Shown: positions 1 through 55,163 of the stretch, piece by piece
Position numbering within the stretch: the stretch's first letter is position 1
Layout: each line of letters begins with the position of its first letter
Assembly: GCF_006345805.1 (NCBI RefSeq)
Contig: NW_021833777.1
Location: forward strand, 1-55,163
Direction of reading: 5' to 3'
From: Octopus sinensis
Lineage: Eukaryota
DNA length: 55,163 nt
Translations under genes and position numbers: made by a program
Notes under the pieces: model-generated
The model's database searches: none
Told to the model about the DNA's origin: nothing
The model's input: the letters and a program-made list of their open reading frames with translations, nothing else

Positions 1-85
1 ACCGTAAAGTATGGAGGAGTAAGATTAATGATTTGGGGATGTTTCTGATATAAAGGTGTGGAGAATCTTGTTTCCATTATTATAA
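1..85 (+). mobile_element. Tc1-like transposase fragment
   Basis: Translates TVKYGGVRLMIWGCFLYKGV, matching the Tc1 motif TVKHGGGSVMVWGC; truncated by the window edge. Confidence 0.6.
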
Positions 86-99
86 TTAAAACACCAAGA

Positions 100-270
100 C
101 GACGCTAAAATCTGAACGCAAGTCAAGTAATCCCGGTGCACTCAACCAGGAACCTCATTCTCGCTCGTAGATCTTTCTACGGGCCCAAACAAGAACACAC
201 CAGGCTTCCTCCTCTTTACTTCTGATTCGCCTCTTTTTACCAGACTCATGGGCCGGAATACAGGGTTCTT
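100..270 (-). mobile_element. 3' end remnant of an APE-type LINE family
   Basis: The reverse complement (gtgttcttgtttgggcccgtagaaagatctacgagcgagaatgaggttcctgg) closely resembles 18865-18950, the 3' end of the LINE at 18080-18980. Confidence 0.5.
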
Positions 271-279
271 GTGCTTGAC

Positions 280-540
280 AGGTTCCACTATTCCGTCTCA
301 TGTGAGAATCAATGGTTCATTTTCGCATTGTGGATTAATTTAAATTCGCCTGCCAAGAGATCGTATTTATGTAATTTCTTGAATTTCACATGCTTCATAG
401 ATTGTTGAGAAGTAATCCAAACTTGGATGTGCGTAATGATGTTCCGAGCCTTGTCGCAGACAAACATGTAGGGTTTATTATTACGGACCCTAGTATCCCT
501 GACAGCAGACTTATTAAAGTCCTCGCGAATGGACACTTGT
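280..540 (-). mobile_element. R2-like non-LTR retrotransposon, C-terminal RLE fragment
   Basis: DTRVRNNKPYMFVCDKARNIITHIQVWITS...KLHKYDLLAGEFKLIH...ILT*DGIV is a degenerate PD-(D/E)xK RLE domain, the same family as 36100-36640 and 50919-51438. Confidence 0.65.
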
Positions 541-1009
541 CAATAAACACATAACACACGACATAACTGTGATCTCTATGAACGACCTGTCCTCCTGCTT
601 TAACAGTCTCACCAAGTCATTCAAAAACTGGAAAGAAGAGGAAGTCCTTTCCCCCCGTCCAGCCTCGCAAACAACCTCTCGAACTTGTCAACATCAGACT
701 GGACCATCCCCACTGCTTCTGCCCGCACAGTCCTGTTTTTCCAACTCAAATATGTCACTCTTGGGGTACAATGCCTTAACATAGGCCAACAACATGTGCT
801 CTCTGAGTCTCTTAAGGAAAGAATTGGGGTCACATAGCTTGGAGTAGTGCTGCCAGTAGTTCTCGATGATGACACAACACTACTGACTACAGTATCAAGT
901 TTTTAAAATTAAAATAAATTAGTAAAGTGCCCCATAGTGGGGTTTTGATAATTTCCAAATTTGAAAAATGTACTAAGAAATAAAATCGCCAAAAATATTC
1001 TCAAGAATA

Positions 1010-1225
1010 TCTTCAACGATGAGGTCCTTAAAACCTTTCCGCCAAGAAATCGACAAAAATATTTTCTGGATTTTGCTTAAAATGAACAAAAATGTCCTCT
1101 ACTAACATGATAAGGTACTTTAAACCTTCCCGCCAAAAAAATTAAAAAGTATTTTATACATTTTGGTTAAAATAAACAACTACGATGTCCCAGACTCACA
1201 TAATAAGGTCCTTAAAGTATCGATA
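1010..1225. repeat. Degenerate tandem repeat, about 90-95 bp unit, 2-3 copies
   Basis: Recurring aaggtccttaaa/aaggtactttaaa-acctt(t/c)ccgccaa-aaaa...ttttg(c/g)ttaaaat(g/a)aacaa motifs near 1021, 1113 and 1205. Confidence 0.5.
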
Positions 1226-1942
1226 GCAATCCTGCAAGGTAATTCGCTTGCAATCCGCGGTGCGGCCAATGGCTAATCTTAATTTATGTTAACTTTTTTT
1301 CTTCAATTGACACAATTGACCTGCTACTTTGATTCAAAAATCACGGTTTGTCATGGAACAAGTCAGTAATTAACACTCGTGTGTGATGAACTAGTCAAAG
1401 TTTTGGAGGAACACAAAGAATAAAATTATATAGACGTGGTTGAGGGTCCAGCTTCATTAATCGCACCCGAATTGATGAAATGCCCGAATCTTGTGCAAAA
1501 CAGAAATTTATTCTTTGTAGAAAACTCAATGTGTTCCCACTGCATGAGTTAGAAAAAGACCGTCAACCTCAGTGCCACTAGATGTGAAAAAATGTTTTAT
1601 TAAAGAGATCAAAGCACTTTCGAATAAGGAGTTGCAAGCCTATTTTTTTGACAAGATAAGAAATCGCAATTTTTTGATTGAAATGGGATAAAGAAAAATT
1701 TACTGCAAGTCGAGATTGAAAAAATGTGAAAATAAGACTTTTTGTCCTAAGGGGAAGGATACTAACCGTGAGATAAAGAAAACATTCTAATCTTATAGAA
1801 GTTTCTATTAATTTACAATACCAATTGTCTTTGCTGTATAGTTTTCTCAATTCGAGAATGTATTGCTTTTCTCAAATGATTCGTATTTCATAGCGGATTT
1901 GGATAGAATTCTTTTGTATTCTCCCTTTATGACTATTCATAC

Positions 1943-1974
1943 CAGTTGTTCCCAACCTGGGTTCCGGGGACCCC
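1943..1974 (+). mobile_element. Solo Buster-type hAT terminal inverted repeat
   Basis: CAGTTGTTCCCAACCTGGGTTCCGGGGACCCC resembles the TIR at 43335 (CAGTGGTTCTCACCTGGGGTCCGCG); no partner end found. Confidence 0.45.
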
Positions 1975-2663
1975 TGCTATGTTCTGGTGTCGAAAAATAT
2001 TTAATTTTATTTATGCGAGTCAGGGTTTTCACTTTAGCCAAAACAAAATGTAGAAATAAACTTAATGCTTCACATGATATAAAGATACATTTGTCAACAA
2101 TAACTCCTAACATTGCACAACTATGCTAAGATAACAGATTACCTTAATGTTCACATTAAAAAGGTCTTTCAGTTGCTTTTAAGTTTTTTGGACTTAATAA
2201 GCCTCTCATACGCACACTGATCCCTCTATAAGGAGAAGGTTGTGCTTATTTAAACAAATCTATTAATTACTTCAAAGGTATAATTAACGGTTACATAAAA
2301 ATAACTGTTTAGGTAATTTAAAGATTAAATCTGATTAAATCAAAAAATTTAAGTTCCAAGCAAAGTGTATATAATGAAGATTTGGAGGTCTATGTTGATC
2401 AGCACACACAAACCCACCCACTGTTTCTGCCTTCGAATAGCTAGTTATGACTGTTATTTGTTCCTGACTTTCACCTATGATAATAACTTGGGGGTCATTA
2501 AAAAGAAAAGTGTTGAGAAATACAAACAAACAAATCTTCTATGTCAATTGCTGATGATGTTTGAATATTTTCTAGTTTGAAATATATAAATTAACAATTA
2601 AATTTAAAATATAAACAAAATAATTTATTGTTTCCCAAATTCGCTTCTGGTTTATTGTGTTTG

Positions 2664-3361
2664 ATGGCTGATAAAAACTACACTTTAAAACACACAAAAA
2701 GTCTATCTGAATACGCAAAATATTTAAGCAAAAAAAACACAAAAAAGTCAGAGAAAACAACAGCGGAACCCCTAAAGCAAAGAGATTTGAAGGTAATGAA
2801 CATGACTGACCCTAACAGCCTGATTTGGACTCAAAATTAGGGCAAATCCGTATGGTGACAGCCTCGGCACCCACCTCTTCCCAACCAGGGTACTAAAAGT
2901 GAAACACGCAGATATTTTTGCGAGGTTTGTGACTGCCTGATAAAGGACTCGACCAACTACCTCGACCATATCAACGGAAAAAAGCGTATTCCTCAAATGT
3001 GACCTCTGCAGACCAGAAGAACCTGGGAATGTCGATGAAGGTGGAAAAGTCGAGCGTCTCCCAAGTGCGTGAGCGAATCGAGGCCAATCGGATGTCGAGG
3101 CATGTCCCCGAGTACGACATCCATGAACGACTGGCAGTATTGTTAGAGGAGAAGGAGAAGAGGAAGGAAAATAGGAAGGAGAGGAGGAAGGAGATGAAGG
3201 ACAAGAAGAAGAGAGCAGTGGAAGTTGATGCAGATGGGGCGTATATTGCTTCTGTTCTCGGCTTCTCCTCCTTTGGTAAACGCACGGTCAATGCCCCCGA
3301 TGAAATTGAGGAACCAGATGTCGCCAAAATCATGGGATTTTCTGGTTTCGGTAAGCAGTGA
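2664..3361 (+). CDS. ZMAT2: Zinc finger matrin-type protein 2 (Snu23, U4/U6.U5 tri-snRNP component), 4 exons
   Basis: Removing GT-AG introns 2793-2818 (26 nt), 2890-2911 (22 nt) and 2986-3011 (26 nt) gives one open frame: ...[22 protein letters not shown]...[49 protein letters not shown]...MGFSGFGKQ*. The start ATG at 2664 is the best guess. Confidence 0.92.
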
Positions 3362-3441
3362 CAGTCAACCAACGTTGTCCTTACTTTAGTAACGTGTTAA
3401 TTACCAACTGAGTATTAACCAATTATTATGATCGCATAGGC

Positions 3442-3704
3442 CAGTGGTGATTTTTGGTCGATTTCATTTTGCGATTTTTGATCGATCGACTTGTTTATTT
3501 TAATAACAAAATTTTTATCTTATAATTAAAAGTTGATGGGATTTTTGGAATTGTAATTCTCTGGCTCATATGAGCTTAGTGCTATTCTCATGCAATCGGC
3601 AAGATGGTTATCCGTTTAAACGGGTCCTGTATTGAGATTTGATCAAATAAAAAATCTAATTACCAATTTACATATCGAGGCGATCGACTGGTTGTTCACT
3701 CCTG
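3442..3704. mobile_element. hAT (Buster-type) MITE
   Basis: Ends CAGTGGTGA...TTCACTCCTG, flanked by 8-bp GCATAGGC/GCATAGGA (7/8 match, TA at positions 4-5 as in Buster TSDs); no coding capacity. Confidence 0.65.
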
Positions 3705-3713
3705 GCATAGGAT

Positions 3714-4345
3714 TGTTGTTGTTGTGCATAACCCCGGTCTCACATTAGGGTATGAGACCGGCGGCTAGCAGAAACAACAGCGCCTTCGCGGTTGCTCCCA
3801 AAGGACCTCGGGGGAGTGGACAGCAAAATTTCCTGCGGACAGGGAGGAGAACAGGGCAGCGGAAAAGGTGGTCAGTTGAGTGATCTTCGGCACAGCAGAG
3901 GTTGCATACCGGGGAGATCACGGCGTTCAATGAGTGAGCGTAGGAGTTTAGTGAGTGGTGGTGGCCCGAGCGGAAACGAGCAAGTTGATCTGAGCGGAAC
4001 GCTCCAGAAGCATTTCGGAGGGGTGAACTTCTGGAGGAAGTTTGTTGAGGACAGAGTTAGGCTTCAGCCTTAGAATGGACGACGTTGAAATGAAGTCGTG
4101 GATTTTTTCATTGGCTGTGAACATTGGTTTAGGCCATTGATTTTGGCAAGTACCGGGAGTATTGTTTGGCAGGCGTGTTCTTCAATGCACGGCCGTTGTC
4201 ATTTAGCGTGTTTAGGGCAGTGCAAAGGGTGGTAGAATTTTCGCGAAGCGAATAGGAATTCTGCTCCTCTCATGTTTAGATGTTCCTCTATCGGAGGAGG
4301 TGTTGGTTTCACAGTGCAGATGGTCGATGGGTGTTGATTCAGGCA
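3714..4345 (-). mobile_element. 5'-truncated APE-type LINE (I/ingi-like C-terminus with CCHC knuckle)
   Basis: ...RFRSGHHHSLNSYAHSLNAVISPVCNLCCAEDHSTDHLFRCP; 3' tail aacaaacaacaa; exact 13-bp TSD CCTGGCATAGGAT at 3701-3713 and 4346-4358. Confidence 0.8.
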
Positions 4346-4439
4346 CCTGGCATAGGATAATTCAGTACTAAATGCTTTTGTATTATATTTGACGTATTCA
4401 ATTCCTTTTGATATTACTTTAGTGTTAGTTTGATTAATT

Positions 4440-6370
4440 TCAAATCATGGTTGGAATCATAGAACCACTGTCCACGTCGTATAGACGTTCGATTAGACTG
4501 CGTAGGATTTGGACGTTCAAAGTTCGGTTCAGAGCAAATTTCTTCTTTCCCAATGAAAGTCCTCTGTAGTTGATCAAATTCATTATTTGGTTTACCACGA
4601 AAGTTGTATTTATGATCGAAAATGTTATTTTATTTGTAGGAAAAAATTAGATGCTGGCTGTTTATTTACTCCTCCAATGAATCAATTACCATTAAAACCA
4701 ATTACATTAACCAAGGCTGTATATTTTGGAAATACCGGGGCACTCACCTGCCATGGCTATCAGTCACTACCTTTTGTTCAAAACCCATAGCTTCTCCCAT
4801 CCCAATATAACATTGGCAACAGAAAACCCTTAAATTCTAATTACCGCAAAGAACTTGAACTGTTATAAAATCCCGTAAACCTTCAAATTTCAATCCATGG
4901 CGGAATATCCCACGAATAGTCGGGAAGCGTGGACCATCCTTATAATTATGAGAAGGTAATTCAACCTATCAAATACATTTTTTTCACAAATTACGTCAAC
5001 TTCCTCTTTGACATCACAGTCATCTTAAACGCAACGTTGCCATACTCATATTACGGCATGCGTAAACCTAATATCACAAGTTAATAATTTATATCACAGT
5101 CCAGAGCTGCTAGGCGAGGTTTAAAATATTAATAAATTTTATAAAAATTACATTTCTGAAGTTCTTTTGTTGTTCTCTTGAGTAAATATCTAAAATTATT
5201 AATTTTGTATTAAGAGATCGTGCTTTTTCGCAAAACAACATAGCATCAAAATCATTAATTGAACGTAGCGTTTTATGATTTTATTTAAATTTCCACGGAA
5301 AATGATGTAGAGAAAGGGGACCTCCTACCTTCCCTTGATCACATTACCAATGAAAAAATCTTCATTATGTAAAACCCTTCCGAAAACAAATGATGTGGGG
5401 TGAGCGACGGTAGGAGGCTGACAAATAGGAACTGGGTATACCAATATTCTCCACCTCTCTTTGAATCCGGAAGGCTGTATTAAAGATTTGGAGGCTTATG
5501 CTGATCGACACAGACAGTTCCTTCTTTCCTTAGCTTCTTCATTCGATTAGTTAGCTGTGACTGTTTGTGCTGGGTTTGCTATGCAAGCTTGGGGGTTAAT
5601 AAAAAAATAAAATAATGATCAACCAGACTATTTTAGTGATAAATTTATTAAAAATGTTAATTAAAATTTTAATTTGCCATTATTAGAAGTAATTGTCTTG
5701 CAATCCATGAAGCGGCATTAAAATAGAACATGATTTTGTATTAACTTTCCATTCTAAATTAATTTGCTGATAAAAAAACTAAAATTGCACTCCAATATCA
5801 GAAGACTTGCTGAAAGTAAACCCATGTTTTGATGCATGTTTTTCAAAATCAAAAAATAAGAGAATCAAAATTATGATAACCTCTTTACCCGGGTTATACG
5901 TACAGTGTTTTTCTGTTTCTTCATCAATAGTGATCATTTCCTCCTCAGGTTGTTACTTTATATCTTTGTGTTGAAACTTGGTCGTATAGGAGCCCTGACG
6001 TCTCGCAGCTCTGGACTGTGACAATTTATAATAAAAATATAAATAATAAACCAAATTGGGTCAAAATCCAGTTATATTACTCACCCCTGTCTCTATATTT
6101 AGTAGTTCTTAAAGCTTGTGTAACTCATATTAAAATAGGATATGCAAAGTTATAGGCAGGATATACTAAAAATGGAGGAATATGATTATACTTGTATTCA
6201 AGTCTGTACGTACATGGGATCATTCTTGAAACGATAAGAAGTCTCTCATACAGCCATTTAATGTTTCATGTTAATTTGGGCTTGCACCAATGAAACTAGC
6301 CCCATCAAGGGTGCCAAAATGGTCGGAAGTATGACTCAAAATATCAAAATCAACTCCAATAACTTCCAAC
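4440..6370 (-). pseudogene. EPRS: Cytosolic glutamyl-tRNA synthetase (GluRS/EPRS catalytic region) pseudogene, interrupted by a transposon
   Basis: Colinear motifs ELEVIGVDFDILSHTSDHF, DPMY, YNFAYPI..VTQALRTTKYRDR, YEYG..FKMTVMSKRKLT*FV, DGPRFPTIRGIFRHGLKFEGLRDFITVQ, GWEKLWVLNK; multiple stops, deletions and short introns. Confidence 0.85.
5092..6023. mobile_element. Non-autonomous Ginger/TDD-like TIR element (932 bp)
   Basis: TIRs TATCACAGTCCAGAGCTGC / GCAGCTCTGGACTGTGACA; 5-bp TSD ATTTA at 5087-5091 and 6024-6028; inserted in an intron of the GluRS pseudogene. Confidence 0.8.
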
Positions 6371-6379
6371 TCTTTTAAA

Positions 6380-6960
6380 ATCACTGATTTATAAATAAAT
6401 GTTTTTTACTTTTAAAAAAAGAGTCTTTTTAAAAAATATTATTTCAACAAATTGTAATTATCATCAATTTTTTGATGGAAAACTTTCAAAAATAATTGAA
6501 TTTCATCACGAATGCACAAGTTTTCTTCGCCATTAAGGATTTTTAATGAGTTCATGTGTTTTTTTAATTGGTTGAACAACCATTCGATATGCTTTAAAGC
6601 TTTGACAATTTTATTTAACTGAAATTTTCATATCAACGATGTAAAAAAAGTAAAATTACTAATTTTTTAGATAAGATGACCAGAAACCTGAATATTTTTG
6701 AGCTGTAATTGTTTAAAAAATGTCGAAAACTTTACTATCAAATGTTTTAAAAATATCGTAAGTTGTTGTTTCAGACTGAAACTTTTGGAATAATGTTTCC
6801 ACAGGTAAATTTTGTTCTAAATCGAAGTTTTAATTCAAAAGCAATTATTTATTCCAGGCAGAGATCCTACAAAGCGTTTCTAAAACTGAGATATTTCAGC
6901 CTAAAGACTGTTCCAAATCAAAATTGGACTGCACTATTTTATTAGGAAAGGGTATTTGTT
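6380..6960 (-). mobile_element. pogo/Tigger-like transposase N-terminal remnant
   Basis: Nucleotide similarity to 54560-54960 (ttttaaaaatatcgt.agtt.ttgtttcag.c.gaaa.tttggaataatgtt.ccacagg), which encodes the CENP-B HTH region; frameshifted. Confidence 0.7.
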
Positions 6961-7823
6961 CACCTTTGATTTTTTTAAATGATTGTACTGATCACAGAAT
7001 CGTTGATGTATATATTGAATATAAAAATAGAATAGTTAAACAAAATGTTAAATAGTAAGTATTAATCATGAAAAATGGAAGAATATGAATCTTCTATTAT
7101 TTTTTCTAGCTTTAATCAGCATTAATAAATTCCACAGAACTTAATTACACAAAAAAGAGATATAAAAAGAAATCAAACAACCACTCATATCGAATTTCAC
7201 TGGAATTAATATTTTCGACTACTCGTCTAATCAGATCATTCAAGCAAGTATTGGGTTTCCTCTATACAATCATTTTTATTACAAATTAACAAAAACCGTA
7301 ATGTTTCAATTCTTTAAAATTAGACAACTTAGAAATTCCATGACTAGAGAAATTGCTAGGATGAGTAGTTTTCAGTTTATGTTCAAAATAAACAACGAAA
7401 TGACAGTATATGCCTATGGGATACAATTGAGACAAAAATCTAACAAACAACCAATTCGGCTTTTCAATGTTGTCTAGTCTCAAATACAGTCAACTTCGGG
7501 AACACAAATATTAGGAAGCTGACAATCTGTGATATTCGGAGGCAGAATTTTATATGTTTTTAAAACTAAAAACTCTGTGTATAGTACTACACCAACCTTG
7601 ACTGCATTAAAATGAATACTTCTTGAATTTTTTTACCAATTTTGTGATTATATGATTTGAGATAAGCAGGACTCAAATATGTGAGATAATTCCGATTTAC
7701 ATCCAAATACTTCCACCCACCTGTCTGACACATTTCAAGACCATATGCAAACAGGCTAACGTTATAAATACATTTCCTATACTTTAATTCGTATCTTAAA
7801 ACTCGACGTCGACGATGCTCATT

Positions 7824-8733
7824 TCAGGATATTTGCTCATGAATAATCTCGGAAATGGAAAAACGTCCATTCTTGACGCCAGCAAATCCATGTGATTGAA
7901 CATTAACCGAGTTTGAGAATCTCGGAAATACAAATTGGCAGAAAAGAACTTTTAAATCCTTTTGAGGGACATTTAGACTCCCAAGTACCTCCTCAGAATA
8001 GTTCATCATATTTTGAAGGAAATATTTGATAATGTTCTTTTCATCCAACATTTTAATGGCTTCATCAAGATTTAGTGGTCTTTGGGGACAATTGACAGGA
8101 TAATGTTTTGACAGAGTGTCCTGGCATGTCAAGGCTTTGGAAACCAGAATATGACGACATTCAGAAGCCATTATGTCTGTGTCGCAATCGGGAGTGTTTG
8201 TGCTAAACATGAATAATTGGACTACTATTGAACAACTGGAGAGTTTAATTAGTAGGGATACATACCATTGTCATTTGCACCTTAAGAAGATACGATTGTT
8301 CATTTTCAACAATTTGGCTTTGCTCTGATGTGTGAATTTGGTCTTTTCTTTCAACATGTGAATTTCGGTGCTCGTTTATTTGAGAAGTTCTTTTTCTAAA
8401 AATATATATTGTTAGACTTGAATTTAAAATTAAATATAAAATAATATCAATTAAAAATCAACTGGAAAAAGGTCCGATGTTGTAGTCCTCTTGATTCACT
8501 TCTTCCACCGAACAGGGATCAATTTCGCTTTCGAGGGATAAATCTAAACAAATTTTACTTAAGAAAACTTTTTGTGGTTTGACAGTAATCAATAGATCGC
8601 GCCATGTTCTTGACTTGGAAACTTGTTCTTGCGGATAGTTCAGTAAATCGAGAATTTCGTCCATGCCTTCGTTATTTGGACTTTTGAACGAGTCCGATGT
8701 CCGATAGAACTTCATCCTGGTTAGGTTATACAT
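7824..8733 (-). CDS. Unidentified multi-exon gene or pseudogene
   Basis: Two ORFs (91 and 128 aa) with higher GC than the flanks, separated by GT-AG intron-like segments whose phases do not join cleanly; no recognisable family. Confidence 0.35.
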
Positions 8734-9124
8734 TTATTTTTACATGTTAAAAATGTTTTCAATGCCGATATTTTGATGATTACTTTCTTTCATCTCAGCA
8801 CTTAAATAATAAATACATTTTATTAAGAAATTAAAAAACAAATTTATTAAAAATTTATTAAATTTTTCTGTTGTGAATGATTTTGAAAACTACAATTCTC
8901 AGTAGAATATAATTTAGTCGAGGTACTGATAGACTCTCCTGATGAAGATTTGAAATAAGTATTACATAATAATTTGATTAAATAGATTACTAATAAATTT
9001 GTAAATATGACAATATTCAATTCAAAATGTAGCTGTGACTCAGTGTTGAAATCAACAGTGTTTAATCATTTTTTACAAATTTAAAGTAAATCAAAGACAG
9101 TTAGAAAAGGAGAAAGTTTGTTTA

Positions 9125-9230
9125 AGTCTACGCAGTTTAGAGCGCTCTCCCAGCCTCACGGAGTGCGGAACAGTTTGCCGCGGATTACGGTAATGAGAGG
9201 CGTTGAAGAAGCCCACTTTAAAAGATTCCA
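9125..9230 (-). mobile_element. CRE-clade retrotransposon 3' end remnant
   Basis: Degenerate QRLSxxVIRG terminal motif, similar at nucleotide level to 22990-23060 and 28510-28580. Confidence 0.45.
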
Positions 9231-9922
9231 GGATGTTTAATTAATTGAATTTATTCTACTAAACTTTTAATAATGTTAGGTTTGAAGTAGGAAAGGCCAT
9301 TTAGAGGTCAATGAAAATTCAAGAAAAAGCACTGTTGAACAACTTTTGGTACTTTAGAGTAAAGATATTCCGACCAATTGGAATCAAACGTAATGTTTAT
9401 ATTAGAGAAATTAAGCAAAATCAATTTGCACTAAAATGCAATGTGGTGGGGGCTAAATTTCGATGATGAGTTTTCATTTGATCGATTTCCACATCGATAT
9501 GATGTTTTAGACTCGCACGCTTAAAGTTCAAGAGCTAAAAAAGTACACTCAAAGGACAACACCTCTGAAGTAGCACTAAAACACTCAAAAAGGATGGCTG
9601 AAAGAATTGAGTCAATCTACGGATGCATATGTAAAATGTATTTTTAAAGTCGATAATATTGTTAAATGTTGGCACTTGTGCTGTATGAGTGTGAAATCAA
9701 CGACTTTCAGTGCGTTTTACAAAAACACCTTGGGATTTTATGTTATGCACTGGCCTGCCAGAATTTCGAATGCTGGACTTTACAACAAATGCACAAGTAG
9801 GCCTCTAAGCCTGGACAGCCTGTTCATGCAGAATACTCTTTTATTGTTATCATAATTAATTAAAGTTTTAATTAATTATATTTTCGACATTTGAATAATT
9901 TATCATTTGTAGTTCTAGTGGC

Positions 9923-10638
9923 ATGTACGGACAAGAACTCTCTCGATGAAAACGAGTATCAAATATTTTAATATCACTATTTTGTGGCCGAAGGTCTACT
10001 AAGAAATGAATAAAGTCAACAATGATGAGAATATTCCGTGAAGAGGGATTATCGGATGTCTCCATTCGTCATCATCCAAAGAAGATTGAAATTGTCCTAT
10101 GGCCACTCGCCCTCAGCAAATCGCTGCTGATCGGGATTGAAGATTAGAGAAATGAAAGGACTGATATCTTCTCGCTTTGGATTCCCCACAGATCAAATCG
10201 AAGTACCCTATTGTTAGTTAGTCAAGATATCTGTCGAACGTCTACAAGATAAAGGGCTAGTGCAGTGGCACAGGTGGAGTCTATTCGTTACAAGCTGATA
10301 AGTGGTTGGCGGTGAGGGAGGCAGCCATTCGACTATCAAGTTGTGCAGGGGGGCGGGTGCAAACGGAGTTGAGGTCAAAGTGTCCGGAAAACTTCGCGGT
10401 CAGAGGGCAGGTGTTCTAAATTGTGGACGGTTATTTGATTCACTCCGGAGATGCTCCCAACTACTATTTGACGGGCTGTGACAGGGATTCAGATGAAAAT
10501 CAGGTAATGACTATTCATATTTGTAGGGTGTCATCGGTATGACAAGTCACTATTATGAAGCCACATGACCCAACTGGCGTCAAGGGACCTAAAAAATTGT
10601 TGCCTGACAGTGTCACTATCATTAATCCTAGGATTTGA
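9923..10638 (+). pseudogene. RPS3: 40S ribosomal protein S3 (uS3), frameshifted, intron-retaining copy
   Basis: FVAEGLLRNE...RIFREEGLSDV...MATRPQQ...KIREMKGLISSRFGFPTDQIE|ISVERLQDKGL...VESIRYKLISG...GVEVKVSGKLRGQRA...DGYLIHSGD...|GVIG...KPHDPTGVKGPKKLLPDSVTIINP; introns 10203-10226 (24 nt) and 10504-10526 (23 nt); many 1-bp indels. Confidence 0.9.
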
Positions 10639-11072
10639 CTAATAAATCCTAAGGACAAGTCATCTAAAGTTTAACAATGATTCTCTATTTGGTTTATTGC
10701 TTCTTCTTTTACTGAATTCAAATATCATTTTTATTTTTTTGTTGTTACATGCATGTTGGTTTTTGACCATATGACCAGAAACTTTTCTGACGACCAATCT
10801 ACAGAGATTCATAACAGTTCCGTGTTGTTTTCATGGAGTAATAATATACCAAGCAGTACTTTCTGGTAATGTCAACAGTAAAAATCTTTCCATATTTTTT
10901 ACCTTTTTGGTAGGCTGTTACAACTTTTTGTTTTAGGTCCAAAGAATACTCTTTCCTTGTATTTACATTATATTAATCAGAATCCATTAATTATTTTCAT
11001 TGAAATTGTAGCTAATCAATCATTTCCAGGTAAAAAGAAGCTACCAACAAAAAGAAGTAAAGAAGGATAATC

Positions 11073-12935
11073 AAGGGCAATTTTTTTTCAGGCACTTAAA
11101 ATTTATTTTTAGACCTTAAAAATAGGCATTTTAGGACTGTTTTTAATTTTTAGGACTTTATTCCTACATTTTTAGGCACATTTTAATAAGGTATTAAATC
11201 AAAAAGTCGTAAAAAATTATTTGTTATAGTAAGGTATTAAATAATTTTTGACATTTTCCGCATTGAAACCTCTATCTTTAGTAATTAATTTTTAAGCATA
11301 GAAAATGCCTCTTCAACGGTATGATGTACACGACATTGTCTTATTAGTCCATCTTCTTCAGGGGAGATATACTTTTCTCCATTCTATAATTGATTCTATG
11401 TCATTTTTGTTGTAATCTTTTTGTATGTAGTCTATTTCTGCATTATCAGACGGAAATTTAAAAAAACAAGATCTGAATGTGCATCATTTATTGTATAACT
11501 TGTGGATTCCATTTTTTTCAATATTTGATTAAGTATCTGATAATTTTCATTATTTCCATTAGACTTTTTCTTAAGGTTGGCGATTCAATTGCTTGTTTTA
11601 CTTTTTTAACTAATATTCCGTCGTCGTCTTTGAAATTCTCCACAATTTCAGCAATTGATACAAAATTATTTGCATAATAGTATGCTGCTTGCAGCCAACT
11701 ACCCCATCTAGTTATGATGACGTCGGGCGGATAACCAATTGTAGAGAAAACATTTTTTTTCTAGTTTTGTTTTTCACTATTGATGTCTTTATAGTCGCAA
11801 TAAGATTATCAACGTCCGAATAATACGCCTTTACTCTGAGACAGCAATTATGTAACAAATGTGCAACACATGTTACATGGAACATCCTAGGATAAAGCAT
11901 TTTCAATGTTTTTCCGGCTAAAAATAATTCAACAAACTACCCAAAATCATATACGGGCTGCCATCAGAAAGAAAAGAAGAAAATTATTGCGTATAATCTC
12001 GAATTTTTTAATCTCTTCATCGATAATCTGAAGAATTGTGTTAGCAGTTACAGATTCATATAAAGGTTCACACGAAATAAATAGGTCTTCTCTGGATAAG
12101 CGATATTCCAATGAGAACAACTACAAACTTCTGTCCATTTACGTCACCCTCGTCAACAACCATAAAAATCTTTTGAGATCTAAAAATTAATCATTTGTTA
12201 ACCTTAGATCACTTTTATACTTGGATAATTTTTGTTCACTGATTGCAGGAATACAATTGCGACAGGCTGACTGGGAAGGAAGCGAAATATTCAATTTTTC
12301 AAACATCCCTTTAGCTTGGATTATTGAGCTTATGAAGAGGAATGTTTGCTTCAGAAAAGGCTTTGGCAACTTCCATCGGCATACTCTGAAAGTCTTCCGT
12401 TTCGGTTTTGACAGTTGAATAGGGAATCTAAGGATTGTTGGAATCCTTCATTGTTATCTAAAAAAAATAATTTTAAATTACTCAAAAGCTTTAGATGTTT
12501 TGTAGATTGTCTATGCTGATCAAATAATATTTTTTTGATGCAGGACGTAGATCATACATATTTTACAATATAGACTGCCTTTAATCACTGTGAATTCTTT
12601 ACGTAGTTTCATAGGCTTTTAGAGCTTTAGACTTTATGTAGAACGTCCACGTGGCATTTGAACACAAAAAGTAATTTATAAGCGTGCCTAATTTGTTATT
12701 TTTAAAATATTTTTTTGTAACATTAAAAATATTTTTTTTTAAAAATTTTTTAAGACCTTAAAAAAATTTTAGGACCTTAAAAAAATTTTTTAGGACCTTA
12801 ACAATTTTTAAGATTTAAGGCATTTATAACTCGTTGTAGATAAATCTATTTTAATTAAATTATAGCTTAAATTAATTATTTAAATAAATAGACCTTTTGG
12901 TGCAAAAAGCATTTTTAGGCAAAAAAATTGCCCTA
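11073..12935 (-). mobile_element. hAT (Ac-like, CGGBP1-type transposase) element, decayed
   Basis: TIRs (T/A)AGGGCAATTTTTT; subterminal ttttaggac/ttaggcac repeats; transposase motifs LYCKIC..HRQSTKH, DEGD, HVTCVAHLLHNCCLRVKAYYSDVDNLIA, ITRWGSWLQAA. Confidence 0.85.
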
Positions 12936-13099
12936 TAATCATTCATATCTTATTGTAGAAAAATCCATATTTCCTTAATAGTCTCATCAGTTTTTTCTAG
13001 ATAAAATTTGAAATTTTTCATTTAAAGTGTAGTTTTCTCCTATTAATCTGTTATTAGACGTTATATTTTTTTATTTTCCCTTTTCTTCATATGGGGATT

Positions 13100-13720
13100 C
13101 AATCTGTGTAGTTTCAATGAGAGATTCGTCCCCACAATCTTTTAAATTCTAACCTAAACTGTTTTTATTCAATTATACCTCATTTCTTAATCAAAAATCA
13201 TATTTTGACTGTGTACTCCCATCTTTTTATTCATTCTTTAAAATAAAATGAATTCATTTCTGGAGGAGTAAAATCAAAATTTTATCATTCGTTTCTAAAA
13301 AATACATCGTATATTTTTCTATCAAGTTCATCTACTACAAACGAGGCCTCATTATTTTCATCTAACTATAAGTGATATTATAACCTAATATTTCACGAAT
13401 GGCACGTTTAATTCCAGAAATATCTCTATACTTTTTGAAGAAAGTCTCATTTATCGCCGAGTGTGTGTCGTATTATAAAAACGTAACTTTGTCTAAAAAA
13501 TGTTTCCAATTTTTATTATCTATCAGTTTTTCCATACCCCGTGTCAATGTTTGATTAAAGCGCTCAATTACACCCTATTTCTGCAAACTATTTTCTTTCT
13601 GCAAATATCCATCCTTTTTTATCAGTTTCATGTCGCTAATCGCTATTTACAAATGGCACGAGCTATGATCTTCAAGTGATCATAGTTAAACAAAAGATTT
13701 AGTTCAGAGACATATCCTCT
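13100..13720 (-). mobile_element. Retroviral-like (Ginger-type) integrase remnant
   Basis: GVIERFNQTLTRGMEKLIDNKNWKHFLDKVTFLYNTTH is the C-terminal half of an rve integrase core; no termini identified. Confidence 0.65.
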
Positions 13721-14819
13721 CTCCTAGTAGAAAAAAACTTCATTAAAAGCTGGGCTTTTCATTTAATTTTCGGATTTGCTAGTTAGACTTGGCTGACTTT
13801 TTTTTTCTAGAAATCGATCTTGGAATCTCTTTAGTTGATTATTACTTTTTTGATCAGAGTCAACCTTACATCCTTCCAATTTACACGGAATCCTATTTAT
13901 ATCCCCCTACAAGTAAAAGTAGTGAACCCTAATCGCTGTTTCTCCCAATCTGACTTTACCAATGAAGCGATAGAAGATTTAAAAAGCAGGGTATTTCCAC
14001 TAAAATCTAAAAATGACCACAACGAAAAAAACTCTCTAGCCCAATGCACCAAACTCAGCTGTTTTCGAGTTAGTCACAGTCTTTCTGAAGCAGTGGACTT
14101 TAACATGATGGAAAGCTCTTCCCTAGCAGGCACCACCTATACGGATGGTTCTACTATCGAACATGGATATCTTAGACGATGAGTGTCAAACATGCGGGCG
14201 CGAGCTTCATGTGCAACACTAATAAAACAGTACCCTGCAGTCCGATTTTATGTTTCATTCTCGAATTTGACTCCAAAAATCCAATAGTTTACTTAATTAA
14301 ATAGCGCTGTAAATCTGCCTCAATTTAAATTAGCTCCAGCTCATACATGAAGCGGTTGCAGTATTTGTTCATAGGTGACGGAATATTTTCATAATATGTA
14401 GAGCTTCTTTAAAATCATTCAACGTGTTTCAAATTCATCGATTAAATCACTAATAACAGAGATAATTTTTCGATTGAGTTTCCTATTTTTTTAATGATAT
14501 CAAAACTTTCTTGACACTTTTTACTTGCCCAAGACGACCCCACAGTCTCCTATTTGATGAGAATGCCCGTCATATCAACATACCACTCAGGGAAAGTTTT
14601 AATAACTGACTAATCAGACAAACATAATTCATCATTTATTTTTTTTAAAGTGTTAATAATATTTAATTAGCAGCAGAGGATAAGATGAATGGCAATTCCC
14701 ACGCAAGATCACTATTGATACGCGTTGGAATAGTCATGTCTGTTCCCGATGATCGTTTATTTATTTATTAACTCCAAGATCACCGAGAAAGATAGGTCAG
14801 AACTAACTAATTATGTGAT

Positions 14820-16090
14820 CCCTGCCTCCAACAACAGCCGTACTCTCCTTACATGATCTTCTGATGACCCGACCGTAATCCGGACTGCATGGGCCAACCT
14901 TTTCCTTGAGTGGGTTTCCCAGTTCCTTGCAGAAACGTAGGAAACCTGTCCATTCTTCTGCGTCGCCTCCTCGGAAGCAAGGCTGCCAACTGAGTGTCAG
15001 TGTGGAGCATAATCTTCCTTCTGAGTGAGTTCAAACGTTCAGCTTTCGAACAAGCATTTCAAACCTTCAGGCTGAGCAGGCATACTCAACGTGGAGGCAA
15101 TCACTTGTTGGTAGACCTTGCTAAACACAATCTTTCAGGGAAAGGGACTCTTCTTAACAGAGCTTTCAAGACGTTTCCACTTCCGAAGACCTTTAGCTAG
15201 GGCCTCCTCTACGTGACTTGAGAACGTCATTAAGGAGTCGAAAACCACGCCAAGGATCTTCTGGGTACGCGAAGAGGGAATAGGATTGTTCCAATGAATA
15301 GTTCCAGTTCATTCTTGAATGCTCTATCAGTAGTAAAGAGGGGTGAATTGGGATTTAGATGCAGACACACACAACATGTTTGCAGATAGCCAATCACATA
15401 CACGGTTGAGGTGTGACTGGACCATTACGACAGCCAAGAAGGAGATTTATCTCTTGCAGCGATAATCAGGTCGTCCGCATAGGATAAGAACATAATGTGG
15501 TCATTAGTAATGGGTAGATCATGTAGAGAACTAGGTTAAAAAGGAGAGGAGATAAAGGGGAGGCTTGTGGGACACCATTGGGCAGTAGTAGTCTTGATCT
15601 TGAAGTAGTATTGTCAATACGGACCCTTCCGCGTCGGCCAGTTAAGAAATTTTCCAACCACAGTTTGATGTTCGGATGTAAGTTCGAATCAAATATCTCC
15701 GCGTTAGAAGTTTCTTTGGGACAGAATCAAAAGCCTTTTGTATATCAATGGATACTAAGGCTGTCCGTAGGTGTGTCCCATGTGGAAACCGTCAGTAATA
15801 AACTGGGAGACAGAAACACAAGTGGGTCGTTGTAGAACGGTCTGGTCTGAAACGTGCTGGAATTCTGGCAGGTTGTAGAACAGGAGAGATTCGCGTTAAT
15901 ACAAGCTTTTCCAGTACTTTCGATAAGATACAAGTTATTGAGATTGGGCGGTATGAAGAGGGGGATCCTTTGGTTTCTCAGGCTTGAATTGGCGTAATTA
16001 AGGAGTTTTTCCATATATTAGGTATCGTACGTAAGTTGATGGAGTCGTTATATAATCTTGATAGTACGGTCCGTGCCCGGGGTCCCAGGT
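14820..16090 (-). mobile_element. APE-type LINE reverse transcriptase, decayed
   Basis: YRPIS, QHGFRP, SIDIQKAFDSV, LLPNGVPQASPLSPLLFNL, SYADDLII, KILGVVFD motifs spread across several frames. Confidence 0.88.
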
Positions 16091-16379
16091 GTTCGATGAT
16101 CGTTTCTCTTTGATCGTTTCTCCTTGAATATATAATATTACAATATTTCATTAAAGTATTTTGTAAAAATAAAATATAAATTTATGTAACATGCTTTTTA
16201 ATTTTTGTTAGTGGTATTCTTTGCAGTTTGAGATCCGGATATTACATTTCGGAAATGACCTGCATACATTGTTTTCGATTGATTATTATTCTTTCGCACA
16301 AAATTTAATCTATAATATAAATCTATATATGGAGCTCTTTAAGTCGAAAAGTACAAGAATCTTGCCACTCGGCATTCCT

Positions 16380-16830
16380 TCGTGTCTCTAGCTTTTGAGA
16401 CATCAGGCGCTTCTGGTCCGCTCACCTCAAGCTTCATGAAAAAACCTTGGTATCTCATTGGTCGGAAGAAATGGATGGTCGCGAGTCCTCTTGGCTGAGC
16501 AGAGGATCTCGCTCGCAATCGTGCGCGGAAACGCGCAAGCAATCCGTTCGACTGGGCTATAACTCCTGCCCCCTCGCGCTCGCCAGATCGAGCTTGGCCG
16601 CTCACTTCCTGACGTGTTTATTGTGATTAAACTGTTTATAAAAACTATATTTTTTTTTTTCCGAGGTTGGTAACAAGCCAAACATCTTTGTCCTCGACAA
16701 ATTGAGGGACACAATCAGTCATATATAGATTTTTTCTAGATCGCTGTTAAACTCGATTTCAAAAACGCTTTTAACAGCGTTCAAGAGAGATCGAATTATT
16801 CAGACCTGTATCAAGGGCCTCTTGGTCCAT
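16380..16830 (+). mobile_element. CRE-clade fragments: a 3' end followed by an RT fragment
   Basis: EQRISLAIVRGNAQAIR (about 16495-16550), then AVKLDFKNAFNSV..DRIIQTC (16745-16810), near-identical to 49370-49430. Confidence 0.7.
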
Positions 16831-17359
16831 AATTGTTATTCATAAGCCTCATAATTGTTTATTGATCACGAAGTTGGCCATAGTTGTCCTAGACATGTTC
16901 CTCTAACCTCTCCCATGGGTACCATGAAGCTCAGTCTTTGGTCCCTTTTCCGATCTTCGCGTTCCAATCTCCCGCTTATGTAAAGTAGATAGCTCGTGGA
17001 TTTTCCATAAGGGTCGTGGAGAGTGAACTATAAAAGTCATCAGTTCCGTCGGGTTTTTTAGAGACTCTTGGAGAAGTAGGTGCATATACATTTATAATTG
17101 TAATTGTCGATTTAGATCCAGTTCCAATTGAATTACGCAATTCTGTCATTTACTTTCCATATTCTTTTTATATATTCCCGAAGTCTGATATCCACCGCGA
17201 ACCCCATTCCGTTATGGTGACGGTCCGAGGGGAGCAAGATATCCCGATATTATTGACGTAATTGTTGGCTTAGTCTCCAGCATCATTTCGATTGTCAGAA
17301 AGGATATTATCTAATCACAAACTCACAAAAATAGTAATTAAGTTGATTACGAAGCTAGT

Positions 17360-18030
17360 TAGTTAGTCAAAGTTCTTTCGCGTTGCCCTAGAAGAGTTTC
17401 GCTTGAGTCATGCCTAGAGCCATCCTCCTCGCCATCTATTCGCACGTTCTTTTGTTTTGGGTAAGTGTCTTGGTCATCTAGCACGCACCCTCCTGCGGAA
17501 TTGCCACGAAACCTCGCGTGGCACTTTCGTCCTGTGGGCCAATTTCCTCCCGATGTCGCTGATGAATGCCGAGGTTAGAGGCCCTAGCCCCCGATGTCTC
17601 CAAAGCGATTGGTATACGAATATAAAACGGCGTCAAGTTCTTGGTATTTTTTAATTTTGGCCGTCTGAGCCTTTTCCGCAGCGGACCCGAGAGGAAGTGA
17701 CATGATTGCCGATGGAGAGAAAGAGTCGATGCACGTAGCATCCCAGACGAGGCACTTGCCGTCCCGAAAAGGAAAGATTGTCATTCCGTCTGGGCGTTTT
17801 GCCGTCACCACGGTCCAATCCGACAGGCTCAAGTTGTGACGGGAAGCCTGCGCCTTGAGGGCTCTAAGCACGACATCATTTAGCGAGGCGTGGCGGGGGA
17901 CTTCGACCGGCACTCCGCGACACGAAAGAGGGGGAGCCCTTTAGCGTCGACTTTGGCTCCACATCGGAGGATGCTGCATATGTCAAGGCCAAGCGGAGGG
18001 AGATCCCGATCCTCAGGCAGTCGTCATCCA
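17360..18030 (-). mobile_element. CRE-clade non-LTR retrotransposon, 5'-truncated (RLE domain)
   Basis: LDDDCLRIGISLRLGL..RHASLNDVVLRAL..KRPDGMTIFPFRDGKCLVWDATCIDSF..KIKKY; (CTAA)n-like tail near 17360. Confidence 0.85.
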
Positions 18031-18079
18031 AATTAATTAAATAATCTCTTATAAAGGAAAATATTCCAAACTAAATTTC

Positions 18080-18980
18080 CTCCGAAACTCAAACTATGGA
18101 TTATCAACTTCCTAAGTGGACGAAAGGGAAGTGTCTCCTCGGAGGCTTAAAGTCCACATCTCGTCTTCTGCCCAACGGAATACCCCAGGGATCTATTTAT
18201 CCCCGGCCCTTTTCGACTTTTTTTCTGGAAGATCTCCCGCCCTCTCTCGTAATATGACATTGTCCTCTCATACACGGACGACATCTTATTAGCCTCACGG
18301 GACCGGGACATCTAGAAAGCCTTTGGAAGGTTCTAAGCTGACTTGAATCGGCTGAACCTATGGCTCACGGTCAACCGACTCGTGGTAAACGCGGCGAAGT
18401 CCGCCACGTCCCTTTTCACATCGGACAAAAGATTGGGAAGGACTTCAGTTGATTTGAAGCCGAACAATGCGTCCGTACCCTTCTACAGTAGTCAGACGGT
18501 CCTAGGGGTAACCCTCGACTGCACCTCTGCTCTCCCCGCACGCATAAACCTCCTTCGCAAATGCGAAAAGAAATTGAACGTCCTCAGAACTTTACGGCTT
18601 ATAAAAAACGGTTCACATCCGGTAGTGACAAATATCTACTGCCAATACTTCGAACCGTCAATTTCCTACGCCTGCGGATCATGGGGTCCGCGGTTATTGT
18701 GGTACAAAAAGAGAGGCGAATCGAGGAGGTCTAACAAAGGACCACAGATTTACCTATCATTGGTCACACGATAACGAACGCCCCGCTCCGGCTCCTCTGG
18801 AAGATCTTATCAAGCTGAACCTCTGTCCGTCTGCAAATCCCCGTCAAAAACGGCCAGCCGCCCGGTGCGTTCTTGTGTGGGCTCGTAGAAAGATCACCGA
18901 GCGAGGATGAGGTCCCTGGTCGAGTGCATCGGGATCACGTGACGTTTGTTCGGTTTTACCGTGGTCTTGGTGGTTAAATA
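18080..18980 (+). mobile_element. APE-type LINE, 5'-truncated RT C-terminal half
   Basis: RLLPNGIPQGS, YTDDILL, LNRLNLWLTVNRLVVNAAKS, VLGVTLD; A-rich tail near 18975; paralogous to 34640-35000. Confidence 0.8.
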
Positions 18981-19250
18981 AAATAAGAAAATAAATACAT
19001 CCTCTATTCGCATAGTGATTCAGGTAGGTAGAAAAGCGCCCTCTTTCTTATCGAGGTACTGGCAGGCACTGGATATGTTGTAAACACACTATTTGGTGAT
19101 AAATCTCTTTATTCTTCCTTTTCCACTGTTTAAACGTCGTTTTTCTGAAGGGTTTCTTTATAGTAAATGACTGAATGCATGCGCGTGATGTTAAGCGAAC
19201 GTGCAGATTGTAGATTTTTGAGTTATCAGCCCAGAATTGATAAAATATAT

Positions 19251-22200
19251 TGTCACCGGTTTTATAGCCCACCGGGTTGGATAACCCACCATCGAAAAAA
19301 CTACCAAAAAAATATAAATATAATCTAAAAAATCATCAGAAAATATAATTAACTTTGATTTTCTTCTTTTTTATTAGTTTTTATATTTCTGCCTGTTGCA
19401 TAATCTTTAATTTCTTTCTTCCTATGGAAAAAAAAAAAAAAAAAAAAAAAAATCACACATCATTCATTTGTGCTTTACATTTTTAAAATAAATAAAATTT
19501 TATTTATTTAATGGGAGTCAATAAAAAATAAGAATTAATTCATTTAAAAAAAATCAAAATTTTAATCAAATTTTTTTTAATCTACGTTTTTTAATCTACT
19601 TAAATTCAATCTACTTACTGTTTCTCCATTATCTTTATTAATAGTACACGTAGTTTCAAATTTTTCTGAAACTGTGTACTTATTTATATCCAGTTCGTCA
19701 TATAATAGGTATCTACGGCTACCAGGGTTATCATCCCTGTCGTGTTTCAGCAGCACTGTATCTCCAATTTCAATGTCTTCTGCGTCATATTTCTACTTAC
19801 GACGTTTTTTCATTTTCTTTCCAGCTTTAACAAGGTTTTCATGCACTTGTTTCTCAGTTCTTTTATCGTCATTTTCAAAATAATTCGAATTTAACTCATC
19901 ACTTAGTTCTGGATTTGTTCCGTCGAACATTAACAATGCATTTATTTGATCTTCTGTTCTCTTCGAATCTCTTTTATCCCCCATAAAAATTTTAAAATTC
20001 CTTGCAATTATGGGGGTGATAGTTGGTTTTGTGCCATGAAATTTTTCGACTAACACTGAGATTAACAACTTACTTGGCAATAGACACATTTTGCTATCAC
20101 ACTACAAATTTCTTCCCTTGTTGCTGAATATATTTGGTCTCTTAGTAACAAGAGCATTCTGTCTCTACCAAAATGAGTATTCATATGCTCGATCTTCAAT
20201 TGTTTTTTAAATGGATACTCAATAATTTTTAACTTGAGCTCACTTTCTTCTAGAGTAAAAAAACTCAGTTTATTATTCCGACTTTTATATACGTTTTTTC
20301 AGGGAATTTTGAAGCAGCAGAAACGATTTTTAAGCGTCCTGAGCCTTAATTTTTTATTTCATTAAGTTGGTTTGTCGTTAATTTCAAAAGAACCATATTC
20401 TAATTAAACTTTATTGAACAACCCCATTTATTTCACAGTTTTTAAACTTTATTAATAAAAAGTTATAGTTTTCACGCTAAAATATTTAAAAAAAAAAAGA
20501 ACAATAAATTATTAAAATAATTAAGAAAATCATTTTTTCCAATGAAATTAAATATATAAAAAATATTATTATTATAAAATGTGACAGTCCGAATAAAATA
20601 CACGCCGAATAATCTACACTTGTCACAAATGGCTGAAAAAATTAGAAATCTAAAAATTAGTATGAAAAAATCAATAATTGATTATTTATTTAGTAGAATC
20701 ACATTATATTTTTTTTTTAAAAAAGCGTGATGTGGAAACATGCGTGTGTAGTGAGATTATTTAAGGAAAACACTGGACAAAATCAAGAAATGAAAGACTC
20801 CAACTTTGATACATCGTCAATCGAGCGGCATGAGCGATACAGGCTCACAAAATTGGGAAAGAATTTCATTTTGAAAATGGAAAACATATTTTCGAAAAAA
20901 TGGGCTTAAATTGCGTTTTTTCTGTGAAGATGAAATCGAATTAAAGCTTAGTGCGTTGAGGTCCAACTTAATAAATAAAATTTAGGCGGAACATAACTAT
21001 AACCACTTTGGGAGAGACCGGCTTTTTTCGAAATTAAGAAATCTCTATTATGGATTGAATAGAGAAGAAATCTCTAAGGTGATTTCGAATTGTGCTTTCT
21101 GTCAGGTAATAACTCCTTTTAGTAAATATTCTTAGTCGAAAAAATTATTGTCTACGAAGCCTCCGATTACGCCAATCATTGCAAGGAGATGTAGGGACAA
21201 TACATTGCGGATTTAATTGACCTCAGAAGATATTCGGCGTTGAATGATGGCTTTAGCTGGGTATGAATTTAATGTTAATAAATAGTTTTGGTAATTGTGG
21301 ATTCTTTTTCCAAATATGTAATGCTTGAACTGTCGGTGACCAAATCTTCTGAAGAAATCGCAGATTTATTCCAAGAATTTTTTATTATGTCGGCCTCCGC
21401 TTATTCTACACACTGATAATGGAAGGAATTTTGCAATTCGCAAATGATGCTCTATGTACGAAATATGGTATAACATGTACGTGGGAGGCCTCGTGCTCCT
21501 TGGGTACAAGGGCAAGTCGAAAGGTTAATGATTTAAAATCGATTTGTAGATTTAATCAAAGCATAAAACGCTGGATATCGTCGGCAAGTTCTTCTCAAAA
21601 TTGTTTTGGACGATATCGCGAATGCATAAAGGACATCGTGTATGATTACAATAACAGCATTCATTCTTCGACAAAAAAAATCCCTTTTTATATATTCATG
21701 GGGTTGAAAATCCTGGAAGGATTGATGAAGGGGGAATGGAGCAACTTTAGCCTATGATTCAACTGGATTATCAGAGGCACGAGAAAGTGCATTAGAAAAC
21801 TTAATTATTGCTGGCGAAAAAAATGATTGAAAAAAGAAAATGGAGATACGACGAAGAAAATATCAATGTCGGAACGACTGTGCTTTTAAGGTCTCAAGCG
21901 TCAAATAATTTTTAGACAGGACAACGATGCCAATGTTCGGCAGTATCCGCTGTACGATGGACTTGAGTGTTAATAAGTATATTGTTGTCGAGCGAAGAAA
22001 TGATCTCTATGTTATCGAAAAGGAGGACGGTGAGCGGTTACACGGAATTCATATTTCTCGATTAGCTAAAATTGATTAATTTTCATAAATCCATAATAAA
22101 AATAATTTTTTATTTAATTAACGATAAATTTTATATGAAAATTTTATTAGGATAACCTAAAATGGAATAACAATATTCAAACGTATAAGTTAACTGCGTA

Positions 22201-22422
22201 AATTGAGTGTGGTTGGTTTTGTTTATATAAATTAGTAAAAAAGGTTAATGAATTTTACATTAAAAATCATATTTTTAATAATAATTAAACATTTGTTGTG
22301 TAAATTTTTAATTTCAGTAAAATTAAAGAATGTAATTATTCGGCGTGTATTTTATCGGACTGTGAGATAAAATATGGCAGTAAGTGGGTTATCCAACCAG
22401 GGGGCTATAAAAACCGGTGACA
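19251..22422 (-). mobile_element. Ginger/TDD-like element, family A (internally deleted), hosting a nested element
   Basis: TIRs TGTCACCGGTTTT(T)ATAGCCC..GGTTGGATAACCC; 5-bp TSD TATAT at 19246-19250 and 22423-22427; near-identical inverted copy of 51439-52708. Confidence 0.9.
20580..22367 (+). mobile_element. Ginger/TDD-like element, family B, near full-length integrase (KRBA2/SCAND3-like), frameshifted
   Basis: TIRs TGTGACAGTCCGAATAAAATACACGCCGAATAAT / ATTATTCGGCGTGTATTTTATCGGACTGTGAGA; 5-bp TSD TAAAA; HHCC finger (HNYNHFGRDR..CAFCQ) and DDE core (DLIDLRRY, VDSFSKY, HTDNG.EF, QGQVER); introns 21106-21135 and 21261-21285. Confidence 0.9.
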
Positions 22423-22459
22423 TATATTGTTAACTTCACAGAATTATCAGAATATTAAA

Positions 22460-22740
22460 TATTCTGTTGGAATGCCATTGTCAGTAAATACTACAAACAA
22501 TACCAGAATGGTCTGAAAAATTGAGTACCCCTGTAAGAGCATACATCCAAACTATTATAATGAAGAAGACTCTTGAAAGTATGTGCATCGATTATAAACA
22601 TGGTGATGTCCAAGAGGACGACGGTTTTGAAGAAAATATAACTTTCCTGATAACAACATAAATCAGAAGAAACTCGACGAAACCGACTTAATGCATTTGA
22701 AAAGAGTCCTACTCCTATAATAACATTAATCGAGAGAAAG
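22460..22740 (+). mobile_element. R2-like RLE retrotransposon C-terminal remnant
   Basis: WNAIVSKYYKQY...AYIQTIIMKKTLESMCIDYKHG, matching the family end seen at 36369-36599. Confidence 0.65.
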
Positions 22741-22911
22741 AGCGATGGAACTATGAATTGGAACTGATGAAAGTCGTCCCATCCGGGAAAAGAGAAAGAG
22801 ATCCTTTAGATTGCCTAAAAGAAGTTTGGAGAACGGTCAAGGGTGTCGTGTTGGGGCAAAGAGGAGGATGGTCTATTGAGCTGGAAATTAGTTTTTACGA
22901 TTAGATATAAA

Positions 22912-24548
22912 TTTTTTTTTTTTTTTTTATATTGTAACTATAATAAATTTACAAAACATGAAAAGGTTAGAATTATGTTTATGGGGGATATGTAGCCTGG
23001 CGGATTGCCAAACTGTTTCCCCGGATAATGGCAATCGAGAGCCGTTGCATTAGCCAGTTCGCCTCCCGAGGATCATGGGTGCGCATTGAGATTTTGGCTC
23101 CGAGCTTGCGCGAAGAACTTTTCAGTTTTTGGACCGAGAACACCCGACGTCTCCGCCGCGATCGGCACCACGGAAAACTTCTCCGAGAGGGCAGAATATT
23201 TTAAAAGCTTTAAATCTTCAGCCTTCTTAGCTGCAGATTTGGCCTCCAGGGCACACGAAGTTAAGTGAGAAGCAGAAAAGGTGTCGCAGCAGGTTGCGTC
23301 CCAAACGAGGCCTTTTCCGCCTTCGAAGGGAAAAAGGGTCATCCCGTCAGGACGTTTTCCGTCGCCGCGGTCAAGACCCGGTGGCTCGAGGACCGAAGGA
23401 AATCCCGCCGAGTCGAGGGCCCTCCGTATGATGTCGTTCATAGCAGAGTGCCTCGGAAAACGTCCGGCACTCCTCTTGCACGATAAAGGGTGCAGACCGA
23501 AAGGGTCAACAGTGCAGCCACAGCGGCACGTGTGCGGGACACATTGCCTTAGTCCGAGTCGCAGAGAGACTCCGATCCTTACCGCTTCATCGTCAAGGAG
23601 AGTGCCAGATGGGGCATTCGGGAATGCACAAAGCCAAGCTCCGCTAGCCGGGGATGCTGCCGACAGAAGGCAAGCGCGGCGGTGCTGGTTGGACGACTCG
23701 AGCAGCAGATTGAAAGATTGCTTGCATCTAATTCGATCCCAGGCTCGTTGAGACATTCGATCTTCCGGAAAGTCAAGGCCTTGTTCTCTCCAGACTTCGC
23801 TGAAATGAGCAACATTTGTGTCCAAGGAAAATTCAGAAAAGGAGCGTAGAATTTCCATGACAAGTGTGTGGCTCGCGGAGACGGAAGAGAGGTAAGCAGG
23901 TAACGGTAGGTCGGAACATGAGCGGATGCCGAGCCCTCCAAAAGATAACGGGAGGGTTGCCTGTCTCCAACCCATGTCGTCGAAAGGGGAATTGCATACG
24001 TTCTGAGTGCAAGTGCGGATAAGGAGGTCAATGGCTGAAAGCCTCTCTGGAAAATCAAAGCACGTTGAAGAGCGAAGCAAATAGGAGAGCTTTTGGATCG
24101 AGAAGCAATTCCGTAGGAGGAATAATGCAGTGTGCGAGTCCAGCTGTCTGATACGATCAAAAGCTTCTTCGAGAAAAAGTTCTTTTTTGCGTAGGGCCAC
24201 ATCGATAGAGTTGCCAGCGACCGGGGCTCCGAGAATAAAAAGTTCGTCAATGGGAGTAGATTGAACTCTTGGAATAAGATCGCAGAAAGAGGAAACAGCG
24301 TCTTCGAAAATAGATTCCGAGCATCCAAGGTTGGTAATTTCACATTTGGAGGAATTTAAAATGAGGCCGATTTTCTCCAGAGCCGGGATGATTTTAATTA
24401 TGTCCTGCAAGACGATGTCCGGAGGGCCACCGAGAGTGGCGTCGTCGAGATACCAGAGGTTCAATGGAGAAGATAGAAGTTTGGTCACCTTTAATAGTGG
24501 AGAACCCTGAGGGACCCCATTTGGTAATAGTCTCGATATATAAATCAT
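22912..24548 (-). mobile_element. CRE-clade non-LTR retrotransposon with a 491-aa open RT-to-RLE ORF and poly(A) tail
   Basis: WYLDDATLGG, LPLSFGGLGI, CxC/HPLSC..RH zinc knuckle, KRPDG..LVWDATC RLE; T18 tract at about 22912-22929 is the poly(A) tail on the minus strand. Confidence 0.92.
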
Positions 24549-25199
24549 TTGTGCTTTAAACTTTAAATAATTTTTCCCATCTATTTGTAACTTTTGCTAT
24601 TCGCATATGATTTAGATGGGCAAGCCCGACTCTTTCCTTTCAAAGTAATGACAGGTACTGGCAAAGTTGTGCCATAACTATTTGGTGATGATTCTCTTAT
24701 ATTCTTTTTTCTAGTTCAAAAGTCCTTTTCTTTGGTTCAACTCTGTTCCTGTAAGAAACAATCGTGCTTTTGAGAGTTTTGTATGTATGTTCTCTCTCAC
24801 TTATGTCAGAAAAACGTGCAAATTGTAGAAATTTTTGAGAGCTCTTAATTATTTTGGAAATTTATCAAAGTCTTTTTTGAATTAATCCAGTGTGCAAAAT
24901 TGTTTTGGTTATCTAAGTTTTCCTATTTGAAAGAATAATAAGTATTATTGATCAAATATATATTTCAGGAATGGTTTTGCTTAAACTTACTAAAAATGAA
25001 CTTGGAATAATCAAAAAAGTTCAACTAGATTTATTTTTATGAACCAATTAGAGAAATCTAAAAAAGATACAAAAAATTATCAGAACAGTTAATTTTTGAA
25101 GACTAAGGGATAATATACATAAAATACAAAAACCAGTGATTACGCATTTTAAACTGCAAACTATCGAAGTGATTGTTACATAATTATTTTAGATTGAAC

Positions 25200-25540
25200 A
25201 TATGACGAAATAATCAAATTCCGGAATCAGCGTTATTATTCTCCAAAGGAAATGAAACGGAGGAATTAAGTAAAATCAGAAATAACTATTTCAAAAACAA
25301 CGACAATTGTTTGAATCAACAAAGTGTATATGAAGATTTAGTCGTAGGAGACAATGTCCTACTGAGACACGATATTTATGAAAATCGTAATAATTGAAAA
25401 TATCCATATCTATGATCAAATAGATTCAACGAAATAACAAATATCCAAAGTTGATAAAAATACATGCGACTTAAAGATATGAATAATGATTTATTTAAAA
25501 ATGTTTACAAATGTTTTTAGTCTAAATGTATTAATCTACG
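25200..25540 (+). mobile_element. Probable Ginger-type integrase C-terminal remnant
   Basis: EDLVVGDNVLLRHDIYEN resembles NVGTTVLLR in the family B C-terminus; heavily decayed. Confidence 0.35.
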
Positions 25541-25869
25541 ACCAAACGGTCAGCGAGAGGAATAGATAAACCATTGAAACTTCACTAGACTGATTCTCTA
25601 GTAAAGCGATTCCCAGCCGGAGTTCTGCAAGATCTAATAAATTTCATTGCGGTAATTTATTGAGATCTATTTGTATGTGTTTGTTTCACCAACGTAAAAT
25701 TACAAGTGTAAATAATATCTTCATAGTTATGTCTTATTCTCTCGACCCTAAACACCGAAGAGTTTCTCAACAAGTCACAATAATTCAAATTACTTATGAG
25801 GCCGTATAGTCTCGCCCAATATTTCATCGAGTGAGTCCATCGTCCGAGGCTGCTTTCGGACATCTAAGC

Positions 25870-26930
25870 GATAAAATAAGTTGAGACGACTTTTGTCAAG
25901 ATGAATAAAATTAACCGACTCCTGATTATTCTTTGCTTCAAATTGAAACGCATTCGACTTTACGCGTTTGGCACAAAATGATGGGACGTTGATCTCCGCA
26001 TTATCTTGACAAAGGAGGCAAGATACTCCTCTTCAAGGGGACCTCCGGTAGATCTTGCCATCATTAAGAAGATGTCCTGTCTTTCTGTAAGATGGTCCAT
26101 TAGTTTTTTGACGTTGAGTGTATTTCTCAATTCCAAAGTCAGCTTCATTTTACCACGTTTCAGTAAAATCCGTAAGCACTGGTTCTGTACGACTTCCAGT
26201 TTGTTTTGTGCGCGTATTGACAGTGGCGTAATCCACGACGCACATGCGTGTTCAATTGTAGGCAGTATATATTGTTTGTATAATAACTCAAAATGAGGAA
26301 TAGAAGATATTGGAGATCTGGCAAAAGCTTTGAGAATTCCGATCTTCTTTGGATTCGTGAAACCAGTGACTCCACTTGATTTTTGAACGTCATTAATGGA
26401 TCGAATGTAACTCCAAGGATTGAAGGGTTCCTTTTAAGTGGGATTAGTTGTCCATCCCAAGTTATTTTTATGTCCAGTTCTGTATGTTTCCTGTATGAAG
26501 AGATAATCGTAGTGCTTGATTTCCCAGGTGATATCTTATTCGGTTTTTGAGAAACCATGGCTTCATACAATTAATCGTCTCCTGAACTTTCCGCGTGGCT
26601 TCTTTGTAATCTTGATGTTTTGCTGCAATAATTAGATTGTCAGCGTATGATAAAAGGATTGTATCTTCGTCGTTTGGATTTGGGAGATCTCTTGTAAATA
26701 ATTGGTTATAAGGAGAATCCTTGTGGGACCCCGTTTGGGAGATATCGTTGTTTTGATTTTCGGTTATTCATTATAACCTGTCTACTTCTGCTATTAAGGA
26801 AGTTCGCCAGCCATATCTTGATCTTCGGATGGATCCCAGTGGAGAAAATTTTTGATGTTGAAGTTTTCCTCGGTACTGAATCGAATGCATTTTCGATATC
26901 CAGAGCGACTAACACCGTGCAAGCACTGTT
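25870..26930 (-). mobile_element. APE-type LINE reverse transcriptase, decayed
   Basis: VALDIENAFDSV, YLPNGVPQG, YADNLI, PSILGVTFDPLMTFKNQV motifs; frameshifted. Confidence 0.85.
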
Positions 26931-28419
26931 AAATGCTTTAAAAGTAATAAAATAATGGTATATATTTTAGGTATTTAAATTTGTTAATAAGATCGGGTTA
27001 TGTCGGATGTAGATGATGATACACAGACCAACAATCAACTGAATTTTCACATTAAACAAAAACAGGATCTCATAAATATTTTAAATTCTGAATATAAAAT
27101 GTAATAATATTTTAATATTAATTTTGACATGCCGACGACCATTTGAGGTTTGAGTCACTCTACAACTCCCTCAATGAATCATCCTTCGACAGCAAAATAG
27201 AAATTGCTAAGAAAGAGTTGGCCGATCAGGAAGAACTATATTCCACGTTGATATTGTCGATAGTATCCCTTCTTTTCAACCGATAGACCAATTTAATAAA
27301 TGAGAAAGGCACTGAGCACGAGGGAACAATGTCGTGTTCTGACACAATCCAAGTATTTATTTATTGCTATTTCAAGACTCTTCTCGGTCTTTTCAGAACA
27401 TTTTCCTGCGTGTCTCTGAACAACTTCGACGTCCCTCCCTCGCCCTGGGTTGTCCAGTTGTTGGTGGATTTGGGTGTGTGCAGAATCGATCAGCCTAATC
27501 CAGAACTGCCGATTTTTAATCTTTACTTTCTACTTTGAGGACTGATTTTTGGGAGTTCTCTTTAGTGTGCCCCTGCTTTGCATTTTTTAGATATCATATC
27601 TACTCGACAGCAGCTAAGAGTAAGGATGACTCTTAGGATGCTTGTTAGTGATAAAGCTCGGTGGAAAGATTCTTCTTTGTATTAAGAAACAATTTGATAT
27701 CAAATACTGGTGGGAAGGAAGACCATGATTTGTTCTATGTCTTTTTTAGTGAAAGAATACAAGTTGCGTCGATTTGCACTACGAAAAGGATATTTTTGTA
27801 TTTTTAGTGTGCCTAAGTTGAAAGTTATTTTGGCTACCTTAACAGCATAAGTTTCGAAACCTGTATTTGCTGGTAATACTAATATTCAGAGGCCGACATG
27901 ACTGTTGAAAATCCATCATAATGATTCCATGGGATTCTTTTCCGTGTTGACGGATACTTTGGATTTTATTGATTATATCTTAACTGTGAATGATTAAATA
28001 TTTTATCTTTCAGTTCATAGTTGTGGAAATTTCACTTTTATAAATTAATTATATAAACTGACTTACATATAGGGTGATTCGAAAATAATGAATTTACACG
28101 ACTTTCTGGAATATAAGAAACTTTGTTATGTGCAGTATAGAGAGGCTCTCCTGAATCATGTCCGCAACAAACTGAAACAAGTGCGGGAGTACGACTGGAC
28201 GTACAGAGTAATGAACAGAATTGATTGAGGAGAGCGTTACTGCCATCAACAGTTATTTCCAATTTTGTTTGACTAAAGGGAATGCCAAAAAGGATGAATT
28301 GCAAGACATTATTGTGGTAATTTATTGGCACAGTCTAATCTTCGTTTGGAACATTAATTGTTCCAAAACAGAGGTTGCTCCAAAATCGTATAAAAATTTA
28401 CTATTTTTGTGTACATAAC

Positions 28420-28670
28420 TTCTTTTTTTTTTTTTTTTTTAAATGTTAATTTTTTTTTTAAACAAGAAAGAAATTAAGATAGCTAAGTTAATTAAAGGCC
28501 TCACGAGACACCCGGCCAGCCTCGCGAATGGCGAAGCTGTTCCCTCGGATTACAGCAATCGACAGACGTTCCAGGAGCCAAGAAAACTCTCTTGGATCGT
28601 GACTAGTCCTTGAAATCCGTCGACCGAGCGAGCGAAGGAAGCGGAGTGTCTTGGGGCCGCATAACTATAC
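28420..28670 (-). mobile_element. CRE-clade 3' end with poly(A) tail
   Basis: GPKTLRFLRSLGRRISRTSHDPREFSWLLERLSIAVIRGNSFAIR, followed by A-tracts (plus-strand T-runs near 28423-28458). Confidence 0.75.
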
Positions 28671-29420
28671 TCTGTTGATTATAAACCTTGGAATTTAACG
28701 GAAAACAAAAATTGTTTAAAATAATGAGTAATTTTTTAATTTTAAATTACGTATAAATTTTTTTTCTAAATTATAAAAATCTTTCAGAAAATCCAGCAAC
28801 ATATTTAAAACGTTTTTCTCAACTTTGTTCATGTCATTAATGGCTGTTCTTATAGTTACTTGTTTTCAATTGAAAAAAAATCATTTGATTGATTGATTGT
28901 TCATGGTCAAGAAAAATCAAAATCTCTCATCAGTTAAAGCTTGCTCCAAAGTTCAAAAACGAACAGCGGTAAAGCCACAGCCTTTTTGCGAACCCATCAA
29001 AGCTGAAGATCCCCCAGAACCTCCGAAGTCTACTGTGCCTCAAAAACACAGTGAGACCCAATCCCATCAGACGAAAACTGAGCCTAACACCTCAAGCCTC
29101 ACATATACTCTGAGTATCGAAAACCCGGCACTTGGAAAGATCAAGAGGATCAAGACCTCCTATCCAAGTCGCCAACTGCTTCCAAAGCCCGGATAACTTT
29201 GCAGAAATCCGGCACGTTCATCCTAAAATTCCGATCCCCCGAGGATGCTGTTGCTTTCAAAGCAGAGCTCTCTCAATCGAATATGTTTGGCGAAGGCGGC
29301 CATAAACTTGCCTCAGTAGCTGAGAAGGCCTCAGTCTTGGTCCTTAAAGGAATCCCTCATTGGATCTCGACAGAGGACCTTAACCTCCACTTGAGAGAAA
29401 GTCTACACCTTTTTGGTATC

Positions 29421-29760
29421 GAATATCCGAACTAGGATGTCAAATATCCGAACTGAGATGTCAGACGTCATTATTGTGGTTTCTAATATCCGAACTGAGA
29501 TGTCAAAGGTCATTACTGTGGTTTCTAATATCCGAACTGAGATGTCAAAGGTCATTACTGCGGTTTCTAATATCCGAACTGAGATGTCAAAGGTCATTAC
29601 TGCGGTTTCTAATATCCGAACCGAGATGTCAAACGTCATTATTGTGTTTTCTAATATCCGAACCGAGATGTCAAACGTCATTATTGTGTTTTCTAATATC
29701 CGAACCGAGATGTCAAACGTCATTATTGTGTTTTCTAATATCCGAACTGTGATGTCAAAT
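29421..29760 (+). repeat. Left arm: tandem 42-bp units (9 core copies)
   Basis: Unit AATATCCGAACTGAGATGTCAAAGGTCATTACTGTGGTTTCT; 7 full units plus a 21-bp starter and a partial unit. Confidence 0.95.
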
Positions 29761-30232
29761 GTCCGTTCCTATATTTTCTGCACAATAGTGAAAAAATGAT
29801 ATTTTTTAATGAAATCAATGTTAAGTTGCTAAATATTGTCATCGGGGATTAAATCGTTCATCTCGATAATACTTGGAAAATGTTTCTGCACATGATTGCA
29901 TGTGATGACAGGATTTTCCTCAACATAGTTTATCATTCTCGATATTTCATTGTCTGTAATTTTTGACCATCTGAATCCTCCACGTTTTTTATTAGGTTGT
30001 GAAGCATTTCGTATCCATTTATAAGCTGTATTTCGCTTAACTCCATTCGATTCCGCCACAATATGCCAATCTGCATCTTCATTTTCATAAGCAGATATAA
30101 TTCTCATTTTGGCTTCCAAATTTGTTTTATTATATGTTTTACTAACACGAGAAGAAGTATTCATAGTTTTAGCAAAAGTATTCATTTCGAACGAACAAAA
30201 ATCCATTTATATTTTTTTAGATACGTAATTTT

Positions 30233-30847
30233 GACCTTTGACATCTCAGTTCGGATATTAGAAACCACAGTAATGACCTTTGACATCTCAGTTCGGATAT
30301 TAGAAACCACAGTAATGACCTTTGACATCTTAGTTCGGATATTAGAAACCACAGTAATGACCTTTGACATCTTAGTTCGGATATTAGAAACCACAGTAAT
30401 GACCTTTAACATCTCAGTTCGGATAATAGAAACCACAGTAATGACCTTTGACATCTTAGTTCGGATATTAGAAACCACAGTAATGACCTTTAACATCTCA
30501 GTTCGGATAATAGAAACCACAGTAATGACCTTGACATCTCAGTTCGGATATTAGAAACCACAGTAATGACCTTTGACATCTCAGTTCGGATATTAGAAAC
30601 CACAGTAATGACCTTTGACATCTTAATTCGGATATTAGAAACCACAGTAATGACCTTTGACATCTTAGTTCGGATATTAGAAACCACAGTAATGACCTTT
30701 AACATCTCAGTTCGGATAATAGAAACCACAGTAATGACCTTTGACATCTCAGTTCGGATATTAGAAACCACAGTAATGACCTTTGACATCTCAGTTCGGA
30801 TATTAGAAACCACAGTAATGACGTTTGATATCTCAGTTCGGATATTT
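30233..30847 (-). repeat. Right arm: tandem 42-bp units (15 core copies), inverted relative to the left arm
   Basis: Reverse complement of the same unit; one copy near 30530 has a 1-bp deletion. Confidence 0.95.
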
Positions 30848-31823
30848 GATACCAAAAAGGTGTAGAATCGGACTTCAAGTTCGAAAGATTCTCTCGCAAA
30901 GGAACCGATATGCCTGTCGGCAGACTCACGCTGGATTCCAGAGCCGAGGCCAACACCCTCATCCGCTTTGGAATAACTGCGGGCTTCAGCCATATCCGCT
31001 GCGAATGGCACAAGCCCTCAGCAACGAGATGCTTCCGTTGCAATCAGTTTGGACATACGTCCTACAGATGCTCCGAAAAACTCCGTTGTCTCCTCTGCGG
31101 TAAAGAACACAGGCACAAAAACTGCCCGAGTTCCAAGCCGAAACCAGGTGTCCCAGCTGCAAAAACCTGCATTAACTGCAAGAACACTGGGCACTTGGCG
31201 TGCTACGGTGGATGTCCGTCTGCCAAAGCAGCAACAGCAGCCTCAAGGGTTGCGAAGAGCCCACAGACTAAAAGCCCAGTACGCTGGGTAAAAGCCGAAC
31301 CGATAGAATCAGTCTGGACAAAAGGGTCTCCCCCAAGTCCGTCCAAAGTCGATGTCTCTATTCAGACGTCGCCGGCCCCCAGCACACTCACAAGCGCGGA
31401 GTCAAACACTAATGAGTGCCATAACTCAGAAGTAGTCCGCTCGGCTGTCCCTCATAAGAGGAGAAAAACCCACCGTGACAAAGCTTTGTCACAAAGAAGA
31501 GCCCACTCGGATCAGGACCTACACAACAGAGATTCCCAACTGGAAGTCTTCCGCTGGTGTATAGGAGCCCTGACCAAACTAGGAGTGGATATGAATATGC
31601 TGCAAGAGCTCCTGCTAGAAGGGAGCAATTCAGCAACATAGCCACTATTAACTCTGGCTCACGACAGATGAATTGGACGCAAGCTCAGAAGAGTTCAGTT
31701 GCCTTGGCATCAGTCTCGTCCTATCACCGTCCTTAATTCCTGTCACTTTCTCTTTCTCGGTTAATTACAATAAACTTGATTGATTGATTGTCTTTATATT
31801 AATTGGCCTTTTAAAGTTATTAC

Positions 31824-33324
31824 TAGGGCAACATAAGTCAATAAAGTCAACTTCAATCCAGAGTTAGACTTAAGTCTAAAAATAATGATTAAATTAAAAT
31901 AAAGTCAAAAAAAAATTTATATAAAAAGTTTTTTAGGTCAATTTGGTCAACTTTTTAGATTTACAGGTCAATTTTTTTAATTAGGTCAATTTTTAAATAA
32001 AAATTTAAATAATATTATTTAAAGCATCAAAATAAATTTAAAATAGTCGCAGTGACATTTGTCTCTTATTGTAACAAATTTTAAACTAAATTATAGTGTA
32101 CTTATGCCTAAAAATAAACCTTCGGATTTTAAAAAAGCTAAAAATATTTGTGAAAAATATCCTAAAGAGTTTACAATTACACCAAATGGAATGCTTTTTT
32201 GTAAATTATGTGAGTTACATGTGACATGCAAGAAACAATTTTTTGTGAACAAACACAGGGAAACACAGAAACACTCTTCCCGAACAAATAATATATCCAC
32301 AAATAAAAAACAATTGAATATTGTTCCTCCAAATTATGTCTTCAGAAATTTTGCAACAGACGTAACAGAAGCATTTGTATCCGCAAACATTCCGTTCTAT
32401 AAATTGAGAAATCGAGCAATTATCAACTTATTTGGAAGTATCGGGCATTTCTGCAGGAAATACTCTCAAGCTATTATATTCCACTCTATACCATATCACA
32501 TGTTTTGCTCATTTAGTGCATAATTGTGCACTTAAAATAAAAGTATATTATCCCGAAGTTGATAAATTGATTGCTTGTATCAAAGCACTTGTTGTAAAGA
32601 ACAATTATCGAAGACAATTGTTTAAGGAAATTGGGTACCCACCAGAACCAATAGTTACGAGATGGGGAAGCTGGCTTAAAGCTGTTTCTTACTATGCTAC
32701 AAACCTGCCAAATGTTATTCAAGTATGCACTTCCTTAGAAGGAAATTCTTTGCTCATTAAAAGAGCGAAAGAATGTTTATTTAATGAACATCTTCATGAA
32801 GATCTAACGACGATAATATCACAATATTCACCTTTATTACATTTGCTTGATGATTTAGAATCGACCAATTTTACTATAAAAAAGCATTCAAGTATTTGAA
32901 AACATTGGATTTTAAAGAAGACGTGTGTGGAATAAAAAATTATATTACCAAAAGGATGAATTCCAATGATATCACAAAAATTATGAATTTCGATGATCAT
33001 TCCATTTCACCTTTAGATTATTCTTTGTTGATTGAATGTCAGGCAACATCGTGCGCAGTAGAACGATCATTTTCGGTTCTTAACAAAATCTTAACCAAGG
33101 ATAGGAATTTTAAAGTGGATAATGTACAATATTACTTAATTGTAAATAACTCGATAAACGATGAATAAAATTACTTTAAATTTTCATAAACGTAGTTTAT
33201 ATATGAAAATAAAGTAGTATTTTTACGGTCAATTATTTGGTCAATTTTTAAAATTTTAAGGTCAATTACATTGACTTTTTAAGGGCAATTTTTATTTTTT
33301 TAAGTCAATAAAAATGTTGCTCTA
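31824..33324 (+). mobile_element. hAT (Ac-like, CGGBP1-type transposase) element, internally deleted
   Basis: TIRs TAGGGCAACAT / ATGTTGCTCTA; exact 8-bp TSD GTTATTAC; subterminal (g/a)gtcaa repeats; LFCKLC..KH zinc finger, HITCFAHLVHN, VTRWGSW, CAVERSFS; catalytic mid-region deleted near 32445. Confidence 0.92.
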
Positions 33325-33416
33325 GTTATTACTAATAATTTGCTATGTAGTTGCCATAGAAACACGTAAAAGGACAGGTTGCCCATAGGGGCCTGATCAA
33401 CCATGTCACATATTAA

Positions 33417-33667
33417 ATTTTTTTTTTTTTTTTTTAAATCCAATTTTTAATTATTGAAATAAGTTAGTCAATGATTAAAAGGCACTTGCGGTTGCACGCA
33501 TGATGGAGTGTGCATTGCCGCGAACGACAGCTATTCCAATTTGTTGGAATAACCATGACACTTCTCGAGGCTCCCCACGTCGCCTAGCAACTTTTCCTCC
33601 GACTTCTCTGATGAAAGAAGTCGTAAGAGGGCCGGTTATTCCAGAAGTCAAATCAGTCAAGTCAAAT
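33417..33667 (-). mobile_element. CRE-clade 3' end with poly(A) tail
   Basis: GPLTTSFIREVGGKVARRRGEPREVSWLFQQIGIAVVRGNAHSI; T-run at about 33417-33435. Confidence 0.8.
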
Positions 33668-33760
33668 AATTTATTCCAGACGTATTAATCTGCTAGTTAT
33701 TGGGAGAAAATTAGCACAATTAAATTAATAATATTATTAAATTAATAATATTTTTAACAG

Positions 33761-34005
33761 AATTTATTTGTGATCATTGTGGTACGTCTTTTCCACCAAA
33801 ACGATCATTACACTCACACAATCAAAATATGTCTTCATTGTGCAATACGAATAAAAAACTAAAAGTTTTTACTTGCGAATTTCCTCTCTGCTTAAAAAAA
33901 TATACAACAAAGTTCAATCTTCAAAGCCATATAAATTGAGTACATAAAGGGGTCACTTTTCCTTGTAAATTTGGAGATGGGTGCTCTTTGACTTTTTCTT
34001 CTAAA
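33761..34005 (+). pseudogene. TFIIIA-like C2H2 zinc-finger exon with an in-frame stop
   Basis: AG- and GT-bounded exon FICDHCG..H..FTCEFPLCLKKYTTKFNLQSHIN*VHKGVTFPCKFGDGC; YTTxFNLQSHI matches the TFIIIA (GTF3A) finger signature. Confidence 0.65.
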
Positions 34006-34639
34006 GTAAAATTTATTCTACTAATATGATAACAAAAAATGAATGAACATATTATTTTGACTTGATTTTAATAAACTAAACTTTTATTCAGTTCAATTTG
34101 TTCAGCAAAGACATGTATATAGGATGTATATTTGTAAATATAGTTCCTCATAAAAAATTGGATTTGTACTGTTTATATAGGATTAGATTTAATGTTCTGT
34201 TACTAGTGGCTGATGGCATCACCATGTTCCTGAAGGAATAGTATTGAAGGTAACCTATGCTATTTAGGTGACGGAATAATTAGAGAAAGCTTTGAAACTA
34301 TTTTGTGGAACGCTTGGATTACTTGTGTTGAATTTTGACAGTAAAACTTTGAATATTTCCCGATTAATGAAATTCGATGTCTCAAACATACCATACAGCA
34401 CGGAAGTTGAGCACAATATTGAATTAATAAATTTGAACGGAAGGATTCCTGATGAATTTTGAAACGATGTGCAATAAAATATGTCAAATACAAAGTGTCA
34501 TCACCCTAAACATCGCTGACGTTCGTAAAGCTGCTAAAATCTCTGCAATCGTTGGAGGGAATACGGGAGAAGTCTCAATTTAAAAACTGTGTGCCAGTCC
34601 ATATATGTTGAAGCATTGTGCGTAGGCAATTGATGGTTC

Positions 34640-35000
34640 GAAGTATTGGCGGTAAATATTCGTTAGTACCGGGTGTGACCCGTTTTTCTATAGGCCGGAT
34701 AAAGTTCTGAGGATGTTAATTTTTTTTCTCATTTCCGAAGGAGGTTGTCTGCGTGCGGGAGAAGTAGAAATGCATGCCGAGGGTTACCTCTAGGACCGTC
34801 TGACACCTGTAGAAAGGTACGGATACGTTGTTCAGCTTTAAGTCGACTGAAGTCCTTCCCAATCTTATGTCGGAAGTGAAAAGTGACGTGGCGGATTTCG
34901 GGTTTACCACGAGTCTGTTGTCCGTCAGCCATAGGTTTAGCCGATCCAAGTTAGCTTAGAGCCTTTCAGAGGCCCTCTGGATGTCCTGGTCCCGTGTCAA
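34640..35000 (-). mobile_element. APE-type LINE fragment
   Basis: DRLNLWLTDNRLVVNPKSATSLFTSDIRLGRTSVDLKLNN, paralog of 18343-18600. Confidence 0.8.
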
Positions 35001-35819
35001 AAAGGAAACTGAGTTCTTAAACCAAAACAATTTATTCCAGACGTATTAATCTGCTAGTTATTGGGAGAAAATTAGTCTTCTTTAAGAGGAAGAAATAAAG
35101 AAAACTAATACTTTATTTTCAGTCAGTTACGATTTTTTCCTCACTTTCCATGTTGTCTTCATACAAATGATTTGCGTCAATTATGAAACTCCCGGCTGAG
35201 TTTATCTCTTTTCAGGGATTTTGATTATATTCTTGGTTTGAACATCATACTCTCCAGTGTTTTCGTCAAGACTGTATTTAGATCCAAGTTCCTACTTCAA
35301 TAGACAACTTTTCAATGTAGAGGTCAAACCTCTATTGCTCGACACCTTTTTTCAAAAAATTGAAAATTTCTAAAGAAACCTCCATTGCTTGCCAAATTCT
35401 AAATCTCACCGCTATTTTTCAATGTTAAAAATTTTTTTTAGTTAAACTATCTTTTAATATGAAATAATCTTGACGGCGCTTTATTTAACATGCGAAAATG
35501 TATCAGACTGACGTATAATGATAAAAGACACATAATAGCCTACATCGATGATAACATACATATAATAGAACATATAGCATCTGCTTTTTCTTCAATTTTA
35601 AGAAAAAAATTTAACCAAGATCAATCAATGATCCCAGAATTGAGAAAAAATACTTGATAGTGATTCTTTTTTTTCAAGCAAAAAACTTCCATTTATTTTA
35701 ACATATTCAACTATTAATACAGAAGTTATGACATGAATGGAACATATCAAACTTTGTGGGGATTCATTGACGACAATTCCATTTTTTTGAACGGGAAAAA
35801 AGTTCCCGATCTACACGGA

Positions 35820-36050
35820 TTCATTGATTTCAAGGGTAGCAATGGGTGGCTCTATAAATCCAAGAAACGAGCAATATAAAGTTAAGAACTTTTCACGGAT
35901 AGTCTTATATGAGTGACATAAACCTTGAAGATGAAATCAATTGTTTTATTTCAGTGATTTGCACAAAATTGGAAAAATATGAACCTGAAAATATTTATAA
36001 TGAAAACAAAATAGGAATATTCTGCAAAACGTTTAAAAAGTTTTTTTAAA
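35820..36050 (+). mobile_element. pogo-like transposase remnant
   Basis: FKGSNGWL..KKR and YEPENIYNENKIGIFCK (compare FKASNGWL and IFNIDETCLF at 54368-54712). Confidence 0.55.
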
Positions 36051-36099
36051 AAATTCGCCCAGGCTGAAGAATCGGCTTATTTTATTTCTTATATTTTGA

Positions 36100-36640
36100 A
36101 TGTTCAGTCCAATCTGTTACCACCAATGAATTTGTAGAAATTCGAGTCGATAAAAACCTACCGACTGATAATTCTATCCAGAATAACAAGCCAGACATAT
36201 TTTTTCATGACAAATCGAGCAACACAATTACTCTTATCGAAGTTGAGACCACTTCAAAGATTTGTCTTGAGCAGGTCGAAGTGGAAGTACGATTTGGTGG
36301 CGAATGGACTGGGAGCATCCACCGGGCGAAAGTAAAGATCGTTCCTGTCGTCATGACCTAACGGAACAGTGTCAAAATTCTTCAAAAACCATCTGGCGGT
36401 GCTTGGCATGGAGGACAGGGTGAAGGCATACATCGAGACACTGGTGTTGCGGAAGACCTTAGAAAGCATGCAAGCCGAGACAAGGCACGTGTTATTGATG
36501 CCTGTTAAAGAGGTAGTTCCTGAATCTAGACTCTGCGTTGACATGAATCTTCCCATCGGTGCATTATACGTGGGCCCTAAGAGAATGAGTTTGATGTAAA
36601 AAAATACTACAATTACAATAATTACAATAATAACTAATAA
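36100..36640 (+). mobile_element. R2-like RLE retrotransposon 3' fragment
   Basis: EIRVDK..NNKPDIFFHDKSSNTITLIEV..KYDL..KIVPVVMT..HLAVLGMEDRVKAYIETLVLRKTLESM; simple-repeat tail at 36600-36640. A second C-terminal remnant lies at about 35170-35400 on the minus strand. Confidence 0.8.
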
Positions 36641-36889
36641 TTGCGTGTTCTTTTCAGAGTTAAACTTTATTGCTAATATATGTTACTTTGCACTTATTTT
36701 CCGAGGCGTGGTGACAACAATATTTTTTTAGATTAAATGATATAAATATTCAACTTTTCAAGCATAAAACCATTAATCGCTCCAACCAAATTCGAAATAG
36801 CAATGAAGATTAAAATCACTTGCACCGCAAAAAACAAAATAACTGCTAATTCGGTAGTTATGTCACCAGGAAGGATTGATATACAAAAA

Positions 36890-37050
36890 ATAAATTGGCG
36901 ATGTCGGACTCGCAACCGTTGGCGATTCCCCCCGAGTTGGTAAGGAGCAAATTCTGAGCTGAGGCGGGGGCATACACTCTTCGCTGCCAATTTAGCAGTC
37001 AAGTGGAGGAAGTAGTTTCCAATTGGTATAGCCAAGATTAATTGATTTAA
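36890..37050 (-). mobile_element. CRE-clade RT fragment
   Basis: LAIPIGNYFLHLTAKLAAKSVCPRLSSEFAPYQLG, a degenerate version of RPIAVG.TLRRL.AK....L.P.QLGVG. Confidence 0.55.
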
Positions 37051-37358
37051 AATCATCTTTTTCAATAATCTGGTTATTATTGAATCCTTGCTCTCTCTAA
37101 AGGTGAGAATTACTGACATTCAAAACTGTTTTGTAATAAAAATAAAGTTTTTTTCATTAATTATTATTAATTATCTTAATTTTAAAATGGTAAACCTAAT
37201 ACCTAATAAATTAAGCCACGTGTGAGCACGCTGTCGATTTACTTTGTGGTGCTCTCTTAATTATTTGCTACGCATTATTTTTTTATCTTAATTGGATTCA
37301 GAAGGAATAATACAGATGTATTTTCTTTTAATGATTTAATTATTTGAAAGTTCATCAT

Positions 37359-37850
37359 TTTTGTGATATTTTTCGATTTTATTCCTTTAATCTCCTTTTT
37401 TTGACTTATTTATACTTTTTGTGATATTTTTCGATTTTATTCCTTTAATCTCCTTTTTTTACTTATTTATACTTTTTGTGATATTTTTCGAGTTTGTTTC
37501 TTTAATTTACTTTTTTACTTATTTCTATTTATATTTTTTGTGATATTTTTCGATTTTGTTCCTTTAATCTCCTTTTTTTACTTATTTATACTTTTTGTGA
37601 TATTTTTCGAGTTTGTTTCTTTAATTTACTTTTTTACTTATTTCTGTTTATATTTTTTGTGATATTTTTCGAGTTTGTTTCTTTAATTTACTTTTTTACT
37701 TATTTCTGTTTATATTTTTTGTGATATTTTTCGAGTTTGTTTCTTTAATTTACTTTTTTACTTATTTCTGTTTATATTTTTTGTGATATTTTTCGATTTT
37801 GTTCTTTTAATCTCCTTTTTTACTTATTTATACTTTTGTGATATTTGAAT
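37359..37850. repeat. AT-rich minisatellite with two unit types (about 58 and 62-64 bp), 8 units
   Basis: Each unit starts ttttgtgatatttttcga; order A A B A B B B A. Confidence 0.9.
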
Positions 37851-37859
37851 CTTATATAT

Positions 37860-38530
37860 TGTCACAGTCAAGACGTGAGCCACGCCGGGCGTGAGTCACT
37901 TTTCAAAAATTTATAGTACTTTTTTAATAATTTTCCCCTCTTCATTTTCTAAATCTAATGTGCCTCCGTCACGTCAACTACAAAAATTTCGGAATGATAC
38001 TTTTTTGGATTATGTCACATGCACAACGGGCTTTACGCTTTGAGCGCACATTATTGATTCGCTAATAAATAATGATTGATAACCATATGGGTGTATATAA
38101 TTATACAAAAGATCAGCACCAGATGAAAAAATTCTGCCAAAACTTTTATACTGAAATAATAAAATATAATATGAGGTTAAAATTAGCTTATAAATTTAAT
38201 ATTGTAATTATTTTTAATTTTATATCTATTATCTGTTTTTATGTCATTTAATAAATTTTACAAAAAACTCAAATACAAAAAGATGATTCGTTATGCTACT
38301 GGAACTTGAATTTTTATTAAGTTCCTACCTTTTTTACAAAAAGTTTCACACTGCGATATCGGTGTTTAACCCTCAAATTGAAACAAATTTTTAATAAAAA
38401 TTCAAAAAATTAATAATTTTCTTTTTAAGCCGATGAATTTGAATTTTATCTTTTGAGCCATCTTTTTTCTCAATCTCAGCATAGTTATTTGAAAAAATCT
38501 GAACAATTTTAACCGGAAATTAAAGGAACA
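37860..38530 (-). mobile_element. Right-end remnant of a Ginger/TDD-like element
   Basis: TGTCACAGTC terminus at 37860; integrase C-terminus-like VKIVQIFSNNYAEIEKDGSKDKIQIHRLKK at about 38390-38520; the other end was not found. Confidence 0.45.
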
Positions 38531-38534
38531 AATT

Positions 38535-39841
38535 ACTGGTCTTCTGCGCAAGATCTTCTCCCGGGCTTCAATTAAAGCACTTTAGAGAGGTTCAGCGCAT
38601 CGCACATTACCTCGATGGACCTTTCAGTATTGTAATTACTAAAAAGTTCACCGTATTTACCCACGAGGATGAACCCCATAGTATCGAGGGAAGCCTTGGT
38701 TTTGCCGTCATAGTTGGCTTTGATGTAGTCCCCTATGATTGGCGTTGACGAGTCTGTAATACTGTAGCCAGCTAGGCGTTGTTGCCATTGAGCTTGGGAG
38801 AGTCCTAAACAAAGTTTAGGCAAAGTTCTCAATGGGTTCTGGAAAGAATTCACTTCGTATGGAACCTTGTCCAAAAAGAAGTATCTTCCCAGAAAGGGCA
38901 AACTCCCGGGAGGGGAAGTCTCCAAACCCACAACTTTACCCAAAGCTTCGTTCATGAAAGACAAACGTCGCTCAGGCAACTTACTACAAAGTAGATCATC
39001 TCCATAGCATAGGCTATCCATGGACGATATCGGAAGATGAGGATTGTGCGTCAAGAAGGCTTCACTAAGCCAAAGATTAAAGTGATTCACCACCGTATTC
39101 ATATCAGTTGTAATGGGAGAGCCGGTTAGTCGTGCGTACTGATAGTTGAACTTTTGCTTCCGGCCGTCGCAATTGTTCAAGTACGTCGATTGGTTTACTT
39201 CGTTGCAAAGCAATCTAACGACTTCATCAGCATATTCAGGGAAGGCTAACGTATACAGGCGCTGCTCTAGGTAGGTTGTTAACCGTGGAATCCCATGCCG
39301 AATAATCATAAGACGTGAAGCCCTTAAGGATACATTCTTTCACACGAGAAGCAATTTTCTGCGGCCCAAGTCCAGGGCAGTAAAAACCATGTTTGGACAA
39401 CACCTCGTCCTTAAATCGATACGAGAAAGCAGATAGCCCCAAAGTTTGGCTAACATGCTATTGATTGATTTGACGAGGTGCTTTGGAGGGTTTTGCAGGC
39501 TCCAACTTGACAAAAGAGCGAATCGGTGTCAAGAAAGGTTTCCACATAGACCCTCCGTTCCTAAAATTGGAAATTCTGACCCGCTGGAGGGCCTTATTTT
39601 GCCGAGCAGCAACATCCTCGGGTTCAAAAGGGACCAAATGGCGCCCTTTAAGAAAATCCAAGAGTTGAGCTGCATAACTCTCAACAAAAGGGAGGTACAT
39701 TTCAAAATCATGAACGTCGACCACGCACATCGTGTTATTGTACGAAAGATGCGGGTGGTGTGTTAACGTATCGGCAAGCTGATGGTTGGTTATATTTGGA
39801 GAATTCTCGGTGAGCTTAGGCCCATATTCGCCGTAGGAAGG
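38535..39841 (-). pseudogene. Endogenous viral element: nodavirus-like RNA-dependent RNA polymerase
   Basis: Colinear noda-type RdRp: EDVAARQNKALQRVR, FVKLEPAKPSKAPRQI, LSAFSYRFKDEVLSKHGFYCPG, motif A DYSAWDSTV, motif B RLTGSPITTDMNT, motif C YGDDL, FLGRYF, PLRTLPKL, DSSTPIIGDY; one TAG (39458-39460), frameshifts near 39280 and 38580. Confidence 0.9.
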
Positions 39842-39889
39842 TTTTTTTTTTTTTAAAAGAAAATGAGAGAACAAGAATCCGAACTAATT

Positions 39890-40260
39890 AAGAAGAACAT
39901 TGTCTCCAGAAAACCCTTTCCATTGAAGATCCAACAGGGAATGTGCACAAGTCTGAGTCGTCGCCGTTCGTTATGTTCGGAAAGGGGAGTAGAACCGACT
40001 CCGTTACAACAGACATATGCATAGATCTGAAGGAAATCCTTAGATTAGGTGATTCTGGTGGCCAACGCAACACACGCGTGTAATTAAGAAGATCATTGTC
40101 TCCAGAAAACCTTTCCATTGAAGATCCAACAGGGAATGTGCACAAGTCTGAGTCGTCGCCGTTAAGTTCGGAAAGGGGAGTAGAACCGACTCCGTTACAA
40201 CAGACATATGCATACATCTGAAGGAAATCCTTAGATTAGGTGATTCTGGTGGCCAACGCA
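39890..40260. repeat. Tandem duplication, about 175-180 bp copies with 196-bp period
   Basis: Near-identical copies at about 39890-40068 and 40086-40260; one minus-strand frame reads WPPESPNL, resembling Tc1 WP.qSPDLNPIE. Confidence 0.85.
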
Positions 40261-40324
40261 TCACAGTAATAGAAACCAACGGGCGCAGCTTTATCCAAGA
40301 TATTTTACTTTACCAGTAGTCAAT

Positions 40325-40555
40325 TTAATTAATAGAAATGCACAACACAGGAAGGTTTTGGAGTTTCATCAACGTCTGGATGGAGCTTAATATCCAAACC
40401 AGAATAAGTTGGAATATTTGGTTTAACAGACCAGACCCGATTTTTTTCTCCGTCGAGCACTTATTTAAATAACTTCTGATAATTTGCGATATTGTGCCGA
40501 GCAATCTTTTGGTGATATCTTGTATTTCTCTGTCTGTTTTTCCAGATTTATACAT
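40325..40555 (-). mobile_element. Tc1-like transposase N-terminal HTH remnant
   Basis: KSGKTDREIQDITKRLLGTISQIIRSYLNKCSTEKKIGSG resembles the Tc1 paired-like HTH ending in (R/G)SGRP. Confidence 0.55.
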
Positions 40556-42259
40556 GCTAATTATTCTCCCTTTTTCTTCAGATGTTCAATGACTAGCCAT
40601 GTAGAGAGATTACAAATTTGATTTATTTTACGAGTCCAATATCGGTATCGCCGCAGATATCAATGCAGTTTAATCTTAGCATCACAAATGAGTTTATCTG
40701 GAAAAGCCAAAGTGTCTCCCTTCTCTCTAAACTGTGTTTCAAAATCTTTGCTTTTCCACCGGCAATATCACTCGTCTAGAAAATGATATTTCGAATTAGA
40801 ATTAGTTCACAATGATAAAATAAATATAGTACCTCTAATGTTAACTTTTTGTTAAATTTAGTGACATTAATAATTGATTTTTAAAAAATAATGTAGGTTA
40901 TTTTTAGATTACCATTACATTCGATTCAAAGATGACACTGCTCCTTAAACGTCCCTATACCTCTACCCAAATTCCATTCTTTGAATAAATCTAATAACTA
41001 ACTTTTTAAAGCACCAGTACCCGTTATTCTATTTTGACATGAACAACCTCGTGCTGACATGAACCAACTTGTATAATTCTGCTCAAAATTTTTATCTTTC
41101 TCTCATTTGACCAAATAATATTATTTAAAATTGGCATATTTTAACCGTGCATGGCGTGATTCTTAATAAGCAGCCGAACTTTACGTGGACGACATTTATG
41201 AAATCCTTCTATTCTTGGGGCATTTGTAACGATCTGTGAGCATACTAGTGATCCCACCTCGCACAAGTAAGTAGAGAGTTGTTTAAGAGATAGTCTCGGA
41301 TTATTAGCACTTTTTTGTCTTATTTTGGTAGTTTTTAATAATTTCTATTTATTGATAATGTTTTATACTGTACTCTTCGGAATATGAACCCTTTAGAAAT
41401 TTTTCCGATTGATTTTCAAAACTAATCGGCACTTAATATTCCAGCTCTTGAAAATAAATGAAAACTTTTTCTATCAATTAAAATAATTTTGTAATTTTTT
41501 TGAAGGGAGAGAGGTGCGTGAAGTGTCATCCTCTGCTCACTTCGAAGGCTCTGGACTTAGAAAATTACTTACTTAATTAATTTCTTTTTATTAATAAACT
41601 TAATTTTTTAATGATCTATGATGTAAAAAAACTATGTGCACTTTTATCTTTTTGAAAAATAAATAAAAACAGTTATGACTAATTTGACCCAGTGTATTTT
41701 CTGCACGCCTACTCTTCAAGACTATTTATTTTTCCTCTGTTTTCATTAAAAAATTCTTAATTCTTCCATAAGTGCTTCTTTGTAATATTCGAGTGCCACT
41801 CCTATTTGTAATAAGCCTTTATTTCTTGACTTAGATGGAATATTATCAATGCTTTAATTCTTCGATGTCTTCATTTTCTTTTTTTCGTCTTTGTTTTTCA
41901 TGATTTGCATGTTTTCTCCTTTTTCAATACTGAGCAATAAAGTATCTAAAAAAATAGTACTTGCCGAACTGTTTCAATTTTCAGATTTATTTAATAATGG
42001 GGTCTGCCTGGTTTTCTACTTTTAACGAGCAAGTCTATATTTGGAAAAGCAACGTTACTTTCATCCAATATATTGTTGTTGATTAGGTCATTAACACGTG
42101 ATAGTTCGGAGAATTTGTCTGAATCAATTGAAGATTCCATATTGTAATTTTAATCCGCACCTCTCGTAATTTGATACTTTCTGCGTCGTAGCTTTTTTTA
42201 TATGATTTTAGCATATTAATTACTGTAAATCACTATAATTTATTTTAACTGCCGATTAG

Positions 42260-43320
42260 TTTTAATTTATTTTGCGAAAATTTTTAATTTATTTGAATTA
42301 AACGAAATCATCAAAAAAAACTAGCTATTATGAACTGGCTCGCAGGAGATTGAAAAGACATTCCCGCGTAAACAGCCAGCGAGATCCTCTGAGTAAGGAA
42401 TATAAATTCCCTCGGATCTCTGGAGCGGTGGGTGCACAGGCGGCCAAGTTTCTTAAGATGAGCAAGCGTCTTGCCCCAAAAACACAGAGTTTCGACGGCA
42501 ATTGCCCAAAAGCAAAATCGATCGACTAAATCCTCATATTTCGTTAGTTTGCGAATTTGGCCTTCTCGGCCGACGAACCGGGTCGACAAGCCGTAGCATT
42601 TAAGGCACCCTTGGCGAAAGAGTCGGAACAGGAGACGTCCCAAACGAGCTGTTTCCCGGATTCAAAAGCAAACAGCGTACAGCCGTCTGGACGTTTTTCA
42701 TCTTCAATAACAAGGCCCGTCGGTTCCAGAATACAAGGGAAACCAGCTCTTTCCAGAGCTTTCTGAATTAGGTTGTTGATTTCGGTGTGCCGAGGAAATC
42801 GGCCGGCGCTCATTCGACAAGACAAAGGATGTAGCCCAAAGGCGTCAACTTTATCCCCACAACGACATGGCTGAGGTCTGCAGACAGGGAGTCCAAGGCG
42901 ATTACAGATACCCAGACGAAGTGAATCCCTATCGAGGACAGTATCCAAAGCGGAGAAGGGAGAACATTCAGCCAGGAACCTGAGTATGGCTGACAAGCGG
43001 ATCGGAAACAAGCCAGTCTGTGTTGGTCGAGGAGTGGTCTCCAAGTCAGTTGAAGATCGACGGCAAAGAATTTGTCCCAGTCTCGCTGAGAAAAGACATC
43101 GGAAGGGACTTCAGAGAAATGCGTTTCAAAAAGCGAGGCCCGAATCAATATCAGAGTCCAACGATGATTCAGGTTTTTTTCCAGAATCTTTTGGACAAGA
43201 AGATATGATCCAGACGCCGAAGAAGGAAAGGCAGGAAGAGCCAAAAAAATATTGCGAAATATTGTAAATATGATTTCAATTATGTCTAGTATTGACACTA
43301 ATCAATACTTTACAATCTGA
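42260..43320 (-). mobile_element. CRE-clade non-LTR retrotransposon, 5'-truncated and frameshifted
   Basis: SQRDWD, SGSWLNVLP, RLGLPVCRPQPCRCG..HPLSCRMSAGRFPRH, KRPDGCTLFAFESGKQLVWDVSC, QRISLAV. Confidence 0.88.
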
Positions 43321-43334
43321 TTTATGCTCTAAAT

Positions 43335-46300
43335 CAGTGGTTCTCACCTGGGGTCCGCGAGATTTTTCTGAAACTTTATTTAAATGTTTCTATTTAAGAT
43401 AACAATTTTAAATTAATATATAATAGAATAAATCATAATTAATAATATCTCTTTTAGATATATTATAAATTAATATATATTAATATTCAATAAACTGAGG
43501 GGGCTAAATAAATTAATATATTTTAATTTCAATAATACTGAGGAGGCTAATTACGTTAAAACTGAATGTAACTTAATTATTTATAAAAATTTATTTTTTA
43601 GTAAAAGTTAATAAAATTTTTAAGCACGCTATTCATATGAATTCCTCGAATGTTATTAAGATACGCAAATATAATCCTGATTATATAAAATATGGGTTTA
43701 TTTGTATTGATAAAGATGGATTTGAAAGCCCAAAATGTGTTGTGTGCATGAAAATTTTGTCACACAATAGCATGAAACAACAACTCTTGTGAGACACTTG
43801 CGCACATGTCATCCCCATCTAATCCACAAAAAAATAAGGATTATTTTATTTCTTTGCGTAAAACGATGAAAAATCAAGTATTGACTCGTTTAATACAAAC
43901 TTTGCCTTCTGATAATTCCATGCTATTAGCATCTTACATGATTTCATTACGTATAGCGAAAGAAAAGAAACCTCATAATATTGCGAAAAACTGATTCTTC
44001 CTTGTTGTAGACATAGTACGTACTCTTATTGCCACTCATGCTGAAATATGATTTCGGAAATACCATTATCGATGTTCATCGACGAATTTCTGAAATGTCA
44101 GAAAATATTAAGTGTAGGTTATTGATATTATTATTATTTATTTTAACAGGTGGTAGAACAAATAAAAACTTCATGCCATCAAAATTTCGCTATACAAGTT
44201 GATGAATCCACCGATGTAGCGAACTGTGCTTAATTAATAATATTTGCTCGTTATGTTTATGACGGAGATTTTAAAGATGAATTTTTATTTTCCTATTCGC
44301 TTGAATCGACCACTAAAGGAGAAGATATTTTTCAAGCAATTTCTATGTTTTTTGACAGTGTTGGGTTATCTTGGAATAATGATGTTGTTGCACAACCGAT
44401 GGAGCTCCAGCAATGCTTGGCTTTCATTCTGGCTTAGAGGCCAAGTTAGACTTGCTAACCAGGAAACGAAAATATGCATTGTATGCTACATCGATATGCA
44501 CTTGCTGCAAAAACATTACCTTCAGATTTAAGATATGTTCTCGATGATGTCGTACATATCATAAATTACAGTGCACGACAAAAGTAACCGGACAAGCCGA
44601 AATTTCCATTATTTTAGCCAATTTTAATGCTTTTTTAAAAAAATAGCTTCTTATTAATTAAAATATTCATTAAATAATATATTTACTTTTTTAATTTCTT
44701 TTTTTTGAATAATCCATTAAATTTAAAGCACACTTATTAAATGTAGGTGACAAAAGTAACCGGACACTTTTCAGTTTTTCGCCAAAATTACATTTTTTTA
44801 ACCTTTTTTAGGGGTAAACACATGTCAGATTTTGTTAAAGGACAAATAATTGCCTTTAAAAATCAAGGAATGTCTATCAGACGCATTAGCACTCTTACTT
44901 GTACCAAAAAATCGACGATCCACGATTTTTTGAAAAAATACAAGAAAAATATGATAATTTCACGACTTCCAGTTTCTGGGAGAGCTTAGAATACTTTCTA
45001 AGATTGAAAACTGATGAGCTAACTGCTCATAGTGTAGAAAATCCATATGAAAGTTCAACGTTTTACGTTCCTTTGTACATGAAAAGTTTGGAAAAGACAT
45101 TTCCAAAAGGACAATAATGCTTTATTGAATGAAAATAATTATTTTGGGAGATTAACCATGAAAAGACCCTTTCTCTCCAAAAAAATGTTAAGGATAGATA
45201 AAACATATCTAAAAATTTTTTAATGATTTCGGACGCAGAATGGAAGAGAACAATTTCCTCAGACGAATCAATTTTTCAATTATCTATGAATAAAAAATCT
45301 CGAATAGTTTACCGAAAGAAAGGGGAATCCTTAAAGTAGTTGATTTGATATTTATTTAGATATATCTTGCCAACTGTAAAACATGGAAATGTAAAACAAT
45401 GGTTGGGGATGTATCTCATACAACGGAGTGGGGATGGGAATTAGTTTTTTTGATGGTACGTTAAACAGTGGACGATATGTGAATTTGTTGACGAATAACC
45501 TGATGGAATCTGCAGCAAAATGAATTTAACGGATTTCACATTACAACAGGACAATGCTCCCTGCCACAAAGCAAAAATTGTGACGGAATATTTCAACGAA
45601 AATCAAATCAAAGTTCTTTCATGGCCCGCCCAGTCACCTGATCTCAATCCCATTGAGCACGTCTGGGCATATATGAAAAGAAAAATAGATGAAAAAGCCC
45701 AGCATGTCACAATGACCTAAAAGAGGAAATTATCCAAATTTGGAGATCAATCCCGATAGAGTTCATACAAAAAATAATTTTATCAATGAAGGATAGAAGC
45801 TACGCAGTGTATAATGCCAAAGGAGGCAATTCTAGATACTAATTTTGATTATTTTTAACTGTCCGGTTTCTTTTGTCGCACCTCGTAATTATTTATGCTT
45901 AAATTTAATGTACAATTGAAAAAAAGATTAAATTAAAAATGAAAAAATTGTTTTTCGTGTAAATTAATGTACAAAGAGTGATTTATCTGAAAAAAAGTTA
46001 AAATGACTTAAAATAATGGAAATTTTGGCTTGTCCGGTTACTTTTGTCGTGCACTGTATATTAAAAAGAGTGCTTTAAATTCGCGCATTTTCAGACTTAT
46101 TTGCGAAGAATTTGAAAAGGATGGAAAGGCTTTGTTATTCCACACTGAGGTGAGATGGCTATCTCGGGGAAACATTCTTGCCAGAGTTTTTTCTTTGAGG
46201 AATGAATTATCTGAATATTTATTCGCGAAAACAATTCCAAATCATCGGAATTTATTTCGAAATTAATGGATAGTTCATGGCTATCTAAACTTGCTTACTT

Positions 46301-47113
46301 GAGAGATGTCTTCTCTCGTATAAATTCACTCAACAAATCGCTTCAGGGAAGACATGAAACAATAATTGATTTTGTGGATAAAATTAAGTTTGTTAACTGT
46401 TTCATATTAATATTAGTGCTTTTTTGATGAAGTTAACACTGTGGAAAGAAAAAGTAAAACTAAATAATTTTACTATTTTGAATCTTTTGAAGAACAATCT
46501 GTAAATATAGATGCATTTGAAATCAAAAAAAATAACCGAACTTATTTATGCACATTTAACATATCTTCAACAAGAAGTAAATAAATACTTTCCAGAATTG
46601 AACGAAATGATTTGAAATTCATTCGTACACCATTCAGTGTTGATCCACGTTTGGTCGATGAAAATATCGAAGAGGCTTTTGTTGACATGATCAATAATTC
46701 AAACGCAAAAGATTTGTATGAAAAACTTGCTTTATCAAGATTTTGGTGCGAAATGTGTGAGCATTATCCTTCCGTAAGCGCAAATGCATTAAATTTGTTG
46801 CTTATATTCCCGACAACATATTTATGCGAACATGGCTTCTCAGCACTTCTCAATATAAAAAATAATCATCGCGCAAGACTGAATATTGAAGATGACATCA
46901 GGGTTTGCTTGTCGACAACCGAGCCTCTTATTGAAAAAATTGCCTCGAAAAAACAATATCAACCTTCTCAATAATTTTCTCTATTGATTTAATAATAAAT
47001 TTTGTTTTAGATAAGTAAAATTTTTTTGACAAAAAACTTAATAAATAGGGGGTCCGCGAAATTTTTCATTTACTCACAAGGGGTCCGCGGACAAAAAAGG
47101 TTGAGAACCACTA
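43335..47113 (+). mobile_element. Buster-type hAT element (ZBED5/SCAND3-like transposase), decayed, with a nested Tc1
   Basis: TIRs CAGTGGTTCTCA / TGAGAACCACTA; exact 8-bp TSD CTCTAAAT; KYGFI..PKCVVC, VDESTDV, HTEVRWLSRG, FPTTYLCEHGFSALLNIK, KKQYQPS; host reads DDVVHIINYIKKSALNSRIF once the Tc1 is removed. Confidence 0.93.
44569..46056 (+). mobile_element. Tc1 element with IR/DR termini, frameshifted transposase
   Basis: TA TSD; TIR CAGTGCACGACAAAAGTAACCGGACAAGCC; internal repeats at 44749-44766 and 45860-45877; SDES, LPTVKHG, QQDNAPCH, WPAQSPDLNPIEHVW; 24-nt intron 45336-45359. Confidence 0.93.
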
Positions 47114-49089
47114 CTCTAAATGAATGCATCTTTTTTGCAGTGAAAATATATTGGAGAGGAGTGTCATCTTTGAATCGAATCTTAATGTTGGAACCAGATT
47201 TGATGGCATGCGCTTATTATAGTGTACCACTAAAATATATAACCATCAATTTAACTCCCTCCAATTTAATCGATCGGATTAAAGTGTTTTAAAAGAAGAG
47301 TCAAGCGTAACAAAAAAACGAAAAACGTGAAAGAATAAACGGTTAAATACGAATTCAATGTGTTTTGAATTGTTGTGAATTTTTGATATTTAGGAGTCTT
47401 GTTTTTTCTTTGCTTTTGCCAAGTGGCTAAAGCGGAGCCATTAAAGGTAAAGGTTTTAGCAAAGTCAGCGATCTTAACAAATTCAAAAGCATTCGCCATT
47501 TCGTATGAATCACGTTGTTGTTAGAAGTTTGTTGGGTTAGAATATTCTACTAACTATTCTTATATGTTCGAATAACGCTACAATTGATTTGATCAAAGTC
47601 GCAAATATAATTTGCGAATCTCCAACCGCCCCCATTTCACAGCACCATAATGAATCTTTATGAACTTCTATTTAAGAATGCAGAGGAGAATAAACGACTT
47701 TATTTATGATTGGGAGCGGAATCTTCTTTTAAGTCTTTATGGACACTCAATTGAATACTTGACACCGCGGAACTAAAAACTAATAATACTAAACCTGCTT
47801 TACTGGGTAACAGAAAATGCTTTGGTACACCTGCTCAACCTGGTATCCTGTTCAATCTCTCCTAGTTTCATTGTGGAGAGATTCGTTTGTAAAGAAATGC
47901 CTTTTCCGGTGGCAAAACTCACGATGCAGAACAAGACCAAAGCCCAATCTCTGGTAGAATTAGAAATGAAGATAGGTTTCAATAAAATTTCATTCAGAAG
48001 GTTTAAAAAACCAGAAGTCTAGTGCTTCAGATGTCAGAAATTTGGACATATTTCTAGATTTTAGCGGGTAACCACAGCAGATGGAGGATAAAACACCGTC
48101 CGGAATGGACGAATCGTCGTATAGGAAAAAATTAACTCTTCGAAAATTCAATAAAAAATCATTAATGATCCAAATTTTCTCTCATAATTTATACAAAATC
48201 TACCTGAAACATCTGAAATATCTTTTACATTCAAATCCTCAGATGATGGTGGATAAAAATCATCAGAACTCTCACAGGTTTGTGAAAAGTATCGCAGAAT
48301 ATCAATCTATAGTTTGTATTTTAAATGGAGAACGGTCTTAAATCGATAAGATCTACAAAGTATCGTTCTTTGGGAAGAAGCAATAATATGCGTTATTACG
48401 GATTTATTCGCAAGCAATCGTTTGACAGAAATTAATAAAATTGGCAATTATCTGAAATAAACACACGTAGATACCACAGAAGCCACATTGGTACGTCTGC
48501 ATCAAAAATAGTGAGTGTCTAAGTATTTTATAATAAATACAATAATAAATTTATATAAACGTTCTTTTGAATCTTTGTTAGTTCTATTCTTTGCAGTTAG
48601 AGTTTCGGATATTACATTTCGGTTTTTCCAGTAAATCTCGTTCGCGGTGCTCAAAAAAGAACTTAATTTAATTGAAGTTGGCATTATTTTATAAGATGGT
48701 TTAAACTAAGTTGAAGTGGGAAAAAATTCACAAATAAGATTTGCTTGTAAACGAACTATATTAACCAAAAGTAAAGGTTATTCAAATTGTCTTGTCATGG
48801 GATGGAGTTGTTTAAAAGTTATTTAAAAGTCATTAATAAGTTATCCATTAAATAAGGAACTAGGACATACACTCGGTTATGCTGAAGAGCACGCTTGAGA
48901 GTATGCTCATTGAACACAGACACGAATCCGTCCAGTTATCTGTACAATTATGAAAGACGTTACTGTTCTAAACCCTTAGCTGATGCCTTCTTTTTATTGA
49001 AGGCGAACCACCAGGAACCCCTCAATGCCATCCGATCGCTAACCTGACGAAAGACTTACTCCGCTTGCTCTTACAATTGAACCTATCTA

Positions 49090-49640
49090 TTCATCTAGAA
49101 AGAGCATTTTAGGGCCTTTCGACTCAAACACGTCAAGGATCTCAATCTCCTCTCTTTTTTCGGCCATTACTAGTCTGGTCAGCCGAAATTGGACAGGAGA
49201 CATCACTCCCTTGGCCAGTAATTTTTTTTCTTTGCAAACATTTTCCTTTGATAAAAAGGCTAGTGACAATGTGATGAATTCGCTCTGAACATGGAAAAAC
49301 TGCAGGACCCAATACAAGTAGCTTGTAAATTCTGCAGCTCAACTCATGTTTTTACTCTGGTCGGTGTCAGATTCGGTTTCAAAAACGCTTTTAACAGCGT
49401 CAAGAGAAATCGAATTATTCAGACCTGCATTCCAAGAACCTCTAAGATTGCCCATCTAGTAGATCTCTTCTATTACTTTACAATTGAAAAAAATTGTTCT
49501 TTACAGCCTGATGTGCTAGGAGATCCCCTAAGACCATTTCTGCTTGTTTTTACCATTGACGACATTGTACGGGGAGGGAATCAGCATTCAACTCCTCGTT
49601 CTTGGACGATTTCCTATTTGAATCGGGCATCGGGGATTTT
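49090..49640 (+). mobile_element. CRE-clade RT fragment
   Basis: FRLKHVKDL, FKNAFNSVKRNRII, GDPLRPFLLVFTIDDIV; degenerate. Confidence 0.7.
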
Positions 49641-50918
49641 TATTATCCAATCCTTGCGCTCTATAATCTCGGTCTGACTGTGAATGCTTTAAAAACTAAA
49701 ATACCCAAATGTATTTTATCTATTCTAATCACAAAGTGATTGGATTTTAACATTTTGAATCTTAGTTTCAGAAATAAAATATTATGACTGATTAGGAAAG
49801 TACTAAGGCTATCTATCTACCATACCATAATATTACTATAGCTATAAAATAAAGAATGTAAAATGTTAATAAAATTTGATTTTTTATTTATTTTGAAAAA
49901 TAAAATGTTCTTAATTTATCGAATTAAATATGATATATTATTCACTTGTAAAGCACGTTATATTTTTTTTTCTGTTGTTCCATTTCTGTTGTAATTGTTA
50001 TTCTATTATTTTGTACAATAAAAAGTTTTATTTTTATAATATTTCCGTTTTTTATTTGTTTGATGGTTAATTAATTTGACTACTGCTAAAATATCCTGAA
50101 TAAAGTTTATTTTGCAAGTGAATTTGTATTTATTTTATCAATTAATTAATCTCAACCAATATTGACTTTTGAATAAATTTATATTATTTTGATCCTTTTT
50201 GAATTAAATTTATATTAATTTATATTATTTTGATCTTTAAAATTGATAACTTCAGATTTATTGATGTTTAGGGTTAGGCAGTGCGTTTCCTTATTGGATT
50301 CCAGAACACGATGGAATGTAATATTGGCCGTGCACCAGACTGGAGGTTTTCCATATGAGCTATGAATATAGCTATAAACTAATGGGTAGTATGTAAAGCA
50401 ATCCTCCAGAAGTGTATCACGTCGTATCGAGTTGAAGTCATTTTAAATGTAAATTTTGACGATTACGAAAGGAATGTTTTCGTTCTTTTCAGACTAATGG
50501 ACATATACAGAAAGTATCGTTTTTTAAATTTCTTCTCAATTCGTGGTCTCGTACTATCCTTTTGTCTCAAAAAATCATTTGATTTTCCGACGCTTTTGGG
50601 ATGATTAAAGACTTGTTGCCGAGAAAATAATGAATGTTTCGGAAAGAATCTTGTGACAAATCGAATCATAATTATGAAATTCTTCATCCCCATTACCTGT
50701 ATTGTTAATACAGTAAAGTCTCTCGAATCCGCCAATTTCGGGGATCGGTAAAATTTGGCGGATCTATTTTTTAATCTATTAAAATTTAAATTATTGAGCC
50801 AAAAATTAATTAAAACCAAATAATCAGTAAGTTTTGACTTGTTTCTTTTTCGAGTTTGGATCATTGAAGATCCAATGTTTTCAATATTTCGAGTTTTCAT
50901 TCTATCCAGCCGTATTAA

Positions 50919-52790
50919 TTAGACGACTCTCAAATTTTTGTTCTCAGAGTTCATCATGACTCCACTTTGATCGTTTCCGCCATGATCCTCAATCTCCTTC
51001 TGTGGCGTGCAGTCTCTGGGTCTCTTAAGGGACTTGCTGATCTTCATAGAGAAATTATATTTCAGCCAGTCCCCATTTACGGAATTTGCAGAGTCCAGGA
51101 TTTCACTGAAGCCATGTTTGTACTCGACAAACATGCTCTCCAGAGTGCCCTTCAGCGTAACAATCTGGATGTAAAAACGAACACGTTCTTAATCCCAAGG
51201 AGCTCCATGTACGTGCGGTAGAACGTTGAGACGATTCCATCCCACGTAATAACGATTGGCACAATCTTCACCTTAGCTTTGTGAATCACCTTTAATTCAC
51301 AAGCTAAAATGTTGTATTTATGCAATTTTTCTACTCCCACACTCTTTAGACTATCTATTGAAGTCACACCCACTTTAATAAGCCATATTACGTTCTCTTT
51401 TTTATTGTAGAGCAAAATGTCGGGTTTGTTATATTGTATGTCACCGGTTTTATAGCCCACTGGGTTGGATAACCACCTACTGCCATATTTTAATAATAAT
51501 ATTTTTCATATATTTAATTTCATTGGAAAAAATGATTTTCTTAATTATTTTAATAATTTATTGTTCTTTTTTTTAAATATTTTAGCGTGAAAACTATAAC
51601 TTTTTATTAATAAAGTTTAAAAACTGTGAAAATAAATAGGGTTGTTCAATAAAGTTCAATTAGAATATGGTTCTTTTGAAATTAACGACAAACCAACTTA
51701 ATGAAATAAAAAATTTTGATGACACCACTACTATATACGATAAAGAGAAAAGGAGAAGGCTCAGGACGCTTAAAAATCGTTTTTGCTTCAAAGTTCCTGA
51801 AAAAACGTATATAAAAGTCGGAAATAATAAACTGGGTTTTTTTACTCTAGAAGAAAGTGAGCTAAAGTTAAAAATTATTGAGGTATCCATCTTAAAACAA
51901 TTGAAGATCGAGCATATGAATACTCATTTGGTAGAGACAGAATGCTCTTGTTACTAAGAGACCAAATATATTCAGCAACAAGGGGAAGAAATTTGTAGTG
52001 TGATAGCAAAATGTGTCTATTGCCAAGTAATGTTGTTAATCAGTGTTAGTCGAAAAATTTCATGGCAACAAAACCAACTATCACCCCCATAATTGCAAGG
52101 AATTTTATCAAGAAATTGTTTACAAATATAACACTACACAACATGAAACTACGAAATGGGCGCCCTTCAAAATTTTTATGGGGGATAAAAGAGATTCGGA
52201 GAGAACAGAAGATCAAATAAATGCATTGTTAATGTTCGACGGAACAAATCCAAAACTAAGTGATGAGTTAAATTCGAATTATTTTGAAAATGACGATAAA
52301 AGAACTGAGAAACAAGTGCATGAAAACCTTGTTAAAGCTGGAGAGAAAATGAAAAACGTCGTAAGTGGAAATATAAGATAATGGAGAAACAGTAAGTAGA
52401 TTGAATTTAAGTAGATTAAAAACGTAGATTAAAAAAATTTGATTAAAATTTTGATTTTTTTTAAATGAATTAATCTTATTTTTTATTGACTCCCATTAAA
52501 TAAATAAAATTTTATTTATTTTAAAAATGTAAAGCAGAAATGAATGATGTGGTGATTATGCAACAGGCAGAAATATAAAAAAACTAATAAAAAAGAAGAA
52601 AATCAAAGTTAATTATATTTTCTGATGATTTTTAGATTATATTTATATTTTTTTGGTAGTTTTTTCGATGGGGGTTATCCAACCCGGTGGGCTATAAAAC
52701 CGGTGACATTGTATTTTCAACTCTGTTGGAATTGTTGTATCAACTCGTATTTCTTAATGTCTTCAATGTACTCAAGATTTTCTATATTAA
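50919..52790 (-). mobile_element. R2-like RLE retrotransposon 3' fragment, split by a Ginger family A insertion
   Basis: Removing 51439-52708 plus one TSD restores EIRVDTTIPTELKIQYNKPDILLYNKKENVIWLIKVGVTSIDSL..EKLHKY..ITWDGIV. Confidence 0.85.
51439..52708 (+). mobile_element. Ginger/TDD-like element, family A, non-autonomous deletion derivative (1270 bp)
   Basis: TIRs TGTCACCGGTTTTATAGCCCAC; 5-bp TSD TTGTA; integrase N-terminus (..CVYCQ|SKNFMATKPTITPIIARN) joined to C-terminal YNTTQHETTKWAPF, DDE core deleted; intron 52027-52049. Confidence 0.92.
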
Positions 52791-52804
52791 AGAATTCTTC
52801 CTGA

Positions 52805-55025
52805 TTATATAACTCTTTTAGTTTTTTTTAAAGCGATAAAAGCCTCGTTAATAGTAACAACTTTCTGACTTTGTTCACACGATTCTTCGCTAATTTCTTG
52901 TTCTATTTTTTCTGAATTATTTAATTCAAGTTCTTCACTTTCGTTATACAGTCCGACCTTGAATTGGAACACTAAGTGTTCCAAAAACTGAGGTTTTGTC
53001 AAAAAATTAATATCAATATAAATTTAATAATTTAATTAATGCAAAAGTCTTAAATATTATTATTTATTGAAAAATAGTCATCGATCCTTTTTCATAACCA
53101 TAATTTTTTTTCAAACTACTGAACAAATTTTGTCTGAAACAGTAAAAATCATTTAACAAAATTGGAGCTATGTCTAGAACTGATTTTTCCAATTCATTCA
53201 CTTTTGCTACTACTTCTTTGACCGTAGTCTGTTTATTTTGCATACCACTGTAAAAAATTTCTTCATTATCGCTGCTTTCCGTATTTTCCAACACTTCGTC
53301 TACAACTTGTTCTATAACATCATCCGTCAGATTATCAGAAACAACAAATATTTCATTGCCGAAAGTATTATCCCAACAATTTGTAATTATTTCGGAGGAT
53401 ACATTTTGCCACGATTTCGATACTATTATCAATGATTGGCGTAAATTAATTTTTTTAAGTAAGTCGCAGTAAAATCTTCTTCATCTATACCAGCGGTTCT
53501 CAAATGCGGCCCCCGGGGCCGCATGTGGCCCTTAGGATTTTTTTTGCGGCCCCTCTAGAGTAACTAACTTTTTTAATTTTTAATAATGTTTAAATTTAAT
53601 TATTCATTCTTAAGGTTAAACATATCCATAATTGGTGATTTCATTAATCAATTTGAAGCACGTTTTGGGGTACATTTATATAAATTTAATTTTTAGAATT
53701 TTAAAGAATTCCTTCCTTTAATGAAAACATTCGCAACTCCATTCAGCGTGGAAATTAAGGATGCGCCCGCAAAGTTTCAACTAGAACTCATTAATTTACA
53801 ACATGATATAGAACTGGCGGCATTGTTCAAAAATGCGTCCATTATTAATTTTTACGAATTAATTCCACAAGACAAATTCAAAAATATAACACACAATGCA
53901 TATATAAATCTACATATTTATGCGAATCAATATTTAGTAAAATGGAAAATATAAAAATATATAAAATATTTTTGTGCGGCCGCGAAGCTAATCTTAATTA
54001 TCGATTTGGCCCTTGAGCTAAAAAGGTTGAGAACCCCTGATCTATACAACAAATAAATTCAATTAACGCCTTTGAATAATTATCTTTAAAAGCTTTGATT
54101 ATCCCATTATCCAATGGTTGAAGAATTGGAGTTGTATTTTTGGGTAAAAACAGCAATTCGATATTTGAGAGCGATTTATTTTCATGACACGAAGCGTTAT
54201 CAAGAATTATTAAAATTTTTCTCTTTTCCATTTTCATTCGTTCATTCACTAAGAATAACCATTGAATAAAAATATCTCTTGTCATCCAGGCATTTTTGGA
54301 AAATGAGTGCATAGCACCATAATCATCAGGGTTAAAATTCTGAAACATCTGGGATTTTTCCCGATTATTAAAGGATCAAATTTTTGGCCTGAATAACTGC
54401 AGCAAAAGAGCAAAGAAATTTTTCCTCATTTATTTTAGACCCTGACGCTTTTTTATTTTTTTGTACGAATGATTTTTTGGGGTCTTTTTTTATAAAAAGA
54501 CAAGTTTCATCAATGTTAAAGATATTATTTTTTCCAAATTGATCAATTTTTTCATGGAAAACTTTTAAAAATGATTGAATTCCATCACGATTACATGAGT
54601 TTTTTTCGCCGCTAAGGATTTTGAATTTGAGTTCATGTCTTTTTTTAAAATTCATTAACCAACCATTCGATGCTTTAAAGCTTGTAATGTTCAATTTACG
54701 CGCAATTTTCAAACCTTAAAACAATGTGAGAAAAAGTAAAATTACCAATTTTTTTGATAAGAGGACCTGAAACTGGAATATTTTGGAGCCGTAATTGTTG
54801 AAAAACGTCGAGAACTTTACTATCCAATGTTTTAAAAATATCGTCAGTTTTTGTTTCAGTCCGAAAATTTGGAATAATGTTCCCACAGGTTATTTGCGGC
54901 GTAATCGTTTTTTTTATTCGAGCAATTGTGCCAATGCTCGTTTCATATTTTTGAGTAAGTACTCTGTGTGAATGACTTTTTGGTTGTCGAGCAATTTCAA
55001 CCTTTTTCTCGTAACTGAGACCCAT
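52805..55025 (-). mobile_element. pogo/Tigger-like transposase (CENP-B HTH plus DDE_1), decayed
   Basis: PVSGPLIK, FKASNGWL..FKKRH, IFNIDET, SKNAWMTRDIF, LILDNASCH, LPKNTTPILQPLDNGII, ITNCW; 31-nt intron 54715-54745. Confidence 0.9.
53491..54039 (+). mobile_element. Buster-type hAT deletion derivative (549 bp) inserted in the pogo transposase
   Basis: TIRs CAGCGGTTCTCAA / TTGAGAACCCCTG; exact 8-bp TSD ATCTATAC; internal FATPFSV..FQLELINLQ remnant; host frame reads FICCIDEEDF after removal. Confidence 0.9.
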
Positions 55026-55163
55026 AATGATTTAGCGTAGAGTTTTTTAATCCAAATAATTAATTTTTTAATGACTAGAAATAAATAATAATAATAAGTT
55101 TTGTTCCAATCGAGGTTTTCATTTAAAAGGAATTATTTATTCTAGGCAGAAATCCTACAAAGT

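What the first reader, a model, noticed from the sequence alone, without database searches (positions are those of the whole stretch)
29406..30862. Foldback-type transposon derived from IS630/Tc1, with expandable 42-bp TIR modules
A TA-flanked element whose two arms are inverted arrays of one 42-bp unit, with unequal copy number (9 vs 15 cores). The unit contains the same ATATCCGAACT-AGATGTCAAA core as the outermost TIR, so the arms look like amplified transposase-binding sites. The ~470-bp loop keeps only the DNA-binding HTH part of the transposase. Modular foldback architecture is best known from FB/Galileo-type elements; a Tc1/IS630 version that may encode a DNA-binding-only protein (possible repressor) is unusual. 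It could form a hairpin or dsRNA of more than 300 bp.
Basis: partly seen in the sequence, partly recalled or inferred. Interest (0 to 1): 0.75.

Follow-up and report, generated by a model that had tools for sequence, protein, structure and literature searches.

The report
Tc1/IS630 transposon with 21-bp-array ends
This is a real, recently inserted, non-autonomous cut-and-paste transposon of the Tc1/IS630 superfamily whose two ends are inverted arrays of a repeated module; related elements in a crab and in marine metagenomes show that such array ends are the normal design of a whole, apparently undescribed, clade.

Summary
Window 29406-30862 is a 1457-bp element flanked by a TA duplication, with perfect 15-bp termini (CACCTTTTTGGTATC). 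Its two arms are inverted arrays of a 42-bp unit, with 9 cores on the left and 15 on the right. Removing it and one TA restores an uninterrupted gag-like ORF, so it transposed.

[quoted passage not shown] It is an in-frame deletion: about 102 N-terminal residues are fused to the native C-terminal tail and stop, and the whole catalytic core is missing.

The new result is that the array arms are neither a one-off nor a degenerate foldback state. Five further lineages of the same transposase clade also carry end arrays with a 21-bp period: a Portunus crab element with a near-complete transposase gene, and four environmental lineages with full-length or near-full-length transposase ORFs. Where both ends are visible the arrays are inverted. 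Four lineages share the TA|CACCTTT terminus. The 42-bp unit here is a 2 x 21 dimer.

Arm-specific blocks of identical variants show the arrays expand locally. That each unit binds transposase, and that the truncated protein acts as a repressor, are inferences. I found no published description. Verdict: new variant of a known kind, moderate interest.

The parts
29404..29405 (.). Left copy of the TA target-site duplication
   Evidence: Joining the flanks with a single TA restores a continuous ORF.
29406..29422 (+). Left terminal sequence CACCTTTTTGGTATCGA. The first 15 bp are a perfect inverted repeat of the right end. It is the presumed cleavage end.
   Evidence: The leading CACCTTT is shared with the termini of the Portunus (L004), L011 and L012 elements.
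29423..29759 (+). Left arm (3' arm relative to the transposase ORF): 9 cores. There is one 21-bp half unit, then seven 42-bp units (variant order F A E E C C C), then a final core.
29764..29828 (-). Short unique segment between the ORF stop codon and the left arm (3' untranslated remnant)
   Evidence: No similarity to transposase in any frame.
29829..30206 (-). 125-aa ORF, an in-frame deletion derivative of the transposase. Residues ~18-102 are HTH1, the KKRGG linker and the first helix of HTH2. Residues 104-119 (NHVQKHFPSIIEMNDL) are the family's C-terminal motif, followed by the native stop. The DDE core is absent.
   Evidence: phmmer found 181 hits at E<=1e-3, the best at 4e-18. Those hits are DDE_3 proteins. 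The family HMM gives 94 bits. The tail scores z=9.6 against family C-termini and z=-0.8 against the HTH2 continuation. AlphaFold2 mean pLDDT is 82, and 96 over residues 31-70.
29895..29903 (-). Approximate internal deletion junction (codons 102-104). About 240 codons of the ancestral transposase are missing.
   Evidence: inferred from alignments to full-length relatives.
30237..30845 (-). Right arm (5' arm relative to the ORF): 15 cores, read from the terminus inward as fourteen units (thirteen of 42 bp and one of 41 bp) plus a final innermost core. Variant order is G A A D B H A I D B D B B A, which includes an 84-bp D-B higher-order repeat three times.
30846..30862 (-). Right terminal sequence (reverse complement CACCTTTTTGGTATCAA)
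30863..30864 (.). Right copy of the TA target-site duplication
29199..29405 (+). 5' part of the interrupted host ORF (gag/ORF1-like gene of a retroelement)
30865..31641 (+). 3' part of the interrupted host ORF, with three CCHC-type zinc knuckles (for example CFRCNQFGHTSYRC)
   Evidence: There is no Pfam hit at E<0.01, so the gag/ORF1 label rests on inspection of the knuckles.

Best explanation
The feature is a non-autonomous, internally deleted copy of a cut-and-paste DNA transposon. It belongs to a distinct clade of the IS630/Tc1/mariner superfamily with a DD33-36E transposase.

In this clade each terminal inverted repeat is built as TA | ~13-17-bp terminal sequence starting CACCTTT | a tandem array of 21-bp-period units. 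Here the period is 42 bp, a 2 x 21 dimer.

The copy inserted at a TA inside the gag-like ORF of a retroelement and duplicated the TA (shown). It must be mobilised in trans by a full-length partner of about 2.2 kb that is not in this window (inferred).

Each unit most likely carries one binding site for the PAI-like first HTH of the transposase. The arms would then load many transposase molecules in phase, since 21 bp is two helical turns, while cleavage occurs only at the unique terminal sequence (inferred by analogy with Sleeping Beauty IR/DR ends and the Galileo multi-site TIRs).

Unit number drifts by local tandem duplication and deletion, through slippage or unequal exchange, independently in each arm (shown by the variant pattern).

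The retained 125-aa ORF is an in-frame fusion of the DNA-binding N-terminus to the native C-terminal tail. If expressed, it could occupy the units without catalysis and so compete with or repress the transposase (speculative).
For: Transposition:
- TA on both sides, perfect 15-bp termini, and the empty site restores a continuous ORF.

Superfamily:
- The loop ORF hits 181 proteins at E<=1e-3.
- The full-length hits are DDE_3 proteins of 350-400 aa with DETN / DNAPCHS / NPIE motifs and 33-36 residues between the second D and the E.
- They match NCBIfam IS630 over nearly the whole profile. P0026 scores 134.6 bits and P0025 109.7 bits, against a cutoff of 100.
- The family profile's best PDB match is the Sleeping Beauty catalytic domain at 3e-13, ahead of Mos1.

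Clade architecture:
- Portunus element, L004 1724-7458: TA|CACCTTTTCACCC at both ends, 18 versus 9 inverted 21-bp units, and transposase aa 5-363 inside it.
- L009: an intact 370-aa transposase between inverted 21-bp arrays.
- L011: TA|CACCTTTCTGC, then 8.5 x 21 bp, with the inverse array at the other end.
- L013-16 and L017: 21-bp units at the contig ends.
- L012: TA|CACCTTTCAC terminus.
- The nearest relatives by identity, P0002 and P0004 at 45%, are both array bearers.

21-bp sub-period here:
- The two halves of the unit share 12 of 21 positions (P about 0.009).
- The two outermost left cores are 21 bp apart.
- TRF also reports period 21.

Expansion:
- Only the consensus variant A occurs in both arms.
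- Left-only runs are EE and CCC. The right arm alone has the D-B dimer, three times.

ORF anatomy.

Precedents:
- The SB PAI subdomain dominates base-specific binding, and all four DRs are needed (PMC7827188).
- The Galileo THAP domain binds repeats within its long TIRs (PMC3688188).
Against: - No second copy of this exact family, and no autonomous partner, could be examined. The host genome is not in the searchable collections and the window has only this copy.
- Binding of the units by the HTH is not shown.
- Unit sequences are not conserved between lineages. Only period and position are.
- Some clade members show no arrays in the DNA available: L003, Paragonimus L008, and Aphanomyces L005, which has only 22 bp x 2.
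- Most environmental contigs break inside the arrays, so full arms and termini are seen for only a few.
- The fold search gave no significant hit (best E 0.17), although the top matches are paired-type domains.
- Expression of the ORF is unknown.
Confidence: 0.85

Rival explanations
1. One-off local slippage. An ordinary short-TIR Tc1/IS630 MITE-like copy happened to amplify a subterminal motif at this locus after insertion, so the arrays have no family-level meaning.
For: Runs of identical adjacent units (EE, CCC, D-B x3) show recent local duplication. Only one copy is available in the window.
Against: Five other lineages of the same transposase clade have 21-bp-period end arrays, including elements with intact transposase ORFs. 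The arrays are inverted wherever both ends are visible. The outermost units of the two arms (F and G) share the ACGTCATTA variant, which suggests positional homology that predates the arm-specific expansions.
Confidence: 0.05
2. A classical Foldback element (FB / Mutator-related, or Galileo / P-related) that merely contains a captured fragment of a Tc1-like gene in its loop.
For: Long internally repetitive inverted arms with unequal unit numbers and a short loop are the hallmark of FB, Galileo and Tetris (PMC4079207, PMC3688188).
Against: The TSD is TA. FB/Tetris-type elements have 8-10 bp, and Galileo/P has 7 bp by general knowledge (Tetris TSDs). The same TA|CACCTTT termini and arrays flank complete Tc1/IS630-type transposase genes in relatives, in the same position and orientation. 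The ORF keeps the native start region, the native C-terminal tail and the native stop, as expected for an internal deletion rather than a capture.
Confidence: 0.03
3. The arrays are passenger satellite DNA that colonised the subterminal regions of this clade, tolerated but not bound by transposase. Only the terminal ~17-40 bp matter for transposition.
For: Unit sequences differ completely between lineages and copy number is very variable (5 to 18). TE-borne arrays that seed satellites are known, for example Tetris TIR-220 and miDNA4. Some clade members lack arrays.
Against: The period is 21 bp (or 42) in all six lineages even though the sequences are unrelated. The array always begins directly after the 13-17-bp terminus, and the outermost unit sits where Tc1/mariner transposases bind. 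Together these argue for a constraint imposed by the protein.
Confidence: 0.2
4. Assembly artefact: the arrays, or their lengths, were produced by mis-assembly of a repeat.
For: Tandem repeats are error-prone. Short-read contigs of relatives break inside the arrays. The Portunus scaffold has N gaps.
Against: The units carry an ordered, non-periodic pattern of variants, including a 41-bp unit. Both junctions with unique flanks and with the loop are clean. The flanks rejoin into an ORF. Independent assemblies show the same architecture.
Confidence: 0.04

Closest known systems
IR/DR-type Tc1 elements (Sleeping Beauty; by general knowledge also Bari3, Paris, Minos, S and Tc3)
   Same: TA target duplication, and a bipartite paired-like HTH plus DD34E-type catalytic domain in the autonomous form. 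Each TIR carries more than one direct repeat of the transposase-binding site, with the outermost next to the cleavage end (PMC7827188). The family profile's best PDB match is the SB catalytic domain.
   Different: IR/DR elements have 2-3 binding sites per ~200-250-bp TIR, separated by unique spacer. This clade has 5-18 head-to-tail units with a strict 21-bp period, and unit numbers that differ between arms and lineages. A classical IR/DR Tc1 remnant lies in the same window at 44562-46063 for comparison.
Galileo (P superfamily) and other Foldback-like elements (FB, Tetris)
   Same: Long, internally repetitive TIRs with variable unit number. For Galileo, the transposase DNA-binding domain was shown to bind repeats inside the TIR (PMC3688188). 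The foldback state is thought to arise independently in several superfamilies (PMC4079207).
   Different: The superfamily and target duplication differ: THAP domain and 7-bp TSD for Galileo, 8-10-bp TSD with a proposed Mutator affiliation for Tetris, versus HTH/DDE_3 and TA here. Units there are longer (for example ~220 bp in Tetris). Here the autonomous forms already have the arrays.
Tc7 of C. elegans (foldback-like non-autonomous derivative of Tc1; from memory, not checked here)
   Same: A Tc1-lineage element made mostly of two long inverted arms whose outer ends match the autonomous element, mobilised in trans.
   Different: As I recall it, the Tc7 arms are unique sequence, not tandem arrays, and it has no coding remnant.
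KP-type deletion derivatives of the P element (from memory) and N-terminal fragments of Tc1/mariner transposases
   Same: An internal deletion leaves an ORF that encodes the DNA-binding N-terminus without the catalytic domain. Such proteins can repress by occupying binding sites.
   Different: Repression is demonstrated for KP and untested here. The second HTH here lacks its recognition helix.
Named ITm lineages outside core Tc1: Gambol (DD34E), Hiker (DD35E), Dici
   Same: IS630-like DDE_3 transposases with 34-35-residue spacing and TA duplication (PMC13469147).
   Different: Dici has 8- or 33-bp TIRs starting CAGTCGGT and three CDSs. The TIR structures of Hiker and Gambol could not be read, and no reference sequences were available, so the relationship is open.

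Membership tests
IS630/Tc1/mariner (ITm) superfamily | TA target-site duplication | tested here: met
   TA at 29404-5 and 30863-4. A single TA restores the host ORF. The same holds in Portunus L004, and a TA precedes the terminus in L011 and L012.
IS630/Tc1/mariner (ITm) superfamily | Terminal inverted repeats | tested here: met
   15 of 15 bp at the termini, with arms up to 319 nt at 93% complementarity.
IS630/Tc1/mariner (ITm) superfamily | Transposase with an N-terminal bipartite HTH domain homologous to family members | tested here: met
   phmmer E 4e-18 to P0001 and 181 hits in all. The family HMM gives 94 bits. Pfam HTH models fall below their curated cutoffs for the window ORF itself. 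The second HTH is truncated.
IS630/Tc1/mariner (ITm) superfamily | DDE/D catalytic domain (RNase H-like) in the element | tested here: not met
   This copy lacks it through an in-frame deletion, so it is non-autonomous. Homologous full-length proteins have DDE_3 with a DD33-36E triad, pass the NCBIfam IS630 cutoff, and match the SB catalytic domain.
Foldback elements in the strict sense (Drosophila FB / Mutator-related; Tetris) | 8-10-bp target-site duplication | tested here: not met
   The TSD is the dinucleotide TA. Tetris TSDs are 8-10 bp (PMC4079207).
Foldback elements in the strict sense (Drosophila FB / Mutator-related; Tetris) | Long TIRs made of tandem repeats with variable copy number | tested here: met
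   The element works like, or looks like, a foldback but is not a member of that lineage.
Galileo / P superfamily | THAP-domain transposase and 7-bp TSD | tested here: not met
   The DNA-binding domain is of HTH type and related to DDE_3 transposases. The TSD is TA.
IR/DR subgroup of Tc1 (Sleeping Beauty-like) | TIRs of ~200-250 bp with two (sometimes three) spaced direct repeats as binding sites | tested here: not met
   The arms are 354 and 626 bp, with 9 and 15 contiguous cores and no unique spacer. The definition is from PMC7827188.
MITE (Stowaway-like) | Small size (a few hundred bp) and no coding capacity | tested here: not met
   The element is 1457 bp with an intact 125-aa transposase-derived ORF.
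Hiker (DD35E) / Gambol (DD34E) families of ITm | Phylogenetic placement of the transposase within the named clade | not testable with these tools
   No reference sequences were available. The Hiker paper is not held and no supplements are held for the Dici paper.

The most novel reading that the evidence does not exclude
This clade of Tc1/IS630 transposons uses phased 21-bp tandem arrays as an obligatory multi-copy loading platform for its transposase. The transpososome would be a filament-like higher-order complex rather than a dimer or tetramer. Array length would tune transposition frequency, and in-frame deletion products such as this 125-aa protein would act as KP-like, array-binding repressors. 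Under this reading the foldback architecture is an evolved functional design within the best-studied transposon superfamily, with autonomous members available for direct biochemical tests.
Probability: 0.25. Interest if true: 0.7.

Novelty: new variant of a known kind. Interest (0 to 1): 0.55.

Why it matters
Foldback-like ends (long, internally repetitive, unequal TIRs) have been tied mainly to the Mutator and P superfamilies. Their function is unclear because autonomous, tractable members are rare.

Here the same architecture appears in the IS630/Tc1 superfamily, the best understood mechanistically. It has a strict 21-bp period, a conserved cleavage terminus, and relatives that still encode intact transposases.

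That makes several questions directly testable:
- whether internal repeats are binding sites;
- whether array length modulates activity;
- how cleavage is confined to the outermost unit.

It also has practical consequences. Such elements break short-read assemblies, since the relatives' contigs end inside the arrays. They can seed satellites and provide long inverted repeats for hairpins, ectopic recombination or small-RNA production. Standard TIR finders that expect short or unique TIRs will probably miss or misclassify them.

Tried and rejected
1. Other copies or a partner in the window. The terminus (up to 2 mismatches) and the core (up to 3 mismatches) occur only in this element. tblastn with nine full-length relatives finds only the loop ORF plus two unrelated DDE fragments. 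These are a classical Tc1 remnant at 45.5 kb and a pogo-like remnant at 54.2 kb, neither with CACCTTT ends.

2. Public DNA collections with the core motif. There were no hits in viral or prokaryotic genome contigs. The two metagenome hits are single chance matches inside unrelated coding DNA.

3. Exact-protein look-ups of the loop ORF and of the RT ORF found nothing on record, so the host genome is not indexed.

4. A word-indexed homolog search with the 125-aa ORF found nothing. Only the exhaustive HMMER search found the family.

5. Pfam on the window ORF gave only sub-threshold HTH hits. NCBIfam on it gave only weak unrelated HTH hits.

6. The fold search of the AlphaFold2 model against PDB gave no hit at E<=0.001. 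The top-ranked hits were Pax paired domains, CENP-B and Mos1/SETMAR DNA-binding domains, which is suggestive only.

7. Host identification. The RT ORF's best named hits are Octopus sinensis at ~50% identity, then barnacle, Lepidoptera and crab. This shows only that the host is an invertebrate animal, possibly a mollusc.

8. Literature. Seven full-text searches found no Tc1/IS630 family described with tandem-array TIRs. The Hiker paper and the relevant supplements were not available. Repbase and Dfam could not be searched.

9. Relatives without arrays: L003, Paragonimus L008 and Aphanomyces L005. The trait is therefore not universal among the HMMER hits.

10. The idea that the ORF ends in random out-of-frame sequence was rejected. 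The tail is the native C-terminus.
Full report
**1. The observation**

Window 29406-30862 is a 1457-bp element. It begins with CACCTTTTTGGTATC and ends with the exact reverse complement. That 15-mer occurs nowhere else in the window, even allowing two mismatches. A TA dinucleotide flanks each end.

The 22-bp core ATATCCGAACTGAGATGTCAAA occurs 24 times with up to three mismatches. Nine copies are on the + strand (29423-29759) and fifteen on the - strand (30237-30845). Shuffled sequence gives zero. TRF reports a 42-bp period, 95% matches, and 7.6 and 14.9 copies. Inverted arms reach 319 nt at 93% complementarity. As single-stranded DNA the element folds into one long interrupted stem, with the extra right-arm units looped out (MFE -362 kcal/mol).

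Two details should be added. The two outermost left cores are 21 bp apart, because a half unit is missing. One right-arm unit is 41 bp.

**2. It is an insertion made by transposition**

Deleting the element and one TA joins the flanks into one uninterrupted reading frame...LNLHLRESL|ESDFKFERF... It continues through three CCHC zinc knuckles to a stop at 31641. This is a gag/ORF1-like gene of a retroelement. That label rests on inspection, since Pfam gave no hit.

A clean TA duplication inside a still-open ORF indicates a recent event of the Tc1/mariner type. The window as a whole is TE-rich eukaryotic DNA. Its RT fragment at 23073-24548 is closest to Octopus sinensis proteins at ~50% identity. 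The host is therefore an invertebrate animal, and nothing more precise can be said.

**3. What the loop encodes**

The minus-strand ORF 29829-30206 (125 aa) gave only sub-threshold HTH hits in Pfam and nothing in the word-indexed search. The exhaustive HMMER search found 181 homologs at E<=1e-3, the best at 4e-18.

The full-length homologs are 350-400 aa. They carry DDE_3 with DETN / DNAPCHS / NPIE motifs and 33-36 residues between the second D and the E. They match the NCBIfam IS630 model almost end to end, two of them above its curated cutoff. As a profile they hit the Sleeping Beauty catalytic domain (3e-13) ahead of Mos1. Named members come from the crab Portunus trituberculatus, the oomycete Aphanomyces astaci and Paragonimus flukes ('Tc1-like transposase DDE domain'). 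The rest come from marine and other metagenomes and from Logan assemblies.

[quoted passage not shown] The remaining residues do not continue HTH2. The tail NHVQKHFPSIIEMNDL matches the conserved extreme C-terminus of the family. Its summed local score is 292 against 159 +/- 14 for shuffles (z=9.6, 0 of 2000 shuffles reach it). Against the HTH2 continuation it scores z=-0.8.

The ORF is therefore an in-frame internal deletion of about 240 codons, with the junction near 29895-29903. It keeps the native start region, the native C-terminal tail and the native stop, and it removes the entire catalytic core and the HTH2 recognition helix. That explains why the ORF is intact.

AlphaFold2 with a 38-sequence family alignment gives mean pLDDT 82, and 96 across HTH1. 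Foldseek found no significant PDB match (best E 0.17). Pax paired domains, CENP-B and Mos1/SETMAR DNA-binding domains rank at the top, which is consistent but weak.

**4. The array ends are a clade trait**

This is the main new result. I fetched genomic context for relatives.

(a) Portunus (L004). An element at 1724-7458 is bounded by TA|CACCTTTTCACCC... and ...GGGTGAAAAGGTG|TA. Its left arm has 18 units of ~21 bp and its right arm has 9, in inverted orientation, followed by a shared unique inner segment. Transposase residues 5-363 lie inside in three frames. The scaffold has two N gaps.

(b) L009, with L006, L007 and L010 (Tara Oceans and another metagenome). An intact 370-aa transposase lies between inverted 21-bp arrays of at least 5.6 and at least 8.2 units. 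Both arrays are cut by the contig ends, and there is a symmetric inner boundary.

(c) L011 (Tara). TA|CACCTTTCTGCTC is followed at once by 8.5 x 21 bp. The inverse array of at least 7.6 units sits at the other end, with HTH and DDE_3 ORFs between.

(d) L013-L016 (Logan, four samples). A RING-finger/transposase fusion has inverse 21-bp units at both contig ends, and the contigs break at different points in the arrays.

(e) L017. A 21-bp x 3.2 array at the contig start lies upstream of an intact 366-aa transposase.

(f) L012. It has a TA|CACCTTTCAC terminus but no long array.

Counting the window, six lineages whose transposases differ by more than 50% have end arrays with the same 21-bp period but unrelated unit sequences. 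Four share the TA|CACCTTT terminus. The window ORF's two closest relatives (45% identity: P0002 on L011 and P0004 on L004) are both array bearers.

Arrays were not seen around P0001 (L003) or Paragonimus P0079 (L008). Only a 22-bp doublet was seen in Aphanomyces (L005). The trait is therefore not universal among all HMMER hits.

**5. The 42-bp unit is a dimer of 21**

Its two halves share 12 of 21 positions (binomial P about 0.009 at p=0.3). TRF independently reports a 21-bp period over the left arm. The left arm has lost exactly one 21-bp half at its outer end.

**6. The arrays are dynamic**

Among the 21 full units, only the consensus variant A is present in both arms. Read from the terminus inward, the left arm is F A E E C C C and the right arm is G A A D B H A I D B D B B A. 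Left-specific variants sit in adjacent runs. The right arm carries an 84-bp D-B higher-order repeat three times. The outermost units of the two arms (F and G) share an ACGTCATTA variant, which suggests they are positional homologs and that growth occurs internally.

This supports 'expandable modules' through slippage or unequal exchange acting independently in each arm. It cannot be told whether this happened at this locus or in ancestral copies. In both elements with complete arms, the arm upstream of the transposase start is about twice as long (15 versus 9 here, 18 versus 9 in Portunus). With n=2 this is only noted.

**7. Mechanism**

Shown:
- TA-targeted cut-and-paste insertion.
- Derivation from an IS630/Tc1-type transposase gene by in-frame deletion.
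- Array TIRs as the clade's design.
- Local unit turnover.

Inferred:
- Each unit holds a binding site for the PAI-like HTH1. In Sleeping Beauty the PAI subdomain provides the dominant base-specific contacts with a core present in all direct repeats. The third helix of RED, which is deleted here, contributes only at the outer sites that are cleaved (PMC7827188).
- For Galileo, the transposase DNA-binding domain binds repeats inside the long TIRs, and a higher-order synaptic complex was proposed (PMC3688188).
- A period of two helical turns would place all sites on one face of the DNA.

Speculative:
- The 125-aa protein binds units without catalysing anything and so competes with the transposase.
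- Read-through from the surrounding retroelement yields a hairpin RNA of more than 300 bp.

**8. Comparison and novelty**

Membership of the ITm superfamily is met on TSD, TIRs and homology of the DNA-binding domain. The DDE domain is absent from this copy but present in its homologs.

The element is not a member of FB/Mutator-type or Galileo/P-type foldbacks, because the TSD and the protein are wrong, although it resembles them in architecture. It differs from IR/DR Tc1 elements in having many contiguous, phased units rather than two or three spaced sites. A degenerate IR/DR Tc1 lies in the same window at 44562-46063 as a contrast.

Seven full-text searches found no description of Tc1/IS630 elements with tandem-array TIRs. 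Reviews list Tetris and Galileo for TIR arrays, and miDNA4 for a central satellite in a Tc1/mariner MITE. I could not search Repbase or Dfam, and I could not test placement relative to Gambol or Hiker. I therefore rate it a new variant of a known kind rather than categorically new.

**9. Verdict**

It should be reframed in three ways. The foldback-like arms are the native TIRs of a clade that still has autonomous members. The basic period is 21 bp. The ORF is a KP-like in-frame deletion product, not a clean DNA-binding domain.

Interest is moderate (0.55). The finding would not overturn anything, but it offers a tractable system for the long-open question of what internally repetitive TIRs do.

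Noticed in passing
window 44562-46063: A degenerate classical Tc1 element of the IR/DR type. It has ~200-bp TIRs beginning ACAGTGCACGACAAAAGTAACCGGACA, with a second GACAAAAGTAACCGGACA copy about 185 bp inward. The DDE fragment 'QQDNAPCHKAK...SPDLNPIEHVW' is interrupted by stops. It is a different family from the finding.
   Followed up: partly
window ~54049-54387 (- strand): A pogo/Tigger-like DDE_1 transposase fragment (ILDNASCHENK...LQPLDNGIIKAFK), close to the window end.
   Followed up: no
window 32059-33168 (+ strand): Three overlapping or adjacent ORF pieces that look like a frameshifted hAT-type transposase (zinc-finger-like N-terminus, C-terminal 'CQATSCAVERSFSVLNKIL' dimerisation-type motif). 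They lie just downstream of the interrupted gag-like ORF. Two pieces gave no Pfam hit at E<0.01.
   Followed up: no
window 23073-24548 (- strand): A 491-aa ORF that is the C-terminal part of a retroelement reverse transcriptase (YLDD motif). Its best named relatives are uncharacterized Octopus sinensis proteins at ~50% identity, which is the only clue to the host lineage.
   Followed up: partly
window 37358-37846 and 39885-40265: Two further tandem arrays: a 62/119-bp unit repeated ~8/4 times, and a 191-bp unit repeated twice. They are unrelated in sequence to the 42-bp unit.
   Followed up: no
L008 6001-7119 (Paragonimus skrjabini miyazakii contig JTDE01002010.1): A 372-aa member of the same transposase family is kept within one 90%-identity cluster across four Paragonimus species. 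No arrays or obvious TIRs lie within 6 kb. It may be a domesticated transposase or a recent horizontal arrival.
   Followed up: partly
L013-L016 751-1950 (Logan ERR139485xx contigs): An intact 399-aa protein in which a RING finger (zf-RING_2) is fused to the N-terminus of this HTH + DDE_3 transposase, flanked by 21-bp end units. This is an unusual domain addition for a Tc1/IS630 transposase.
   Followed up: partly
L004 4156-4491 (Portunus element): An internal 18-bp x 19 tandem array (AACCTCACAGTGTTTATC) lies immediately upstream of, and partly annotated as, the start of the transposase-like gene. It is distinct from the 21-bp arm units.
   Followed up: no
P0043 (from the HMMER search): A 5191-aa predicted protein with 15 separate stretches matching the HTH region. 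It may be an artefactual gene model across many tandem or nested copies.
   Followed up: no

Follow-up and report, generated by a model that had tools for sequence, protein, structure and literature searches.

The window analysed here is the whole of contig C10248, a stretch of 55,163 nucleotides filed under Octopus sinensis in an assembly of 2.72 Gb and 13,516 contigs, which was the assembly searched. Positions 38523-39841 are a decayed piece of a noda-like RNA-dependent RNA polymerase (RdRp). Viral coding sequence is joined to host repeats on both sides, making the element a non-retroviral endogenous viral element (EVE). Its borders were set by repeat matches that end at 39842 and at 38517-38522, and the 3′ border is approximate (39841 to about 38523, minus strand). 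The window contains the following features:

2781..3361, plus strand: partial host gene for ZMAT2/Snu23; its GT-AG introns measure 26, 22 and 26 nt
22922..40428, no strand assigned: 17.5-kb TE-rich block holding the EVE, absent from the collinear haplotype C8744
36412..38012, minus strand: repeat R1, truncated, and the array downstream of it, from repeat comparison
38009..38522, minus strand: 3′ half of a host repeat of more than 1.1 kb, inside which the viral 3′ end is joined
38523..39841, minus strand: endogenous noda-like replicase fragment, spanning the fingers, palm and thumb of the RdRp and the start of a C-terminal extension
39461..39841, minus strand: segment 1, pre-F region and motif F, closed by the in-frame stop at 39458-39460
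39278..39457, minus strand: segment 2, YRFKDEVL..YCPG block and motif A, followed by a frameshift near 39275-39280
38581..39276, minus strand: segment 3, motifs B, C (GDD), D/E and thumb, followed by a break near 38575-38580
39842..40290, minus strand: SINE-like host repeat in two tandem units, its A-rich tail abutting the viral 5′ end

Read along the minus strand, the element carries RQNKALQRVR, motif F (FVKLEP..KAPRQI), the YRFKDEVL..YCPG block, motif A (DYSAWDSTV), motif B (LTGSPITTDMNT), motif C (YGDDL) and FLGRYF. The first-pass annotation of this DNA had listed the RdRp motifs in this order; all are found, as are the RQNKALQRVR and YRFKDEVL..YCPG blocks that it had called typical of Nodamuvirales protein A and that Nodaviridae protein A indeed possesses. 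Its count of one stop and two frameshifts holds in part. The stop is also present in short-read contigs of runs X1 and X2, and the frameshift near 39275-39280 is carried by X1 contigs, giving two read-supported lesions in 1.3 kb. At the break near 38575-38580 an X1 contig disagrees with the assembly, as X1 contigs also do over three small indels at 39741-39759, and both places are probably assembly errors or another allele. The window copy is unable to encode a working polymerase.

The predicted polymerase is closest to nodavirus protein A. In the PDB, the best match of the piece spanning motifs B to E is a 1011-residue viral RdRp (E 6e-7), which we take to be Flock House virus protein A; segment 3 matches the RdRP_1 profile at E 0.008, below cut-off. 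Among 1.84 billion representative proteins, the B-E piece has 208 matches at E<=0.001, five at 1e-10 and none at 1e-30. Mosinovirus protein A heads the 150 matches listed, whose identity over part of the palm does not exceed 43%. The piece spanning motifs F to A matches 118 of these 150, and a reversed-piece control matches none (0/150). A domain scan of 25 of the 150 found Noda_Vmethyltr in 22 and RdRP_1 in 24. Eight of 20 looked up by name are named, including Mosinovirus, Hubei noda-like virus 10 and Tetnovirus 2; the other named relatives are two bat-associated nodaviruses, two Riboviria sp. and one Siedleckia transcript, and none of the 20 could be identified as a Sinhaliviridae (Lake Sinai virus-type) RdRp. 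No relative was found in IMG/VR contigs, and a word-seeded search with the F-A piece of a sister copy scored none of 279 candidates, which is weak evidence. No match pointed to a cellular or retroelement polymerase. The proposal of a fossil noda-like virus that had escaped characterisation is thus borne out on both counts, by the top relative with the capping domain in 22 of 25 relatives and by the identity ceiling of 43%. Of 159 proteins, 145 cover the RdRp core; 86 of them (named and best ranked) were combined with four EVE rows into a quick tree of 90 rows without an outgroup, in which three EVE rows fill only about 35% of the columns. The four EVE rows form one clade at 100%, with a stem of about 3.1 changes per site and no sister.

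Contigs of run X1 cross both junctions into host repeats (38488-38955 and 38926-39882), the 3′ junction by 30-35 letters only, in agreement with the earlier claim of endogenisation. X1 is possibly the source run of the assembly, so that these contigs exclude a join error and yet are not independent. The change from viral sequence to host repeat is abrupt at both ends. Dispersed copies of the SINE-like repeat end in A tails, several with target-site duplications. The family measures about 260 bp with 5′ truncations and also occurs as tandem arrays of about 190-bp units on other contigs; an Rfam scan of 36000-42500 returned no family for it, only two chance-level matches. Contig C8744 is collinear with the window (92-97%), but in place of the window's 17.5 kb it contains about 2.5 kb, free of viral sequence; the element is therefore not fixed. 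As C8744 misses the whole 17.5-kb block, neither a clean empty site nor a target-site duplication was seen for the window copy. C8744:50184-50694, considered as an empty site, was rejected as a dispersed repeat copy off the collinear path.

Run X3, which carries another organism label and belongs to another study, yields a 251-nt contig over 39356-39603 with 11 differences (95.6% identity). Eight of the 10 differences listed fall at third codon positions (p=0.003) and the stop is not carried, which points to a sister strain, free or integrated; this sister suggests that the lineage is recent or still circulating. No RNA run is listed among the runs with element sequence. A recent integration, as the first-pass annotation had it, is supported by the two lesions in 1.3 kb, the absence from C8744 and the X3 sister. 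Its GC argument fails: GC is indeed higher in the element (0.455) than in the 1-kb flanks (0.243 and 0.378), but it lies below that of the host TE reading frames and the host gene in the window (0.49-0.52) and hence gives no insertion date. A low-depth X1 contig (record 4) is 86% identical to the element over window positions 39032-39274, an interval for which genome searches gave no copy as close; it is probably an insertion of another strain. Run X2, listed as 'DNA?', comes from the same sample as X1 and comprises 106 million letters of contigs, which cover the element partly, at depth 2-3, and include no junctions.

The window copy is one member of a family. Four protein searches of the genome place noda-derived pieces on at least 25 contigs, none of them chromosome-scale. 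Between the window and other copies, pS is 0.74-1.02 and pN 0.03-0.29 in 11 of 11 comparisons, whereas of two duplicate pairs that served as controls, one (C8311/C11710) shows a difference of about 1% at most and the other (C12598/C6250) one of 4-5%, with a dN/dS of 0.68. Synonymous saturation together with conserved amino acids between copies shows that they diverged while still viruses and stem from many separate integrations of different strains; the low dN/dS is between strains and predates integration. Positive-strand RNA viruses are usually endogenised once or not at all; here one such virus entered one germline many times, from different strains, which suggests a long-running infection of the host group. 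Many copies contain stops and frameshifts, and some sister copies keep long open frames. A LINE with a 13-bp target-site duplication lies inside the viral sequence on C8311 and C11710 and must have arrived after integration. This LINE was rejected as the capturing element on account of its own target-site duplication within viral sequence.

A second, rhabdo-like EVE family occurs on C12637, C10696, C12598, C8311, C11397, C4523, C12699 and other contigs, with N-like pieces on about 28. Its G piece matches PF00974 (28 bits) and its L piece matches PF00946 and PF14318. Rhabdo-like N, G and L pieces often adjoin noda pieces. On C12598 (L054:1500-2370) the noda frame passes into rhabdo N-derived sequence without a visible spacer, and the duplicate on C6250 has the same last noda codon and a different continuation.

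Sister copies reveal more of the parent virus than the window fragment does. In these copies a hydrophobic stretch and a capping domain precede the RdRp, which is followed by some 330 additional residues; on C8999 the capping domain scores 63.5 bits against Noda_Vmethyltr (PF19222, cut-off 30), outside the window fragment and collinear with the RdRp pieces. Nodaviridae protein A (Mosinovirus, Hubei noda-like virus 10, PDB 8fm9) has the hydrophobic stretch, the PF19222 domain and the same RdRp motif blocks. In contrast to that family, the EVE lineage is at most 43% identical over part of the palm, sits on a stem of about 3.1 changes per site, and has some 330 residues without a match plus a collinear capsid-like region in place of a separate RNA2. 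The extension has no match in Pfam, the ESM Atlas or 151 relatives (0/151), and within it a D-x-x-C and a later His are conserved. An OTU protease was considered for this region and is unsupported (model pLDDT 52, three blank fold searches, hhalign probability 2%). A basic, Met-started region 3′ of the extension is in frame on C7755 (502 kb), C12598, C6250 and C6343; a stop precedes it in the decayed C7755 (562 kb) copy, and on C2489 the frame is not kept. On C7755 and C2489 a capsid-like region follows the replicase; we take its pattern to be that of S-domain capsids, a motif-level call, and it has no Pfam or PDB match. A collinear capsid-like region after the replicase argues against a bipartite genome with an RNA2. 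The parent virus was probably monopartite and hence is not placed in Nodaviridae proper, so that the earlier label "noda-like" stands as an affinity and not as typical membership of the family. Monopartite noda-like viruses have been published (PMC7508674, PMC11596407). In the accessible parts of these papers, they combine a noda-type MTase-RdRp with a downstream S-domain capsid or ORFan on one RNA, some also with long C-terminal extensions of unknown kind. They are described there as dicistronic, whereas four copies here keep the replicase and the downstream region in one frame; the search of the extension against the 151 relatives gave no sequence link to them.

Contig C10248 lies outside the main 2.7-Gb genome. 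Two types of ZMAT2 occur in the assembly, namely a copy on chromosome-scale C13 with kb-long introns and a compact, divergent type. The best C13 exons are 86-89% identical to a nemertean protein, and the compact type reaches 43-48% in its main exon. The compact type is found five times at 97.6-98.3% DNA identity (window, C8744, C8884, C8720, C12299). Two kinds of ZMAT2 and several compact copies indicate that the window stems from a second, co-assembled animal represented by several haplotypes. The tiny-intron host of the first-pass annotation is thereby upheld, with introns of 22-31 nt, and supplemented by a co-assembled animal that it had not foreseen. The haplotypes of this second organism differ widely in TE content. 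On EVE contig C8999 lies an innexin (100 bits) interrupted by an intron of 31 nt. Tiny introns also mark the compact Piwi-domain genes on C9497 (L127), C8702 (L128) and C12468 (L132), which score better to the PIWI-type exon of the main genome than to its AGO-type exons, clade labels that we presume from motifs. A microsporidian host was dropped after the innexin, Piwi-domain and ZMAT2 results. GC is 35% in the window and 33-39% at 14 EVE loci. Among animals, introns this short are reported only for dicyemids and myxobolids in the accessible part of PMC13644364. The available text of PMC6736024 gives a GC of 36.7%, a repeat share of 49% and introns averaging 38 bp for Dicyema japonicum, and that of PMC6543705 gives a median intron of 27 bp and many innexins for a Dicyema sp. 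Compared with dicyemids by these published descriptions, the second organism is very probably a dicyemid. A literature search covering few subscription journals found neither this element nor any dicyemid virus. Should the host indeed be a dicyemid, the phylum Dicyemida would have here, within the literature searched, its first records of viruses, from two virus groups at once. Viruses or EVEs credited to a large host from such assemblies or from renal transcriptomes may accordingly be those of its parasite.

How viral RNA reached this genome may be read from a recurrent neighbour. R1 is a non-coding mosaic repeat with a constant downstream part and a variable upstream side. It is represented by L025:1009-1106 and 42 other matches and includes a CRE-derived piece; its upstream cargo is viral, LINE or satellite. 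Thirty of the 43 matches were fetched, with a query from an EVE locus and a panel that included proteins of these loci; viral coding sequence lies upstream of R1 in 11 of the 30 loci and in nine of 16 upstream classes, five of the nine known beforehand. These upstream viral pieces, from two unrelated virus groups, are all in coding sense (p=0.004), and none of 17 control 10-kb stretches contains such viral sequence. C13496 has one G piece on the opposite strand, some 1.4 kb downstream of R1. R1 follows within 700 nt downstream at four of 25 noda loci against seven of 238 control tiles (p=0.013), one of the four having supplied the R1 query. The window is one of these four, via a 510-bp intervening fragment, and the same 1.5 kb of R1 and array (87-92% identical) stands directly 3′ of another strain's noda piece on C13496. 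Neighbouring fragments at 17 loci, screened with a panel without LTR proteins, are co-oriented in 21 of 41 cases for the RT type and two of seven for transposases; this lack of strand bias among the retroelement fragments leaves a uni-strand cluster unsupported.

A virus without a DNA stage needs a host reverse transcriptase (RT) for a DNA copy. The bias at the R1 junctions would fit a non-LTR RT that switches templates, or insertion in a fixed orientation at a target repeat. In the explanation that we hold to be likely as a whole, the window copy is a non-functional EVE, of a deep-branching noda-like virus, and came from an infection of the parasite through capture by a candidate RT. A monopartite noda-like positive-strand RNA virus lineage would long have infected the parasite assembled alongside, which is probably a dicyemid. 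From time to time the RT of a retroelement, most likely of the non-LTR kind, would copy viral RNA and switch template between it and a host repeat or other RNAs, and the cDNA would integrate in germ cells, in the window with the outcome SINE tail, virus, repeat. The window copy, young and unfixed, would decay like any TE fragment, and any effect would be as a small-RNA source. Repeat-anchored, strand-biased junctions make such a capture mechanism testable.

Nodavirus EVEs have been published before, and an RT origin has also been proposed for the nodavirus-like eBxnv-1 of Bursaphelenchus xylophilus (PMC5177903). That element is likewise a truncated noda-like RdRp in an invertebrate genome, polymorphic between strains and ascribed to copy-choice by a retroelement RT. 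eBxnv-1, however, arose once, within a Bel/Pao LTR element, and keeps a 570-aa frame open (PMC5177903); the present family derives from many strains, is spread over 25 contigs and has broken frames, its neighbours are SINE-like and non-coding repeats, and rhabdo-like pieces lie alongside. The EVE clusters of Aedes aegypti, as far as the accessible part of their description goes (10.1101/127498), resemble it in placing fragments of several virus families side by side and co-oriented with a repeat; the present case differs by having a non-coding mosaic repeat as its recurring neighbour and no strand bias among the nearby non-LTR fragments. What is new here is the recurrence, along with the host and the lineage of the virus; EVEs from nodaviruses were known already, as were monopartite noda-like viruses.

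Other accounts of the locus have been weighed against RT capture in an infected parasite. That the sequence is an assembly chimera or cDNA contamination is very improbable: depth is low (8.7-12.6) and the element has indel disagreements with short-read contigs, but contigs cross its junctions, stops and frameshifts recur in many copies, a sister copy houses a LINE with its target-site duplication, and duplicates diverge neutrally. Least credible is a domesticated, functional RdRp gene, which intact catalytic motifs and the long open frames of some sister copies might bring to mind. The read-supported stop and frameshift precede motifs B and C, there is no start, one haplotype lacks the element, and the low dN/dS is between strains and older than integration; for the window copy this reading is refuted by the stop, the frameshift, the missing start and the haplotype absence. 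An infection of the large host animal, with the viral RNA entering the parasite or being reverse-transcribed there, or with the contigs themselves being those of the host, has in its favour that the parasite is bathed in host tissue and meets host viruses, and that the assembly mixes both genomes. We nevertheless judge it quite unlikely, as the noda matches all lie on 25 high-numbered contigs (9-854 kb for those fetched) and none on chromosome-scale ones, the EVE contigs checked for genes (C10248, C8999, C8702) have tiny introns, and repeated germline capture of many strains would point to replication in parasite cells.

A further possibility, that R1 anchors the capture of viral RNA and the resulting loci feed piRNAs against circulating noda-like and rhabdo-like viruses as an antiviral memory, draws on the two co-oriented virus groups upstream of R1 (11 of 30 loci, 0 of 17 controls) and on the compact Piwi-domain genes of the host, nearer PIWI than AGO. 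piRNAs from endogenous virus copies are also reported in a mollusc in the accessible part of PMC6085071. This reading is unlikely all the same: at 21 of 25 noda loci the 700 nt downstream contain no R1 in the same orientation, five of the nine R1 classes with viral sequence correspond to EVE loci known beforehand, RT mechanics alone suffice for the orientation bias, and the neighbouring retroelement fragments have no strand bias (21/41), unlike the Aedes clusters in the available text of 10.1101/127498. Doubtful to a somewhat greater degree is its fullest form, a dicyemid virome archive in which R1-anchored RT capture of deep-branching monopartite noda-like and rhabdo-like RNA would feed, through PIWI, a heritable antiviral memory in a 30-cell animal. 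Its noda-like virus would have replicase, possible protease and capsid in one frame.

Two further classes of sequence are visible in the window. Non-LTR fragments with restriction-like endonuclease motifs, which we take to be CRE-like and NeSL-like, occupy 23073-24596, 42311-43301, 17584-17940, 36068-36682 and 51152-51505, and such fragments are abundant on small contigs. Tandem arrays lie at 29384-31043 (short units with open frames on both strands) and at 37316-37883 (57/62-bp units).
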